DNA of 64,000 bases, from positions 9,674,001-9,738,000 of the forward strand of contig OZ076409.1 of assembly GCA_964187785.1 (NCBI GenBank), in the 5' to 3' direction. The position numbers and the translations under genes were made by a program. Under the pieces are notes generated by a model, which saw only the letters and a list, made by a program, of their open reading frames with translations, was not told the origin of the DNA and ran no database searches. Numbering within the stretch: position 1 is the stretch's first letter; the number at the start of each line of letters is the position of its first letter. Positions 1 to 64,000 of this stretch are shown one piece after another. The stretch comes from Amphiscolops sp. MND2022 (taxonomy: Eukaryota).

Positions 1-1112
1 GAGTGAGAAAATAATGTAATATTTGAAAAAGAAAATAAAACATAACAGTATAAAACTGAATGAACTTGGTACTGTCTCACTCAATCAGAATAGGCATCGA
101 ATACTTTCCTTTCAAGTGAAATATTTCAAGTCAAGTGGTTTATTAACTTGGACGGTGATGTTGCTCGGCGCCGCACTGGTACTATATGAAAACGATATGA
201 ACACTACAGTATAGCCCCAGTTTTGCACCGAGACGAAATTCGTCGTGTTACAATTGAAGAATTTCTGATTATTGATATAAATTAACGGATCTTGTTTGCT
301 AATACCCACCCCCACCCCACTCACAGGAAAATTTATCTGTCCCCAGAGTGTTTGCAGAAAATTGCCACCTTCACGGAAATTAATCAATTATTGAATCTAA
401 GCTTTCGAATGTTTCAAACAAAAACTATGAAGTCAGGTTCGTTCCACGCTTGTGTGAACAAGAAAAGGTGATCATTGATTGGAAAATGAAGGTTGTCACG
501 CTGCATGAACAACTTGACTTTCACTTCTAAGATCCCGGTCAACACGTAAAATGGCTCTATCCAAAATGAATTTAAGCAAACTCGTGACCATTACCAAAAC
601 TAAATGGGATACTGTGGCCCTTTATCAGTAAGCTGGGATAATTCCTCTGACAAAACAGTGAAAAAACGACTACGCTGAAAATCCAAAACTTTTAAGTGGG
701 AAAAGGGAAATAAGTTCGCGGGAGCCATTAGCAAACAATATCCAAATTAAACTTGATTTGACATATTTCGACTAGCACTTTCCTGAGGTTTATATAAAAT
801 GCAGTACATATAAGACTCATGATAGTGTCTAGATGATCTACGTTGAGCTAAAAATAGTTCCTTTTTCTTCAATATATCTTGTTATCTTGTTAAAATATCG
901 ATGTTATAAATCAATATAATACAGTACAGTGGCGTCTTTGGTGGCGTCTTTGAACCCTTAAACAACAAAAGACAACACAAAAATGTCTCCCCTTCTAGAT
1001 TATTTCAATCGTATTGCAAACGCAACAATAGTTTTTATATTCATTCCCATCAGGATGCTTCTTTATGCTGCTTTATTTTCTGCTGTATGAATAGGCCCCC
1101 ATTAGAAAAAAC

Positions 1113-1305
1113 TCGAAATCACATCGCGTTGCTATTTCACTTTAATTGACTGAAAATCACGCCGCATTACTATTTCAATGAAATTCACTGGGGAAAACCA
1201 CATCGCGTTGCTATTTCAATGAAGTTACTCGAAAATCACATCGCGTTGCTATTTCACCGAAGTTACTCGAAAATCACATCGCGTTGCTATTTCACCGAAG
1301 TTTGA
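1113..1305. repeat. Tandem array of ~38-bp unit (gaagttactcgaaaatcacatcgcgttgctatttcacc), ~5 copies
   Basis: Unit starts recur at 1221 and 1259 (period 38); the flanking units are degenerate. Confidence 0.9.
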
Positions 1306-1585
1306 AATTAGCTATAGGAAAAGCTGCTCTATAGATCGTTTTGAGAGTCAAAAATAGAAGCAGTAAATACTTGATTATTCGAGGCCAAGTTTCGAACCCA
1401 CAATGATGACAAAGCAATCAAATTATTAAATGTAAAGCGGCAAAAAGAACGAAATAAATAAATAATATTTGACAACAATTAATTGCAAACAACAGTAACA
1501 CAAATAGCAAGGCCTTTTCTCGAAGTTATTTTACTGAAATCAAGAAAAATATTTAGATCTTATTTCCGAAATAGGAAATATTTTA

Positions 1586-1655
1586 CCTGTCCGGGAATCG
1601 CACCCAAGACCTTATGGTTCGAAAGCTAGCGCACTAACTATTTGGCCATAGCGCC
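1586..1655 (-). repeat. tRNA-derived sequence (pseudo-tRNA or SINE head) between the two 38-bp arrays
   Basis: Reverse complement GGCGCTATGGCCAAATAGTTAG...GGGTGCGATTCCCGG has A-box-like and B-box-like motifs, but the acceptor stem does not pair. Confidence 0.5.
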
Positions 1656-1704
1656 TTGAAAATGAACAACTAAAATTTGCTTTTAATCTTATTGCTTGTC
1701 AACA

Positions 1705-2016
1705 AAGTTACTCGAAAATCACATCGCGTTGCTATTTCAATAAGTTACTCGAAAATCACATCGCGTTGCTATTTCACCGAAGGTAGTCGAAAATCACATC
1801 GCGTTGCTATTTCACCGAAGTTACTCGAAAATCACATCGCGTTGCTATTTCACCGAAGTTACTCGAAAATCACACCGCGTTGCTATTTCAGATGAAATTA
1901 CTCAAAATCACACCGCGTTGCTATTTCATAAGAAACTGCTCAAAATCACACTGCGTTGCTATTTCACAAGAAATTACACAAAATCACACCGCGTTGCTAT
2001 TTCAATGAAAGTTTGA
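1705..2016. repeat. Second tandem array of the same 37-38-bp unit, ~8 copies
   Basis: Same aaaatcacatcgcgttgctatttca core; copies degenerate toward the 3' end; ends in agtttgaa like the first array. Confidence 0.92.
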
Positions 2017-4860
2017 ATTGTATTTAGAGAATTGATGATTTTTAGGTACTTTCCTGAAACCGGAGTCTTTAAGTCAATGAACTGATTGTACGGTCTCTAT
2101 ATAGTGCGTCCGGTCTATTAGGAATGGTTTTTCAATTGTCCGGTCCATTAGGAAAGTACCGATTTTTATTTTAAATAGAAAAAATTTTCAATGAAACCAT
2201 ATCAGCATCCGCAGGAGACTTGGGGGCAAACGATGGATAGAAAATTTTCCAAAAATATTTTTAACTTTGTGAAAATCAAGAAAAAGTGCAAATTTGATGA
2301 AAATTGTATCTTTTCTGTTATTCCCCCCTCCCCCAAAGTAAGCTCGGAAGTTTAATTCCCCACCACTATCAGTGATGATTTTCAGTTGCAGTTAGAGCTA
2401 TAAAATACTGCAATTCCATTGGTTGTTAATATTTATTCAATGATAATTTCTCTTGGCCGCTTAACGTGGTGGGGGGATTACCAGTAAAGATCCTGAAATT
2501 TTGTCAAATTTTCGTATTTCTAACTTTTGTAATTTTTCTCGCAGAATTTTCAAACAAACAATTTTGTAAATTAGAAAAAAGTCTAAGAAACTTTTGTAGC
2601 TGACAATTTTAAAGATATTTGAGTTTTAAATTCGCTATTTTGAGCAATGGAGTTGCGATCAGGGATTTGCATTAAAAGAATACATTATTAATGGATATCC
2701 TACATTCAATAAATGCATTACTTTGACTGGCATTTTCATTAAATACTCTAACTTTCAAACAACATTAATTAATACATTTATTGTACAATAAATTGCCGAG
2801 TTTTCATTTTTTTCTCGCCGTTGAGCACTTTTTGCACACTTTCTCGGTTACAGAATGAACCATTCTTGGTCATTCTTGGCGCTTATTGAAATAGTACAGT
2901 GTTTCATTTCAAAAATGATTTTCAACATTTTTCAAAATGGGGACATTTGCTCAGAGCCAGCAGTTGATATAGTTGATATCTGAGACCTATCCATAGATAT
3001 CTACAGATATGTTACACATATCAAACGCCTCCGCCTGCCAAGTGTTTAACTTTGGTGATCTGACAAGCGGAAGCTGTTGCTCTGAGCCATAGTCCCCTAT
3101 TCACAGTAAAGTAATTGGAATATATATACACAGTACATGTATACATTCCGCGCCGCGCCTCATACCACACTGTTACGAATGAAGTGGCGCTTGAACGTGA
3201 TAATTGGCATTTGAAAATGATGAAGGGATCTTTTCTGTTAGCACAAAAATTATTAATTGGTAGGCTTGTATTGCATTGCAACACAAAATTACCAACCCCT
3301 GGTTCCCCCACCAATTTAATACCCCCAGTTAAGAGGTCAAGTGAAATTATCATTGAAATAGTAGTATTAATAATAATATTTGTAATAAAAAAATATTTAT
3401 ACAATAGTGTAAGAAATAAACTGAACCCTTATTTGTAAAAAAAGAATTGGACCAAAACAAAACTAGCTCTGATTTCTGCTATCATCCAAGTTATTTGAAA
3501 ATCAAATAAACAAACATTCTGAAATTTTGTTGCGCACTTGAAATGTAAGTTTGCAAATAATGAAGAAACTTCTTAATTTCATTTTTGATTGATTGTATTT
3601 ACTACTGAATTGGCATAGGGGACATCATTTTGGACAATTTTGTAACATTTGGCACCTAATTTGGAACTTTTATTTATTTGGCAGACACTTCTTCATTTAC
3701 TGAAGCCATTCATTTTTTTTACATTAAGGTAATTGGTATTTTATAGTTTTTGAAAGGGGTTCTCTTCTATTACATTTTATTTACTATCTTAATACGTGGG
3801 ACACAGCTATTTTTCGCAAAGATTGGGAATTATGCTTTCGGTTTTAGATTTTTAACCGATAAAATTATAATCACGAGAATCTGCTAACTAAGGCGATTAT
3901 GCCCATTATCTTAGACATTCAATTTATCCTTGCTATGTTTACATGCAGTCCAAATTATTTCTCACAAATAAGGGTTCAGTTCTTTTCTTACACTATTGTA
4001 ACTCTAACTGCACCTGAATGAAACTCATCGTTGATTCTGGGGAAAATTACAATTTTCGCTCTTACTGTGAGGGGGATTGGCTTTGGTAAACAGAAAAGAT
4101 CCTGATAAAGTGTTTGAAATAAAAAACATGAGTACAAAATCATTCAATACGTGGAAAACACTTACAATTGATAATCATATAATAAATCCAATAAAGAAGT
4201 ACATGAATATACATTTTATGTCCCTCCAAGGCCTAGTGAAAAGTGGGGTCTATGCAAGGTTGTAAAAATAAGTATTTTTAAATAAATATTTTTAAACAGA
4301 TATAATTATTTTTCGACTCAAACAGTTTAGTGAACAAACACGGTCAGCTGTTTATAACGGGGCTGTTTATAATGGCGTAAAAATGTTTCATAGCGGCTCT
4401 CAACTTTTATGTCCCACCAAGGCCTTTTAAAAAAGGGGTCTATGTCCCACTAAGCCGGCTTTGCATAAACAAGTGAAGAAGTTTCCTGGAAATGATATGT
4501 ATTTATAATGATCACCAGAACAAAAAGTCTTATTGGTATTCACTGATTACCGTTTATAGGTTTTTTGTACTGATGGTTGATTGAGTGACATGTTGTAAAA
4601 AAGCAGGTCCATGTCCCACCAAGTGCGTTTTGGTCCCCACGGTATTGTAACTATTGAAGCACGGCCTAACACCCAGTCATGCCAGAATTATCAAGATATT
4701 GATGAATTGACTACATTGAAGACTCATACCAATGAAAGAATCAAACGCATTTAAAGTGATATAAACAAATCACAAACCTAAAAAATTCTACGGGAAAACA
4801 AATTCAGATAAATATATAGATGAAAGTCTTTAATAACGTATCAACTAAAACTTGTTTCAG

Positions 4861-6833
4861 AACGTCAGAAGGGCTCATTCCAATGCAATTCTTGTGGGAA
4901 GATACTAACGAGACATTTCGATTTGCTCCGTCATCGACAAACAAATAAACAATGTAGAGGTCTGCAAGCTAGAACCACATCGTGTATTACAACTCCAGTA
5001 GATGTTCCTGTTGATGTAACCGGAGATGATGTACCTTCTCCCGAACCCGATGCTGCAACAACTTCTCTCGACAGGACACCCAGAGTTAGCCCTGAAAGGC
5101 AACAGTCTGTTCCTCCCCTAGGAGAACTTTTCGGTGAAACAGTTACTTTTGAAGAAGTAATTGCTTCTGGTGAAGTGTTTCCCCCCGAATTAATAACCCC
5201 TCCTAGAGAAAGAGAGACTGCTCGTGAAGTGACTGCTCGTGAAGAGACTGCTCGTGAAGAAGAGACTGCTACTGAAGAAGAGACTGCTCCTGAAGAAGAG
5301 ACTGCTCCTGAAGAAGAGACTGCTCCTGAAGAAGAGACTGCTCCCGGAGGAGAGATTGCTCTTGAAGAAGAGACTGCTCTGAAAGAAAAACAAAAGATAC
5401 CGGAAATTGAACTGCCGTATTTAGATTCCTTCAAATGGGGTTCACACAATCGTTCCAAAGTTGGGTCAAAAAAGTTTTTGGATTTAATTCGAGGGAAAGT
5501 ACCAGTCACCCAAAGTTTCACTGTCAACAACCGCCAGGATTTCAAGAACCGAATGACGAGAAGTACACCATGTCCTGTAGTTTTGAGACAAGCTAGGGGC
5601 AAACTTGCTGGTCTTGTTGTTCCTAGTGCCATACACGGTACCTTCCGTAAAATAACTGAGGGAATCCCTTGCAGCAGGAAAGTAAATGTGTGTTTTTCAG
5701 CACTCCAGGAAGTGGAGAACAATATGACCTTGGCAAGTTTTTTGGGGCATCATGAAGACCCATTCCGCGAGCGAGATCTTCATCCAATGAACATCATCGA
5801 CCTTGACATTGGTCCGCATCAGAGGACAATGAAACACACATTTTCGATTCCAAACTTGATAAAAGAATATTCTCTGGGTCATACTTACACCTCAAGAATG
5901 GATCCCTCAATCCGAGAAGAGTTTGACTTCACTGCTGGCATCAGCAATTACCTCTTGATGACTGAACAGGAAGCACAGACGGATTGGCATCAGGATTTCA
6001 CCGGAACTTCTGTTTTTTACTTTTTGTTGAAGGGAAGGAAAGAATTTTTCATCGTGGAGCCAACCCAGAAAGCCCAACAGCGTTTTGACGAATGGCGAGA
6101 GAGTGAATGGAAAAGGTTTGTTAAAAGGAAAACTCAGTTTTTACTTCAGTTTAGATTAATAATTGTGATCTTTTTCCTTATTGTTAAGTTGTAATTGGTT
6201 ATGTGATTGTTGTCAACAACTGTTAAAAGCTGAAGGTTATGACTGAAGATATTTCCAAAAAAGGGTTTGCTTTTCACGAGTTACAAGATACCTTCAAGGG
6301 GCTGAAACTTCTTAGAAAATTTCCGATGTTTAAAGTAGAAGTTAGTTCTCTCAACTTTGATTAATGTTGTTTTCAGCTCCACTTTCTTCGGTTTCCATCG
6401 AGATGTCACATGCTATCATATTGTGGTAGAAGAAGGAGACGCTATCTTCTTACCAAGCCAGTGGATTCACTTTGTTCACACCCCTGTTGATAGCATTGCT
6501 TATGCGTGTAACTTCATTATGGAAACCCACCTCCACCAGAGTGCCCTAGCCTTCAAGAAGGAGCTAGACGCAGGTTTGGCAAGACGTTTCTTGTTCCCAA
6601 ACTTCCCAGGTTTGATAGTGATGCAGCTCTACATGGAATGGGCTAATAAAAACCGCGTGAGTCCTATCACGAAAGCCGCCATGCGTGAGATGCTGCAGAT
6701 CATAAAAGCTGATGAGCGACCAACTGGTAAAGAATTTCCGCTGGAAAATCCCTGGGCAGAGTTCTTGTATCGCTATGCAGCAACTGTCAGCGACTTGCAT
6801 TGGGATGTAATTGAGGAGTGGCTACAACGTTGA
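4861..6833 (+). CDS. Zinc finger + JmjC histone demethylase (KDM2/KDM7-like); exons 4861-6115 and 6377-6833; first coding exon not located
   Basis: After acceptor tttcag(4860): FQCNSCGKILTRHFDLLRHRQTNKQC (C2H-type finger). JmjC motifs TDWHQDFTGTSVFYFLLKGRK and FLPSQWIHFVHTPVDSIAYACNF give an intact HxD...H triad. Phase-2 GT-AG intron 6116-6376 joins the exons in frame. Confidence 0.88.
5214..5380 (+). repeat. Coding minisatellite (15/18-bp units) encoding acidic EETA(P/R)E repeats
   Basis: gaagagactgctcctgaa repeated within the JmjC exon. Confidence 0.9.
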
Positions 6834-7023
6834 GGAGAAACAACAGAGTCCAGAAAGTGCAGCTTGAGGAAGTCTTCATTTTCAGTTTCAAAACTTGATT
6901 TTCGGCTCTTTATTGACTGATGAACATGCAAACAGTTTGCTTTCTTTATTTAGTGTCATGTGTTTTTTACTTACTGAGCACTTTTGCTTACTTTTTTTAC
7001 TTACGTAGTAAATACTATACCAG

Positions 7024-7422
7024 CAGAGGTGTGATCGCTAACAATTTTATCGCAAATCGCTAACATCGGTAATGGCTTGATTTCATCTCTATCGCTACAA
7101 CAAAATGGGTGGTTCGCTAACGCTATCACTATTTTAAAAACCTGATTTTCAGAAAGATCATATAAAAATTTCAGAATGTACTTTAAAATTAATAAATTTT
7201 GAAGTTTTGGGCAAATTGTACTTCGCCTACAAAGCCGGGCTCATCGAATAACTGTTCGAAAGGAAAAAGCCAAAATGATGTGTCAAGTTATTCGCAATAA
7301 TTTTTTGCATTAGTTAATTTTGAATTTCTAGTTGAAAACATGTTCGCTAACGCTTTAATTTGTCGCTAACTATCGCTATCGCTAATTCATGCTGAATTGT
7401 CGCTATCGCTGTCATACCTCTG
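7024..7422. mobile_element. hAT-like MITE between the JmjC and SET genes
   Basis: TIRs cagaggtgtga / tcatacctctg; 8-bp flanks tataccag (7016-7023) and tatacaag (7423-7430); many internal tcgcta motifs. Confidence 0.8.
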
Positions 7423-7789
7423 TATACAAGGTATAGAAAAAAATCGAAAGTTTCTTATGATGAATGTACAAATGTTGTGGATTTTGAGAATTCAAGAGAA
7501 CAATTGAGGCAAAAAATTCAGCCTCAACTCTGAATTTGCTCAATGATTCTTCCGACTTGTAGGCTACGTGTAACTTTGTTTTTGCTTAAATCAATTGTTA
7601 CTACCTTACAGAATCTGGAAGTATCAGTTGTACTAATGGTCTTTCGTAATTAAAGCATTTCTTCGGAGTGGTTTTTTAATTCAATGTTTTGTAAGCTTAC
7701 AAATGTACATCGAGTTCACTAGTGAGATGGGGTTAGAAACGATTTCTTGTCTGTCAGGACTTCTTTAAACGTAACTTTCTAGGACTTGA

Positions 7790-10700
7790 ATGTCAACAAG
7801 AAGTGCTGCCCGGAAAGCAGAGCCCTGGAGCTCTTTTCTTTACTCAGACCCAGAAGGCTTCCAAGTGAAAACTGTACAGTTTGCAAACGGGGCCACGGGG
7901 CGAGGGCTTTTCGCTAACAGAAGTTTTGACGACAAAAAATTTTTGCTCACTTACTGGGGACCGAGAAGTACAACAAAAACGACCAACTTCGACTATGTGA
8001 TGGAACTGCAAGAAGGGAAACAAGCGGTATTCATTGACACTTCTGACGAAAAGAATTCAGGAATGGCTCGATTCATCAACGACAAGGACAGAGCAGTGGC
8101 TGCTAACTGTCGGATGAAGAAGGTCACTGATGACCAAGGTAGAAACCATTGCATCTTCCTGGCAACTCGCCCGATTCAGTCTGGTTAGTTTGTTTTTTTT
8201 TACAAGACAGAAGGCCATTTAAGGCACTGAGTGTGAGTCCCACCAAGTTCCAGTGAAAAAGGTATCAGTGTCCCAGCAAGTGTTGATCAAAGCGTAACGA
8301 TACATTGAACGGTTTTGCAGTAATACACACTTGGAAGTACCAGGCTATTATTTTACACTGCCTTAACGGTTTCGTAGCAAATTCCAGGCATTTTGCACTA
8401 TGTTTCGTATGAGGTACCACCAAGGCTGAGTAAAAAACGGAATCTATGTCCCACCAATTCTGGTATCGTAAACGGCCTTATTTTTGCACGGCCTTAACGG
8501 GACATCTGAAAATTGAAAAACACTGCCTATTGCCGAAGTTTCCACCGAAGTCATTTTTGTGAGACAATTAAAAGAAACAATTCTCAATTGATCATTCTTG
8601 TTTATCCGTTCATATTCACAGGTGAGGAGTTGCGCTATGATTATGGTTTTCCTCATGCAGAATGGAGACGAAATCCTCAAGCTCCGGGAACCAAAAGTAA
8701 TATAGATAATATAGAAGCCGCTGATTCCAAAAACAAAATATCTCGTAATGTGGACGAGCCCTTCATAACAGTGACAAGGAAGAAGAAACTGGAAACTCTC
8801 TTCAAACAATCTGGACCTGAAAAAGAAAAACCCGGTGATTCCGAAAAAAGAATTTCATCAACAACGCAAAGAAAAGGAAAAGAATCTGAAGTTCCAGTGA
8901 AAGAGGTTTCCAATTTGTATCCCAATCTTAGTGCGAAGAACCTCACAATTCCACTTCAGCCTGTGCCATTGCAATCATGCAACGAATCTAACAACATTGA
9001 GATACAAAACGCAGCGGACACAGTAGAAAAACCTCCTAACACATTACACAACAATGCGGGGGACACGGAACAGAGGATCTCAACAAAGTCATCGCAAAAC
9101 CAATCTAGCAAAGTTGAGAAAAGCAAAACTACTGACACAGAAGAGAAGACTCTTAACCCGTTACGCAAAGAAGGGGACACGGAACTGAGGATCTCAACAA
9201 AATCATCGCAAAACCAATCTAGCAAAGTTGAGAAAAACAAAACTACTGACACAGAAGAGAAGGCTCTTAACCCGTTACGCAAAGAAGGGGACACGGAACC
9301 GAGGATCTCAACAAAATCATCGCAAAACCAATCTAGCAAAGTTGAGAAAAACAAAACTACTGACACAGAAGAGAGACGGGGGGCCACGGAACCGAGGATC
9401 TCAACAAAATCATCGCAAAACCAGTCTAGCAAAGTTGAGAAAAACAAAACTACTGACACAGAAGAGAAAGCTCCTAACCCGTTACGCAAAGACGGGGACA
9501 CGGAACCGAGGATCTCAACAAAATCATCGCAAAACCAATCTAGCAAAGTTGAGAAAAACAAAACTACTGACACAGAAGAGAAAGCTCCTAACCCGTTACG
9601 CAAAGACGGGGACACGGAACCGAGGATCTCAACAAAATCATCGCAAAACCAATCTAGCAAAGTTGAGAAAAACAAACCTACTGACACAGAAGAGAAGGCT
9701 CCTAACCCGTTACGCAAAGACGGGGACACGGAACCGAGGATCTCAACAAAATCATCGCAAAACCAATCTAGCAAAGTTGAGAAAAACAAAACTACTGACA
9801 CAGAAGAGAAGGCTCCTAACCCGTTACGCAAAGACGGGGACACGGAACCGAGGATCTCAACAAAATCATCGCAAAACCAATCTAGCAAAGTTGAGAAAAA
9901 CAAAACTACTGACACAGAAGAGAAAGCTCCTAACCCGTTACGCAAAGACGGGGACACGGAACCGAGGATCTCAACAAAATCATCGCAAAACCAATCTAGC
10001 AAAGTTGAGAAAAACAAAACTACTGACACAGAAGAGAAGGCTCCTAACCCGTTACGCAAAGACGGGGACACGGAACCGAGGATCTCAACAAAATCATCGC
10101 AAAACAAATCTAGCAAAAATGAGAAAAACAAAACTACTGACACAGAAGAGAAGGCTCCTAACCCGTTACGCAAAGACGGGGACACGGAACCGAGGATCTC
10201 AACAAAATCATCGCAAAACCAATCTAGCAATGTTGAGAAAAACAAAACTACTGACACAGAAGCGAAAGCTTCTAAACAACCACGGAAACCGAAGAATGTA
10301 ACTAGAAGCATTGAAGCATCGTATGCCAAAATGACTGAACTAGAAGGAAGAAAACCAAAAACACCTTTTGGAGCCAAAAACGAATGTATAATACCTCAGA
10401 AGGTAAGCACAATTTCATTAATTACCCGTTTAAGATTTGAAATTACTGACTTTTTGAAAAATCTTTTTTTGGTTGCGTTTGCACCTCAAAGTGAAAACAA
10501 TTTGATGGCTTTCATGCACCTCATTCATTGAAGTGCCACAGGATTTTAAAATCATGCTGGTAAAAGTTTTTTTTTTAATTGTTAAGTTTAATCATGTGAA
10601 AAGAATTTTGCATGTAAAAACAAACGCATTGTGGACGAATGTAGATTATAATGCTTCATCATCTGGAAATAACCTCAATACAATTTTAGTCCAAAAGGAA

Positions 10701-13700
10701 GCCACTGTGGTTTTAGAGCGAAATATTTTTTTCGGAACTGTGTTGTTCCCGAAAGAATAAGATTCTCCCTTTTTAAGCAGTTGGAGCTCTCTGAGGGAAC
10801 ATCAAGGGCTTTGAGAATTCTCAACAAAGGACGCGAATACTTAACGCCGAAGCCTGAGGAAGATTTGGATTCTGACTCAGCCGAAGAACACAGCAACATA
10901 CCTGAACAATCAAGCGAGAGTTCCAGCGACGATTCGTCGTCGGAAACATCTGAATCTTCAGGTGAAAGTTACATTGTTGATGAGGATGAAGGTAGCGAGG
11001 AACTGTCTTCAGAAGAAGAAACAGAAACTGCATCAACAGCTGAAAGAGCGCCAAGTACGCCCAATAAAGTTTCATCAAATCAGACAGTGGTATTGGGAGA
11101 AGGCATTTCTCAGATCAGTGAGAGTAGTTATCAGACCGCACTAGCTTCAACGTCGTCTACAAGACCAGATGATGTTGCAAACACTATGGACGGCTATGAT
11201 AACATTGAAGACGACATGCAACAATATGTCAACGCTAATTGTTCCGGAAAATGGAGATTCAACTCAAAGTATCTCAGGAAGATCCAGATTGTTGTCTCTG
11301 AAGGTAAATACAAAAAGAAGAAATGTTGTCCTTACTGTCCTTTCGAAGATATCAAAGATGCGACAATGGTCGCCAAATTACATCGCCATTTGCAATCATT
11401 CCATCAAAGAGAGCTCCGCGTCAGTAACCTTAGGCGAATAAATCTAGAAATAGAAGAATTAGAAGGAAGTAAGGAAATCGCGACAACTGAACGCGATTTG
11501 AGGAAACTTCATAAAGAGAAAGAGCAAACATACCGCTTGATCACATATGAAGGCCAGTACAAATATAACATCGCGGTTTTCAAAAAATGCATAGATACGA
11601 ACAGATTCACTGACAAACTGATCGTAGTCAGGGACCCAACGGAAACGGAGAATCCAACAGCTGATAACTATGCTCCTTGTCCTGATTGTCTTGGCTTCTT
11701 CATGAGAAAAACCATGTACCGGCACAAACTAGACTGCCCGGCAGTTACCAAGTCTAGCCATAAGGAAGGAAAAAACAAAAACATCAAAGCTGCCATCTTT
11801 GCGTTGATGCTTGAAATCAAAGCAAATCATAACACACCATTCCAGGAATTCCTTTATAACAATTTAAGAAACGATCCAGTTGCAGAACTAATACGAAATG
11901 ACCCCCTTATAAAGTATGTTGGGGAATATTATTTCAACAAGCGAAAATCAGACGAAGGCTACAATCAGATCAGGGACAGAATGCGAGTAATGGCCAAACT
12001 TGTTCTCCAACTGGAATGCTCATATTTGATTGAACTAATCAGACCAGACATGTGGTCAAAAGTGAAAGAAGCGGTGTCAAAAAATTTTGCAAAATCCTAC
12101 CAAGTGAAAATGGGATCGATTCTGAAAACAGCTGCTGCATTTCTGCAAAATCAAGCTTTCGTGTGGGAGAAGAAGGAGATATCTCAACAAGCTAAACAGT
12201 TTCAGAAAATTATTGACACTGAATGGGCTCAAATATCCGCACCTGCTAAATACGAGTAAGTTGGAACCATTCAAAAACTATTGAGGCAAATATTTACAAA
12301 AAGTATCGAATTTTGGCAAAAATTTGAAAAAAAATTGTAGTTTCGGAGTGTGAGAAACGTAGTGGAACTTTGTCTAAAATAGTTACTTAGCCAATTTCAG
12401 TCGTTTTGCTCTAGTCCTTATAGCGGGCCCACCTTTTATGTCTCACTTAGTGTGCGTCCCACCAAGGCCAAGTAAAAGAGCGGGTTTATGTCCCACTAAG
12501 TCTGGTTTGCTCAACAATTCAAGTAAAAGAAGCCACAATGTAAAAAGTTGCTCCACACGTTTTATTTAGGCCCCCTAAAACTAGCTGATAAACGTTTTCA
12601 GCCTTTTCTTTCCCAAATCTAATCACCTTGTGTTTTTCTAGGTTGGTCAAGAAGCAAAATGAGAGCATACATCTGGTTATTCCCACTACGGACATCATTA
12701 AATTCCGGCAAAGCATTGGAAAAAAAGTGCGAGAACTCCTCGAACTGACTAAGTATAACTATGCCGAACTCAAACTAACTGTGATAGCTGATCTTGTTAG
12801 TTTCAACAAGAAGCGTGATCGTGAAGTTTCTGGAATCAAAAGAAGAGATATGATACTACAACGGAGTCTTGCCAGTGAACGAGCAAAGACAGCGGATAAC
12901 GAGCTCGTGAAGCTTACAAAACTAGAGGAAAAGTTCGCAGAAGTCTACACACTCCTCCGACTTCCTGGTAAGGGAGGAAAAGTTGTCCCTGTGCTGGTGC
13001 CACCGGACACACTCAAACTTATTGATATCATGATAAATGATGACAACTTGAAAAATGAAACGTACTTCTTCCAAACAGAAGGTGGAAAACTGCATTACCG
13101 GAGCGCTGAGGCCCTGAACAAGTTCGCTAAAGACTTTGAGCTGGAGAACAAACCTTTGTTCAGGTCAACGAAGCTTCGAAAGTATATGGCGACAGCAGCA
13201 CAGTTTTAGAACTTACCACAGCACCAGAGGACTTGGGTTGCTGATTTTCTGGGTCATGACTTAAGGGTTCACGACAAGTATTACAGGATGCACACTGATG
13301 CCTTAAATCTAGCAAAAGTTACAAAATTGTTGTATATGGTCGACAGCGGTAAACTCGAGGAAGCCTATTCGAAAGACCTTGACACAATTCAACCAACACT
13401 GGAGGATGGCGAGTTGGACGACTCGGTTAGTTTTGTAGTTTTTGAAAATATCAGTCCGGATTAAATAAAAAAATAGGTTTTGATATTTGTACTATTGCAA
13501 TAAAGAAAATCCCCTACGGGTCCGGGAATAATCTATCGAAAAAAACAAAAACCCACTGAAACATTACATGCTGGAATTCAATTTCAGTTATAATTATCAT
13601 AAGTATAATCATAACATGCAATCCAACGCTAGTTTGTGAAGATGAAGATATTTGATTGGGAATTGGTTAAAAAGAAACGCAATGTGATCTAAAGTCGATT

Positions 13701-14717
13701 GCTTCAGAACTTGGTCGTCCAAAGTCAATGAACTCAATATTATTTGCTCCATCTGGCAAATCTGGAAAACATTGATTTTCAAGAGATCAGTAACTTCGTG
13801 TCCAGTTTTAACATAGCACGCGGAAAAGAAATTCAAACCTATTCAGGAACTGTCATCAACTGGAAAGAATAGATTTTTTCTTACCTATTTTTTTATAAAG
13901 CCAACCATTGATTCTTCTGATTACTTCAGATAACAGTACAATCAATTTCATTTAATTCGTAACCGGATAATTCGGATCTTCGTTTATTTTCGTATAAAGT
14001 TTCTACTGAAGCAATACAAACCTCTTCTTCACATTGCGTTTCTTTTGGATCATACTCCCAACGAAACAATACACATCTTAATTGTGCATAATACACATGC
14101 ATCTAGGCAATGCAGGCCTATTCTCTATCACGTCGCGTTTCTTTTCAAAACTCTCTTTTCAAAACATCAAAGAGTATTGTAACTTTTAAACTATAAAACT
14201 TTTGAATTTAAAATTATAAAATAGTAACTTAGCCAAAACAAAGTCGTTTAGTTAGAAACAGGTTGACTTCATTTGAGTAATTGGAATTTGTTTTTTCAAG
14301 GATAACGAAACCGAAGTCCAAGACGATACCAATCATGCGAGATCCGGTGACGGCGCAGAAAATTCACTGAGAAGGTCCAATGCCTCAACCTCGGGAAGCA
14401 AAAACAGTCTCTCACTTGGAACAGGCGATGGTGACACGGGTGACATTTCGGATGAATTTAATACAACAATCAAAAGGAATCGAAAGAAAACTACTGGTGG
14501 TAAGAAAAAGCCTAAGCCTGGTGGTACTACACGACGAACATGGCCGCTGGATCAAGAAAAAAGGCTGAGGAAACAATTCCGAGAAGAGATGAAGCAAGGA
14601 CGACTGCCTGGCCGAGCAGTTTGTTTGGAGGCAATGAAAAAATATCCCCATGCTTCAAAGTGGCAGGATATCAAAGATAAAATACGGAACATGACCATCA
14701 GTGACGCAAGAAAATGA
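7790..14717 (+). pseudogene. SET domain - repeat - zinc motifs - tyrosine recombinase - Myb-like fusion gene; exons 7790-8183, 8622-10402, 10781-12255, 12642-13425, 14301-14717; single in-frame TAG at 13207-13209
   Basis: All four GT-AG introns are phase-consistent. SET motifs GRGLFA, MARFIND and spliced IQSG|EELRYDYG. YR motifs FNKKRDREV, GKGGKVVPVL, STKLRK, FLGHDLRVHDKYYR. C-terminal RRTWP...LPGRAVC...WQDIKDKIRN. Confidence 0.88.
9059..10268 (+). repeat. Coding tandem repeat, 114 bp / 38 aa, 11 units
   Basis: GDTEPRISTKSSQNQSSKVEKNKTTDTEEKAPNPLRKD repeated; unit 3 has an in-frame 21-bp deletion. Confidence 0.95.
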
Positions 14718-15218
14718 TCAGTTATCAGTGACAGGATAACAATAATTGAAGGATAAAGTCATATGAACTTTCACTCGAGTATGAAACTTACCTTTTCAAA
14801 CAAATCCAGGTTTTACGATACTTGACTTGAGTTGTAACAACGTTGTTTGGGCTGAATAAAAGATTTGCAATGACTTGGATTTTTAATTTACCAGTCAACT
14901 TGTTACTAGCTAACTGTGTACTGTCAAGAGTAAAGTATATGAAAATTATTCAGAAGGTGTACAAAAAATATGGGGTTACCGAGAAAATTTTATCTGTCAC
15001 TTTGACTAAAACCAATGATTATCAGTACCTTGAGTCCATTTGAAAATTGCCCAAAGACTGGTCACCAGGGATTGAAAAATATTAAATGCGTGAACAATTA
15101 ATAATTAAAGTCAATATAATGACTGCAATAAATTTCCAGCCAATTTCGTTGTGTCTTTGCTCTCTCCAATGACAGAGTTTCATTCGTAAAGAATAACATT
15201 CGGAAAACAGAATTATGT

Positions 15219-16165
15219 TTTGAGGTCCCACCAATGCATGTCAATAAGTATTCTTGATAGCTGAAAATCGCTGAAAAGATTTTGTGTTAAGGTCCCACCA
15301 ATGCATGTCAATAAGTATTCTTGATAGCTGAAAATCGCTGAAAAGATTTTGTGTTAAGGTCCCACCAATGCATGTCAATAAGTATTCTTGATAGCTGAAA
15401 ATCGCTGAAAAGATTTTGTGTTAAGGTCCCACCAATGCATGTCAAAAAGTATTCTTGATAGCTGAAAATCGCCAAAAAGATTTTGTGTTTAAGTCCCACC
15501 AATGCATGTCAATAAGTTTTCTTGATAGCTGAAAATCGCTGAAAATATTTTGTGTTAAGGTCCCACCAATGCATGTCAATAAGTATTCTTGATAGCTGAA
15601 AATCGCTGAAAAGATTTTGTGTTAAGGTCCCACCAATGCATGTCAATAAGTATTCTTGATAGCTGAAAATCGGTGAAAAGATTTTGTGTTAAGGTCCCAC
15701 CAATGCATGTCAAAAAGTATTCTTGATAGCTGAAAATCGCCAAAAAGATTTTGTGTTTAAGTCCCACCAATGCATGTCAATAAGTTTTCTTGATAGCTGA
15801 AAATCGCTGAAAAGATTTTGTGTTAAGGTCCCACCAATGCATGTCAATAAGTATTCTTGATAGCTGAAAATCGCTGAAAAGATTTTGTGTTAAGGTCCCA
15901 CCAATGCATGTCAATAAGTATTCTTGATAGCTGAAAATCGCTGAAAAGATTTTGTGTTAAGGTCCCACCAATGCATGTCAATAAGTATTCTTGATAGCTG
16001 AAAATCGCTGAAAATATTTTGTGTTAAGGTCCCACCAATGCATGTCAATAAGTATTCTTGATAGCTGAAAATCGCCAAAAAGATTTTGTGTTAAGGTCCT
16101 ACCAATGCATGTCAATAAGTATTATTAATAGCCAAGTTAAAGATTTTGTGTATGTCCCACCAAGG
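15219..16165. repeat. Tandem array of 67-bp unit, ~14 copies, each containing GTCCCACCAA
   Basis: ttaaggtcccaccaatgcatgtcaataagtattcttgatagctgaaaatcgctgaaaagattttgtg recurs with period 67. Confidence 0.95.
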
Positions 16166-16231
16166 GAAAAGTGTGTACGTCCCACCTTATGCCCGTTTCG
16201 TGTACGGACCCACCAAGTGCTACTTCGTACA

Positions 16232-16350
16232 CATGTGTGTGTGTGTATTTATATATATATGTATAATTTTTTTATAGATAATTATTGTATGTATACATAT
16301 ATATATATATATATAATTATTTTATATATATATATATTATATTATTAATA
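16232..16350. repeat. (TG)n/(TA)n microsatellite tract
   Basis: Directly visible dinucleotide runs. Confidence 0.9.
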
Positions 16351-17549
16351 TGACAAATTGCATGACTATCGGAAAAATAACAGTCATGTTCTAAAAATAG
16401 ATAAGTACTAATCTAAAGATAGCATCACCTATTTATAGGTTACATGACGTACTGTCCTAATGGCCACATCAAAGGCGTTACACCGCCTCGTTCATCTGTT
16501 TCAACTAACGCCCTCAAGGGACAATTGTTTTTTTATGATTATGCTAGCAACACTACATGTAACATTCATGCAATAATTACATGTTTTGATCACACTCGTA
16601 TGTACCTTAGAGAGGAGAGTTTGGACTTTGGCCAAATACGGCCTTTGAGCCGAAGAGAGGGTATCAGATGTAGCACCTTTATTTGTAAGAACGTAATTGC
16701 ACGCAATACTATTCTTCAAATTAAGTCTCTTACCACAATCACGAAAGCACCGGTCAAATTAGACTCAGTGTCCCATTGCCTGAACAAGTATATCAATATT
16801 TGAGAATAAACGGCGCGTGGCCATAATGTCCACTAATATTAGCACTGTATTAGAGTGCTCAGCTGAATGCTGAGATGTGGTTGGTTGGAATTAATTTGGA
16901 CTGCTTGTCCACAGCGACAGGAGAGGAAACACTTTGAACTCGTTTCCTCTACCTGTACGCTTTGGTGTCCTATTCATAGCACATCTAATTACATTTACAT
17001 GTTTTAAAATGTAATTAACAAGCAATACTGCAACTCACTGTATGCAACTACATGTTATAACATAAACCAGTAATACAAAACAGTTGTATCGTAAAAGTTT
17101 TAATTATGTTCGCCTTGGACTTCTTGGACTTCTTGGCTCAACTGTTGGTATTTCCTCAATCTAGCGGAATTGTTCCTGGTAGGGCCCTGCAATAACCATA
17201 TGCGACCGTGTACCAGTTACCATCGCAGGCGGCCGCCTGCGACACTAAGCAACTAAGATCCGATCCTTCGAAGAAAACCCCACCATTCCTATCCGCCGAG
17301 CAAGCAGAGCTTCTCTTATACTGACCTCCAATATCTGCAGAGGGATCCGGAAAGTCGGTAACTTCAAACAATATAAAACCATGGAGGTACCCCCGGAAGC
17401 TTCAAAACAGGAATACTATTTCACGCTTATTTTGCGAGAACGATCAAGTTTTTGATTAAAAATGGTACGTTTTCCGGCCGGATAGCTTTTCACAAAAATC
17501 ACATACTAGAAGGAGTGTTAAGCGATGATTATGAGGAACAGTAGTTCTA

Positions 17550-17850
17550 TAGAAAACAGAACGTAATATCCTGGGTTTTCCTGGGATGGGTGGCGGAGCT
17601 ATGGGACCATTCTTGTTCATCAGTCCAGTCTGGAGATCCATCCATGCATGTGAAAAAAATTTGTCTCTGGAAATCTTGCTGGGAAAAGTTTTGTCTATTA
17701 TGGCAACTAAGCGTAATCTGCGTCATATATTGTTCATGCATGACGGAGCGACCGCTCATAAGACTGATAAAATCCTTTATCGGGCAGAAAGCAGTTTTAG
17801 GATGAGTAATCAACCGGAGAGCTTCAGTCGTTTGGCCGCCGAGACGTGAA
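17550..17850 (+). pseudogene. Degenerate Tc1/mariner-superfamily transposase fragment
   Basis: GPFLF...LFMHDGATAH followed in another frame by VINRRASVVWPPR, matching the QDGAPAH...WPPRSPD region. Confidence 0.6.
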
Positions 17851-18439
17851 ACATCCTGTACTGTGCAAAGCCTCATGGAAAAGGTGAAATAAGGGAAAAA
17901 AGAAGCGTCAGGTTCAGAACAATTTCAAGAGCCGTCGCAACAACAGAACAGGGTCTCAAACATTGACATTCCTTTGAGAAACGGTTGACCCAGGCAGAGC
18001 TACCAGCGAGCAAGTTTATGAAATGACCTATTCGAAATGCATCCAAACCAAAGTTCCAAAAAATCAACTTCCTCGAAATCCACATTAAAATCTCAAAAAT
18101 TTGTTTTTCTTCTCAAATTTTGCCTTGAAAAATCGAACAGCCGGTTTTGATAGGCTTACCAATGGACGGGTTCCAACGATTTTACAGACAATTTTATTTT
18201 AAAAACCAGTTAAATGTTTATGAAACGGCAAGGAAAGTGTTTTTGTTTGGTTATGGTATTACTGGGCCAGAAACCAATATGGCCGGAGTACCAATTTTTA
18301 GTCGGCGCCTTTTCCCTTAAGGTAAAAAGCCCGACTCTTACAGTGAGTAGTTTTTTTTGTTTTTTTTTTCAGTTGACAATTTGACTCTGAGTGGTCCACT
18401 TTTCTTACAATTTGTTCATCTTTCATATTTGTTCATCTT

Positions 18440-18802
18440 CCATCTTCGACCAAGCCGGAGAGCGTGGGTTCGATTCTCGGACTAAACCATAAATTTTTTA
18501 GTGCTTCCAAAAGTACATGTGAAACCAAAGGGTCCCCCCTTTGGGTTTTTTTCGGCACTATGCGACTTTTTTTCGAAAATTTTCGAATTTTATCAAAGGG
18601 CATTTTTTTGAAGTTTTCGGTTTGTAAAAAACGTTGAATGAGCCTAAATGACCTCTTTTTAGGTTTTTCGGCATTGTGCGACTTTTTTACCAAATACTTT
18701 TTTTGGAAAAAAAAACTTTTTTTCCAAATATTTCCAATAGTTGTTCCTTGAATATTTTGGAGCCTAAGATATGGCGCCGACTTGGGACGTTCCCGTCTTG
18801 TT
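18440..18802 (-). mobile_element. Helentron-like non-autonomous repeat, partial copy
   Basis: Reverse complement begins aacaagacgggaacgtcccaagtcggcgccatatc, shared with copies at 21290, 23146 and 30903. Confidence 0.6.
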
Positions 18803-20434
18803 CATCTTAGTTAAATTCGATCTTGGAATAAGTATAATTCTTAGTAGGATATCAGTAAGAATCTCGCCATGGGATTGATGGCCGTACAGATTCAGTAAGA
18901 CTTTGGCTAGATCTTGCCAGGTAAGATTTTGGCTAGATCTTGCCATGTCAGACAATATCTGGTCAACCCTGGTAGTCTTCAAATAAACTCTATGTCCGTA
19001 GACCGCTTCTCTGTATTGAAAGAGTAACCAAACTTGTCTTTAGAATTTCTGGATGAATTTGATTTTTCGCCTTGGAACGTGGTATTAAGCTAATACTTGC
19101 TAAATAATTGCATCTTCTGTGAATTATTTGTACTTGCAGTTTTATTGCAATCAATTAGGGTTTACCCACAAAATTGAATTTAGATTTTCAAAAAATTATT
19201 TTCCCCCAAATTCATATAAACGTTTAAATTGCATTGACATTCCATGAATTTTACTCTACAACTACTTTGAATGATGGAAAACAGAGTAAAGCACATTTGA
19301 AAACACAAATGTTCTCAAACTGGCATATGTTTAGTTCCATAAAAGACAAATGAAACAGGTGAAAATAATGAATAACTTTAGCATTTGGAAATCGTCATCT
19401 TTCATTTTTTTCCATTTTTAATGAGTTTGTTTGATCATTGCAGTTTCATATATATTAATTCATTAACGCAGTCTCATAATTCCGAAAACAGAAAAGGACT
19501 TTATAGCTACGCTAAGTGATGCTTACCAGCCGAAGGAAAAAGAATTTTCGGGGCTATGAGGCCAGAAATTTACTTCAGAGATTTGAATTTCCTGAGCTAT
19601 GTATGGTGTACAATTATGTGAATTCACAAGCTGAAACACAAATGAAGCAGTAAGTGCATTGGTGATTATAATTGATTTCAATTTTGTCCTCCAGCAATAA
19701 AACGCGCTTTTAAAGCCAAAACGAATGTTTTCATGAATGAACAACCAAGTCAAGTTCAGAGCGCTTGAAATCGTATCTTCGAGAGAGAAATCCAAAAGCA
19801 AAAAGCAGTCAACATTCAGATGGCATTATGCTAAAAAGTCAGTGAAAATTTCACTCAATTACGACTTTATTGATTACGTACCAAATAACATAAGAGCAAA
19901 TAACAACAAAATTAGTCCCATTTAACATAAAAATGAAAATAGTTTCATTTAACATTAAAAAACCGAATACCCGGTTAAGCAATCCAACTCACGAAATTTC
20001 ATCTGTAATTTTCTCCTTTCCAATAAAATAAACTTTTCCTTTCTTTTCTTTTCAGACTTTTTTCAGTGAATCTTTTGAGCTGTGAATGCTTTTGACCAAA
20101 GTTCCTACAATATTTGATTCTTACAATATTTGAAACTAATCTAGTTTTTATGTTATTTGCTCTTATGATATTTGGGAATCCATCACTTTATTCCCCCAGG
20201 TTTCTCAGATATTCACGCTTCACGCAGTGTATTGCTTAGATTTTAAAAAATACTCAATGTGAAATACTCAAATACTCGTTCCATGCTGTTTGGTTAAAAA
20301 TGCAAGTTTCGTCGATAATTGATTTTACTTGTTATTATTGTAGTTAAAAGTAATTTTTGGTCGATGCTTTTAAAAAGTTTACTTTGACTATTGCTTAACC
20401 CCCTCGCCTATTTTTATTATTACTCATTCGAAAG

Positions 20435-23400
20435 ATGAAAAAGATTTTGAAGCCGAAAAACACGTGTCTGAAAATTCCTTTCAAACGGTGCTTTGAACTT
20501 ATTTTATTGCTTTGTTGTTTATGGTGCATTACGGCTACACTTGAGTGGACTTTTCATTCCAAGTTTCTTATCTATGGTTAGTTTAAAAATGGAAAGAGAA
20601 TTTGAAATATATTGGAATTGAACGTTCAAATTGTTGAAGCTAGAACATAAACTGATTTTCAGCATATACGGAAAATACAAAGTTGAAATTCAACAAAATT
20701 TGAATATTTTTATCTGAATTAAACGTTCGGATCAATGGAGCTAATGCAAAGTAAACAACCCGGAAAAAAAGTTTTTCAATTATGCAAAGTGATGCGCCTA
20801 CGACTGGAAAACCACTTTTCCACAACTCGAAACATCAAAAAACTTTTCTTCGGAAAAAAGTCCCATAATACCGAAAAAGAAGCTTTAAGCTCGCCAAACG
20901 CTTTTTGCTCGCCGAAAAAATTTATTAAAGTGAACGGTACACTTTAATCAATTGAAAAAAAAAGTTGCAGAGTGCCAAAAAACGCCGTAGGTTTTTTCCA
21001 CAATCATTGATAAAAATAATCAGTTCCACCGCATCAAAAAATATTCGAAGAGATCATATCATCCTCATGACTAGGAAAACTTCAAAATACGATTTTTTTT
21101 GAAATTATTTAATTTTCTTTTAAAATCGTTGGTTAGTCGCATAGTACCAAAAAAACTAAAACGGCCGTTCATGCTCGCAGAACGCTTTGTTTATGCTAAA
21201 AATTGAAGGAAGGGTTTCGATTTAGGAAAGTTGCATAAATACAAAAAAACCAATGGGTCTGGTCTCCCTTCTACTTTTGCAAGTATCAAGAAGACGGGAA
21301 CGTCTAAAGTCGGCGCCATATCTAAGGCTCAAAAAGCTCAAACTTTTTGAAATTGTAAAAGGGGGGACCCTTTGGGTTTTGAGAAAAAAAATCGAAAAAT
21401 AAGAATTTCGAGCCAGTCTCATAGTGCCGAAAAACTTGAAAGGGGAGACCCTTTGGGCTTTTTGAAACTTCAATTTGCTGTAAAATATCAAAAAACTTGA
21501 AGGGGGGACCCTTTGGAGACAAAAAAAATTCGAAAAAAAAGTCGCACAGTGCCGAAAAAACTCAAACCCTATAGTCTCGTCCTGTTTTGTCTTACGATAA
21601 AAATGGAGTAACTGAAAGGGGGACCCTTTGCACTATCCTAAATGCGCTCCCCGTTTGCCTTTGCCGTTCCAGTAGTTTAGTACTGTATTTAGTAGTTGGT
21701 AGTTGAACGTTAATTTTAACGTTCGTCGCTTCGAGTCTGTCTTAAAGAAAAAAACGAGTGATTGTAATAGTCGGGCTCTTTTATTTATAAAAGCGCCGAC
21801 TAAAAACTTCGGTTTAGTGCGGGATTCGAACTCCTGCTTCTCCTGCTTCTCAGACTTCGTCTCACCTTCTCAAAAATTAACCTCTAGGTCAAGCGCCAGT
21901 TAGAAGCATCTATGGTTGGACCACCGGTGGGCTAGTTACGGGAAGATTCAAAGTTTTATAGTGAAACGAATGAGACGCACGTACAATTGTAACGTACACT
22001 TGAAGGGGCATGATGATTTTAGACGTTATTCTACCAGAATACGGTGATTTTAGACAATATTCTGGTAAAATACAGTGAATTTAGACGTTATTCCGATAAA
22101 ATAAAGTCTCTGGGTCTTTTTTTAAATAAGAAGTCAACAGAAACGAATTAGAATGTTCCAAAATTCAACTGAAATTTTCGGATTAGAATTTTTCATTTCC
22201 TAAAAATTTGTTGATTTTTCCTCCCAAAAAACACCTTATTTTTCAACTCATGCGAAAAACTTCAACAGAAATGATCGCAAAAACTTTTAATAATCCTTCT
22301 CGTTAGTTTGTCATATTTTCTGAAAATATTTGACGATGAAAAGGTTGAAAAAAATTCAAACTTCAACCAATCAAAACAGCCTAATTTTAATATTCCGTTC
22401 TAAAGTAGTTCCCTAAAAAAGCCGTCAAGAACTTTGTTACGGAATTGTTTTCGTTTCTCCTAACCCGATAGGTGATATAAATTGCCTATTCCGACAGTTT
22501 TCATGCAAAAAAAATTTTACACCGAAAAAAAATTCAGTAATACGAATTTGTTTGCCACACTGGCACACGTAAAAATTTTGTTTACATCATATGTTAGCGT
22601 CAGCACTCATAAAATTTGAGGTTTTCCCCGCAGAAACATGGAAAATTTCGCGGGGAATTTTCCTTGAACTTCCTTGATGTTGCTCTGAAAACCCGCCAAA
22701 TTGTATAGAAATCCTAATAAAAACCTGAAGAAATAGCATTGCATCAGGAAAATACTTTAGCATTAATGATTTTCCATGAAACTCCCAAAATCATACTAAA
22801 AGTGTTTGGCAACCTATAAAATCATGCAAAAGTTTCATGCAGTTTCAACTAGGGCACCAGCTTGAGCTAAGCGATAGCTAAGGTTGCCAAGACAAGGGAC
22901 CTTTGTCCTACAGAGACCTAGACATTAGTTTTTACATAGAAAGTGGTCTCCTAGAACCTAGGAACGTTTCGTATGTGAGGATGCTCTTTATTCCAGAGCT
23001 CCGAAGCGCCATACCAGCACACTCCAAGTCCGCACACGTCCTCAAGCAGATAAAATTGATTCATAACGTTCCTGAGTGTTCATCCTTACTTCCGAGGTCT
23101 CAAAATGGTAATTAATCCAAAGACACTGATTTGGACATGTTAATGAACAAGACGGGAACGTCTAAAGTCGGCGCTATATCTATGGCGGAAAAAGCGCATA
23201 TTTTTAAATATGCGTAGGACATTTTCATGAAAAATTCCTGTCTTCGAACCCCGGCCTCGTCCTTACTAAAACGCAATATAGTTCCGATATAAAGTTAAAA
23301 GATATTACCAGGGGACCCCATTAAAATCGAAGGGAGATCCTTTGAAGACAAAGAAAATTTGGAAAAAAGTCTCACAGCTCCGAAACAAAGTTGAAAGAGG

Positions 23401-26400
23401 GATCCTTTAGTCTCGTCCGGGTTTGTATGTTACGTTAAAACGGGAAAAAATGAACAAGGGGACTCTTAGATGCAATAACTTAGATGCGTTTCCCAGGTAT
23501 TCGTTTAGTTGAACAAACTGAACAAAAATTTCGTCGCTTTCGATTCTGTCTTAGTGTAACGTCAAGCAAGTAACGCACATGCCAGAACTGGGACAATACT
23601 TAGGTTGTCTAGACAGGAGACCATAGTCCTATGACAAGCCTAAATACCAGTTTTTCGTCCCTAAAGGTCTCCTAGGGACTTTTCCAAAACACCGTGGAGA
23701 CTCCTCTTATTAGAGCTCCGTGGCGACGTGCCGGCACACTCAAAGTCCGGACACGTCCCACAAGCATGTAAAAACGTTCCTAAAGACTTCCTGCGGTCCT
23801 ACATACTCCCGAGGTCCGAAAACAGGGTTCTAGCTGAAATGCATTCTATTTCAGAAAATAACGTCTAAATACTCCATTACAAGGATCTGGAAGATCCGAC
23901 ATCATCATAAATCTGTAAATCAATACTAATGACATCAGAATTAATCAAGATTGGCACTTCTGGCATGTTTCTATTGAATTCGCGATTCTCTTCATCTTCT
24001 TCGCTGTGGGGTATCTTGATCTCAGAACGTTTTTGTAATAAAAACGCACTTTTAAGGGGAGATGAAACAAATCCGAGCATTTATATTGTTCTTCCACATT
24101 GTGTCAGTGTCTTTTCTTCTTTTTTGGGTCGGGGTGGGGTGTCGTCTGTCTTTTTTTGCTTCCTTTTTGGTTTCAACGACCTGCCAGGTCGGCCATTTTG
24201 ATTCGCACACTTTCTGGTCCTTGATCGAATTTTTCATCGAAAATTTGGTGCTGACTGGTGGACGTCACATAGGGAAATAAAAAGAGTGACTACCCAGTGT
24301 TCGAAGCCATGGAACCCTTGCCATGATCATGGTAAATCTTGCTAAATCATGGTTAATCATGGTATCCTTGTCAAGATCATGGCAAATCATGATACATGGA
24401 ACGCTTGTCAAGATCATGACAAGACCTTGGCAAGAATTGACAAGATAAATATGGTAAGACATGTAAGCTGGTATTAATTGTGCAAATTTTATTTCTTTTC
24501 GCAAAAATTCCTTGTCGTCTGCAATTTCTGAATTAGCCATTATAATAACTTCGGACATAAAATTTATTGATCGAAAATAGTATTTTAAGTGAAAATTATC
24601 CAAAACTTGCTAAATAATTTGCTGCACCTATTGACCGAGTTTTGTTAGTTGTGAGCACGGCATTGTTACTACTATCATGAATTATCATACAAATCAAACT
24701 CCGAATCAAGTTATTGCAACTTGCGGCTTTGCGATATCGGTGTAAAAACCAACTTTACTAGGTATGATTTGTTTACATCTATGCAAATCATGCTATTACC
24801 TTATCTATTGAGGTAACGGGTTCTTATTACTGATGTTCGAGAATGCAATAAAATCTCAAAATGGTCGGAGCAAAGATATTTTTGCTTTAATGTCTTGAGT
24901 ATCAATTTTTCTTCTCTTTAACCCTATACATGTCTATTTTTGGTCAGAATAAATTTTTAGATACTAGTTACAATTTGAAAATAAGAGCTCTGATGTCACA
25001 GCCCGCTCCCGGTCTGGCATGTGGTTGTCGACGACTGAAAATCGGAAGGTGACATGGAGGTAATCTGAGATTTCCAAAGTTTTACTTTAACTGGTAAATT
25101 CAAAACTAACTTAAAATAAACTGTGATTTAAAATGCAAAATATACGTCTACTCAACGGAACTTTCAAACGAAATTAGATACGAAGGACAAATGAGCTAAA
25201 ATGATTTTTCACGCATTTCCGGTAAGACGTTTCAGTCACATCAAAATAGTAACATTCGCCACCTGAAAACTAAATTAAAACACGTTTTAAAATAAAGAGA
25301 TCATAAGCCAATATAAATCAAAACATATCCAAAATCATCTCCAAAAAGAACATCAATCAGATCGAAAATAGAAAGTACATTGAGATGGCACGCCGAGGAA
25401 ATTAGGCCTTTTCTAAGAAAGGTAGCTTAATTGCACTTTGAACAGCAATTAGTGCGGTTTAGGACGACAATATTGCGTTAAGTAAACAAGGCGGCGGTAG
25501 AAATAAGGATACATGTACATTTGTCTTCAGTAAGACGCAAATAAGATTTGAAGGCATACGGATGTGACGTCACTGCCTCGTCTATGCGCACTAGAGAATC
25601 ATTCCAATTAACCGCCTATACTGAAGGCCTCATTAGAAATCATTCCAATTTTCCGCCAATATGACGTCACAGCGATGGTAGACAACTGATTTTTACTCCA
25701 AATTTACGTCCACGCTACGTCCTCTATACTGGTAGACTAAGGCTAATACTAATACCTACGTCCACGCTACGTCCAAAATCCATCAAAATATCCACTTTGA
25801 TGCATCTAGAATGATGAAACAAACGCTGTTTTATTGGTTTAGGCTTGGGAACGTCATGTAGTTATAGATTCAACAACGTCATGTAGTTATAGATTCAATA
25901 AATTAGGATAGGAGGAGAAGACATTCGAGGTAACGTCTAACTGTCGTCAAATAAATCTCCAACTTAGATATTATTATTAGGATTTAGTTTGAATGAAACT
26001 TTCCCACATCATTTAAGATAAAAGTCACAGTTTGTTCTAAAGAACAGTTCATGAAAGTGTATTTTGTAAAACTCAATGTAAACTCCTGGCGCTATTTCAT
26101 ACAAACAGACGTCGTCTTGGCGTCCCAAAGAAATTCAATGCTTCAATATTTGGAAAATGGAGCCATATTTTTATAATGGTGCACTTGTATCATTTTGATA
26201 TGCCCTTATCTAATGCTGTTCTCATTCTAACCAGGTGTATTATCGCTCGGAATTATTGTTTAGCGTTTTTGTTGAAGTTAACCAAATTTGACGCTATTAG
26301 TACGTTTGATCATGTTTGATCCTATTTAGAAATAGGGACTATGCGTGCTAATTTGTTTAATTAAATACAGCTAACGAAAGTTTTATTCTTTAACTCTCCT

Positions 26401-29400
26401 AGCCTCATCAAATTGCCTAAATCAGGATAATTAGTAATAAGTTCTCGAGGTGAAATTCAAAATCAGTTATTAGTTGTTCACGTCAGCGTCATCTCCGCGT
26501 CAATTTTCCTACGAACCAAAGCAGAAAAACAGGGAAACATTTCCGGTTTGACAGACTGACGTAATATCTACTTCCTGCTTGGGAGGAAGCAAAAGGACGC
26601 CGGAATGAAATGATATGATCATGGTTGATGACTAATACTAGATTAAAATTGCCGTGTCTCAAAATGTGACGAAATATCGTCGCAAATTTGGGATCATAAT
26701 GATTTTTTCACCGAGAAAACAGGAACTGACTAATTGTTTGAAGGAAATTAGGAATATAGTCGTGATCAAATGATGCCAGGAGGATATAAATACGGTGCCA
26801 TTTGATCAATAAGGGACTCAGTCTTTTCTAATTGTGAAAATTAGTTGTTCAATAACTTGTTCTCTTTTCTCAATCAACCCCATCCAACTTTGTTTAAAAA
26901 TACTCAGAAGATAAATTGAATTCATCTGAACCAAATATTTCTTCATCAAAATGCCAACTACAAGGAACCAAAAGAGAAGAATCAACCAACAAGAGGCAAT
27001 TGAAAGTGTAAGTGATGGTTTTGTTTCACCAGTTGTAGTAGAAAATTCCTGTCCTTTACACCAGGACGTAAGCGTTGCGGGCCCGTCTAAACCAAAATGT
27101 CCCAGGATTGAGGGTAGTTTCTTGCAAAGTTTAAGGGCTTTTTTTAAAAAAAAGATTACATCCGAAATCAAGAATCTCCTTGCAGAGTCTCAGAGAGAAA
27201 TGCTAAGGCTTCTAAAACGTGAAACAAGAGAAAACGTAAGAGAAAGCGTCGAAGAAGAAACGGAGAATGAAACGAGGAGTTTCTACACTCCTACGAAATC
27301 AGCTTGAATTAATTCTACCCAAAACAACGACCCGTGTAGTAGTCGTAACATTTGAATTTTCCAAAAGTTTTGCTAATGGTACCATGGTTAATCATGGTTA
27401 GCCTTTGCACGATCTTGCATGGCCATGGTATCTTTTCCAAGATCATGGCAAGATCATGGAAAGATCTTGGCACGGCTAGCAAGGAAATTGCCATGGATCT
27501 TTGCAAGGGTACCATTGCTTCGAACACTGGGTAATAGTCGGGCTCTTTTATCATATAAAAGCGCTGACTAAAAATGGCAGATTTGAAAGACGAGAAGTAT
27601 ACTACTAGAAACAGGCTAACCAATTCTTAAACGTCAAAACTGAAAACTTTGTTTCACGGTGATTGTATTGCGCTTGTGACTGGTTTTGAGACGTAATCGG
27701 CGCGCCAACTTGAAAAGTTTTCGTCTGGTTCATTATTAGTTTTGGTTTGACCTGATTTATTAAGGTCGAAATATGTCTAATGATTCAGATGCTGAGTATG
27801 GGTTGAGACTCCGATGCTGCTTATTTGGCTAAATTTAATTATAAATTTGAAATAGTTAAATGATTGTTAGAAATTCGATATGATCGTTCTTCAGTGTCGT
27901 CAGATTAGAGCATCGTACTATTTCTGTTACCAGGGGTGAGTAGGAATTATTTGTTTTAGGTGTTTCTACTTCGGTGAAAAATGATCAAAGTGAAAACTGG
28001 AGTTCACACGAAGATGAGCTCAAAAATCACCCAGGAAAACCGCAAAGTGAAGGCTTACAAGACAGGTTTTTTCCAGTATCTACAATATCTCGAATCGAAT
28101 TATAATTTCATGAAAAGTGAACCATTTATCTTGTATTCAATTGTGTCTTCAAAAATCAATAATCATTTAAAGAATGAATCTGAGATTCAAAAAATGGCAT
28201 TAAAAGCTCCTGAAACTTCACATAGGATTTTGAACAATTTTTGTGTACTGAAATGATCGCGAATTTTGATATCACAATACTTGTTTTCAAATCACTCCCT
28301 TTCTCTCAACAAAGAATTAACAAAACAACAATTTATCACATCTAGATAAGGGCCTACGCGAGCTAGGCAAGAGCATACCCAGGTGGACTCTTCGTGCAAG
28401 TCGTGTTACGGTCGTACTACAAATGCGGCACTATCGCGATAAAATTCCAGTTGCCACGATTTGAACTACTATTGGCGTGATGTCGTAAAGAGATTGTCCG
28501 GGTTTACTACGAAACGCATGATGGTACGACACATCATACCATGAAACACATGATTGGCACGCATACAGTGTCTGCAACACCATTGAAGATGTTTTACAAA
28601 TTCAATCCTCACTAGACCACACACCTATAAAATAGCATTATGGTGTGTAAACAAATCATTTAGAAAGTCTGGTCCGAGCAGCTGAAATTTTAAGTGCAAA
28701 GTTTGAAGCATTGAAGAGCTACAATGCTAGATCATTGCAAGTGACAACCCCGTACAGTAATGATATTTCTAAAAGCAACAAAAGGCAAGTCTCAAAATCG
28801 AATATCTCTAAAATAGCAGCGATTTCTAAAAAATGATAAACTGAAAGTTTCTTCGATTTTCATCTAGTTTACAAAAATGTTTATTTCAGGGGATGCAGGT
28901 CATTTCGCCTAATGCCATTTCGCCTAAAAATTTAGTTGAGTCATTTCGCCTAAGAAAATTAGGCGAAATGACCAAACGGGAATAACGTCTAAATAATCAT
29001 GTTTCGAAAAAGGCTTTCTGAAAGCGAAAATATCAAAATGTGGGGCATATGCGGTGTATGCACACTCGCCCTCACCGTCGCAAAGACCAGCTCCCACTAC
29101 GATCGCTTCGCGATCTCCGTTCCCGCTAGGTCTTTGCTCCTGTTCGACCTCGCTTAGCAAGATGGAACATAAGCGGCCCCAAGGGGCCGCGGGGCACTAG
29201 AAGGAATGGGACATATCCGAGGCACGTTTTCTATTTTATATCACTTTTTAGTTTTAGATCTTAAACGATTTATTTGTTTTCCAATTTCATGTGTTTTTCA
29301 CGTTTCTGAAAAAAAATTAGGCGAAGTGACCAAAGTAAAAGACGTTTCGCCTAAAAAAATTAGGCGAAGTGACCAAACACGTTAGGCGAAATGACTTTAG

Positions 29401-32400
29401 GCGAAATGGCATTAGGCGAAATGACCATTTCCCATTTCAGGATGATGCGATGAAAATTGTAGAAAATACGATGGGCCATTTTTAGCCAAATTTAGGTCAA
29501 AATTTAGGTTTTTCTCACCTTTGTTCACCTTTTGCTTGAAATTTTAGAGGAATTTTATGTCCAATCGACTGCCCTGATTTAACTGAAGCCCTTGATATGT
29601 TTCGATTTAGATCATCTTAAAATCGTAGAAAATGTGCTGTAAAATTAGACTTTTTCGGAAATACATGTATTAAAATATGATTTTGATGTTTATCAACTTA
29701 AAAGAAGCTCATACTTATGCAATTTAGAATACTTTCGAGAAAAAATTATATTGTCAGATTCGAAATGTTTGGGAGAATTTTTCTGTCAAAATTATTCTGA
29801 ATTGAAAAAATTGTAAGTGGGTCAAAAATTCAAAAAACTAAAAAAAATGATGTTTTGGAAAATGATGTTTTGGAAATCGATTTCGACCAATAAAAATAGC
29901 GTGCGAGACCATTTTGAGCCAATGATATTCGTTTATTTGCTTTCTTTCCGCGTGCTATGTTGCTTCTTCTAGAATCACTACTGTACTCTGAGGTACCAAA
30001 ATTTGAATCAAAATTTCAGATAAATTCACCTATTTTAGGGGTTTCGAGTGACTAAAATGATTTAGAATCAAATAATGTTATGCAGCAAGTCACTAGGGAC
30101 TCCATTGTGAAGTGAAGAGCGCATGTAAAAATGTAGTGAAATCAATAATTTGAGCAACATAAATGTGACGATTCAAAAATTACCATTAGAGAATTCTTCG
30201 AAAACATTCATTTCGTCGTCCGATGCGTATGTAATACGAATCGTAGTACGAGGTACCAGATTGATAGGAGCTTGCGACTATCTCACCACGATAGGCGTGA
30301 TAGTGCTGTGACTGTCAAAATAGGTTAGAAAAGATTACGTAAGAGCTTCAAAATCAATTATATTTGAAGCGAAAATATGAATTTATTATTTTCCGCCCAT
30401 ATTTCATATGGGAAAGGAAAATATTTAAATCAAACGGGTTTTTTTTTTTTTACAAAATTTGCCAAGATTTTATTTATATTTAAATTTAAGGGTGTTACCC
30501 ATAGAATTCAACCCACATAAATTTAGCTTCGTGCGATATGTATTTGTAGAGATTTTTGAAGTTTTTTTAAAAAATGACGAAAATGACGAAAATGACCCCT
30601 TAATGACAAAATGACCCCTTAATGACAAAATGACCCCGAAAATGACAAAAATTCCCAAATTTCTCATTTTTAAACATTTTTATGCAATTTTTGCCATTTT
30701 TTGAGACACCGCGAATTAGAAAAATGGACAAGATGAATCGAAGCTTTCTTTTCTTCGAACTTCTCGGCGTTTTTATAGTGCATTAGTTATTCTTGAGCCT
30801 CAAATTTATGTAGTTGTAGAACAGTTCGGGGCGGAAAATATCCCGCTCCTCAGCGGGCGTCTTGTTGTGGAATCAAATTGACAAAGTCAAAGACGCAAGT
30901 TTGAACAAGACGGAAACGTCTCAAGTTAGGGCTATACCTAAGGCTCAAAAACTCAAACGTTGTTTGAATTATGCTCAAAAAGTTCCGAAACACGGAAAAG
31001 ATACCTTTTGTGCTCGAAAAATGCTTCAGAATTTTCGGAAAGAGCAAGCTGGAACAAATGGGAGTGCTTGTTTCCGGATCTCCGCCTCTTCCTTGGTAAA
31101 CTCAATTAAATCAGGATATAACGCTTTACTTCAAACAATGCGTCAAAAATGTATTGAAAAAATTATTGGATATATACTGACAAAACCTGATACCAGACAA
31201 AAAATGAGAATTGTTGAGCAGTCTCAAAGTGCCGAAAAATGTGGAAAGGGGACCCTTTGGACTTTTTCAACATCTATTGCATTGTAAAATATCAAAAAAC
31301 GAGACCCTTTGGAGATATTGAAAAATTTTCAAAAAAAATGCCTCGCAATGCAGGAAAAACTGAGAGAGGGGGCTTTTAGTCTTGTCCGGTTTTGTATGTT
31401 ACGTTGAAAAAGTGAACAAAATGAAAGGGGGACAACTCGAATTTTTCTATTGCTAGTTTGTCCGCCAAAATTACCTGAATGCAGGAAATTTGGCAAAAGT
31501 TCGTGCTGAAAAGAGGCCTTCCATATCGTAAGACTGCACAAAAAGCAACAGCAATTAAATGAGCCTTGAATCTTGCAATTCACAAAATTTAAGAATTTTA
31601 TACGCTCCCAAATTTTTCAAAATTCAGCGTCTTCAAGAATCTGTTGATCAAATTTGATCAAAAATAAAGGCCCCTCAACTGATTTGGATCTTCGGATAAA
31701 TTATTCAACAGATTCCAACCCTAGTTGAGACTTCTGGAATTTTTTACATTTTTATTTGCGTCTAAAATTAGAACTGCTCCTTAATGAAACCTTCATAACA
31801 TCAAGATTTAAAATTGCCACCAAAACTTGATGAAATTTCCGACCGGTTTGATATAAGTCGAATAAACAGGAATTATTTTAAAATGGAAGTTTCTGTAAGA
31901 ATATTAGAGAATCATAATAAAAGTTGCTGGCAACGTTAAAGTGCATGCAAAAAATTTCAAGCAATTTCAACAAGGGAAGCGAGCTCCTTTGTTTATTCCA
32001 GGAATGTGACCCAAGACCTCCCAATATCAGTGCTAGTATTCCTAAATGGATTCTCGAAGTCGCAGCAACTGTCGGATTTTAATTTCAAAGGAAACATCAG
32101 AGATGAGTGTTCGTTTGACTTCGACTGTTTCTTCAGTCAGACTTCGCACTTCGATGACGTCACCGAAAACTACTCAGGTTGGTAATTCAAGTTTTGTCGC
32201 CACCGCCACATTTTAGCACCTAAAGAATGTTATGCAATTCAAAAATGTTGAAATGTTCATCACGACCATGTTTTTCACAACAACCCAACACCCCCCCCCC
32301 GCCGCCGCCCCCCGAACACGAAAACAACTTTTATTCTTGAAAAGATTTCTTGGGCCAATGAAAGAAATTGATATGGCTATAAAAACTTGAAACATTGTCT

Positions 32401-35400
32401 CTAGAGTTGTTTCGATACTAGCAGCAAAAAAGAATCTGTACTTTTTGATATTGTTCAAGCAAAAAGCAAAATTTACCGCTCGAACAAGCTAAAATAGCAT
32501 AGGAAAGCCCTTTTTAGCGCAAGTGGGTGGATAAGAAACATGATCCGGAATTGCAAAGCGCCGTAAATTTGTATGTATTCATTTCTCAAAAGAGCCTCAA
32601 GAGCCAAAATTGTTTCAATTTTATGGAAATTAAATAGGGCTTTTCGTTGCGAAATCAAGAAAAAATAAAAGTTTTAAACTTTTAGCTTTTTGGCAACTTT
32701 GGAAATTTGTGAAATATTTCATGCATTATCTGGCAAGCCACTGGCCATAGCCAAACGAGACGCCCGCTAAGCACCGGGATATTTTCCGCCTTCTTCGCAT
32801 TCACCAACTGAGCCATAGCTATTTTGGGAGGGACGAATAGGATTTAAAGTATAAGATTTAAAATTTAGTGATATTATTCCCGTCCTGAAACTTTAGATCT
32901 TATTCCCTTTAGATCTTATTCCCATTTTTACTTTAGATATTAATCCCCAATCTACTAGTGAGATGTCCGATGAGATGTCCGATTGCTATTTTTATTTTCC
33001 GCCCACATATAATGGGGGAGGAAAATCATGATCTGTGTTGCGTTTTTTCCCAAATTCTGCAAATCTCCTCCGAGGCTCCACTACTTGACTATTTTGTATA
33101 GCTACTTGACTATTTTAGTTAGTAGTAACTAAAATAGTCAATTAACGAAAACAGCTTACTAAGCTTACTAAAATAGTCAAGTAGCTATACAAAATAGTCA
33201 AGTAGTGGAGCCTCGGAGGAGATTTGCAGAATTTGGGAAAAAAACGCAACACAGATCATGATTTTCCTCCCCCATTATATGTGGCCGGAAAATAAAAATA
33301 GCAATCGGACATCTCATGTTTGGTCTATTTTTGAAAATACCCTCCTTGAGATTTAACAACGCAAAGTGATCACAAATTGCGGATACTTCAAGTTTCATCC
33401 TGTAAAAACATTGTTTTGTCGGATTTACAACTGTTTTTAGCTGATAAAGTTTCAAAACAATCATTTTCAGAAAATATGTAGCAGCGAAATGGTGAAGAAC
33501 AAAGTCAAAGCTAAGAAACAGAAAACGAAAAGTTTTACTTCAGACCAGTACTTTCCGAGATTACTTCCAGTTCGAAAAAATAATCACAACTTTTCAAATT
33601 TCAATAAAAAATCTCATCACATTTCAAAACAAAAGATACCGTTGTAATTCTGGTCAAAAAATGAGACATTTTGCACTTGAGATTTTTTGTAACACGCGAA
33701 TCACAAGGAAACTAGTTTTTTGGTTTTCAGCTTTTTGGTACCATAGTTTATATTGCAAAAATTCTTTTCCCTTGAAACAACAGGCCAAAAACGCTGGTAA
33801 TAAACTACGAACATTCTGCGTGTTCTTGTCACTAAATAACTTTTGAAATTGATCAATGTCAGTTGAAATATTTACATATTCGAAGTATCGATTATCACAT
33901 GGTCATATACTGTTTCAGCTGTCGTTTTTCGGAAACCAGCTGTATGGATCAAATCTTTCGAGCGAAGCGTTGCTAAAGGAAGTTTCTCCAGAAACCCCGA
34001 ACAAATTTGGATCATCGTTACAATGGAGACGGCCCTAAATTCTAACAAGGAACACCAGATCCCCAGAAACGAAATTTTAAAGGACGCATTTAATTGGTCA
34101 ATGACGTATTCAACAAAATCAACCATTTTTAGACCGTGGTTTTTTGTGAAAGAAATCAAGGAAGAGAAACCGTTTTGGGACGTGAAGCAATACATAAAAG
34201 GCATGAACAAATCAAAAGACTTTTGTTGGATTTTGAGCAACTGTTTCAGCGATTGGGCTAAAAGACGTGAATTGGGAAATGCATTGATTCCCCTTCTTCC
34301 CAGTAAATTGCACATCTGGGGAAAAGCATACGAGGTGAGGATGGGTTCTTTTCTGAACAAATGGGTTCAATGATTTGCTCGCTGTTTTTCTATGTATCAT
34401 TTTATTGTGTCCGTAACTATAGTATCTTTTGTTCCGGCTACTGCCGTTTGGCTGCTGAGTGGCTGCAAGAATGGTTTGGCTGCTGCTGTCAATTTATTTA
34501 TGGCCGCGTGCCCTTTGTGCAGTAGCATTATAATTGTTGCTCTGAGGTTTTTCGGGTTCAACTAATTCTCTCCAGCGGTTTGTCAGATTTTGTGTTTCTT
34601 GCGAAGGGTCTTCTCTTTCGATCTGTTCTACCCGTCGAATATCCATTATGGTTTCTTGATCAGTTTGCATGACGTTCAGTTTATTTTGATCGACTCTCTT
34701 TGAACGTGCTAGCAATGAACTGCGTTTGTTTGTTTTGCACTCTTTTGTCTTCGGTCCGTGCATAATGCTTGGCTCTGATTGGTTGATTTTTTGTTCACAC
34801 CGCTCGTTTTGGCGCTTCTAGTTTCTTTTGACTGACGACGTTGCTGTAATCGTTGATGAACTCAAACAAGGGTATTACGCAATTAATTACGTACTCTTTG
34901 TCGTAATTTTCGATCTGTTCTGGCTCTGATATTAGATTTCGGCTCGAGTAATCAGCGGTATATGTTTTCCTGCAATGAGTTTGATATTAATATCGAAAAG
35001 AGTCAAGCGTTTTAACCATCTTGTTATTTTTGCACTATATGTTCGGTTCGATCAGTTTCTGTTAATGAGTGGTTCCAACGCTTTGTGCTCTGTTATTAGT
35101 TTGTCTGGCTTTCCGTAAATGTATTATCAAAAGTGTTCCAGTCCCCAGGCTACAGCTAGTAGTTCCAGTTCGTTTATTTCAATTTACTTTTCTGTATCCG
35201 ATAAAATTTGCTTGCAACTCCGACTGGTTTTAAGTTTCCGTCTTTTTATTTTTGCCACATTGTTGCCCCAGTCCTTTTTTACTGGCGTCTGTGGTAATTT
35301 TGTTTTCGTTCTGTGCATTGTAATGAGCAAGGCAAGGTATTTTCGTAATACTTTCTTTTAGCTTGTTGAATGCATTCGCGTGTTCATCCGTCCATATCCA

Positions 35401-38400
35401 CTCGTTTTGTTTCTTCAGTAATTTCTTCAAAATGTGTGTGTTTGCTGACACGTTTTCATTGTATTTTGGTAGATACTTTATTGCTCCCAGAAAAGATTTT
35501 AGCTCTTCCTCGTTTTTTGGTATGTTGATGTTGGTGATTGCTTCTGATTTATCTTTTAATGGTCTGGTTCTTTGTTGATCTATTTTGTGTTCACCCAATC
35601 ATTTTCTTTTTTTAAAAAGCTCGCACTTCGCGGGGTTTGGTCTCAATCACGCTTGTTCCAGTTTTGTCATTGTTTCCCGTACTTCTGCTTCGTGTTTTTC
35701 CATTTTTCCATATTTCCTTAAATGACTCTTAATATGTCGTTCAGCCATGCCGGCTGTTTGTGTTCCAGTGTCGTGCCTATCCGTTCTTGGAACATTGTTA
35801 GATTATCCGCAAGTCCGTAGAAGCCTTTCAGGAAACGGTAATATCCTGTGAAGTCTCCTCCCGTGACTGTGAATATGCATAGATTCTTTGTACTTATGTC
35901 CAGTTTGATTTGTCCGTACGTGTGGTCGAAGTCAAGTTTTGTTGCTAAAATTTTTCTGTATATTCCTTGTGATATTTTTCTTGAACTTCGTGATATCAAT
36001 TCCCCCATGTTTGGCATTTGTGCTTTTCTTTTTTTTGTCACTTCGTTTAGTTTCCTAGAATCGAGGGCAAATTTTACCGATTTGTCTTTTTTCACCGTTA
36101 TCACTGCAGGGCTCACAAAGCAATTTTTCTGTAATTTCTGTTGCATTTTCTACATACCCGTGTTTTTTTAGTCGTTACAGTTCTTGTGCCACTTGCTCTT
36201 GAAGGTGTATTGGGATTGCTTGCCCTTTTTGTTGTTATATTTGTGCCCCGGCTTTCAGACTTATTTTATTCAAGAGATTTTTTGTCTCTTCGTTGTTGTA
36301 GAAAAAATTTTTGAAATCGTATCGGAATTCAGTTATTCTTCTTTCCGTATTGTCCAGATTCATGTTGTGGATTTGAATTGCATCGTTATTTGAACTCAAA
36401 TTTATTTTCAGTCGTTGCATCCAATCCAATCCCATTAATGGTGCCATTTGTGCTTCTGTGACTAGCAGCGGTAATTCGAATATTTCTTTGTTTGTTTTCA
36501 CCGTTGCTTTCGTCTGTCCCGTGAAATTAGTCTTTTGATTCTTCATGTCTTCATAAGTGGTCTTGAGTCGTTCCTATGGAGTTATTTTGTTGAATAGGCA
36601 TTCCGGAATAAGTGTTACTGGTGAGCTGCTGTCGATGATGATTTTGATTTGTACGTTGTTAACCAATAGTGTGGCGTTGTGAAAGCCTTTCTTTTGTGTC
36701 GTGTTGTTTTTTTTATGGATTCTATGGTGTTCCCAATAGTCTCCTTCTGCTGATGAAGTTGTTCTGTCCACGTATTGTACACGTATTGTTGATTTGCACA
36801 TCTTTTCGTAGTGGCCTCTTGTTTTACAATTTCTGCACTCTGCCATTTTAGCTGGGCATACGTGTTGTCTCGACCAACTTGGTGCCCCGCACAGTCCACA
36901 TCGGTCTCTCTGTTCTTGTTTTTGGTATTCCAGTCTTTTCTTTGTACTGTTCGTATCGGATTTGTCCGTCCATTTTCGTTTGTGTGGTCTTTCTTGTACG
37001 TGTTTGATTTCTTTTCCGTCATTTGAATTGTTTGAATAGTTTTTTTGGTCGTACATTTGTTCGTGTCTCTAGGCAGTAATTGTTTCAATAGTCATGTCAT
37101 TTTTCCGAATCTTTTTCTTTAATTCGTAACCGACTGGTGATCTACCGATTACAGATAGGAACTTTGATGCTATTAATTCTGCCGGTGTTACATTTTCGAA
37201 TTCGCAGTTCTTTTCCAACTGTGGGATCCTTGTCCAGACATCTTCGGCCGCTTCGAGTTTATCCCGCGTTTCTCCAAAGCAATCCGCCCTGCTATGGAAT
37301 TTGTTTCGTGCCGCCATGAAGTGTAACCGGAACAGCTAATATAGTTGGTGTAAGTCCCCTTCATTTCGGTCGTTATCTCTAACGTTTCTTGTCGTTTCCG
37401 GTACCGCTAAATCGCCCAGTGCCCAGATAAATAGATCTTTGATCCGGTGTTCCAGGTCGTCACTGTAGTTTTGTAATCTTTCGCGGTCTGTTTTGTTGAT
37501 ATCGATATTTTGAGTCATAGTGATATACTGTGTGAATCGTCTCCACCATAACTCCGCCTCTTGTATTCCGCGTTTTTCAAATGTTGGTAGTGTATTTTTT
37601 GGAGGGTTTTCTCGGTTTTTGAATTCGCTCTTTCGGAGATTTCTCCGCTTGAAGAGCTTGCGCTCTCCGATGATTCCTGGTTTTCTATCTTAATTACTGT
37701 GCCATGTTGTATCTCACGAATAAAGTATGAAAATAGTTTAATACTGAAGCTTCTATTCTGTACTGTGAGTGATAATAAAAGTTCAGTGAAATGGTTAGCA
37801 CGTATGTTAGTTGGTGATACTATTGACTGGTACTAAAATGTCAGTACTACAATTAATAGTACATATGCAATTAAGTACAAAATATGACGTCATATCACAA
37901 CCAATAATTTTTTGAAAAATGAGTGAAACTATCAGAACAGAAAGCCTTAAAACCAACCCAGAAACCTTCATTTTTGAAGTTTCATTCACGATATACGACA
38001 GTTTTAAAGTTACAGGAACAAACTCTGTTCACACTAATTTCCCATGAAGTCACGCGTTCTTGATTAGGAAATTGACAGCTCATTTTTTGAGTCACAGAAA
38101 ACGGTTAACTTGAACATATTTTATAATTACAGTCAAAATGGTAAAAAAAAGGTTCAAACGAAAAACTATTGCATTAGAACTCAGCTTAATTTCCTATTAT
38201 TGAAAATATATCACTTTTAATCAGGCCAATTTCAGTTTTATTTTAATTTTCATGAAAATTTCGATAGTGGTGGCAGAAACGTGCCAAAGGATGTACAAAA
38301 AGCATTCAAAAGCTACCCAGTTTTTCGATCTTTGCGAATCTGTGCAGATCTGCAGGGTTCTGCAAAGATCGTTGCACTGAATCTTGAAGAGCCATACAGA

Positions 38401-40531
38401 TCTGCAAGATCTTTACAGAAGTGTGCAGATTTTCTGTGAAGATTTTTGCAGAAACCTGTTTTTCTGCAGCTTTTAAGGTACAAATATACTGCATTTTTGG
38501 ACTTCTTCAACTAATTCATCGAGTATTTTAGCTGACCTAAGGTCAGTCAGTAGAAACTCTCCATCACTCAAAATTCATGAGAAGGAAATATTGTCCCCAT
38601 CACGGTAATTTTGGTGTCTGGGGAATATTTGGTATGTGTCATACACTAATTTATGTATTTCACTCGAACTTTCCAGAAGCGGTTTTTCAACTTTGAGAGG
38701 CTTCTTTGCCTTATTGACTTCGTTTTGACGGATGAAACTTGACATGTGGCAACCTTCTGGGTTGGTAGATGTATTCATAAAGTGTTGTTGTTGTAATATT
38801 TCGGGAACATGGTTTGTTGGAGTAATTTCAATAATTTCTGGTAACTCGGAATACGTTATAGTAATTTATTCGTCATTGTTTGGCTCTGTAAAGATCTGTA
38901 ATTTCTACAGATCTTTACAGATTGCTACAGAAAAATGTTTTATTGTTTTGACATAAATGAGACTTCTCTCCAGTTTAAAACATTTTTATTGTTCGTTTGA
39001 CATCGCTGTGGGGTTTTTATTGTGTTTCTGAGTACGTCAGTTTTTTTTCGAATCTGCACATATCTGCAAAAATTCTGCAGATCTGCACAGATTCGCAAAG
39101 ATCGAAAACCTGGGTATTTCCTCACCGTGATTTTAGTGGATTTTCAACTAACGGTTTGAAAGGTAATCAAGTACAGACAGTATTATACTAAACATGAGAC
39201 TTTAAAAATAGCGCAAATAAAAGCAAACGTATTTTCTTATCACTAGTTTCTTTGTGTAATTGATTACAATGTGGACTTTCTAATAAAATAAGCTTTTAAC
39301 AACAAAACATTCAAACTTGTGCAACTTTTATATTAAATTTCACCAACTTTTTCACTAAAAACTCATTGAGATAGTAAAGTTTTGTTTTCCATGGATTGTA
39401 TATATAGTTGCCTTTTGCCAGGGCTGGTCCAGCCAGACATAGCCAGGTGTAAAAGTGCTACCGGTCGACCAAGCCTGGCCAGAGATGAAATACCATCGAG
39501 TCTCAGTACGGGTAACTTTTTCCGTGTTTTTAGAATTCGGAAAAAATTTTAATCTACTTATCCGATCGTGTTGTTTTTTTCTCCCGACCTTTCAATGAAA
39601 ACTTCAAATTTCTCGAAAACTGTCCATACGATTTTTATAAAATTTTGCACAGTCATTCTACGCTCAAAGGGGCCCTTGTGTGCGCAATGGCATCAAAATC
39701 GTATTACTGGGATGTGAGAAATATAGCCAAATTTAGCCCAAAAATGGCCAAAAAACATCCATTTTTCGACTTTTTTCGATTTTCTCAAAAACTGTCCATA
39801 AGATTCGAACGAAATTTTCTACAGTCGTTCTACACCATATTATGGTCCTTTCTGTGCAATTTCATCAAATTCTTATGACTAGGATTCGAGCTAGTCAGAT
39901 GGAAAAAGATCTAAGCCGACTCCTTTTACCGCATATGCGGGTCTGGTTACAACTTGAGAATAAATTATCTCCTTTCTAAATATCTTTTCAAACATTTTTA
40001 CATCCTTCTTGCTTCCAGGACTGTTTGGATCCCGAAGCGAGGAAAAACTCAATCGACCATGGTCCCTTCGAGGGTCATTACACGGGTGAGTTGTATGAAC
40101 CAATGCAACAACGAATAAGGGACTGCAAGTTTTATTTCGCCTTCGACAATTCAAACTGTTCCGATTTTGTCACTGAAAAATTTTCAAACGCATTGGAAGC
40201 TGGCGCCATACCTATTGTCAACGGTTGGAGGGACTCTTACGAACAAAAAGTACCTGGATCTTTTATTCACGTCTCTGATTTTGAAAATCTCACAAATTTA
40301 ACGCAAAGGTTAGCTTATCTCTTGGAAAACGAAGATGCATTTATGGATTACCATAAATGGAGATTGAAGTTCAGGATTGAAAGACTACATTTGCAGCCTC
40401 AGTGTCAGCTGTGTGAAAAACTCAACCAATCAAAATCCAACCAGCAGCGATTGCCTACGATCCTCGACTCCGCAAAGTTTTATGAATCCTTGCAGAATTG
40501 TTCTGAAGGGACCTTGCCAAAAGTAACTTGA
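20435..40531 (+). CDS. Alpha-1,3/4-fucosyltransferase (GT10), 450 aa; exons 20435-20576, 27960-28065, 32002-32177, 33919-34334, 40019-40531
   Basis: Type II membrane N-terminus (basic tail plus LILLLCCLWCITATL); GT10 motifs AVVF, RNPEQIWIIVTMET, FNWSMTY, WILSNC, IWGK, KFYFAFDNSNCSDFVTEKF, SFIHVSDF, YHKWR. Intron phases are consistent and total 1353 bp with no stop. Exons 1-2 are less certain than exons 3-5. Confidence 0.85.
21289..21806 (+). mobile_element. Helentron/HINE-like non-autonomous element, nested in an older related copy
   Basis: Subterminal inverted repeat agtcggcgc (21309) / gcgccgact (21793), the latter within hairpin tagtcgg...ccgacta; A-rich ends; internal gggaccctttgg repeats. 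Confidence 0.65.
23145..23560 (+). mobile_element. Further copy of the same Helentron-like family
   Basis: aacaagacgggaacgtctaaagtcggcgc head; internal blocks shared with the 21289 copy. Confidence 0.55.
24293..24471. mobile_element. Small TA-flanked MITE; related inverted copy ends at 27531
   Basis: ta|cccag...ctgg|ta ends, catgg-rich interior; 27352-27531 is similar in reverse orientation. Confidence 0.55.
26665..27350 (+). mobile_element. Probable solo LTR containing a gag-like N-terminal ORF (26951-27307)
   Basis: Ends tgtgacga...tcgtaaca (TG..CA inverted repeat); internal ORF MPTTRNQKRR...; no TSD found. Confidence 0.45.
28891..29433. mobile_element. Mutator/Foldback-like MITE with repetitive TIRs
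   Basis: ggtcatttcgcctaatgccatttcgcctaa / ttaggcgaaatggcattaggcgaaatgacc; duplicated flank atttcagg at 28883-28890 and 29434-29441. Confidence 0.8.
30387..30841. mobile_element. MITE-like repeat with tattttccgccc / gggcggaaaata ends; longer relative starts at ~50468
   Basis: Inverted termini; ~250 bp shared with 50468-50730. Confidence 0.55.
32970..33317. mobile_element. Fold-back element with ~150-bp near-perfect inverted arms
   Basis: atgagatgtccgattgct...gactattttagt is mirrored by actaaaatagtc...agcaatcggacatctcat. Confidence 0.9.
34420..37899 (-). mobile_element. Decayed, 3'-truncated Ty3/gypsy (Mag-like) retrotransposon in fucosyltransferase intron 4; 5' LTR ~37705-37899
   Basis: Gag CCHC (CRNCKTRGHYEKMC), protease IIDSSSP, RT SPAVITVKKDKSVKFALDSRKLN, RNase H TDASKKGLG; many frameshifts; LTR TG..CA followed by PBS tggcacag; no integrase core seen. 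Confidence 0.88.
38316..39114. mobile_element. TA-flanked MITE (Tc1/mariner-like) with ~40-bp TIRs
   Basis: ta|cccagtttttcgatctttgcgaatctgtgcagatctgcag ... ctgcagatctgcacagattcgcaaagatcgaaaacctggg|ta. Confidence 0.88.
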
Positions 40532-40989
40532 AAAAATCTCTAGAATTTTTACAAGTTAGTGAAGTGTTGACGACTAAATAACGGTAGTGAAAAGGCTGGA
40601 TTAGCAACTTGTATTGTACATGTATGTACGAATTCTGTATTCTGGCGAACTTTGGTGCTTTCTCACTTTACTGTTTTTGACAGGTTGTCGATAAATATGT
40701 AAAATATTTCATTTCACACCGACAACTATAATCACGGTTACACCAAGCTCTACCACATGAAGTAATCTGAAATTTCGAACTTGATGATAAAAAATGAACC
40801 AATTTCACAATGTTTTCACATACATACGTTTTGTAGTAAATCAAGATTGTTTATGCATTTTTCATACAAAAGTTTTTTTAGAAATCTGGAGAAGTTGAAT
40901 TAATTCAAAATGTAACAAACATTCCTCATGCAATAGGATTGGTTAGAACAGAGCAGTTGATTTCATCGGATAATATTACAAACTACATT

Positions 40990-41183
40990 TGTGAGAGAGT
41001 GCACTCTCGAACACTCAAACTAAAAAAGAAACAGGTTGTGTAACACTTTATTAAAGTTGTTTACCAACAAAAAGAGTGCTCACAAGAAAAGTGAGAGCGG
41101 CCATTTACCATATGGTCTACATACAATACAGTATTAACAGCTCTATTGTTTTGATTCTTCTTCGAGATAGCATAGCTATAACA
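40990..41183 (+). repeat. 5' LTR
   Basis: TG...CA ends; one visible mismatch to the 3' LTR. Confidence 0.96.
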
Positions 41184-42478
41184 TGGCGCTGCGAGACAAT
41201 TCTTTTGAATCCAGCGGGAAACAAACCACAAGCAGTCCGTCAGCTCTGGCGGGACTGCCAGCTTATTGGGAGTGTCCAGAAGTACCACCTAAAGCAGAAT
41301 GGGAAAAGTGGTGGGAACTTTTCGTAATGGCAATAAACGCCAAACATGCAATATCAGTTACCGAGTTACTTAGAACACCTACCGAAAACAGCCCACGACA
41401 GGCAGCACTACTAAACAATCTAAACGAACAGGCCGCAGAACGGAAAGTTGTCAGCATTTTATTCTTATCACTAGGAGTGGCCGGCAGAAAGAATCTAACC
41501 GACAAATTTCCGTATATGACGGTAGCCACAGCATCACTAGCAGAAATCAAAGAAAGTTGCGAGCAGACGTTTTACAAACCCAGGAATAGAACCCTGGAGC
41601 GATACAAATTCTTCGCACAAAAACAACAGAGTCATGAGTCGTTGAGACAATTCTGGAATATCCTCACGGGATTAGCGGCAAGATGTGAATTTGGTGAACA
41701 AACAGAGGGACTTATCATGGACGCATTTATCCAGAACATGCGACACAAGACAGTACAGGAACGCCTGTGTACTGAGCCAAAAGAAAATCCACAGGAAGCA
41801 CTGCGATTCGCGATCGCATATGAAGAAGATATAAGCCAACAAAAGAATTTCGCAGGAGGCGCAGAAATAAAAACAGAACCAGTAATGGCAGTAGAAGGAA
41901 GAACAACAAGAAATCCATGTACACGATGCGGGTTCGAATTTTCGCAAAACCACTTAGCAGCATGTAAAGCGAAAACAGAGAAATGCAGAAACTGCGGAGT
42001 AACGGGACACTTCGCAAGAATGTGCAAGAGACCAAGAGCTGGCAACTCGCGCGGAGCTGGCAGAAATCAAAATAGTGTCAACATGCGGAGAGTGAACATG
42101 ATTGAACAACCAGCCGACCAATCAGGAGGCAGCTCGGAATGGGACGAGGACAACATTGTACTACACGTAAACGGGGTAGGTGTTAAACCATTTGTGTTGA
42201 AAGGAAAGATAAACAAACAACAATTTTCAACCATGATAGACTCAGGGTCGCCCATAACGATCTTCACGAAGGAAGACTTATGCCAAATACTGAAAACAGA
42301 CCTAATCTTTGCAAGACCCCTCCCGAAAAACGAAGAATACGTTGACTACAACGGCAGACCACTTAATCTGGTAGGATACATCACAGTTGACGTAGAAGTG
42401 GGGAAACAAAAGATGACACGAGCACGCATAGTGATATCAAGAGACGGGAAGAAGTCACTGATTGGTCGCGACTGGTAA
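41183..42478 (+). CDS. gag: Gag plus aspartic protease
   Basis: CCHC knuckle CRNCGVTGHFARMC; protease MIDSGS...LIGRDW. Confidence 0.92.
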   Translation: MALRDNSFESSGKQTTSSPSALAGLPAYWECPEVPPKAEWEKWWELFVMAINAKHAISVTELLRTPTENSPRQAALLNNLNEQAAERKVVSILFLSLGVAGRKNLTDKFPYMTVATASLAEIKESCEQTFYKPRNRTLERYKFFAQKQQSHESLRQFWNILTGLAARCEFGEQTEGLIMDAFIQNMRHKTVQERLCTEPKENPQEALRFAIAYEEDISQQKNFAGGAEIKTEPVMAVEGRTTRNPCTRCGFEFSQNHLAACKAKTEKCRNCGVTGHFARMCKRPRAGNSRGAGRNQNSVNMRRVNMIEQPADQSGGSSEWDEDNIVLHVNGVGVKPFVLKGKINKQQFSTMIDSGSPITIFTKEDLCQILKTDLIFARPLPKNEEYVDYNGRPLNLVGYITVDVEVGKQKMTRARIVISRDGKKSLIGRDW

Positions 42479-45400
42479 CAAAACTAAACTACCGACTCAC
42501 AGAAACACAAAATGAAGGTGAGTGCAAAAACATTGTAAATAACATTGTAAGAAAAGCGGAACTGTCTCCGGAACTAAAACAAATTCAGAAAAAGTTTCCA
42601 AAGGTTTTCAAAAGAACAGGTAAGATCATCGGACACACGATCAAGATCGAATTCAAAGAAGGGGCCAAAATCACGCAACAGAAGGGCAGACGAGTGCCAT
42701 TACAACTACAGCAAGCAGTGGATAAAGAAATAAAGAACCTACTGGAGGCAGGACATATCAGGAAGATCGACAAAGTGACAGACGAGATGTTCATACAACC
42801 GGTGGTAATTACTGTCAAGAAGGACAGAAGTGTCAAAATTGCGCTAGATGCCAGGTCGCTCAACAATGCCATTTTGAAGAATAAATATCAAATGCCAGAT
42901 CTGGAAAGCCTGATGGATAAGATCGCTGAGGTAATTAACAGCAAACAAGAAGGCGAAGTATTTTTCACTTCATTAGATATGCAATACGCATATGGCCAGA
43001 CACAATTACACCCCGAGACGGCGAAGCACTGCAACTTCCAAATTGTGGGAGGAGAAACGACGGGCACATACGCATTCAACACAGGATTTTACGGGTTAAC
43101 AACAATGCCCCCGAAATTCCAGAAGATCATGGACAACATTTTACACGAACTAAACAATACATTCACATTTATCGATGATATATTAATTGTGACAAAAGGG
43201 ACAAAAGACGATCACCTGAAGAAAGTGGAAGAAACCATCAAAGTGTTAGATGAAGCAGGAGTCAGGCTGAAAGTAGAAAAATGCATGATAGCCAAAAGAG
43301 AAACCGAATGGCTGGGATACATATTGTCGGCTGAAGGAATAAAGCCCATCAACGAAAAGGTACAGGCTATCACTGAGAAATTAAGACCAAAGAATTTAAA
43401 AGACTTGCGGTCCTTCATGGGGGCAATAAATCAGCTAAATAAATTTATACCGAACCTAGCCAACATATGTGCACCCTTGAGACCTCTCCTAAAACACGAT
43501 AACGAATGGAAGTGGGAAAAAGAGCATGAAGAAGCTTTCGAGAAAATAAAGGAAGCAATTCGAAAGATCACCGAGTTGAAACACTTCAAAAGAGACCTGC
43601 CCCTAAGAATTATCTGTGATGCTAGCAGAGAAGGGCTGGGGGCGATGTTACAACAGGAACAAGAAGAAGGTTGGGAAACGACCCACTACGCTTCAAGATT
43701 TTTGACGGAGTTTGAACAAAAATACTCGATCAACGAGTTAGAATTGTTGGCCGTTGTGTGGGCCGTGGATTATTTCCGAAATTTTGTATACGGCACAGAA
43801 TTCGAGGTAGTATCAGATCATAAAGCCCTAACGACTATACTAAGAGGTAACAGAGGAAATAAAACATATTCGTCAAGACTTACTAGGTGGTTGGATCGGC
43901 TACTTCCGTTCCAATTCAGGGTAGTCCACGCCCCAGGCCGCACCATGGGAATGGCTGATTATTTGTCCCGGCATCCGTCGGAAATTAAGGGTAACGATAA
44001 CAAAATTAAAGCAGAGGAATTGTGGCACAATTGGTTCACCGTTAATGAAATAACTAAACAATCCAATTCTGTTTTAGACACAGCCAATAGAATTCAACGA
44101 GAAGAGGCAAAACAGCCAATGAGAGAGAAGTTGGCAACTTCGAGCGAACGGCACGCGAAGGTGAAGGCGGAGAAAGTGAGCGAGATAACAAGTGCAAATA
44201 AACAAACAATTAAGCAAATAGCAGCAACCATAACAAACGCGCAAGAAAGCAATCACAGTGCGAATTCAAGCGACAGCGAACAGATTAACAATAACGCAAA
44301 TTCCAGCGACAGCGAACAAATGAGCGACGAGCTAATACAAGAGGCTAACAAGCCACCAATAAAAACGCCACAATGCTACTCGGTGAACCAAATCGAGGTT
44401 CTGCAATCTCTGGGCAATTTTACATTTGTCTCACAATATGAATCCGATGAGTTCCTACAAAGTGTAATTGGGCTAATAAAAAAGCCAGACGCAACCAAAA
44501 TTAATCGACTGTCAACACCGTGGCGCGAAAAGTTTCGATGCCTTAGCTTAGACGAGCACGACTTTATGTATATGGACGAGCGCCTCGTCATTCCAAAACT
44601 ATTGCGACCAATTATTATGCGGTCACTGCATTATGGCCATCCCGGTAGGGACAGTATGCTCGCCACAGTCAGCAACGTATGGTGGCCGAAGTTACACAGA
44701 GAAGTCGTAACAATCGCAAAGAACTGCCCCCAATGCTGTAACGCCGGTAAGAATATTAAAACTATACTAAGGCAAAAACAAGTTGGTAAACTACCTAGTT
44801 GTTCCGAAAATAACCAAGAGATAGCGATAGACTTCGCGGGCCCGTTTCAAAATGCAATTCATGCAAGAAAATATTTACTAGTCTCAATAGATCATTTTTC
44901 AGGTTGGCCAGAAGCAAAATTTTTAAGCAAGCCAACAACTGACAACGTAATAGAGTTCTTGAGAAATTATATATCAAGACACGGGATCCCTAAGATAATT
45001 AGGACGGACCCAGCCACAATCTTTCGGAGTAGAAAATTCAAGGAATTTTGTAACAAGTGGCTGATAAAACATATCGAGTGCCCAATAAGCGATCACCGTG
45101 GAAACGGAAAAATCGAACGGCTAATAAGAACGATAAACGAACGGCTAAGAACAAATAAGGAAATAGTGGTAAGGAGAGACAAGTCTGGGTTATCAGAAAT
45201 ATTATTTGCCTTGAGAATGAACCCATCAAGAACAGGAAAATCGCCGTTTGAAAAATACACTGGAGTAGAACCGAACACGATAAAGAAATTAGTCATAAAT
45301 CGTGACAAATTCATTTCACAAAACCCAGAATTCCCCCTTACAGAGACGGACTTCGAGAGTGGCCAAGACTCAACAATACTGGTAAGGGAACGAGCCAGGG

Positions 45401-46086
45401 GAAGCAAGCTAGAAGGCAGCTTCAAGAAAAGAAAAGGCGTGCTCTTAGAACAGTCGAATCACACAATCACGTTCCTACCCGCAGGTAGCAACAATCCATC
45501 GGTCCTGTCAAAAAGGGACATCGGATACAGCAACGAAAACCAGCCATGCTGCTCAAAAGAGGCAGATAAGAGAAAGCAGACAAAAATAGTGGAGCCGCCA
45601 ACTACAAGCGAGCTGTCAACTACAAGCGAGCGAACAAATAGAAATGAGACAAGCAGCAAAAGTTTACCGCCATATGCAGAAGTTGAACGCGCGCACGAGC
45701 CAATAAAAAGACAGAACGAAAAGAAAGCGCCGGCAATGAAACAGTTCAAGGAGAAAATAGCAAAGAGAAACCAAAAGCAAAAGAAAAGCAAAATCGAAAA
45801 ACGACCCACAATCTGGAAACAATTAGAAAATTCAGACTCAGAAGAAGAAGAAGAACAAAAACCAGAAAAGCCAAATGAAGAAACAATCACCGCGCACGAA
45901 GAGAAGAACGAGCAGAATGAAGAAACAATCACCGCGCACGAAGAGAAGAACGAGCAGAACCAGCCCAAGGCAGAAAAACAACAGAAGGCAGAGCCAAGAA
46001 GGGGGGAAAGGAGCCGAAACAAAACCGAATTCTACGGCCACAATGTGATGATAACCAACATCGACCAGAGCCCGGAAAAGCAATAA
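42478..46086 (+). CDS. pol: Pol (RT, RNase H, integrase), offset from gag-pro by a frameshift near 42476
   Basis: RT FIDD; RNase H CDASREGLG and YSINELELLA; integrase HHCC, DFAGP, RTDPA, GNGKIER; frame is open from 42478. Confidence 0.93.
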   Translation, partial: TKLNYRLTETQNEGECKNIVNNIVRKAELSPELKQIQKKFPKVFKRTGKIIGHTIKIEFKEGAKITQQKGRRVPLQLQQAVDKEIKNLLEAGHIRKIDKVTDEMFIQPVVITVKKDRSVKIALDARSLNNAILKNKYQMPDLESLMDKIAEVINSKQEGEVFFTSLDMQYAYGQTQLHPETAKHCNFQIVGGETTGTYAFNTGFYGLTTMPPKFQKIMDNILHELNNTFTFIDDILIVTKGTKDDHLKKVEETIKVLDEAGVRLKVEKCMIAKRETEWLGYILSAEGIKPINEKVQAITEKLRPKNLKDLRSFMGAINQLNKFIPNLANICAPLRPLLKHDNEWKWEKEHEEAFEKIKEAIRKITELKHFKRDLPLRIICDASREGLGAMLQQEQEEGWETTHYASRFLTEFEQKYSINELELLAVVWAVDYFRNFVYGTEFEVVSDHKALTTILRGNRGNKTYSSRLTRWLDRLLPFQFRVVHAPGRTMGMADYLSRHPSEIKGNDNKIKAEELWHNWFTVNEITKQSNSVLDTANRIQREEAKQPMREKLATSSERHAKVKAEKVSEITSANKQTIKQIAATITNAQESNHSANSSDSEQINNNANSSDSEQMSDELIQEANKPPIKTPQCYSVNQIEVLQSLGNFTFVSQYESDEFLQSVIGLIKKPDATKINRLSTPWREKFRCLSLDEHDFMYMDERLVIPKLLRPIIMRSLHYGHPGRDSMLATVSNVWWPKLHREVVTIAKNCPQCCNAGKNIKTILRQKQVGKLPSCSENNQEIAIDFAGPFQNAIHARKYLLVSIDHFSGWPEAKFLSKPTTDNVIEFLRNYISRHGIPKIIRTDPATIFRSRKFKEFCNKWLIKHIECPISDHRGNGKIERLIRTINERLRTNKEIVVRRDKSGLSEILFALRMNPSRTGKSPFEKYTGVEPNTIKKLVINRDKFISQNPEFPLTETDFESGQDSTILVRERARGSKLEGSFKKRKGVLLEQSNHTITFLPAGSNNPSVLSKRDIGYSNENQPCCSKEADKRKQTKIVEPPTTSELSTTSERTNRNETSSKSLPPYAEVERAHEPIKRQNEKKAPAMKQFKEKIAKRNQKQKKSKIEKRPTIWKQLENSDSEEEEEQKPEKPNEETITAHEEKNEQNEETITAHEEKNEQNQPKAEKQQKAEPRRGERSRNKTEFYGHNVMITNIDQSPEKQ

Positions 46087-46361
46087 GCCAGGAGTTGCCA
46101 ACTCCAAAGAAGCCGTCACCTCACGGTGACATGACAACAAACTCAAAACTGGTACAAATTAGTAACCAGCCAAAACACTAACCATACTATTGGCGCTACA
46201 TTTAGTTAATTGAGTCAATTGGTATAACAAATACCATACATGTAAACAAATTAAACTGAGTACATTACTATTACTATACAGAATCAATGTACAATTTTAG
46301 TTCATCAAAAGCTGTAAATCTGTATTAACCTTGATTGTCCAATCACCTATAAACTGGGGGA

Positions 46362-46555
46362 TGTGAGAGAGTGCACTCTCGAACACTCAAACTAAAAAAG
46401 AAACAGGTTGTGTAACACTTTATTAAAGTTGTTTACCAACAAAAAGAGTGCTCACAAGAAAAGTGAGAGCGGCCATTTACCATATGGTCTACATACAATA
46501 CAGTATTAACAGCTCTATTGTTTTGATTCTTCTTCGAGATAACATAGCTATAACA
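46362..46555 (+). repeat. 3' LTR
   Basis: Direct repeat of 40990-41183. Confidence 0.96.
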
Positions 46556-47299
46556 ACATTGGAACGAAAAACCCGGGCTTTTGTGATATCAGAACAATTG
46601 ACAAATGAGAAGAGCGATTAAAATGACATTTTTAGGTTTCAAAAGACATCCTTGATGATAAACAGAAAATTTTACATCAAGTTTCAGCTTTTTCATTACT
46701 TTTTTCGTAAATTTTTTTTCGATAACATACTCGTGTCGTATGGTAGTTTTATCAGGATCAGTTTATGATTGAAAATATATGCATCATTTTTGTGCTAGCC
46801 TCGTACCAATGAATTTAACATTAAACAAAATTGTTGAATATGTATACATCCAACTCCAAAAAAAGTTCCTCCTATTTTTTCACACTGAAGATGAAGAGTT
46901 TCTCCATCGCTGGAAATATAAAACAAATTCACTGCAAATTCTCTCCCAAAGTTTATTTGATCAAAAAACTACAGTAAATTGACAAAGATGAACGATAGGT
47001 GAAAAAAGATCTTGGAGAAACTAGAAACATTCAGATCATCGAAAACAAAGTCTCGGAGCCTCATATCCAAAAACCAACTTGCCTGCAATGAACCGCCTTT
47101 CAATCAAAATTTTGAAAAATGAATGAACCAAACAATAATCGAGATAAATTTTCCCAGTTTCTCATAAATTCTCAAGTTTAAAAGAAAAACCTCATTTTAT
47201 AAGGATGCACTTATAAGTAAACCCGATAAGAAATGAGAGCGGAAGTTTATATCAGACCGTTTTCGTGAACGAGGAACTGAATCAGGTTGTCACAAGTTT

Positions 47300-48100
47300 G
47301 GAACATCTTTGAAGACTGCAAAAGGTCATCATTAGTTGACGTAACTTGAACTTGCGATTTTTTCTGAAGTCTTTTTTTAAAAATTTTGAAACTAGGTCGA
47401 TTTTAGACGTTGGATCTTATTTATATTCTTCATCGAATCTGAAACTTTGGATGCCTTGAGGAACCACTGAAAACTTATTTTCTTCACACAGTTGCAAAAA
47501 ACAGTCCGATGGTGGGAAAAAAGAACAGAGATCAAACTCCCAAATCTGAGGGGAGGGGAGTCTTCATTTTTGAAACTCCGAAACGATACATTTTTGGACA
47601 CTATCTCCCTATAGGAATCAACAGAACCATAGTTGCAGCCACGTGGTCAACAGATGGTTGGCTTGAAGCTGTGATATCGAAATGACTTGCTCTATGACAA
47701 GGAGCTGTGATTGCTCATTGTTGCTCTTTCAAATCTTTGTTTTCTCCGCCAAACTCCTTATCTTTCACATGACAATACCTATGAGCAGGGGAAGAAGGAC
47801 TTGCTCGGAAACCAACAATGGTGAAATAAAAGTTCGAACGTAATATAGCATCAACACAGGCCTAATGCTTCCACCACTACACCATGATGCTCTGCAAGCC
47901 GAGAAATGCATTAGTCGGAGCACCGCTTAAGAGTAAAAAAGAGTAAAAGTACTTCAAAGCGTCAACGATTCTCGGAAAAAATCTCAATTGCACACTACCG
48001 GAGAAACCTCGATGACGATCTTCGATGGGGCGCTTTGTTTTCGAATCTCCGTCTCCTCCCTAGTAAAATGCAATTCACGTCGGATCTAACGTAAAAAAAA
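47300..48100 (-). pseudogene. Possible highly decayed LINE endonuclease region
   Basis: Only weak fragments (a VDHV-like motif near 47640) on the minus strand. Confidence 0.3.
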
Positions 48101-51100
48101 CTGGATATAGGGCATTATACTTCAGAAAGGACGTCACAAGATTAGATATAGCGCAGTATTTTGTTCATATGAGACAGAAAATTAAAATAGTTAAGTTCGG
48201 TAGAACAAATGGTATATTTCAAGATATTGTAGAATTTTCAAGAAAATTTTTGTCAATTCGTGTGGAATGAAAAAAACGTCTGAAAGCCATGTTGGGATAG
48301 GTATTGAAAAACGATTTCCGTAGAGGTTGCAGGAAATCGGCACGATACATCAAGCCTCGCACTTTTATTTGTGTTAGTTGTGCGAGATAGAATTGTTCCT
48401 GAACTTAGGGACATCAGCGTCGTTTTCATTTCGTCGTCTTCAATTACTACGTTCAGTAGTAACTCCACTTGAAGATCTCGTATCGCCTTATGTCTCAGGA
48501 TTACAAATCCTAAATCCTCTAAGTTGACAAGTCATTGCGTGATCAATATTTCTTCCTTCCCTTTTTCACATAGGCCAATCAGATCTTCGAAAGCTCGCCA
48601 ATCAGATCTTCGATACTTCAAATGGATTGCATCATCAAGGTTCATCATATCAAGGTTCGTTTGCTTGTAATAGTCGTAAATTTCTCTTCATTTTGTCCAT
48701 TCGTCCAAGTTCTTCCATTTGGGACAGTTTATGAATGATTGTCGTGTGTTTCCTAGTTTCATCTTACTGTCACAATCAGACTGAAAAAATATCCAGAAAT
48801 GACCGTTTTTCGAAATTCTTCCGAGTAGAAATCCGAGTTGCTGTTTTTTTGCCGGCATTGCACAGACTGATTTTGAAGCTCGAGTCCTTCGTACCGAAAA
48901 GGGAGGGCAGAATTATCTCTATCTGTTTTAGAGATGTTCTGATGTTTGGTGGTAGGTTCTACGAAAATACTAATTTTTTCTAAGGGTTCCATCAGATCGC
49001 TCATATTGACAAGGCGTCTCTGGAAAATTTTTCATCTGTGGTGAAACATTCGAGTGAAGAAAATGTAGCTGAGATTAGGCTCCAATTGAGTTACTTTTGA
49101 CAAAGTTCTAGGTTGAATAAACCGATTCTGATGGTTCTGATTCTGATTCTGAGGTTCTGATTTGGACCTCCGAGAACTTTCGAAAATATTTTTATCTCCT
49201 ATAACAGCTCCTACTCTAATTCATTTTTTTCTGTGTAGCTTGAGAGACGTTTTTGAAAAACTTCGTAACTCAGTCGCAATTTCTTCAGAATTGCAAATCA
49301 TCCAACATTCAGATGCCATGGAACGTAACAAGACTTTTGGATTAAGTCCTTTATCTGGTTACACCATTTTTATTGGTCGACAGTCCACCTAGGCACGCAG
49401 CGTCATCCGCAAACCATTCCTGAACTATATTTTCACTTCGAGTCTGTCCATCGAAAGTTTCATACCAATAGGGTAAATAGCTATTGCAATGTTGTCCTCT
49501 TGTGTAATGACTTCTTGCGAATCAAGTTCCGTGAATTTTCCGACGAACAGGCGCGCCGCTCTCCGTGTGTTCACTATGTAGCAAAGGATTTTGAGACTGA
49601 AGTTTTGAGTTGCTTGTTGCGTTGTTTGTGAAAGCGTTTATTGTGTCTACATAAAACAAGCATTCTGTTAAGGGACAACCATAGTTTTTTGTTCTTGGGA
49701 AAGGCAGCTGTGGGAAAGGCAGCTTCGACGCCACCTTCTAGTCCACCACAAGTCGAGCTTCGTTTACATCAGCTTTCAGAAGCGTTGATACAGTTTCAAA
49801 ATTGACTTTTATAGGAACTCTCCAATGCCAAGCCATCTGACAGCGCCTTTGACCATACATAATCAACGAGATAATTCAGCACGGGATGTAGGTCTCAAGT
49901 GCAAGGGATCAACTTTTTCACAACACATTTTTTGTACAAAACTTGCAACTAAACAGATTGAATTTCTCCGAGCAAGTCATTCGTCGGAAATTTGCAGCGT
50001 CCAGACTAATAGGTTCACTAGATCTTCGCGTCTATATTGCAGCTTGATGAATTTCAGAGTGGTTTGTTGACTCGAAAACGGGTTTAACTGCAATGGTGAT
50101 AACTGAATTTTCTCTGATGTCAATACTTCTCATTATTCAGCAGGTTGTTTCTGTATTTTTTCATCACGTTTTTATTGCGCTGTTAGACATCTTGGATTCC
50201 TCTTGTTCAAAGACTTTCAATGCTTATGTCAACCTTTCTTCGCGGTACCCTTTAATGGAACTCGATTGTGGTATTCAATATTTGTGCACGTCTTGTTGGC
50301 TTGCTTGGTTTTCCCTGTATATCAAATGGTTTTCTCTGTCAAACCACCATTTCAGTCGCTTTCCAATGTTTTCTAATGGTCGCTCTGGGTTTCTTGAAAC
50401 GTTTTTGTAGCATCACCATGCAGTAGACGTTGTAGGTTTTCAGAGACGTGGTACAGGGAAAAGTGTGTTTTTCCGCCGATATTTCATATGGGAAAAGAAA
50501 ATATTCAAATCAAACGGGTTTTTTGAAACAAACTTTGCCAAGCATCAAAATTACAGTTAACTTTAAGGGTGTTACCTATAGAATTCAACTCACATAAATT
50601 TAGCTTCGTGTGATATGAATTTGTCGAGATTTCTGGACTTTTTTAGTTGACCCCATGGTTCCCAGAATGACCAAAAAATGACCCCAAAACTTTAAAAATT
50701 TCCAATCGTTTACGTTTCAGTGCAATTTTTGTCACTTTTTTGATAGATATAGTAACATAAAATGTTCAACAGGATGCGAATTCGATGTCATATAGTCTTC
50801 TTTGAAGAGATAAGGGCGGTTTATTATTAGCAAAATTGACCCCAAAAATGACTAAAAATCCAAAATTTCCCGAATCCAACGTATGTATGCAATTTTTGAC
50901 AAATTTTGACGAACTTCGTGGATTAGAATGTTGTAAACGCTCAACATGGCGCAAATTAGTTGTCCAGTAGGCTTTTACGAAGAGATAATTCCTGTTTTTT
51001 AATTGAAAAAGATCTCAAATTGCCACCCAGAACGACAAGTTCTAAATTTTGAGAAGTTTTATAAGTTTTTAAGCATTTTTCGTCAAAGTTTCGATACACT

Positions 51101-54100
51101 TCGTGATTAGAATGTTGAAAACGCTCAACATGACATAAATTTGTTGTTCTTTAGGCTTTTTCGAAAAGATAATTGTTTTCTTTTTAATTGTAAATTGTCT
51201 CACTTTGGCACCGAAAATGACAAAAAACACAAAAGTTTCCAATTTTATAGGTTTTTATGCAGTTTCTGTCAAAGTTTTGACAGACTCCGTAGATGGGAAT
51301 GTCGAAAACGTTCCTCGAGGTAGGAATTCGTTGTCCGTTAGTCTTTAATCAAGATATAAGTTCTGTTTTCAGAATGAAAAAAGTCCAAAATTACCACCGA
51401 AAAAAAAACAAAATCCAAAAATTTTCCAATATTCAAAGTTTTTTTCATTTTTTCCTAATTTTGACCAACTGCGGAGATTGGAATGTTAAGCACGGTCAAC
51501 AAGGGGAGAATGTGTAGTCCAGGATGCTTGGTGAAGAGATAAGTGCAGTTTTTTAAATGGAAATTGTCTAGAATTGACATCGAAAAAGACAAAAATTCAA
51601 AAACGTTCGGATTTCCACCATTTCTGTTCAGTTTTTGTCAAACTATCGATAAACTTCGTGGACCAGAATGGTAACACCCCTTAACGATGAGAAATTTGTT
51701 GTTTCGGTGAGCATTCAACAAGAGATGAATTCAATTTTTAAAAAAGTTCTTCAAATTGACCCTCAAAGTGTCGAAAAAGTTGAAGATTTGTAGTTTTCGA
51801 CCCAATAGCTGTAAAATTTTTAGGAGATTCCGTTATAAATTCCAAACCATCATAGGCGAAAGAACGAGCTATGCGTAACATTTTTTGAAATAAATTGTTG
51901 CAGCGTTTCGCTTCAAAAACACTTCAGAATGACTCCGAATAAATCGAAAAATTTCAACAGCTTCGTTTCTATGCAATTTATGACTATTTTTCGAATCGTT
52001 TTGGTGTCAGAATGACGGCAAACGTTCTACAAAGGTTGAACTTGTAATCAAGTTGGCTTTTGTAGAAATACATGCAGACGTCAGTTTCAAAATGGCTCAA
52101 AAAGTCAAAAACGTCGAAACTTTTGCCAAATTCTGAAGTTTTCAGAACATTTTTCTTTGAGATGGGAACGTTTTATTACAATGAAAGCTTCAAACAGTTT
52201 CAGATTTAAAAACTAGGCCAACAAAAGGTTTGATAACGAGAAACTTGCATATTTGCTAAGAAAAGTTTCCTTCGAATGACCCAAATATTGCAAAACATGG
52301 AAATTGTCAAGATTTTTTTTACTTTTCAGGCAGTTTTCTGTACAAATTTTGAGCTTGTTCTCGCATAAAATGGTTTTAAAAACCCAACAAGGACTACTCT
52401 TGGTATCCAGCAGGCGATTTGGAAGATATAACGGCAAATTTTAGTTGGAATTGGCCTCAAAGCACCCTAAAGTCCATGAAACAAAAAAAAGCAGTATTCC
52501 CAATTTTTGTTCAAACCACGAATATTTTTTAGAATAAAACTTCTATTGATCAGAGCGTTGACACAAAAGGGTATTCAAAACGCAGTTTGGAAAAAAGCGG
52601 GATTGAGTTTGTCGAATTTGCAACAAAGGTGTCAAATTTTCCAATTTTTCTCAATTTTCGTCAAAATAATTCCAATTTGAACACATTCCGGAAATTTACT
52701 TCAATCAGAAAAGCATAGACTCAAGATTGAAACTTGTAGCTGCCGGTAGTGTTCCGGAAAGATATCAGACACGTTTTTATGCATAACTATTAAAAACTTT
52801 ACTTTAAAACGTAAATTTTGACCTTATTTGTCAAATACTTAATAGTCAATAAATTCAAAGCAAAATCACTAGATATGGAGTACAACTTCCAAAGGAAGAT
52901 GTTTCTACCTACTTTGTGGGTTAGAACGGTGCAAACTTTCAACAACAACTAACTTCGGTGTCCAGTAGGCTTATTTTTGACAGACATCTGTAGATTCATG
53001 TTAGAAACGTTTCTCAAATTTACCACAAAGTAGTCGAGAGCATATACAGTTTTTGACACCTGTGGTGGAATTAAGTGGAATAATATAACAAACCAGCACC
53101 GCTCAATTTTCTTGATTTTGCAAATGACCTAGTTTCAAGCCTGTAACAATTTGTCAGTACTAAAAATTACCCCAAGAAAAACGCCTGATATTCGGAAACC
53201 ACAATTTCCCCAACAGGAATCACTAAAAATCCAATTTTTCAAATTTTTCGATGAAGTTCCATGATGGCAAAACGAGTTTCAGCTCACAAAACTACTTTTC
53301 TCAAGCCGAAATTAGCTATGAAACCAAGAGGATACGGGTACCCTTCAAACAAATGGAAGCCTCAAATTTATGTAGTTGTAGATCAGTTTGGGGCTGAAAA
53401 TATCTCTCTGCCCAGGGTGTGTCTTGTTGAGACATAGTTGGAGATTTCGGTCCCTTTTCGAACAAGAAGTTTCACTGCATCATCTTGTGGTAGATCAAAG
53501 AAGTTCTTCCTTCAAACGACAGCTTTCTTGTAATTTTCGTCAATTCTCTGATTTTTTTAATGTTTTGTGTGAGTCGCTTTTTTTATCACGGGACTGCTCG
53601 GTTCCGAGCAAGGCGACGTAATAGACAGAGCTTGCATGCCCTGGGTCAGTCCACTGGAAATATAAGTTTCGTACGTCGTTTCATATTTAAGCTATTCATC
53701 GTTTGAGTGAGTCCAATATGGGAATCGTGACAATTTTGCACATGGGGAGCAGTGGGCGGTTTAGTCGGCTAAGGAAATCCACTGCACATGACTTGCACAT
53801 AAACAGAGATGTCACCACAGCCCTTGGTTTTTTTATGTAAACGGTCACACTGCTGATTGTCATTTGGCCTAAAGGTATTTGGTGAATTGCATTTGGCCCC
53901 TTGGACTAATTTTTCAAACCAAAGGTCTTGGGTAGCTGGTCACATGACTTAATACCATTTGGCTGAAAATCACTAAGTGTAAAACGTGTGGCCGAATTCG
54001 TCGAAGGTATTTTAACGCAGTCAGTTATGCCCATAGGTAATTGGTCACTTGGCTTGAAGTCATGTGGCATAATGCATTCGGTGACTTGGGTTAATCCTTT

Positions 54101-55139
54101 AAAGCCAAATGTCTTTGATAGTGGTTACATGAATTGAAATTATTTGGCTTAAAACCACTAAAGTGAAACCGCGCGACAGATTTTGTCGAAAATATTAATA
54201 TTTCGTAGTCAGCTATGTTCACAAACCCCTAGTGCCCTAAACGCAGGAGCATAGTGGAGCGACATGCCATATCGCCATGCCTCAATGTTGCAACTTGGTG
54301 AAAGAAGCAAAGCGACCGAGCCATACAGCAAATGTGCTAATCCTTTTGTAACATTTTTTTGAACATTTCGTTTAAACTCATTTGCGTTTTGGTCATTAAT
54401 GGGTTGTTTTTAGCCATTGCTTGAGTTGGAATGGACTTGGCTGAATTTTGTGGTCATTCGAATTAAAAATCTCAAGCGAAATGGCTCGACGAAAAAATTA
54501 GGCAAACTGACTTCAAGTCAAGTGACTTCTTTCCTGTTCGCAAACGCCTAGAGCCCTTAATACAGGAGCGAAACGGTCCAACGTGCGATATGGCCATGCC
54601 TCAATGTTGTTATTCAGCGAAAGGATCGGAGTAACCGAGCCATTTAGGAAGTATGCTAACCTCTTCAAATAAACTCAAACTTCTGCTGTATTAGACATTT
54701 TGTAACTTTGGTTGTAAGAATAGTCACCACCATACTATACAATTATATACTTGAAGCCTTTTGACATAGAATAATAAGGCCAAATGACTCGAAAACAAAA
54801 TCAAGCGAAATGGTATTAAACCAAATGACTTGTAATTCTTTTTCAAAACTCCGTTACATGAACTTCATTCCATTTGTTGGCCATTACTGACTTTTTTCAT
54901 TCTTTCCTTCATCAGATACCACGGGCTTTCGCCATTAATCGAGTGCCATGTGTGCCATCACGTTGGGGGGAAAGACATACACCACTGGTCTGCTACAAAA
55001 GGAGAAAACTCCATACCAGCCACTATCTCAGTCGACATAGAAGAAAAAAACAAACAAACTACTCTTACCAGCCACTATCCCAGTCGACCGGTAGAACCAA
55101 GGAAAAAAGCTCTGATGACATACATGTTCGAAAAATAAC

Positions 55140-57460
55140 CATTTGTAAAAAACAATTCTTCAAACGCTTCTCTCTCGCTCACAGTTCCAAGAACGCAGGC
55201 CGCATTGTCTATCTGAAGAGCTATTGAGATCCGTTGCTTCAAATAGTTGCACACTCGTTGATCGTCGTGCGAACGACACGACATTTTACAGAGGTGCGTA
55301 ATGAAAAGTCCACAGCTCTCGCCTAAAGAACCCTGTACTTCCTAGACCACCGGTTGAAAATTGTATCCATTGTCTATTAATTCGCGATACTTCACAATTT
55401 CACTCGCTTCAGCCTCAGTGGCTGTGGTTCCCGGGTTGCATAAAGAGCCTTGATTCAGGTGACTCGGGGCAAGGGCATCCACAACCGTGACATCCCACAC
55501 CAACTGTTTAGCCATTTCCCAAGGAATCATGGTAACACCGTCTGGGTGTTTGCCATCAGTTCGGTACAGTCCACGCGGTTCGAACATTGAATGCAAGTCG
55601 AAAGATCGCAACGACTGTTTTATGAGAGAATTGAAAGCAGCATGGCGTGAGAAGCGACCAGCACGCTTGGTGCAAAAAAGACCTGTAAACAATTCTGTTC
55701 AACTCTTTTGCAACAGCGGCACGTATGCCCAACACAAATGTTTGCTCCGAGACGTAAACCAATTGAAATCCGAAGCTGCTGATTGACAAGTTTCAGGCCT
55801 AGGTTCTTGCAAGGAATGACGTTCAGCCATTGAGACTCGAAACTGCCCTGCTGAGCGTTAAAAACTTTCGAACGTTTGTCATTCATTCAAGAAATTAATT
55901 ATTGGGCAGTTTTGACGTAGAAAAGTTGTGTCCAATTTTTCTAGGTTCCGTCGAGTGGACTTTATTGCTCATTCGCCAAACTCAGCCATTTCTCAAGTGC
56001 TCTCGTGACGAATAATCTTCGGACATTTCGGAGATAATTGTCGAGTGAATGTCACTCACACCACAGCCGAAGCCAAATAGGAGGGAAGTGCTAGTAATGA
56101 TGCGGATGAAACCCCAAGACCACTCATTGCAGCGAGCAGATCCAGCTGAGTACTCGACATATCGCCGACGTTCACGCTACACACTTTGAAAAGCCCGTCG
56201 CGTACGATTATGTCATATTTTTCCAAGAGACCTGGATGATTAAAACAAGTACTGGTTTTCAAGACGTGCAACAACATCGTCAGACTGAAGCAATTTTTCA
56301 ACATGGAAAAGATAATGCGCATCCAGTTTTGCAACCATTCCCGTAGTTTTTTCAGTCAGTAATTTTCTGTTCTGCCTGCGATTTTGAGCCAGATGGTGAA
56401 CCAAGAAATGAAAGTTCATTTTTCATTGGTGTTTTGATCCCGGGGCAGATTTTTGGAAAAGATGCTAAAAGTGTCGATCGTCGTTTTTCAGTGATGTCAC
56501 CATGGGAAAAAATTACACTTCGTTGATTTAATTTTGAGTGTCAGCGTTTTTTCTGCTTCCGCATTTTTAGAGGTCTTTTAAAACAGTTTTGTAATCCTCA
56601 CTGAAATGTCCACATCGAGGTACCATATAGTTATTTTCGTCTCTAAACTGACATTCAAAGCTTGAATGGAATTCACATTGAAAACTGGAGACCCAGAATA
56701 TACTTTCTTGGTTTCTCCACAAGATTTGATCACTGGACAATTGTAAAAAGGAAACTTGGCTGACTGCACGCGGAGTGTGAATACTTATAGACTTGGGGGT
56801 GGATTTCAAAAGTTATCTCGAAAATGAATTGTCGGTTTATCGAGGTGAAAGCGTTTCCAAAGAAATATTTCTTTCTTTGGGCTGGTGTCTTTCTATCAGA
56901 GAGCCGATTACATGTGAGGCCAATTCAGCGCCTCCTTTAGTGCCTACACCTACTTGTCGACTTCCGTATCTTACTTGACGTGATTCGAAGACATTATATC
57001 CGGCACATTTTGCGGACAACCGGCAGAAATATTTGCCTACAGCGATCGGACGAAGTCTTTCATCAGGCTTTTTTAAACGCTATTATTTATGCACCAGAGA
57101 AATAGGGGCGTTTTTTGGAAGGTATTTTTACTTCACGAATCACATTCACAAGATTTGTTAAGGCTCTGAGAAAATTTAGTCTAGTTTGCCCGTTCCACTT
57201 GGCAGACAAATCTTTCAACATTTGAGGCAAAATCCTATCCAAACCAGCAGTAGAGCCATTGGGGAAGGACTTGAAAGCCTTGTGCACGAGCAACTCTGAG
57301 ATTGAAAACAATCGATATCTGTGTGCTCCCGAAGAGAGCAGATTTCACTCTGCGGATATTTCGGTTTTAGGGCTGCGTAGTTGTCGACAGTGGAATATGC
57401 AATCTTATTGTCGCCTACAGCCATTGAGATTCCGACCTTAACGGTACCTTCAACTAGTTA
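55140..57460 (-). mobile_element. Decayed CRE-like RLE non-LTR retrotransposon (RT plus restriction-like endonuclease)
   Basis: QVGVGTKGGAE, WYLD, GLGVSSA, IGLRLG..C..C, RHAAFNS, EPRGL..DGKHPDGVT..PW..LVWDVTVVD; many frameshifts. Confidence 0.85.
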
Positions 57461-58339
57461 AGTGCAAATGAGCTACAATTGTCGATCTAGGGTTAGTGTT
57501 CACTCAAGAGCACCTACAGTATTTACATTCGGCAAATCACTGGTCCTCCGTTTTTGATAAATTGCGCCCTCGGTCGGACTATAATTGCCTCGGGCTTATA
57601 TGATATACTGTAATAAACTTAGTGTTATTCAATTTTTCACTCTCAATCTGAACATATGAAAGTTTTTAAGATCAAGAAGAGCATACCTTAAACCAGTTGC
57701 ATGATGTCTCCTTCGTTCCTCTTTCTCTCTCTCTCTCTCCTTCCCTCTCTGTCTCTGCCAATATTCTCAAGAATCGGATAGTAGTAAATGATGGTTAATA
57801 TGTATTGTTGCTCGAGACCAAGAATCAAATGGACTTTGCCGAGTTCTCTTCGTACGATGGGTTCGTTTTTTTCGATGGGATATCAGTTTTTTGTCGACGT
57901 CAAAACTTCGAATTCCAGTTTTCACTAGAGTGTGATATGTAATCGTAGCTGCGTGCTGCTGCCAGTGGAGAGTCGCGGGGACACGTGGGTTGAATGAGCA
58001 AAGAATCGTGCAATGTTCTTCGGGTGGGTAATCTTTTCCGGGATCGTTTCGGTGATTGGAATGTCGTATGTTGGAATTGGAATATAGAGTGCTTATTGTT
58101 CCAAATTAAGAAATCAGTTTTGTCTTTCAACGTTTTGTTGTCCCTAAATCTCATCTGACATTGCTTTGTTTGCATTTTCCGCTTCCTTCGCAATTAGACT
58201 GAGACTGGTAGCAGCAATTGTATGCATGTCCAGTTGTAAAACAGTTTATCTGAAACCAAGTTTTGAAGAATTTGACTGCTAATCAAACGGGCAAACAAAT
58301 CTTGTGAACGTGATTCTTGAAGGAAAAGTACCTTTCGAA

Positions 58340-60115
58340 CTTTGGCTGTACTTCTTTGGTGCAAACCTAATTGCGCTAAAAAGTCCGATGGAGGCATTCG
58401 TCCTATCGCTGTAGGCAATACTTTCCGCCGGTTGTCCGCAAAATGTGCCGTATACCATTTCTTCTAATCACGTCAAGCAAGATACGGGAGTAGACAAGTA
58501 GGTGTACACACAAAAGGGGCGCTGAATTGGCCTCACATGAAGTTTACAAGTTCTCACACGCGGCGTAGTCAGCCAAGCTTTCTTTTTTGCGGTGATTCAG
58601 TAATCAAATCTTGTGAAGGGACCCAGCAAGGAGCTCCTGAGTCTCCAGCTTTATTTTCGGATTCCATTTAGGATCTGATTGACAGTTTGAAGTCGAAAAT
58701 AAACTTATGGTACCTTGACGATGGAAATTTAGGTGATGATTACAGAACCATTTTGAAAGATCTCAAAACAAATTACAAGCGGAAAAAGCAATGGGACTCA
58801 AAATTGGCCCCACAAATGCAATGTTTTTTCCTTAGTGGCATCACTAAAAAAAGATGATTGACAGTTTTAGCATCTTTCCAAAAACGTTGCCCCGGGATCA
58901 AAACACCAAAGAAAGATGAGCTTTTATTCTTGGTTCACCGCTCGGCCCGAAATCACAAGCAGACTTTTGGCGCAAAACATAATGAACTGAAAGAAGTTAT
59001 TATTAGAATTGTTGAACAACTAGACGCGCACTATGGTTTTTTTTATGTTGAACAATTGCTTCAGTCTGCCAAAGTTGTACATCCTAAGAACCAGTTCATG
59101 TTTTAATCATCCATGTCTCTTGGAAAAGTATGGCAAAATCGTACGCGACGGGCGTTCCAAAGTATGTAACGTGAACGTCGGCGATATTTCGAGTACTCAG
59201 CTGGCTCTGCTATCTGAAATGGGTGGTCTTGGGGTTTCATCCGCATCATTATTAGCACTTCCCTCCTATTTAGTCTCGGCTTTTGGTGTGAGTGACTTTC
59301 ACTCGACAATCATCTCGGAAATATTTGAAGATTTTTTGTCACAAAAGCACTTGAGAAATGGCTGAGATTGACGAATGAGCAATAAATGCCACTCGATGGA
59401 ACCCAGAAAAACTGGACACAACTTTCTATGTCAAAACCGCCCAATAATTAAGTTCTAGAATGAATGACAAACGTTCGAAAGTTTTAACGCTCAGCAGGGC
59501 AATTTCGTGTCTCAATGGCTGAACGTCGTTCCTTGCAAGAAACTAGGCCTGGAACTTGATAATCAGCAGCTTCTGATTTCAATTAATTACGACTCAGAGC
59601 AAACATTTGTGTTGCGCACACGTGCCACTGTGGTAAAAGAGTTGAACAGGATTGTTTACAAGTCTCTCTTGCACCAAAAGTGATGGTCGCTTCTCACGTC
59701 ATGCTACACTCAATTCTCTCGTCGGTGTTACCATGATTCCTTAGGAAATGGGTAAACAGCTGGTGTGGGATTTCACGGTTGTGGATGCGCTAGCACCCAG
59801 TCGCCTGAATCAAAGCTCTTTAAGCAACACGGAACCACCGCCACCGAGGCTGAAGCGAGTAAAATTGAGAAGTATCGCAAATTACTAGACAATGGATACA
59901 TTTTGCAACCGGTGGCCATAGAAGTACAGGGTTCTTTAGGCGAGAGCAGTCAAATTTTCATCTGGCGTGTCTGTAAAATGCTATGTCGTTCGCACGACAA
60001 TCAATGAGCTGGCAGCTTTGTGAGACAACGAATTGCAACGGCTCTGCAGATCGGCAATGCGGCCGGCGTTCTAGGAACTGTGAGCGACAGAGATGAGTTT
60101 GAAGAAATTTAATAC
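58340..60115 (+). mobile_element. Second decayed CRE-like RLE retrotransposon, opposite orientation
   Basis: GGIRPIAVGNTFRRL, TQQG, WYLDDG, GGLGVSSA; collinear similarity to the minus-strand copy. Confidence 0.85.
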
Positions 60116-60199
60116 ATATAATTTAATTTTTGAACCTCTACGTGTTTGCAGATTTTCAAATCAACCTTTCTACCGGTCGACTCAGATAGTGGCTGATAT

Positions 60200-60637
60200 C
60201 AGGGTTTTCAACGCCAATTCAAATGCCATAGGGTCAATTTCAATTCTAGGCAATTCAATTCCAATATCACTTACTTTTTTCCAATTTCAATCCCAATTCC
60301 TATTCTATGTTTTTCGGGCCGTCAATTCCTAATTCAATTCTTCAAATTCTTGTGTCCTTTCTTCTTTTACAAAACATTTCATTCGTAAAAATTTGTTTTA
60401 AAAGGTTTTGTCGACAAGGATTAGTTTTCATACTTCTTCATGTTTGTCATTGGATTTACTATGAAAACTGTTAGAAGCCATTTTCTGGTGACCATAAATA
60501 TCTCAATTGTTCGTGTGAATTCGGTTGACAATTCCAATCCCAATTCTTCGTCCAAGTAATTGACAGCAGTTCCAATTCCTTAAAATGTGATATTTTCATT
60601 TCTCAACCCTTGAAATGTCAATTAATTGAAAACCTTG
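60200..60637. mobile_element. hAT-like MITE inserted in the CRE 3' flank
   Basis: TIRs cagggttttcaa / ttgaaaaccttg; 8-bp flanks gctgatat and gctggtat; internal caattc repeats. Confidence 0.75.
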
Positions 60638-61559
60638 GCTGGTATGAGTAATTTGTTGGTCATTTTTTTTCTTTGTTGCTACCGGTCTTCTGGGATAGAG
60701 GCGATAGTGGCTGGTATGGGGTTCCCTACTTTTGTTGCAGACCACGGGTGTGTGTCTTCTCCCACCAACATGGTGATACACCTGGCAATTGATTGATGGC
60801 GAAGATCCATGACATCTGATAGGGGTTTCATCTGAAAGACGTGATAAACACATTGAAAAGTATCGCGAATTGATAGACAATTTATACATTTTTCAAACGG
60901 TGGCCTTGGAAGTACTAGAACGCAGGCCGCATTGCAGATCTGAAGAGCCATTGAGATCCGCTGCTTTAAAAAGCTGCCAGCTCGTTGATCGTCGAGCGAA
61001 CGACAAAGCATTTTACAGAGACGCGTGATGAAAATTTCACTGCTCTTGCCTAAAGAACCCGGTACTTCCAAGGTCACCGGTTAAAAAATGTTTACCTTGT
61101 CTATCAATTCGCGATATTTTTCAATGGGTTTATCACGTCTTTTTCAGATAAACCCTCTATCAGATATCATGGATCTTCGCCATCAATCAAGTGCCATGTG
61201 TATCACCATGTTGGGGGAGAAGACACACACCCGTTATCTGCAACGAAAAAAGGGAACCCATACCAGCCACTATCCCAGTAGACCAGTAACAAAAAGAAAC
61301 AAACTACTCATACTAGCTACTATCCCAGTCGACCGGTAGAATTTTTTAAAATAAAAGCTGCTATGATAATTTTTAACAAGGCCAACTACTTTGCAATTGC
61401 AACAAATTAGGATCAGCGTATGTCTAATCTAGTTAGTTAAAGCTAAGAGCTGGTACCGAAAAGCAGCTGCGAACAAATATTTTTTTAGTTTTGTCAGTTA
61501 TAGAATCAAGAGTTCGGCACAATGAACTAGCGCCAATAATGACAACCATGTAATTAGTA

Positions 61560-62171
61560 ATGAAAGCGTGCCAAATGAGAAGAAAAAGGAACGAACTAAC
61601 AATTTTTGATAGAGGCCGAATTGGCACGAGAAACAACCAGAACGGTCCCAGAGACCATGGTGTGACGATTGTCCAGAGCCTGAGTCCAAAGAAAGGTGAA
61701 CAATCAATCCAATCAATAACTTCTCTGAAACTATCCAACAAATTTCTCACAACGATTAGGCACAGCGATGAAGCCATCAACCGTCATAAAATTCTTCAAA
61801 ACCTTCTTACTCGAGGAGCTCTCAGTAAAGTTAACAATATTATTATTTGGCACGACGTTATAAACAATTCAATTTGGCCCCATAGAAGCAACAACTATCA
61901 GCCAAGATCGATCGACCAGCTCATAGAAAATCTCTTGCTGTTCAAGAACAGAATTAAAGCAATAGTTTATTCTCGCCGTCTGGGCACTGGGGACATTAAA
62001 AGGTGGTTGTTCGGTTCACAGATCATCATCACCGACGCTATTAGAAAATTAATTTCTCATAGGAAAAGCAAAGACAGCACGATCTTGTCCGACTTGCGAC
62101 AGGCGCATCCGTCAGCAGCGCTAGAATTCAAGCTCCTATCTGTAGTCTGGAATCACCGTAATCACGTATAG
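61560..62171 (+). CDS. Unknown ORF upstream of the LINE, possibly a degenerate SGNH-like fold
   Basis: 203-aa ORF with NIIIWHDVINNS; a related remnant appears on the minus strand at ~57900-58190. Confidence 0.35.
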   Translation: MKACQMRRKRNELTIFDRGRIGTRNNQNGPRDHGVTIVQSLSPKKGEQSIQSITSLKLSNKFLTTIRHSDEAINRHKILQNLLTRGALSKVNNIIIWHDVINNSIWPHRSNNYQPRSIDQLIENLLLFKNRIKAIVYSRRLGTGDIKRWLFGSQIIITDAIRKLISHRKSKDSTILSDLRQAHPSAALEFKLLSVVWNHRNHV

Positions 62172-62329
62172 AGGTTCATACCAGATGAAAAGATTAGGAA
62201 GAAAGCGAATCAGAGAATAAGAAAGAAGCTCCGACAACTGAAAGTGTCTCAGTAGGTTAGTGATCTGTATTTTTTCTTGGTCTTCGAAAACCTTAGTTGG
62301 TTGGGAAACCTTGAGATTTTGAAGTGATT

Positions 62330-63540
62330 TGACATAAAGGGACCAAAAAACAGGAATCAGTCAGTCTCAGATGATTGTTGCCCCAAATGTAAAAGTATTG
62401 TTGAGGAAACTGAAAAGAATTCAATATGTTGCAACGGATGTGAGTCATGGTGGCATGGATCCTGTGGGGGACTTGACGTAAAAGACATTGAAATACTTTC
62501 AAAATATGCCTCTGTTCGTTGGTATTGCTCCAAATGCGAAGACAAGCATCTACAGGGTTGTTCTTCTAACGTCTGGAAATCCTTGAATGCCATAAATCAA
62601 CAACAACAAAAAAGAGACTGATATTAGAAAAACGGAGATACAAACTATGGGATCCATGAAAAAGAACCTATTAACTATCAAACTCAAGCTTGACAACCCA
62701 ACATCAACTCAGTCTTTCGAGAACTATGCGGATAAAGTAAAAACTAATCGAAACGAAACTCAAACGAAATGTACAACTGACATCAGAAGTGGAACAAGAC
62801 AAAATCGTGATCCTGGCAACAAATTGCTCATCAAGACAAATCAAAAATTCCGAGTTAGTATCGAAATCAAAAAAACGTTTGCTTCCATTTATCCAAACAA
62901 AAAATTACTATACGCTTTTACTACAGCACGTGGTAGTATACATTCTGAGTTTACAACACCAGAGGAGGCTGACTCTGTTTTGCAGGGATGGAGGGCTGAA
63001 TTTTTTGGCGCTGACTCGTCAGCTCGGAGAGCTAGTGACAGGAATGAACAGCACAGCGCTGTAATACGGGGAATTCCATTAGAAAAGTCCGACTCGGACA
63101 TGACTTCAGCTCTTACGGATAACTTTCCAGGTGTCAGAATCAGACGTTTTGTCAAAAGTGATGGAAAACCACTGCAAACTGTCAAACTGACGTTTCCTCA
63201 AAAGCCCAGTTTGACAAGGCAACAACCGACGGGTTTTTCATTGACCATTTGTACCATCAACCAGTCGAATTCATACAGCAAGGAATACGAATAATCCGCT
63301 GCTACCGATGTCAGAAGTTCGGACACGTCAGTTCCAATTGCCATTCGAAAGTGTCATGAAAACTTTGTTCCAGCGAGCACTCTATCGACAACTGCAGCGG
63401 TAGTTAGCCTGCCAGGTGTACCAATTGCAGCGGAAGCTACGAAGCTGATTCTCTTGACTGCCCAACTTATATTAAACAGGTGCAAAGAGTTCATGGGGCA
63501 CGACGTCTACAAGCACCGACTTTGAGAAACCGTGTGTCAA
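62330..63540 (+). pseudogene. LINE ORF1 (frameshifted): PHD finger, RRM-like region and CCHC knuckles
   Basis: CPKC...CNGCESWWHGSC...WYCSKC (62376-62540); AVIRGIP; IRCYRCQKFGHVSSNC followed by two further degenerate knuckles. Confidence 0.8.
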
Positions 63541-63546
63541 AAGAAG

Positions 63547-64000
63547 ATGGCTAACCCTGGTTTCACCTTCTTGCAGATAAATATATGCGGCTTGAGTGAT
63601 CATAGTAAAAAAGCATTGAATCATTACTTACAACAAACCAAAGCTGATATCATTTTTCTTAATGAAAGCAAGACACAAATTAGCGCAAATCTATTCGACA
63701 GTTTCACAAAAATCAGTTTTATGGGTGGAAGTTCTTGGGGCGTCGCAGTTTTATTGAAAAATTACATCCCTTACTCAAGACTTAAACAACTCGAAGACAC
63801 CTCTGTTGATAATGTTGTTTTGACTGTTAGGCTGAGCGGAATTAAGTTAGTTGTGTCTACTGCATATGTCAGACCCGATGACTTCGAAGGATTGAGAAGT
63901 ACAATAAAAGTTATACAGAGTTGCAAAACGTCTGTTGACAAAAATTGCCTGAATGGAGCTCCTTTCTTTGGTGATCTCAATGCAAGACATACCTATTGGG
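63547..64000 (+). CDS. LINE ORF2 N-terminal APE endonuclease (runs off window)
   Basis: Open frame MANPGFTFLQINICG...DIIFLNESK...GVAVLLK...YVRP...GDLNARHTYW. Confidence 0.88.
   Translation, partial: MANPGFTFLQINICGLSDHSKKALNHYLQQTKADIIFLNESKTQISANLFDSFTKISFMGGSSWGVAVLLKNYIPYSRLKQLEDTSVDNVVLTVRLSGIKLVVSTAYVRPDDFEGLRSTIKVIQSCKTSVDKNCLNGAPFFGDLNARHTYW

Follow-up and report, generated by a model that had tools for sequence, protein, structure and literature searches.

Several kinds of mobile elements are known to carry or fuse a module for chromatin or DNA modification, among them chromodomain integrases, DNMT-carrying retrotransposons, TET/JBP with KDZ, VANDAL VANC and SETMAR. To our knowledge none of these joins a histone demethylase gene and a histone-methyltransferase-recombinase fusion in one element, and our literature search found no description of an element that does. 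Among elements with a tyrosine recombinase (YR), the eukaryotic DIRS-like retrotransposons include DIRS1, which has inverted terminal repeats, and the fungal Starships have a "captain", a DUF3435-type recombinase at the element's 5' end. As for the chromatin enzymes themselves, host demethylases of the PHF8/KDM7/KDM2 type carry reader or targeting modules (PHD, CXXC, F-box), and the canonical cofactor-binding motif of SET methyltransferases is N-H-(S/C). KMT5A and PHF8 (KDM7B) are presented in the available part of PMC5542855 as an antagonistic writer/eraser pair for H4K20me1. Cryptons, as described in the available part of PMC3212892, lack terminal inverted repeats (TIRs) and long direct repeats and have 4-6-bp direct repeats at their ends; that part of the description contains no SET domain or methyltransferase.

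Our analysis started from a stretch of 64,000 nucleotides of the Amphiscolops sp. MND2022 genome (the window), for which a preliminary description had proposed a transposon at 3790..16350. We found a jumping element of about 44,000 bases that is recently active and present in well over 100 copies in this genome, and in which a histone demethylase gene and a histone methyltransferase domain travel together. The interval 3790-16350 is the gene-bearing right-hand quarter of this giant DNA transposon, so the proposed coordinates were wrong: the true unit begins outside the window and is typically ~44 kb long, or 48.3 kb in the window copy, which has ~4 kb of private insertions. Its two genes are co-oriented and lie near the right end (Table 1). 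Their structures are splice models built from GT-AG sites and matching frames, and introns are placed in both. Pfam searches of the 8 core open frames and of 43 left-arm frames (out of 52 that reach at least 75 aa) gave no reverse transcriptase, and together with this the introns indicate that the unit is a DNA element and not a retroelement.

Table 1. Features of the element in window coordinates.
Feature	Position	Strand	Description
Giant element, in-window part	1..16246	+	Unit extends upstream to G000:C1:9641971 (window -32029)
Clustered motifs	4411..4622	+	GTCCCAC(C/T)AA three times, ahead of the JmjC exon
JmjC gene, penultimate exon	4861..6115	+	Acceptor ...tttcag at 4860, donor GT at 6116; C2H2-like zinc finger, coding 18-bp repeat (5213-5383), first JmjC half with H-x-D
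JmjC gene, last exon	6377..6833	+	Second JmjC half (WIH iron ligand), helical C-terminal region, TGA; splice frame consistent
SET-YR exon 1	7790..8183	+	ATG, most of the SET domain
SET-YR exon 2	8622..10402	+	End of the SET domain (GEELRYDYG), then 38-residue peptide repeat
SET-YR exon 3	10778..12255	+	Acidic linker, two Cys/His zinc-finger-like motifs, N-terminal recombinase core
SET-YR exon 4	12642..13425	+	Predicted tyrosine-recombinase catalytic domain
SET-YR exon 5	14301..14717	+	Basic C-terminal domain, conserved Trp residues, stop codon; frame open
Right terminal arm	14882..16246	+	Contains 67-bp x 13.7 array (15212-16132)
Right terminus	16210..16246	+	...CCACCAAGTGCTACTTCGTACACA, then TG repeats in variable number; flanks diverge past the TG run
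TA microsatellite	16247..16342 (also given 16246-16342)	.	Host flank of the insertion; absent in the 8 copies with sequence beyond the end

The evidence for a mobile unit comes from the arrangement of its copies. Each of the three coding parts has at least 135-150 scored copies in the 1.07-Gb genome, in a common order and spacing, with protein identities of 72-100% over the three copy lists (JmjC, SET and YR). For the YR exon the best 135 of 667 candidate matches were scored; the JmjC exon has at least 146 matches, and the SET exon at least 150 scored matches at 89-100% identity. Both SET and JmjC lie upstream on the same strand in 97 of the 135 YR matches listed, and therefore the JmjC gene is part of the mobile element. 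The median spacing in the listed matches is 4.8 kb from SET to YR and 6.9 kb from JmjC to YR. Seen from the other exons, a SET exon follows 1.5-4.5 kb downstream on the same strand for 119 of the 146 JmjC matches listed, which rules out a single-copy host gene, and a JmjC exon lies at the same distance upstream for 118 of the 150 SET matches listed. The earlier proposal of a transposon that carries a JmjC gene is thus borne out by copies that keep the gene order and a common right end while differing in their right flanks.

The right end of the element is at 16246. All nine comparison copies are alike up to ...ACACA(T/A)GTG, similarity stops at ~16240-16250, and beyond this point the eight copies with flank sequence diverge into unrelated DNA, the ninth contig stopping there. 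The microsatellite, which had been counted as part of the element, thus falls outside it. The terminal 24-mer has 265 genome matches with at most 2 mismatches, against 0 for a reversed control. On the other side, the start proposed at 3790 has to be given up, since nine of nine other copies are 98.5-99.6% identical across ~1750-5800, with 99.6-99.8% identity over -4083 to 1916; over the longer distances of -28000 to 5800 and 13392 to ~16246 the other copies align at 98.5-99.8%. The left end probably lies ~32 kb before the window start, at a gap of 200 N in the assembly of the window copy. All of the 31 scored matches (31 of 31) begin at the base that directly follows this gap. The leftmost 300 bp after it has 40 scored matches at 99-100% identity, and 34 of these 40 are followed on their strand by a listed YR exon at a distance of 38-59 kb, ~40.6 kb being the commonest value. 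By coordinates, the end-to-end lengths are 43.8-44.2 kb in five chromosomal copies and in contig C226.

The family is therefore dispersed and multi-copy; there are near-identical copies among its members, and the right flanks differ from copy to copy. An immobile repeat, either a cluster of host genes multiplied by segmental duplication or an artefact of repeats that were collapsed or expanded in the assembly, could be read from the scaffold gap at the window copy's left end and from small contigs that stop exactly at unit ends (C226 at 1 and 44000; C1411 at 70000). However, we find this scarcely credible given that copies occur on all 13 largest contigs (C1-C13) and many small ones in either orientation, that the right flanks are unrelated in the eight comparison copies with flank sequence, and that a related subfamily has defined inverted termini.

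This older subfamily is 19 kb long and has the same genes between ~0.7-kb TIRs made of 67-bp repeat arrays, of the kind that had been noticed at the right end of the window copy. The reverse complement of window 16236-14882 is the left end of the copy at C5:34087725-34106929. In the 19-kb copy the stretch that matches the right arm in reverse complement is L057:423-1114, at the left end, and the arm is therefore a TIR there. Seven inverted pairs of the terminal 24-mer lie 19-25.6 kb apart, and a JmjC match is enclosed in all seven of the TIR-bounded 19-kb copies that are pairable from coordinate lists. As for the 44-kb form, no inverted copy of the right end occurs within -38000 to 0 of the window copy, and none of the zero-mismatch terminal 24-mer matches on C1-C9 adjoins a 44-kb copy's left end.

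The first gene was previously described as a zinc-finger-JmjC gene, which agrees with our reading of its open frames (4824-6194 and 6339-6833) as encoding a predicted protein with a C2H2 finger, a peptide repeat and a JmjC domain like those of PHF8/KDM7/KDM2. Its closest solved relatives are KDM7A, PHF8 and KDM2A: for the penultimate exon the match to KDM7A has an E of 8e-12 and places HQD opposite HID, and the last exon matches PHF8 at E 1.3e-10 and the Pfam JmjC family at E 1.4e-4. At the iron and 2-oxoglutarate ligand positions, HQD, T, Y, K and WIH correspond to the residues of KDM7A and PHF8. The zinc finger at the N-terminus is weak (E 0.016, below the Pfam cut-off) and is the only Pfam match besides Cupin/JmjC, with no PHD, CXXC or F-box detected in these frames. 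On this gene model the start codon must lie in a further upstream exon.

One may ask if the JmjC gene does anything for the element. On the other strand, the left 32 kb holds two exons that encode a RING finger (E ~1.5e-5, below the Pfam cut-off), and therefore the family carries extra, possibly picked-up DNA; in the left 37 kb, 43 of 52 open frames of at least 75 aa gave no Pfam match beyond these two RING fingers and two trivial sub-threshold ones. The JmjC gene could similarly be a passenger, a host KDM2/7-like gene captured by the family's ancestor and without a role in the life cycle. This would fit with the absence of a JmjC domain from all 22 long SET-YR relatives scanned, and with its identity of ~81% between the subfamilies compared to 92-93% for SET and 94-96% for YR, a greater divergence that could reflect weaker constraint. 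We nevertheless regard a passenger as unlikely. In both subfamilies many copies retain an open frame of 441-476 residues, and the combination of zinc finger, repeat and JmjC is seen again in proteins of other datasets that are 42-50% identical. These proteins fall into clusters with 3-18 members, and those inspected have preserved the catalytic motifs. The JmjC gene therefore reads as a long-lived, multi-copy gene under constraint and not as a decaying capture, in keeping with its presence in all seven TIR-bounded copies.

The second gene is predicted to encode a protein of ~1617 residues in five exons, in which a SET domain is followed by a linker of 38-residue repeats, motifs that resemble zinc fingers, a YR and a basic C-terminus. 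The SET domain that had been noted spans 7790-8188 and, with 31.2 bits (E 3.2e-7), clears the Pfam cut-off of 22.4. The peptide repeat is encoded by a 114-bp x 10.8 tandem array at 9059-10266, ~330 residues of exon 3 align with the corresponding part of relatives that are 844-865 aa long (E 4e-19 and 7e-16), and the C-terminal block of exon 5 is also found in relatives P0072 and P0073. The SET-YR fusion claimed in the preliminary description is a prediction from a splice model, in which GT-AG sites and matching frames connect the exons, and in the window copy the YR exon is broken by an in-frame TAG at 13207-13209. None of the next-best 26 copies, which are 99% identical, has a stop in this exon. 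Because of it the window copy would be a dead passenger for recombination.

The SET-YR family comprises 5197 representative proteins at E <= 1e-3, and its named relatives come from fishes. An N-terminal SET domain is found in 13 of the 22 long relatives scanned, and a SET domain anywhere in 16. The proposed SETD8 type is supported at the level of the family, whose SET domains appear closest to KMT5A / SETD8 (PR-Set7), an H4K20 mono-methyltransferase; in relative P0087 this domain gives an E of 1e-23 to KMT5A. The window copy's own SET exon 1 alone matches solved SET domains weakly, at E 0.24 at best (KMT2A). Unlike KMT5A, the SET domain of the element is fused to a recombinase and has N-D in place of the canonical N-H (RFINDK in the window copy, RLVNDE in P0087), and because of this replacement its methyltransferase activity is uncertain.

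The YR that had been proposed for the co-oriented downstream frame is supported by structural modeling. An AlphaFold model of the catalytic domain, based on a 75-sequence alignment, has a pLDDT of 86, and its top Foldseek matches are XerH, XerA, type IB topoisomerase, lambda Int and Cre, with a probability of 1.00 to XerH and XerA. In the structural comparison the model aligns to XerH with Z 12.4 and an rmsd of 3.4 over 171 residues, and the best 50 matches are all recombinases, integrases or type IB topoisomerases. The model thus confirms a tyrosine recombinase / type IB topoisomerase fold for the predicted exon 4. Arg58, Lys110, Arg179, His205, His210 and Tyr214 each reach a conservation of at least 90% across the 75 sequences. 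Thr176, found in at least 90% of the relatives, is at the presumed position of the first His of the R-H-R-Y tetrad, as placed by motif order and not by superposition. By sequence, the recombinase is matched by no Pfam family (Phage_integrase, DUF3504) and by no solved structure. In 11 family members there is no DUF3504 or Phage_integrase match at E <= 1, the sole DUF3504 match being in a separate ZMYM-like part of the 3514-residue model of P0091. Since these matches are lacking and the related subfamily has TIRs, which the available Crypton description excludes (PMC3212892), the Crypton-type assignment made earlier is doubtful.

Given the Thr at the presumed His position, the element might instead be moved in trans, for example by a DDE cut-and-paste transposase acting on the inverted arms, with SET-YR as cargo or a resolvase-like accessory. 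Going by the available part of PMC3212892, ~0.7-kb inverted arms with subterminal arrays are unusual for tyrosine-recombinase DNA transposons, and long arms with such arrays fit cut-and-paste transposons better than they fit Cryptons as described there. Against a mover in trans, the scanned frames of the 48-kb unit contain no DDE-type or other transposase-like domain, every copy examined has the SET-YR gene beside the terminus, no other family shares the terminal sequence, and the SET-YR family has thousands of representatives in which the Arg/Lys/Arg/His/Tyr residues are conserved. We consider this alternative very improbable, and the recombinase encoded by the element itself is the preferred agent of movement.

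A possible target for the proteins of the element is a repeated motif. The private motif reported earlier is confirmed: the window has 21 occurrences of GTCCCACYWR compared to 0.38 expected, always on the + strand and within 4411-16163, and this number was reached in 0 of 100 shuffles. Over the 48.3-kb unit GTCCCACC is found 32 times on the + strand and 6 times on the - strand, and it is absent from 47.7 kb of right flank. Every unit of the 67-bp array carries GTCCCACCAA. This sequence, repeated in the terminal arrays and over the whole unit, is a candidate binding site for the recombinase or for the zinc finger of the JmjC protein.

The best explanation of the whole, and in our judgement quite probably the correct one, is a giant SET-YR/JmjC transposon that is driven by its YR and whose SET and JmjC domains would act on nucleosomes. 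The SET-YR protein would be the recombinase, and the element would move by excising as a circle. Joining of the ends in copies with TIRs would create a lox-like, palindromic core (...GTACACATGT / ACATGTGTAC...), and TG-rich targets may be the sites of integration. The nucleosomes on which the SET and JmjC domains act may be those of the element or those of the target, and pairing a KMT5A-type writer with a PHF8-type eraser of H4K20me1 could keep the element transcribed or accessible to recombination. Their function may be anti-silencing, as in the earlier proposal of an element that remodels its own chromatin.

Compared to known systems, the JmjC gene has its best solved relatives in PHF8, KDM7A and KDM2A and conserves their Fe(II) and 2-oxoglutarate ligand positions, but in place of a PHD, CXXC or F-box module it has an acidic repeat of peptides and one C2H2-like finger, and it is multi-copy and transposon-borne. 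The element as a whole resembles Cryptons in being a DNA element with a tyrosine recombinase as its sole recombination enzyme, no reverse transcriptase and a presumed circular intermediate. It differs from them in the ~0.7-kb inverted arms of the 19-kb subfamily (compared to the available part of PMC3212892), in a recombinase without a DUF3504 or Phage_integrase sequence match, and in its size of 19-48 kb, its fusion of the recombinase to SET and its second gene for JmjC. DIRS-like retrotransposons share the tyrosine recombinase and, as in DIRS1, the inverted terminal repeats; unlike them, the element has no reverse transcriptase or RNase H in the frames scanned, and the splice model of its genes contains introns. 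With Starships, as far as the description available goes, it shares a giant size of tens of kb, a tyrosine recombinase near one end and long carried DNA. However, it is an animal element with no DUF3435-type match in the frames scanned (Pfam), its recombinase gene points to the nearer end and most of its carried DNA is without long open frames. With chromodomain integrases, DNMT-carrying retrotransposons, TET/JBP with KDZ, VANC and SETMAR it shares the same idea, that of a chromatin-acting module carried by or fused to a mobile element.

The stretch holds one copy of a DNA element whose termini are private to it, and which was amplified recently and is dispersed through the genome. The element carries both the JmjC gene, in which a zinc finger precedes a JmjC part, and the SET-YR gene, a fusion of a SET domain to a tyrosine recombinase (YR). 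Searching the genome (1.07 Gb in 1929 contigs) gave at least 135 scored matches to the YR exon from 667 candidates, at least 146 to the JmjC exon from 1295 and at least 150 to the SET exon from 555. These range from 72% to 100% protein identity and lie on all 13 largest contigs as well as on many small ones. The linkage counts, which are lower bounds from the matches listed, show that the genes stay together. JmjC and SET both lie upstream on the same strand for at least 97 of the 135 listed YR matches, the remainder having SET only (19), JmjC only (9) or neither (10). At least 118 of the 150 listed SET matches have JmjC 1.5-4.5 kb upstream, and SET lies downstream of at least 119 of the 146 listed JmjC matches. 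The preliminary description had made its proposal depend on the JmjC gene being repeated and linked to SET-YR, which is what these counts give, and judged from the sequence the JmjC gene is part of the mobile element.

The family was recently active, since its best YR copies are 99% identical and its best YR and JmjC copies lack stop codons. This holds for the 26 next-best YR matches after that of the window itself and, with regard to stops, for the best 25 JmjC matches. The window copy itself is broken in the recombinase by a TAG codon, the one interruption in its otherwise open SET-YR exon frames. Contigs C226 (at 1 and 44000) and C1411 (at 70000) end exactly at an element end, and several of the small contigs with the element (C226, C1411, C1087 and C56) are of round length (58000, 70000, 78000). 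This repeat seems to be where the assembly breaks, and the copy counts and some of the junctions may be affected.

The right end of the element is sharply defined. Nine other copies can be aligned with the window up to 16240-16250 and all terminate in ...GTGCTACTTCGTACACA(T/A)GTG and then TG repeats whose number varies. Beyond this point the eight copies that have flanking sequence continue into unrelated DNA, while the contig of the ninth stops there. The TA microsatellite that had been placed inside the element thus belongs to the flank of this particular insertion. The terminal 24-mer occurs 265 times with at most 2 mismatches, compared to 0 for its reversed control, and a terminal 147-bp query returned right ends only among the 40 of 345 candidates scored.

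The left end lies much further out than the boundary at 3790 first suggested, as similarity runs past that position and past the window start. The same nine copies are 99.6-99.8% identical back to -4083, and a copy on contig C7 is 99.4% identical to at least -28000. In a search with the next 10 kb upstream, all 31 scored matches start at the base just after a 200-N assembly gap. The first 300 bases after it have at least 40 scored matches at 99-100% identity; 34 of the 40 are followed downstream, on their own strand, by a listed YR exon at 38-59 kb, the commonest spacing being about 40.6 kb, and a JmjC match stands at the expected distance for three more. To the left of the gap lies a different 4.7-kb repeat. 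The 616 bases beyond this repeat have no match elsewhere in the genome, and no match of the DNA left of the gap adjoins another element copy. The end-to-end distances of the copies put the mobile unit at about 44 kb, with the exact left terminus masked by the gap in this copy. The window copy also has a private insertion of about 4 kb with long trinucleotide runs at its borders. Its open frames of 174, 104 and 145 residues have no match in Pfam.

Features of the element, its flanks and its other copies (negative positions lie upstream of the window start; C and L labels are contigs and fetched loci; gene structures are splice models from GT-AG sites and frames in the DNA)
Feature	Position	Strand	Remarks
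4.7-kb repeat left of the gap	about -37.6 to -32.8 kb (L058:423-5154)		many copies at 85-89% identity
Assembly gap	-32229 to -32030		200 N
Element, window copy	-32029 to 16246		48,276 end to end, measured from the gap edge
Element, other copies			end to end: C7 43,946; C9 44,168; C3 43,789; C8 43,979 and 44,207; C226 44,000 (positions 1 and 44000)
RING finger	about -30.9 kb (L058:7106-7342)	-	in duplicated segment
Tandem repeat, ...HRVAIS...ALLFH...	about -24.4 kb (L055:3515-3865)
RING finger	about -11.2 kb (L053:6842-7108)	-	in duplicated segment
Private insertion	-9135 to -4986 (C1:9664865-9669014; L043)		absent from C7 copy
Tandem repeat, ...HRVAIS...ALLFH...	1100-2010
GTCCCACYWR	within 4411-16163	+	13 in 67-bp array units; one at 16154 near the terminus; seven elsewhere
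JmjC gene model	4861-6115 joined to 6377-6833	+	GT-AG intron, matching frames
SET domain	7790-8188	+	Pfam E 3.2e-7, over the cut-off
SET-YR gene model, 5 exons	7790-8183, 8622-10402, 10778-12255, 12642-13425, 14301-14717	+	GT-AG introns, matching frames
TAG codon in SET-YR gene	13207-13209	+
Right arm	14882-16246		includes 67-bp array
Retrotransposon-like broken frames	35230-37091	-	gag knuckle, reverse transcriptase, RNase H; stops between
183-residue frame	39980-40531	+	by eye like a glycosyl(fucosyl)transferase, C-terminal part
LTR-retrotransposon-like	41171-46086	+	gag-like frame of 435 residues with CCHC knuckles; uninterrupted pol-like frame of 1231 residues
Non-LTR retrotransposon-like frames	61554-63999	+	by eye; run past the window end; endonuclease-like start 63526

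An older form of the element can be recognized from its termini. Terminal 24-mers with zero mismatches form seven inverted pairs 19.0-25.6 kb apart, and all seven enclose a JmjC match of a subfamily with about 81% identity, most of them also enclosing the corresponding SET or YR matches. In one such copy, at C5:34087725-34106929, the first ~700 bases correspond in reverse complement to window 16236-14882, and the 67-bp array is part of this correspondence. Because the left end of this copy mirrors the right arm of the window, the comparison points to an element of about 19 kb with inverted arms (TIRs) of about 0.7 kb as the ancestral form. Upstream of the JmjC gene, the interior of the 19-kb form and the 44-kb form have only patches in common, and self-comparison of the window copy from -38000 to 0 found no left inverted arm.

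A short private motif marks the element. The motif of the preliminary description holds up: the window has 21 GTCCCACYWR sites against 0.38 expected, and the seven sites outside the array and the terminus lie upstream of the JmjC exon and within two SET-YR introns. Counted across the 48.3-kb unit, GTCCCACC occurs 32 times on the plus strand and 6 times on the minus strand, and it is absent from the 47.7 kb of right flank. Its spread over the whole unit ties the left arm to the core, and its distribution suggests a candidate protein-binding site.

The left arm, the roughly 32 kb upstream of the window start, has hardly any long open frames. Of 52 frames of at least 75 residues, 43 were scanned, and the only meaningful domains were two related RING fingers (Pfam E about 1.5e-5, under the cut-off); one further frame had two trivial sub-threshold matches. 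No reverse transcriptase, DDE transposase or viral protein was found among these 43 of 52 frames. We rejected an endogenous virus as an explanation, given 48 kb nearly devoid of long frames and no viral-type domains among the frames scanned. The RING exons may be captured pieces of host genes or a third gene of the element. The tandem repeat translating as ...HRVAIS...ALLFH... is found twice in the element and also inside the 19-kb subfamily.

The window as a whole is AT-rich animal DNA that is rich in mobile elements. The protease, reverse transcriptase, RNase H and integrase motifs of the LTR-retrotransposon-like unit were judged by eye, and the transferase-like frame may be a host exon.

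Between 4800 and 14750 every long open frame is on the plus strand. Frames 4824-6194 and 6339-6833 gave a weak C2H2 finger match and weak JmjC/Cupin_8 matches in Pfam, and a search of solved structures placed them with KDM7A, PHF8, KDM2A and PHF2. The first half (E 8.4e-12) has HQD opposite the HID of KDM7A and retains the cofactor-pocket Thr, Tyr and Lys; the second half aligns WIH with PHF8 (E 1.3e-10). The first visible exon has no ATG, so the model must lack one or more 5' exons. The gene contains a coding tandem repeat (18 bp x 8) and is separated from the SET-YR gene by about 950 bases and a stop codon. Outside this genome a word-based search found 16 related proteins, all unnamed, and relatives at 42-50% identity fall in clusters with 1-18 members. 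All four relatives inspected share the layout of a C2H2 finger, a tandem peptide repeat and then the JmjC part; all four keep H-x-D, and both of the full-length ones keep WIH too. The JmjC domain adjoins a KDM2-type cluster (0.96) in a language-model atlas. We read the gene, on these comparisons, as conserved and multi-copy and not a fresh capture.

The SET-YR model gives a product of about 1617 residues, with a second coding tandem repeat in the SET gene (114 bp x 10.8). Among 22 long YR relatives scanned, 16 have a SET domain, N-terminal in 13, with a chromodomain replacing it in one and an ATF7IP-binding domain in another; by this survey of relatives SET fusion appears as a trait of the YR family. 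Exons 3-5 can also be aligned to the corresponding parts of relatives of 600-865 residues without SET, some of which are annotated only as uncharacterized fish proteins. The SET domain of one SET-bearing relative, P0087, matches KMT5A/SETD8 with E 1e-23. SET enzymes usually have N-H at a position of the cofactor motif where both the window copy and P0087 read N-D, and this substitution makes SET activity uncertain.

The recombinase could not be recognized from sequence profiles. Frames 10673-14717 hit no Pfam family, and the YR exon gave nothing meaningful with Pfam (as a single exon or with 11 relatives) or with solved-structure profiles (11 and 75 sequences). The family is nonetheless large, numbering 5197 representative proteins when the limit is E <= 1e-3 and 1134 when it is E <= 1e-30; YR relatives at roughly 70% exist in other assemblies. 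In the 75-sequence alignment Arg58, Lys110, Arg179, His205, His210 and Tyr214 are kept in at least 90% of members, and Thr176 occupies the position expected for the first His of a recombinase. A structure model from 11 sequences was discarded (pLDDT 48); the one from 75 sequences reached pLDDT 86. Foldseek ranked XerH, XerA, type IB topoisomerases, lambda integrase and Cre at the top (E 4.8e-4, probability 1.00), a second structural aligner gave Z 12.4 and rmsd 3.4 over 171 residues against XerH, and the best 50 structural matches were all recombinases, integrases or type IB topoisomerases. The language-model atlas returned unnamed eukaryotic clusters first, followed by Phage_integrase (0.91) and NDC10_II (0.90). 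The model establishes a tyrosine-recombinase fold for the YR exon and makes the corresponding chemistry likely.

These features can be assembled into the mechanism that seems most probable. The SET-YR protein would act as the recombinase of the element, and either this protein or the finger of the JmjC protein would bind the GTCCCACCAA repeats. Excision would yield a circle, and where a copy bears TIRs, joining its ends would create a palindromic core with ACATGT at its centre. Integration would involve a crossover within TG-rich sequence, and the TG run of variable length at the right junction would fit such a step. KMT5A and PHF8 have been described as a writer and eraser pair for H4K20me1 (PMC5542855). 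The KMT5A-like SET and PHF8-like JmjC domains match this pair and would condition the nucleosomes of the element itself or those at its target. We offer this as a proposal with a putative SET activity, for which the N-D substitution calls for caution.

The usual view is that host chromatin silencing acts on transposons. In this animal a recently active element encodes a predicted JmjC histone demethylase and a predicted methyltransferase fused to its recombinase, which would make it suitable for studying whether mobile DNA rewrites its own chromatin. The SET-YR group stands a fair chance of being a superfamily not described before. We hold only tentatively, and as somewhat more apt to fail than to stand, the fuller reading: an undescribed superfamily of eukaryotic YR DNA transposons with a native KMT5A-like SET fusion, joined here by a PHF8-type JmjC gene, so that writer and eraser of one mark set the chromatin of the element's own copies or integration sites. 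If true, this may have let a 44-kb, mostly non-coding element exceed a hundred near-identical germ-line copies. The SET-YR family has no Pfam family for its recombinase part and no description in the literature searched, and a definition of the family would close a gap in the classification of transposons and account for many animal SET-domain proteins now called uncharacterized.

The literature searched, which did not extend to Repbase or subscription journals, contained no transposon with a JmjC gene or a SET-recombinase fusion and no giant tyrosine-recombinase transposon in animals. A review of giant transposons, in the portion available, mentions tyrosine recombinases for bacterial elements only (PMC6431247). 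The element is a tyrosine-recombinase DNA transposon, and it differs from DIRS-like elements, which have a reverse transcriptase where none was found here in the frames scanned. Cryptons, according to the available part of their description, lack inverted terminal repeats and show similarity to DUF3504 (PMC3212892); the present element differs from them in both features, having inverted terminal repeats in its 19-kb subfamily and no DUF3504 similarity. The fungal Starships are alike in size and layout but unlike in recombinase family, and a 44-kb tyrosine-recombinase element in an animal extends the idea of the giant cargo-carrying transposon past them.

Follow-up and report, generated by a model that had tools for sequence, protein, structure and literature searches.

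Terminal cassettes of a giant Amphiscolops YR transposon are copied through its interior and probably serve as docking sites for its own SET-recombinase

Introduction

VANDALs are Mutator-like plant elements that are moved by a DDE transposase, VANA. In Arabidopsis they have anti-silencing proteins, VANC, whose targets, as far as they are described in PMC5735166, are a short family-specific motif that clusters in introns, in intergenic and terminal non-coding DNA and in variable tandem repeats. Transposases that regulate their own copies have also been reported in plants (10.64898/2026.08.24.746577, in its available part). The means by which animal transposons avoid silencing are poorly understood, and the worked-out sequence-specific systems that we found are all from plants.

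Several groups of YR-moved elements have been described. Cryptons of classes A, F, I and S are described as having no terminal inverted repeats (PMC3212892 and PMC13465315, accessible text) and are reviewed as single-gene elements (PMC9406493). In the accessible text of a review, no link is made between Cryptons and SET or JmjC cargo. According to PMC8869645 some CryptonV families insert in microsatellites; their length, gene content and end structure are not given in the accessible text of PMC8869645, PMC5753468 and PMC4455052. The Starships of fungi are presented in PMC10104507 as YR-moved elements of tens of kilobases that carry cargo, have junction repeats derived from target homology and are led by a DUF3435 captain gene. 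Here we describe a short motif, GTCCCACCAA, in a window of Amphiscolops sp. MND2022 DNA (the whole stretch analysed, 64,000 nucleotides), and the element that it belongs to.

Results

The motif in the window

The window holds 19 exact matches to the motif and 28 with at most one mismatch, against 2.73 +/- 1.53 expected from 100 shuffles. All except two of the 28 (26/28) lie within 4220-16216, and the remaining two, at 40225 (- strand) and 60759 (+ strand), are at chance level. The features of the copy that hosts the motif are as follows.

1..16240, + strand: right-hand third of a giant YR transposon of family 1, matched in blocks of up to 22 kb at 99.4-99.5% identity by partners at C1:0.27-0.32 Mb and C3:39.65-39.70 Mb
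1116..2004, + strand: two 38-bp arrays with a second family-specific word, CAYCGCGTTGCTA
4220..4622, + strand: motif cluster upstream of JmjC, made of a truncated left-end cassette (4220), a doublet cassette (4411/4444) and a single motif (4613)
4824..6833, + strand: predicted C2H2-JmjC gene, KDM7/PHF8-like, with a predicted intron at 6116-6376 and an uncertain 5' end
7790..14717, + strand: predicted SET-linker-zinc-YR-HTH gene with five exons read from the sequence (7790-8183, 8622-10402, 10781-12255, 12642-13425 and 14301-14717), the joins being predictions in which the phases close; in-frame TAG at 13207-13209
8237..8300, + strand: diverged doublet in SET-YR intron 1
8414..8478, + strand: left-end-cassette copy in SET-YR intron 1, terminal core changed
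12425..12520, + strand: four-site left-end-cassette copy in SET-YR intron 3, terminal core changed
15212..16132, + strand: 67-bp subterminal array of 14 units, one motif per unit
16154..16240, + strand: right end with three motif variants, 7 nt, the core TTCGTACAC and a TG tract at the junction

A sequence-only reading of this DNA had proposed that the motif marks every non-coding part of a 12-kb element, on one strand, as binding sites for an element-encoded protein. Its + strand positions at 4220, 4411/4444, 4613, 8237/8270, 8414/8448, 12456/12490, 16154 and 16207 are all present, and so is the motif in every 67-bp unit (14 array units, 15225-16096). The site that it counted as a one-mismatch motif at 16179 carries two mismatches, as does the inverted partial copy at 3793-3802. 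The spread was overstated: the JmjC intron, the 957-bp JmjC-SET spacer, SET-YR introns 2 and 4 and 14717-15211 are motif-free, and just two of the five predicted introns host the motif. The single strand is true only within the window, since upstream clusters of the same copy lie on both strands. The element itself extends upstream beyond base 1 of the window by at least 32 kb, where it meets a gap in the assembly (G000:C1:9641971). The doublet spacing of 33-34 bp had been read as half of the 67-bp array period, but the array unit matches itself at shifts of 33/34 in 23 of 67 positions and at other shifts in 24 of 67. Doublets have this spacing because it is that of the two outer motifs in the left-end cassette. 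The second word, CAYCGCGTTGCTA, is absent from the earlier finding.

The motif is confined to elements. One element of 50,407 bases contains 37 exact motifs, against 1 in 249,965 bases of flanks, and among the first 100 genome matches listed 16 were unassigned, against about 23 expected from a reversed control. An unrelated MITE or satellite as the source of the motif, which would have refuted the sequence-only reading, is rejected on these counts and on that of the doublets (below).

Ends, copies and target of the element

The terminal cassettes of a YR transposon, family 1, are built from repeats of the motif; this transposon has over 150 copies in the genome. Complete copies (n=8) are 35-61 kb long and have variable interiors. 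Each end consists of one or more motifs, 7 nt and the 9-bp core TTCGTACAC, which is inverted between the ends and adjoins a TG tract. This terminus is common to 30 of 30 left-end loci and 30 of 30 right-end loci, and the arrangement of motif, 7 nt and core was counted 441 times, where the control gave 0. The left-end cassette is about 90 bp long, with the motifs as its central part. At the right end the 67-bp array varies from 4 to 15 units over 30 ends, with 10 units in 22 of them.

Insertion is into TG tracts. Right flanks run on as TG (of 29 loci, G in 28, T in 28 and G in 29 just beyond the searched key), and one copy sits in a tandem repeat of the host whose adjacent, unoccupied unit shows (TG)3 at the insertion site (L098/L061). 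The direct homology at family-1 junctions is this tract, and elements abut one another at their TG tails. There are young, near-identical copies (99%+), and the recombinase frames are mostly open. The YR gene is the last before the right end, and the cargo genes are RING, C2H2 and JmjC. With the motif built into both recombination ends, the leading candidate for its binder is the YR protein. The sequence-only reading missed this point, as it did the origin of the doublets in the left-end cassette.

Internal cassettes

Copies of the left-end cassette are also found every 2-5 kb inside the element, introns included. The eight complete copies have 9-14 internal cassettes each, on both strands, and none retains a full crossover end. 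Among 416 internal motifs (12 copies, array units included) the core follows in 7 and the full terminus in 0. The doublets, 1,248 against 1 in the control, are copies of the whole left-end cassette in which the spacers were copied too; cassette-type spacers were present in all of 100 listed. Mobile copies differ freely in how many cassettes they have and in what order, and we observed a right end inverted within an element and a pair of cassettes in fold-back arrangement.

Two further ideas about these sites did not hold up. Motif orientation does not generally track gene orientation, a cassette being antisense in the predicted intron of an upstream RING gene and sense in the SET-YR introns. 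Inspection gave no support for cassettes as routine breakpoints of rearrangement; one deletion ends in a cassette and another runs through paralogous blocks.

Conservation of motif bases

On the evidence of changes shared between copies, the internal motif bases are under purifying selection and conserved between lineages. For the introns, with 31-49 copies, variants common to at least three copies occupy 6 of 72 motif columns, where base-matched intron columns predict 14.7 (p about 0.005, a value that assumes independent columns, although copies share ancestry). At thresholds of 2 and 5 the counts are 12 against 20.7 and 4 against 11.7. Rare variants are about equally frequent in motif and other intron columns (0.0115 vs 0.014-0.015 per base). 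In the upstream interior of 10 diverged copies, 1 of 341 motif columns is variable against 11.6 expected, and six shifted controls gave 9-16 against 9.5-10.9 expected. The motif columns were picked on one reference copy. The depletion of inherited changes is seen in the motif columns and not in spacer columns 11 or 22 bases away.

A sister family with another word

The genome also hosts a sister family, family 2, with JmjC and SET-YR genes of its own and, both terminally and internally, another word in place of the motif. Its ends repeat the 7-nt geometry and have a doublet of 34 bp. The two words almost exclude one another: that of family 1 occurs 34-46 times per copy in four family-1 copies and once per copy in three family-2 copies, and that of family 2, a pattern chosen after looking, 36-40 times in family-2 copies and 1-6 times in family-1 copies. 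The motif is element-confined, family-specific and under selection, which supports the earlier claim that it belongs to the element with JmjC and SET-YR.

The correspondence between the families does not extend to single sites. The family-2 intron that matches SET-YR intron 3 has no cassette, its intron 1 has family-1-like words, and the family-2 word is not at the same places in the introns that match those of family 1. The two C2H2 genes are about 52-58% conserved between the families in the finger region. The tails of the two recombinases are 78% identical over 58 residues, and the change of word is therefore not traced to any residue. One odd match to the recombinase pattern, among the first 100 of 267 matches, raised the idea of a third family and turned out to be a decayed family-1 copy.

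Predicted proteins

A Pfam scan of the element's reading frames found C2H2, JmjC, SET and RING only, and neither a DDE nor a reverse transcriptase family was found among the 8 window and 118 upstream reading frames scanned. The SET domain match has an E-value of 3.2e-7. The JmjC domain resembles KDM7A (E 5.8e-12) and retains HxD...H in both families. The YR residues R, K, R, H and Y are in nearly invariant columns of 49 aligned sequences, in which Phage_integrase matched weakly in 3 of 49 proteins and DUF3504, the CryptonA recombinase, in 0 of 49 at E <= 0.01. A profile search of PDB sequences gave nothing significant.

For one relative, the predicted structure (pLDDT 78) has a Xer/Cre fold over residues 158-530, with matches to XerA (E 4e-4) and XerH (Z 11.8). 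A disordered linker and a three-helix tail follow, the latter with middling homeodomain matches (Z 5.6-6.5). The model of the window's own YR exon, built from 7 sequences, is of low confidence (pLDDT 43) and was left out of the fold evidence. A lookup of the tail gave a Rap1-Myb cluster at 0.76, which is a lead only.

The usual SET motif is NHS, and the window's SET domain reads NDK. No match to its SET domain was found among solved structures, and for these two reasons the domain may be inactive.

Discussion

The observation of the sequence-only reading is largely confirmed, and its interpretation, which is partly supported, is refined and strengthened. The motif is likely a binding site of the element's own SET-recombinase, and the internal cassettes are likely retained as docking sites that are not cut. 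In this model the core-binding and catalytic domains would sit on the 9-bp core of each end, with strand exchange in the TG tract, and a second DNA-binding part would take the motif, much like the arm-type sites of lambda integrase. The best candidate for this second part is the three-helix tail, encoded at window positions 14505-14714, on its long flexible linker, with the zinc region as the alternative. Internal cassettes would come from duplication, fold-back and nesting of ends, with loss of the crossover, and would be retained for loading the same protein along the element. The weakest step is the last: docking may create a permissive chromatin state that is specific to the element, the role that VANC plays for VANDAL. 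We propose such a state because of the predicted SET domain and the neighbouring KDM7-like demethylase gene. Some observations speak against this reading: several introns and the SET promoter region are motif-free, the family-2 word is placed differently in the corresponding introns, and the second word, CAYCGCGTTGCTA, could be the real anti-silencing site.

Could the recombinase bind the motif for movement only? The internal sites would then compact or loop 50 kb for end pairing, enhance synapsis or mark the element against self-insertion. We consider this unlikely, although it covers the terminal location, the family specificity, the 2-5 kb spacing, both orientations and selection without SET activity, and a non-canonical SET motif with no PDB match suits it. 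It leaves unexplained the fusion of SET to the binder and a KDM7-like JmjC with intact metal ligands in both families, and the number and order of cassettes are free to vary between mobile copies. Somewhat less probable again is a separate binder, the C2H2-JmjC protein or the upstream C2H2 cargo, that would act like VANC while the ends carry the motif to stay open, which is the analogy of the sequence-only reading taken strictly. The layout of the motif, which is that of VANC targets (PMC5735166, as far as described), and the conservation of both C2H2 genes between families agree with this. In both families, however, motif and core lie a fixed 7 nt apart at either end, which favours the recombinase. 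The reach of a single C2H2 finger, about 3 bp, is too short for a word of 9-10 bp; these proteins also have the second word on offer.

It is quite improbable that nested insertions and tandem composites left the internal cassettes as relics without function, with only the terminal motifs of importance. Elements do abut at TG tails, an internal right end in inverted position and a fold-back pair exist, cassettes were copied whole with their spacers, and loss of the crossover would be favoured by selection even in relics. Against this, inherited changes are depleted in motif columns and not in spacer columns, and older ends are not expected to track the current word of each family so closely. 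We give least credence to a host transcription factor or insulator that would use the motif as the element's promoter or boundary signal: clusters upstream of JmjC and in introns would suit it, and the selection pattern would be identical, but two families of one genome have different words and the motif is at chance level outside the elements (1 in 250 kb).

Our best reading of the docking model is that it would be VANC-like in its working without being a member of VANDAL/VANC. The comparison with VANC targets made by the sequence-only reading stands for the layout, as the ends, introns, intergenic DNA and variable array match the description in PMC5735166. In both systems the motif is dense in introns and in intergenic and terminal non-coding DNA, is multiplied in copy-variable tandem repeats (here the 67-bp array) and differs between sister families. 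VANDALs have a separate VANC gene, and the Pfam scan here gave only C2H2, JmjC, SET and RING. The mobiliser differs, being a YR here, with no DDE family among the reading frames scanned. Furthermore, the motif here forms part of the recombination ends, most of its spread has been by the copying of entire end cassettes, and the family-1 element carries its own predicted histone-modifying domains. The subterminal TnpA repeats of En/Spm are another likeness, their binder TnpA being also an activator (10.64898/2026.08.24.746577, in its available part).

As a YR element, family 1 is like Cryptons in having the catalytic residues, no reverse transcriptase and short direct homology at its junctions. 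The ends of Cryptons A, F, I and S have 4-6-bp direct repeats and no terminal inverted repeats, and family 1 differs from them in its 9-bp inverted core, its motif arms and its many genes. With CryptonV it shares a YR DNA transposon that inserts in microsatellites, here TG tracts, whereas a length of 35-61 kb, JmjC/RING/C2H2 cargo and internal end cassettes are undescribed in the accessible text of PMC8869645, PMC5753468 and PMC4455052. Large size, variable cargo and a YR mobiliser recall Starships; unlike these, there is no DUF3435 match among the 49 aligned proteins, the YR gene is last where the captain is first, and the fish-named relatives of the protein point to an animal host where Starships are fungal. 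As in the arm-type sites of lambda and Tn916/Tn1549 integrases, direct repeats lie at a fixed distance from the crossover core. In lambda integrase the arm domain is N-terminal; the candidate in the SET-YR protein, a three-helix tail, is at the C-terminus, and here the sites recur throughout the element.

We put forward a broader proposal with somewhat less than even confidence: animals may have Starship-sized YR transposons with self-contained, sequence-specific anti-silencing. A SET-fused recombinase would read a private word that was once an arm site, disarmed copies of the end would tile the element, and together with the KDM7-like demethylase, for which another private word might be the docking site, the protein would rewrite the chromatin of ~50 kb, sparing the host and the sister family. 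Such a system would be VANC-like, independently evolved and based on transposon-encoded histone enzymes. The element allows a direct test, with two coexisting families, different words, and the candidate binder and enzymes all on-element, and it suggests a route from recombination end to regulatory site. As a YR that recently moved 50-kb cargo into short TG tracts of a 1-Gb eukaryotic genome, it is also of interest as a large-cargo integrase. We found no description of the element or motif in the main texts of the openly accessible literature.

Related proteins occur elsewhere, though none was found in viral contigs. Two named fish relatives have SET (PF00856) in the same protein, and the SET-YR proteins of fish probably belong to CryptonV. 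Those in fish genomes that are still unnamed may mark the same kind of element. Among metagenome relatives only 6 of 35 families have TGTCC arrays, which counts against the docking model; these six belong to a single clade and may come from few hosts.

The motif as the word of the element's ends

Allowing at most one mismatch, we found 28 matches to the motif in the window, where 2.73 were expected, and 26 of these lie within 4220-16216, all on the + strand. The scan bore out the positions listed by the sequence-only reading, with the qualification that two of the listed sites, at 16179 and 3793-3802, carry two mismatches. Its broader rules fared less well. Five non-coding segments, including three of the five predicted introns, have no match, so the motif does not mark every non-coding part; the 67-bp unit matches itself at 23 of 67 positions at shifts of 33 and 34, and hence is not two half-units spaced like the doublets; and the same-strand rule is broken upstream of the window. 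The scan for motifs and tandem repeats extended over 16247-64000, and the host flank opens with a TA-rich tract (16246-16342).

The window corresponds to G000:C1:9,674,001-9,738,000 in a genome of 1.07 Gb, where the exact 10-mer occurs 8,766 times, versus 1,426 for the reversed control. The proposed check of genome-wide counts and co-location came out in favour of the element: of the first 100 exact matches listed, 84 belong to three elements or two fragments, and the other 16, unassigned, compare with about 23 expected by chance. One element of 50,407 bases holds 37 exact motifs, versus 1 in 249,965 bases of flanks. A row of four exact motifs with a 1,921-bp period (G000:C1:5127643-5133414) is probably an unrelated tandem repeat.

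The right end of this tyrosine-recombinase (YR) element, family 1, reads TTCGTACACA and then TG repeats (window 16224-16240), and the left end is TGCGTGTACGAA. Each is identical in 30 of 30 loci, an invariance that is partly due to selection, as the loci are the best matches to the end queries. Right-end flanks are distinct, save for three that all lead into a single sister-family end; one locus stops where its contig does. On the left, one flank occurs at two loci, and another locus lacks a flank. Eight copies in which both ends are present measure 35-61 kb; sequence gained or lost inside sets them apart, and junctions lie in short TG tracts. Sequence common to copies reaches 32 kb upstream of the window, up to an assembly gap; few long frames occur in the interior, which carries RING exons as well as a C2H2 exon and others that the sister family shares in conserved form. 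For the YR region there are 40 scored DNA matches (98-100% identity), and for its catalytic exon 150 among 578 candidates. The window copy carries an in-frame TAG at 13207-13209, and 26 of 27 other copies identical over the catalytic-exon query have a longer, 290-residue frame.

Read outward, both ends consist of the motif, 7 bases and TTCGTACAC, an arrangement found 441 times in the genome versus 0 for the control. The motif is terminal, at a fixed distance from the 9-bp core. At the left end four sites lie within about 90 bases, the outer pair 34 apart; such doublets number 1,248 in the genome versus 1 for the control, and all 100 listed have the cassette-type spacer. The doublets noted earlier are copies of the left-end cassette. 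Each complete copy has 9-14 internal cassettes, in both orientations and 2-5 kb apart, some of them inside introns predicted for the SET-YR, RING and C2H2 genes. Twelve copies hold 416 internal motifs, with array units counted in; the core follows 7 of these and the full terminus none, so internal copies have lost the full crossover end.

Copies of one subfamily
G000:C3:35.66-35.72 Mb (L340-L345), subfamily copy
G000:C3:33.39-33.44 Mb (L346-L350), subfamily copy

Three internal cassettes of this subfamily retain the core without the final bases of the terminus, and there is a fold-back pair of cassettes arranged head to head. In the first copy, a right end with its 67-bp array also lies inverted inside the element.

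Conservation of internal sites

In intron alignments of 31-49 copies, variants common to at least three copies occur in 6 of 72 motif columns, as against 33/153 cassette-spacer, 186/1,009 other intron, and 26/393 exon and splice columns. The base-matched expectation for the motif columns is 14.7 (p about 0.005, an approximate value given the dependence among columns and the use of a single reference copy to define motifs). Rare variants, mostly post-insertion, are about as frequent in motif columns. In the upstream interior of 10 diverged copies, 1 of 341 motif columns varies versus 11.6 expected, with six shifted controls at expectation. Selection acts on the internal motif bases. We also considered conversion of whole cassettes as a source of this conservation; the spacer controls argue against it.

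A sister family with its own word

A second giant family (family 2, 37-43 kb) provides a natural comparison. Its left end has 73 matches, and among 267 matches to the recombinase pattern, about 32 of the first 100 belong to it; its identity to family 1 is about 50% in JmjC, 73% in SET, 58-69% in YR and 78% in the tail.

Family-2 elements
L200-L203 (G000:C6:73878050-73915740)
L206-L209, L211-L215 and L216-L219

Family-2 ends read GT(C/T)CGACCAA, 7 bases, TTCTCA; the left end has a 34-bp doublet, and the family's cassette recurs inside its elements. In four family-1 copies the family-1 word was counted 34-46 times apiece, and in three family-2 copies once apiece; counts of the family-2 word, which was picked with the data in view, are 36-40 in family 2 and 1-6 in family 1. 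Terminal and internal words have changed jointly between the families. Two features count against this simple story: intron 3 of family 2 has no cassette, and its intron 1 holds family-1-like words.

Family-2 ends often sit directly against family-1 ends, joined by TG tails. This suggests that every insertion provides the target of a later one; composite elements could result.

38-bp arrays that carry a second word
window 1116-1302
window 1705-2004

This second word, CAYCGCGTTGCTA in family 1 (20-28 per copy) and CACCGGGCGTTGC in family 2 (37-50 per copy), is nearly exclusive to each family. One 19-mer of it occurs 1,704 times in the genome versus 0 for the control, its columns are conserved (1/196 variable versus 6.5 expected), and it is a candidate site for the element's C2H2 proteins.

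Proposed mechanism and alternatives

We propose that the YR protein would bind the motif, likely via its tail, and would use it at the ends as arm-type sites, by analogy with lambda integrase. Internal cassettes would have arisen by duplication, fold-back and nesting, and would have been kept as docking sites; examples of fold-back, nesting and abutting elements were found among copies. We consider this account probable. We are less sure that docking serves anti-silencing via SET and JmjC rather than movement alone, and the full case, anti-silencing included, is put forward tentatively.

That internal sites serve movement only is unlikely. A separate VANC-like protein as binder is a still more doubtful reading beside a word at a fixed distance from the core. 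Relics would be expected to lack full termini, as the internal cassettes do; with selection on their motif bases, this reading is very improbable. Least credible is a host factor as binder, with the two families of this genome using distinct words.

In motif layout and family specificity the element resembles VANDAL/VANC (PMC5735166), and it fits the report that plant transposases can regulate their own copies (10.64898/2026.08.24.746577). The element is not a VANDAL, Starship or CryptonA; it shows microsatellite targeting, the one CryptonV feature found in print (PMC8869645). A search of the main texts of openly available papers yielded nothing that describes a comparable element or motif.

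Proteins, cargo and distant relatives

Read from sequence, the five predicted SET-YR exons close in phase once the intron-2 acceptor is set at 10781, a placement that agrees with family 2. In two named fish relatives, SET and YR likewise share one protein. The model of a relative, not of the window protein (724 residues, pLDDT 78), runs from a zinc region through core-binding and catalytic domains resembling Xer/Cre (E 4e-4; Z 11.8) and a disordered linker to a three-helix tail with middling homeodomain matches. JmjC is KDM7/PHF8-like, with HxD...H in both families; SET passes Pfam, is non-canonical, and had no PDB match in a search of solved structures. In-frame tandem peptide repeats, of 114 bp in the SET-YR linker (window 9059-10266) and 18 bp in JmjC (5213-5383), differ in length between copies; VANC proteins likewise have variable tandem peptide repeats (PMC5735166).

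Cargo genes and frames
L028:1069-1305 (-), small RING-finger gene
L030:799-1065 (-), small RING-finger gene
L028:3429-4047 (-), small RING-finger gene
L029:3171-3689 (-), short frame
L029:7700-8059 (-), short frame
L030:5126-5560 (-), short frame
L030:9364-9588 (+), short frame, C2H2-like exon

One RING type occurs 0-3 times per copy and a second is split by a cassette-bearing intron; their products are possible ubiquitin ligases. The four short frames had no Pfam match and show protein-level conservation in other copies or family 2. The intron after the C2H2-like exon has a near-perfect left-end cassette (window -88/-54).

Metagenome data add 80 loci that encode relatives at about 30% identity; grouping the 54 of at least 4 kb at 90% identity gives 35 families. 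In 6 of the 35, arrays of TGTCC, extended in a way particular to the family, lie on both sides of the gene, and all 6 belong to one 11-family clade; the hosts of these families may be few. Five metagenome relatives (L263, L275, L278, L290, L291) have intronless YR frames between dense arrays of GTGTCCCCAG, GTGTCCTCAG, GTGTCCACTG or GTGTCCTCG words.

Follow-up and report, generated by a model that had tools for sequence, protein, structure and literature searches.

A JmjC gene as probable cargo of a Crypton-type tyrosine-recombinase transposon in Amphiscolops

Introduction

Anti-silencing factors of transposons include the plant VANC proteins and the factors of DNMT- and TET/JBP-carrying elements. 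The gene family described here bears on whether animal-type transposons encode erasers of histone silencing marks.

Two kinds of described system are relevant. In KDM2A, the Fe ligands are H212, D214 and H284, the methyl-lysine pocket consists of I144, Y199, L201, F215, D214 and N298, Y222 is also named, and S145 is required for turnover of H3K36me2 (Cheng et al., PMC4197961, available text). A perspective gives PHF8 equivalents for four of the KDM2A pocket residues and states that this type of pocket is inactive on trimethyl-lysine (PMC4197959, available text).

Cryptons are described as single-ORF elements (PMC9406493, available text). The extra cargo reported for them is a C48 peptidase; this, and not SET, is the cargo of CryptonS, while the animal CryptonA and CryptonI are described without a C-terminal domain (PMC3212892, available text). 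CryptonV is a Repbase class (PMC5753468, PMC4455052), the families of which insert into microsatellites (PMC8869645), as stated in the available parts of these sources. In zebrafish, Crypton-H families are among only eight DNA-transposon families enriched for H3K9me3 (PMC10942377, available text). The terms JmjC, demethylase and methyltransferase have no occurrence in PMC3212892, and SET domain and demethylase have no match in the available text of a 2026 Crypton paper (PMC13465315). The article texts searched describe no transposon or Crypton with JmjC cargo, the words being co-mentioned only as unrelated terms in PMC9406493; an earlier description may exist elsewhere.

Results

Content of the window

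The window analysed is a stretch of 64,000 nt from Amphiscolops sp. MND2022 (contig OZ076409.1, positions 9,674,001 to 9,738,000), with a GC content of 36%. This composition, the introns and the relatives found are suggestive of animal DNA. The features of the JmjC locus are collected in Table 1. Elsewhere, the window holds intact-looking, overlapping gag and pol frames of 431 and 1,231 amino acids (41183-46086, plus strand), which we take from their motifs to be Ty3/Gypsy-type, and a decayed relative of this retrotransposon broken into several frames (34494-37689, minus strand). The plus strand also carries a glycosyltransferase family 10 (fucosyltransferase) exon (39980-40531; Pfam E 4e-36), a 203-amino-acid open frame without Pfam match (61554-62171), and a PHD finger (E 1.2e-7) followed by an ORF1-like frame (62328-63294). 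The latter pair probably represents a non-LTR element and has no connection with the JmjC gene.

Table 1. Features of the JmjC locus and the adjoining SET/recombinase gene (window coordinates)
Feature	Position	Strand	Basis or remark
Left motif cluster (4220, 4411, 4444, 4613; two 33 nt apart)	4214..4640	+	Subterminal region or first JmjC intron
JmjC gene, large coding exon	4861..6115	+	Acceptor 4860/4861, phase 1
Single zinc finger C-x2-C-x12-H-x6-C	4884..4955	+	Ligand pattern, sub-threshold Pfam, relatives
Acidic EETAPE linker, 18-nt minisatellite	5213..5383	+	Tandem array
N-terminal half of KDM2/KDM7-type catalytic domain: HPMNIID, NYLL, T, WHQDF (5985-5999), Y, K	5400..6115	+	Alignment
JmjC intron	6116..6376	+	Absent in subfamily C relatives
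Last JmjC exon: third Fe ligand (WIH 6462-6470), pocket Asn, helical domain, stop	6377..6833	+	Pfam, PHF8 alignment
SET exon 1	7790..8183	+	Pfam SET E 3.2e-7, above cut-off; completed by GEELRYDYG in next exon
Second 10-nt motif cluster, two pairs 33 and 34 nt apart	8231..8460	+	Within SET intron 8184-8621
Exon 2: SET end, then 114-nt coding array (9059-10266, 10.8 copies)	8622..10402	+	ORF, tandem repeat
Exon 3: acidic stretch and Cys/His-containing region before recombinase core	10778..12255	+	Acceptor 10777 or 10780, predicted
Third 10-nt motif cluster, pair 34 nt apart	12450..12500	+	Within recombinase intron 12256-12641
Tyrosine-recombinase catalytic exon, R..K..STKLRK..LGHD..Y	12642..13425	+	Motifs; one in-frame stop 13207-13209
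Last exon, small C-terminal domain	14301..14717	+	tblastn of P0156, E 1.5e-4
Right-end 67-nt tandem array, 13.7 copies (15212-16132), unit holding the 10-nt motif, plus trailing motif copies	15212..16220	+	
(TG/TA)n microsatellite abutting right end, candidate insertion target	16226..16342	.	

The JmjC gene encodes a single finger and no reader domain

The two exons of the JmjC gene splice to 569 codons with no internal stop. The intron (261 nt, GT..AG, phase 2) is confirmed by intronless relatives (P0001), which read straight through the exon junction. The large exon opens at an acceptor of phase 1, indicating that at least one upstream exon is missing. Relatives of every subfamily first become alignable at this same acceptor, and the sequence upstream of it diverges freely, so that an upstream exon must exist. 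The preliminary description had failed to locate this first exon, and our search fared no better: 10 and 3 ATG-donor combinations were enumerated upstream, none of them convincing. ATG 4820 was rejected as the start. This ATG is in frame in P0162 but not in the present copy, and other relatives do not conserve it; we therefore read the sequence around it as intron. An AATAAA lies 3' of the JmjC stop, at 7191.

The zinc finger and the EETAPE minisatellite reported earlier are both present, the former inside the open frame 4824-6194 and the latter as an 18-nt array. Pfam zf-C2H2 matches the finger below threshold (E 0.016; 16.1 bits versus a cut-off of 25.2). The finger is nevertheless not a chance pattern, since CxxC-x12-H is found in all 43 relatives that keep the upstream QKGxF anchor, and no relative covering the site departs from any of the first three ligands (53/53, 56/56 and 56/56; most of the 294 relatives examined are too short to reach the finger). 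The fourth ligand varies, with H-x3-C in 21, H-x5-C in 19, H-x4-H in 11 and H-x6-C in 1 of 52. In the model of a relative, the finger forms a hairpin and a helix (block pLDDT 60-76). Retargeting by a DNA-binding finger, as put forward in the preliminary description, is a conjecture for this one finger; single CCHC fingers often bind protein or nucleosomes instead of a DNA sequence. The position of the linker is occupied in relatives by unrelated low-complexity sequence, and the linker of the modelled relative has pLDDT < 50.

No PHD, CXXC or F-box was detected in the JmjC gene or in its full-length relative P0001, in agreement with the preliminary description. A PHD supplied by upstream exons, as in an ordinary KDM7 orthologue, was likewise not seen: none of the 57 plus-strand frames of at least 25 amino acids between 4860 and the window start has the pattern. 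Across all six frames of the window it occurs once, at 62379, in an unrelated element 57 kb from the JmjC gene. On the C-terminal side, the helical domain is the last one before the stop at 6833; P0001 and P0002 end in the same way, with no CXXC, PHD or F-box.

Fold and active site of the JmjC domain

The spliced JmjC read-through matched PHF8 (E 3e-23), KIAA1718 (E 1e-20) and KDM2A (E 1e-14). For structure comparison we used an AlphaFold model of the intronless relative P0001, with a catalytic core mostly above pLDDT 80. This model scored Z 32-35 against KDM7/PHF8/PHF2 (KIAA1718: Z 35, rmsd 3.4 over 345 residues) and Z 30-33 against KDM2A, versus Z of at most 21 against KDM6 and JMJD5. Foldseek agreed with a KDM2/KDM7-type fold. 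Thus, the structure prediction proposed in the preliminary description yields a fold like that of PHF8, KDM7 and KDM2.

The intact Fe ligands and the 2-oxoglutarate residues T and K noted earlier were borne out by the PHF8 alignment, with WHQD at 5985-5996 and WIH in the last exon. Among relatives covering each site, the Fe ligands are kept in 151/157 (H), 146/157 (D) and 50/51 (H), and the 2-oxoglutarate residues in 158/162 (T) and 137/152 (K). This conservation spans subfamilies that are only 42-50% identical. KDM2A residues I144, Y199, L201, D214, F215, Y222 and N298 all have identical counterparts in this JmjC, as read through the PHF8 alignment. The position of S145 is taken by Asp, which would alter peptide specificity relative to KDM2A. 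Pfam JHD was absent in all element-family members scanned and present in all cellular enzymes scanned.

Judged from these residues, the JmjC protein is likely to be an active lysine demethylase. KDM2A and PHF8 are confined to mono- and dimethyl-lysine by a pocket that is conserved here, from which we infer an Fe(II)/2-oxoglutarate demethylase acting on the same two states.

The neighbouring gene combines SET with a predicted tyrosine recombinase

A SET/recombinase gene starts 956 nt after the JmjC stop, on the same strand. Its spliced product is predicted at ~1,617 amino acids, containing a single stop in the catalytic exon. Among PDB sequences, the SET domain weakly matches KMT2A and KMT5A (best E 0.018), and the SET exon alone had no match. 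Features like those of exon 3 occur in eukaryotic clusters, mostly arthropod (0.95-0.97). The C-terminal domain of the last exon, which by resemblance may be Myb/SANT-like, recurs behind a distant recombinase relative.

The recombinase fold was tested on P0085, an open relative 97% identical to the exon of this copy. The model is weak (mean pLDDT 53; best Foldseek E 8e-3), with XerA, XerH, Cre and topoisomerase IB as top fold matches. Comparison of P0085 with the XerA profile gave E 9.8e-5. The 3' exon is thus predicted to encode a tyrosine-recombinase fold, by a low-confidence model with concordant matches. By motif analogy, R (95/96), R (93/106), Y (87/90), K (102/107) and H (88/92) are kept in relatives, but all 9 aligned recombinases have Thr where the HxxR motif would have its His. 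P0085 and P0153 had no Pfam match at E 0.05, including DUF3504, and the recombinase profile had none against PDB sequences.

The named relatives of the recombinase are uncharacterised teleost proteins at ~30% identity. Two of these, LOC120480105 and LOC107747529, may be CryptonV/H proteins, which would often carry SET. The codon corresponding to the stop at 13207-13209 is open in 105 spanning relatives (truncated copies uncounted) and encodes the same residue in 98. If the stop is real, this copy would be unable to move itself; its JmjC is intact.

A private motif ties the two genes into one unit

An exact 10-nt motif, with C or T at one position, occurs in 21 copies, all on the plus strand and all within 4411-16154. 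The copies lie 5' of the JmjC exon, in the SET intron, in the recombinase intron and in the 67-nt array past the last exon. The spacing of motif pairs (33-34 nt) is half the period of this array, and 4411-4478 matches 12456-12523 at 81%. With one mismatch, 10 copies were found in 4200-15200 versus a Markov mean of 0.33 (maximum 2 in 30 runs), and two strays elsewhere in the window. The motif ties the JmjC gene and the SET/recombinase gene into a unit of at least 12 kb, from about 4200 to 16230.

On the left side, only a short TA run (3121-3128) was seen. The left end would lie between about 2000 and 4200, a region of nested, MITE-like inverted-repeat arms within 2381-4018 (2381-2403/3996-4018, 2427-2465/3328-3366 and 3400-3452/3948-4000). 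A junction in P0207 that joins 3560-3661 to the JmjC was rejected as the left end, the stretch being inside the nested inverted-repeat element. No terminal inverted repeats were found for the unit, and neither reverse transcriptase nor DDE transposase was seen within it, leaving the tyrosine recombinase as the only mobilising enzyme seen. Rfam had no match in window positions 1-20000.

Both genes are multicopy and travel together in matched subfamilies

The JmjC and SET/recombinase genes are both highly multicopy in public assemblies. Clusters matching the JmjC number 14 among long proteins and 148 among short ones (of which 120 are among the matches listed), and the close subfamily occurs on 140 distinct contig sizes. 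Many of the matches are partial and 60-95% identical, a pattern that decay of element copies would produce. The recombinase exon search, which covered proteins of 143-457 amino acids only, returned 72 clusters, the nearest of which (P0085) has 255 members at 97%. Pooling of several assemblies from a single organism, if it occurred, would raise the copy counts, and some frame breaks may be sequencing errors.

Shared contigs were recognized from protein matches by identical contig size as a fingerprint. The comparison drew on the representatives of the clusters and, for 20 clusters, on up to 15 of the members listed. Of 107 recombinase-bearing contig sizes, 37 recur among the JmjC matches. A shifted-size control gave a mean of 0.06, which tests number coincidence only; chance sharing of a long contig is controlled by the subfamily table. 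On contigs with one subfamily each, like pairs with like ([[7,5],[0,17]], Fisher p 5e-4), also on contigs < 100 kb ([[3,1],[0,10]], p 0.011). Unlike subfamilies are paired on 5 of 29 unambiguous shared contigs. Sub-subfamily B2 occurs with B2 on five contigs, where the JmjC is 93-99.5% like P0006 and the recombinase 92-100% like P0094. In addition, P0229 runs in one frame from JmjC exon 2 (89%) into 8504-8699 (85%), and P0209 holds 8573-8812 and 5865-6188 in one frame. These two are deleted or rearranged copies that join the JmjC to the SET gene.

The intronless subfamily C (P0001, P0002, P0015-P0031) shares none of its 19 contig sizes with recombinase matches, and part of the JmjC family may therefore travel otherwise. 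It often has two or three JmjC matches per 13-36 kb contig, which suggests tandem arrays. A 38-nt satellite at 1116-1302 and 1705-2004 of the window matches in translation the read-through tail of the subfamily C copy P0026 (E 4e-6); in that copy the same satellite follows the JmjC stop. Beyond these assemblies, no related locus was confirmed in viral contigs (0 of 34 and 0 of 57 pattern matches) or in prokaryote genomes (0 of 34), and 2 of 43 were confirmed in metagenomes, both < 1.8 kb.

In quick trees the element JmjC branches outside the KDM7-like and KDM2-like groups

In a search of 1.84 billion representatives, the top matches were the element families, followed by scattered divergent proteins at 34-42% and, at ~30%, by cellular KDM2/7 proteins. 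The best named relatives of the JmjC are PHF8/KDM7. The element proteins and 10 divergent proteins share, to varying degree, HPMN..D-like and WHQDF-like motifs, and none of them has a PHD, CXXC or JHD match. The element motifs HPMN..D and WHQDFTG contrast with LNVISL and FHIDFGG in the cellular enzymes.

Trees were built from 69 of 99 extracted domains, after dropping 5 fragments and cutting the cellular rows to 55. In a quick unrooted tree with long-branch warnings, the element and divergent JmjC domains form one side of a branch (14 of 69 rows) with an SH-aLRT of 100. When long rows were removed, the element pair sat on a long branch outside the KDM7-like and KDM2-like groups. The phylogeny against KDM2 and KDM7 envisaged in the preliminary description thus places the domain outside both, although joining the pair to either group is not rejected (AU p 0.19 each). 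The capture of the JmjC is old. The earlier reading as a captured demethylase holds insofar as a multicopy family travels with the SET/recombinase gene; a KDM7 donor is one of two origins compatible with the trees, KDM2 being the other.

The distant contig L002 has a frame with a C2H2-like finger (Pfam match only E 0.45) and a Thr/Ala-rich linker (124-546) upstream of an HPMN-type JmjC exon (780-1568). Distant JmjC members sit on contigs too short to show their neighbours.

Discussion

Very probably, the JmjC gene travels as cargo on a DNA transposon of the Crypton type, which contains introns and encodes a tyrosine recombinase. The element would carry two genes on the same strand, one for finger, linker and JmjC, the other for SET, repeat and recombinase. 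The JmjC, without PHD or CXXC, may be placed by its finger on a long flexible linker, either on nucleosomes or on the motif clusters of the element, possibly via the recombinase protein. There the demethylase would strip repressive H3K9me1/2, H3K27me1/2 or H4K20me1 from element chromatin, and removal of the mark would allow transcription of the recombinase gene and make the element ends accessible. The H3K9me3 enrichment on zebrafish Crypton-H would provide a motive for such a cargo. However, with a pocket that excludes trimethyl-lysine, the enzyme could only intercept lower states or act on another lysine. We count this mismatch between the mark reported on Cryptons, H3K9me3, and a pocket type inactive on trimethyl-lysine against the proposal. 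The five contigs with unlike subfamilies, the contigs of subfamily C, the Thr at the HxxR His, the weak recombinase model and the Asp at the S145 position also weigh against it, and co-location is read from contig sizes. For an anti-silencing role of the JmjC we see even chances, and the explanation as a whole (Crypton-type cargo, mono- and dimethyl demethylase, placed by the finger, anti-silencing) appears moderately probable.

The main rival, which we consider unlikely, is that the JmjC and the SET of the element write and erase methylation at one and the same lysine, in H4K20me1 or in the recombinase, as a private switch for the timing of transcription or recombination and not to undo silencing by the host. 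The two domains lie in adjacent genes, the SET has a weak resemblance to KMT2A and KMT5A/SET8, and the peptide-contact residue of the JmjC differs from KDM2A. SET8 writes H4K20me1 and PHF8 erases it. However, SET matches with a best E of 0.018 are too weak for substrate assignment, and the named fish recombinase relatives, seen as proteins without their neighbourhoods, give no sign of a JmjC partner.

It is quite improbable that some other mobile or tandemly amplified unit, such as a satellite-associated array or a larger element, contains the JmjC and is linked to the recombinase in some lineages only. Subfamily C would fit this arrangement, with 0 of 19 contigs shared, multiple matches per contig and one copy running into the 38-nt satellite found here at 1116-2004, as would the distant members on contigs too short for neighbours. 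On the other hand, subfamilies A and B are each paired with their own recombinase subfamily, the 10-nt motif spans both genes, and a recombinase search restricted to 143-457 amino acids would miss a longer intronless partner of subfamily C.

Very improbable is an enzyme that acts in trans on host chromatin at large, or domestication of copies into a gene family of the host. Loss of the PHD removes normal KDM7 targeting, and KDM7 enzymes are described as promiscuous without it (PMC4197961, available text); moreover, the JmjC of this copy is intact beside a broken recombinase. Against this, many matches are fragments resembling decaying element copies at 60-95% identity, and the recombinase codon is open in 105 spanning relatives, with the same residue in 98. 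An ordinary host KDM7 or KDM2 orthologue with reader domains in upstream exons is largely refuted and barely credible: although its best named relatives are PHF8/KDM7, the first exon is missing from the gene model and either grouping has p 0.19, there are hundreds of copies at ~30% identity to cellular enzymes, with no upstream PHD pattern, no Pfam JHD and the derived motifs HPMN..D and WHQDFTG.

Returning to the Crypton-type cargo, the notable point is a recombinase transposon that carries both a demethylase gene and a SET domain. This suggests that the element is equipped to rewrite, with enzymes of its own, the chromatin marks by which it would be silenced. An intact demethylase is kept across subfamilies 42-50% identical, next to a SET-recombinase fusion, in a high-copy family. 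The proposal is open to direct test, since both enzymes can be purified, a candidate address motif is at hand and genomic copies run into the hundreds. In addition, exchange of the targeting module in a KDM7-like enzyme that lacks a PHD illustrates how specificity in this class is set by reader domains. Tentatively, and with more doubt than confidence, the family may represent an old eukaryotic recombinase-transposon lineage that overwrites host silencing with a self-addressed chromatin-editing kit, made up of the SET-recombinase fusion, the separate zinc-finger demethylase of the HPMN clade and dispersed address motifs. The HPMN-type clade, with a finger also upstream in L002, would then be a mobile-element-specific family present in several organisms.

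Comparison with known systems

The JmjC resembles KDM7 (PHF8, KIAA1718, PHF2, ceKDM7A) and KDM2 (KDM2A/JHDM1A) in fold, including the C-terminal helical part, in the Fe triad, in the 2-oxoglutarate residues and in the pocket. It differs from them in that one CCHC-type finger and a repeat linker replace PHD, CXXC and F-box, in its ~30% identity, in the Asp at the position of KDM2A S145, in the absence of Pfam JHD, and in being multicopy and element-borne. Similar to elements with VANC, DNMT or TET/JBP, a chromatin factor is carried together with dispersed element-specific motifs; in contrast to them, a histone-demethylase-type enzyme is paired with SET on a recombinase element.

The element shares with Cryptons (Kojima and Jurka 2011) a tyrosine recombinase as the sole mobilising enzyme seen, the lack of detected terminal inverted repeats and its multicopy state. 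Unlike animal CryptonA and CryptonI as described, its recombinase has a C-terminal exon; SET in front, the lack of a DUF3504 match and Thr for the His of HxxR are further differences from Cryptons. The teleost proteins LOC120480105 and LOC107747529 have the STKLRK, ADFLGHD and H..Y motifs in common with it. The right end of the unit adjoins a microsatellite, the kind of site in which CryptonV families insert, and the left side has only the short TA run. The JmjC cargo sets the element apart from CryptonV/H as described in the available texts. In conclusion, the JmjC works like KDM2/7 without being assigned to either, and the element works like a Crypton and may belong to one of the named subgroups.
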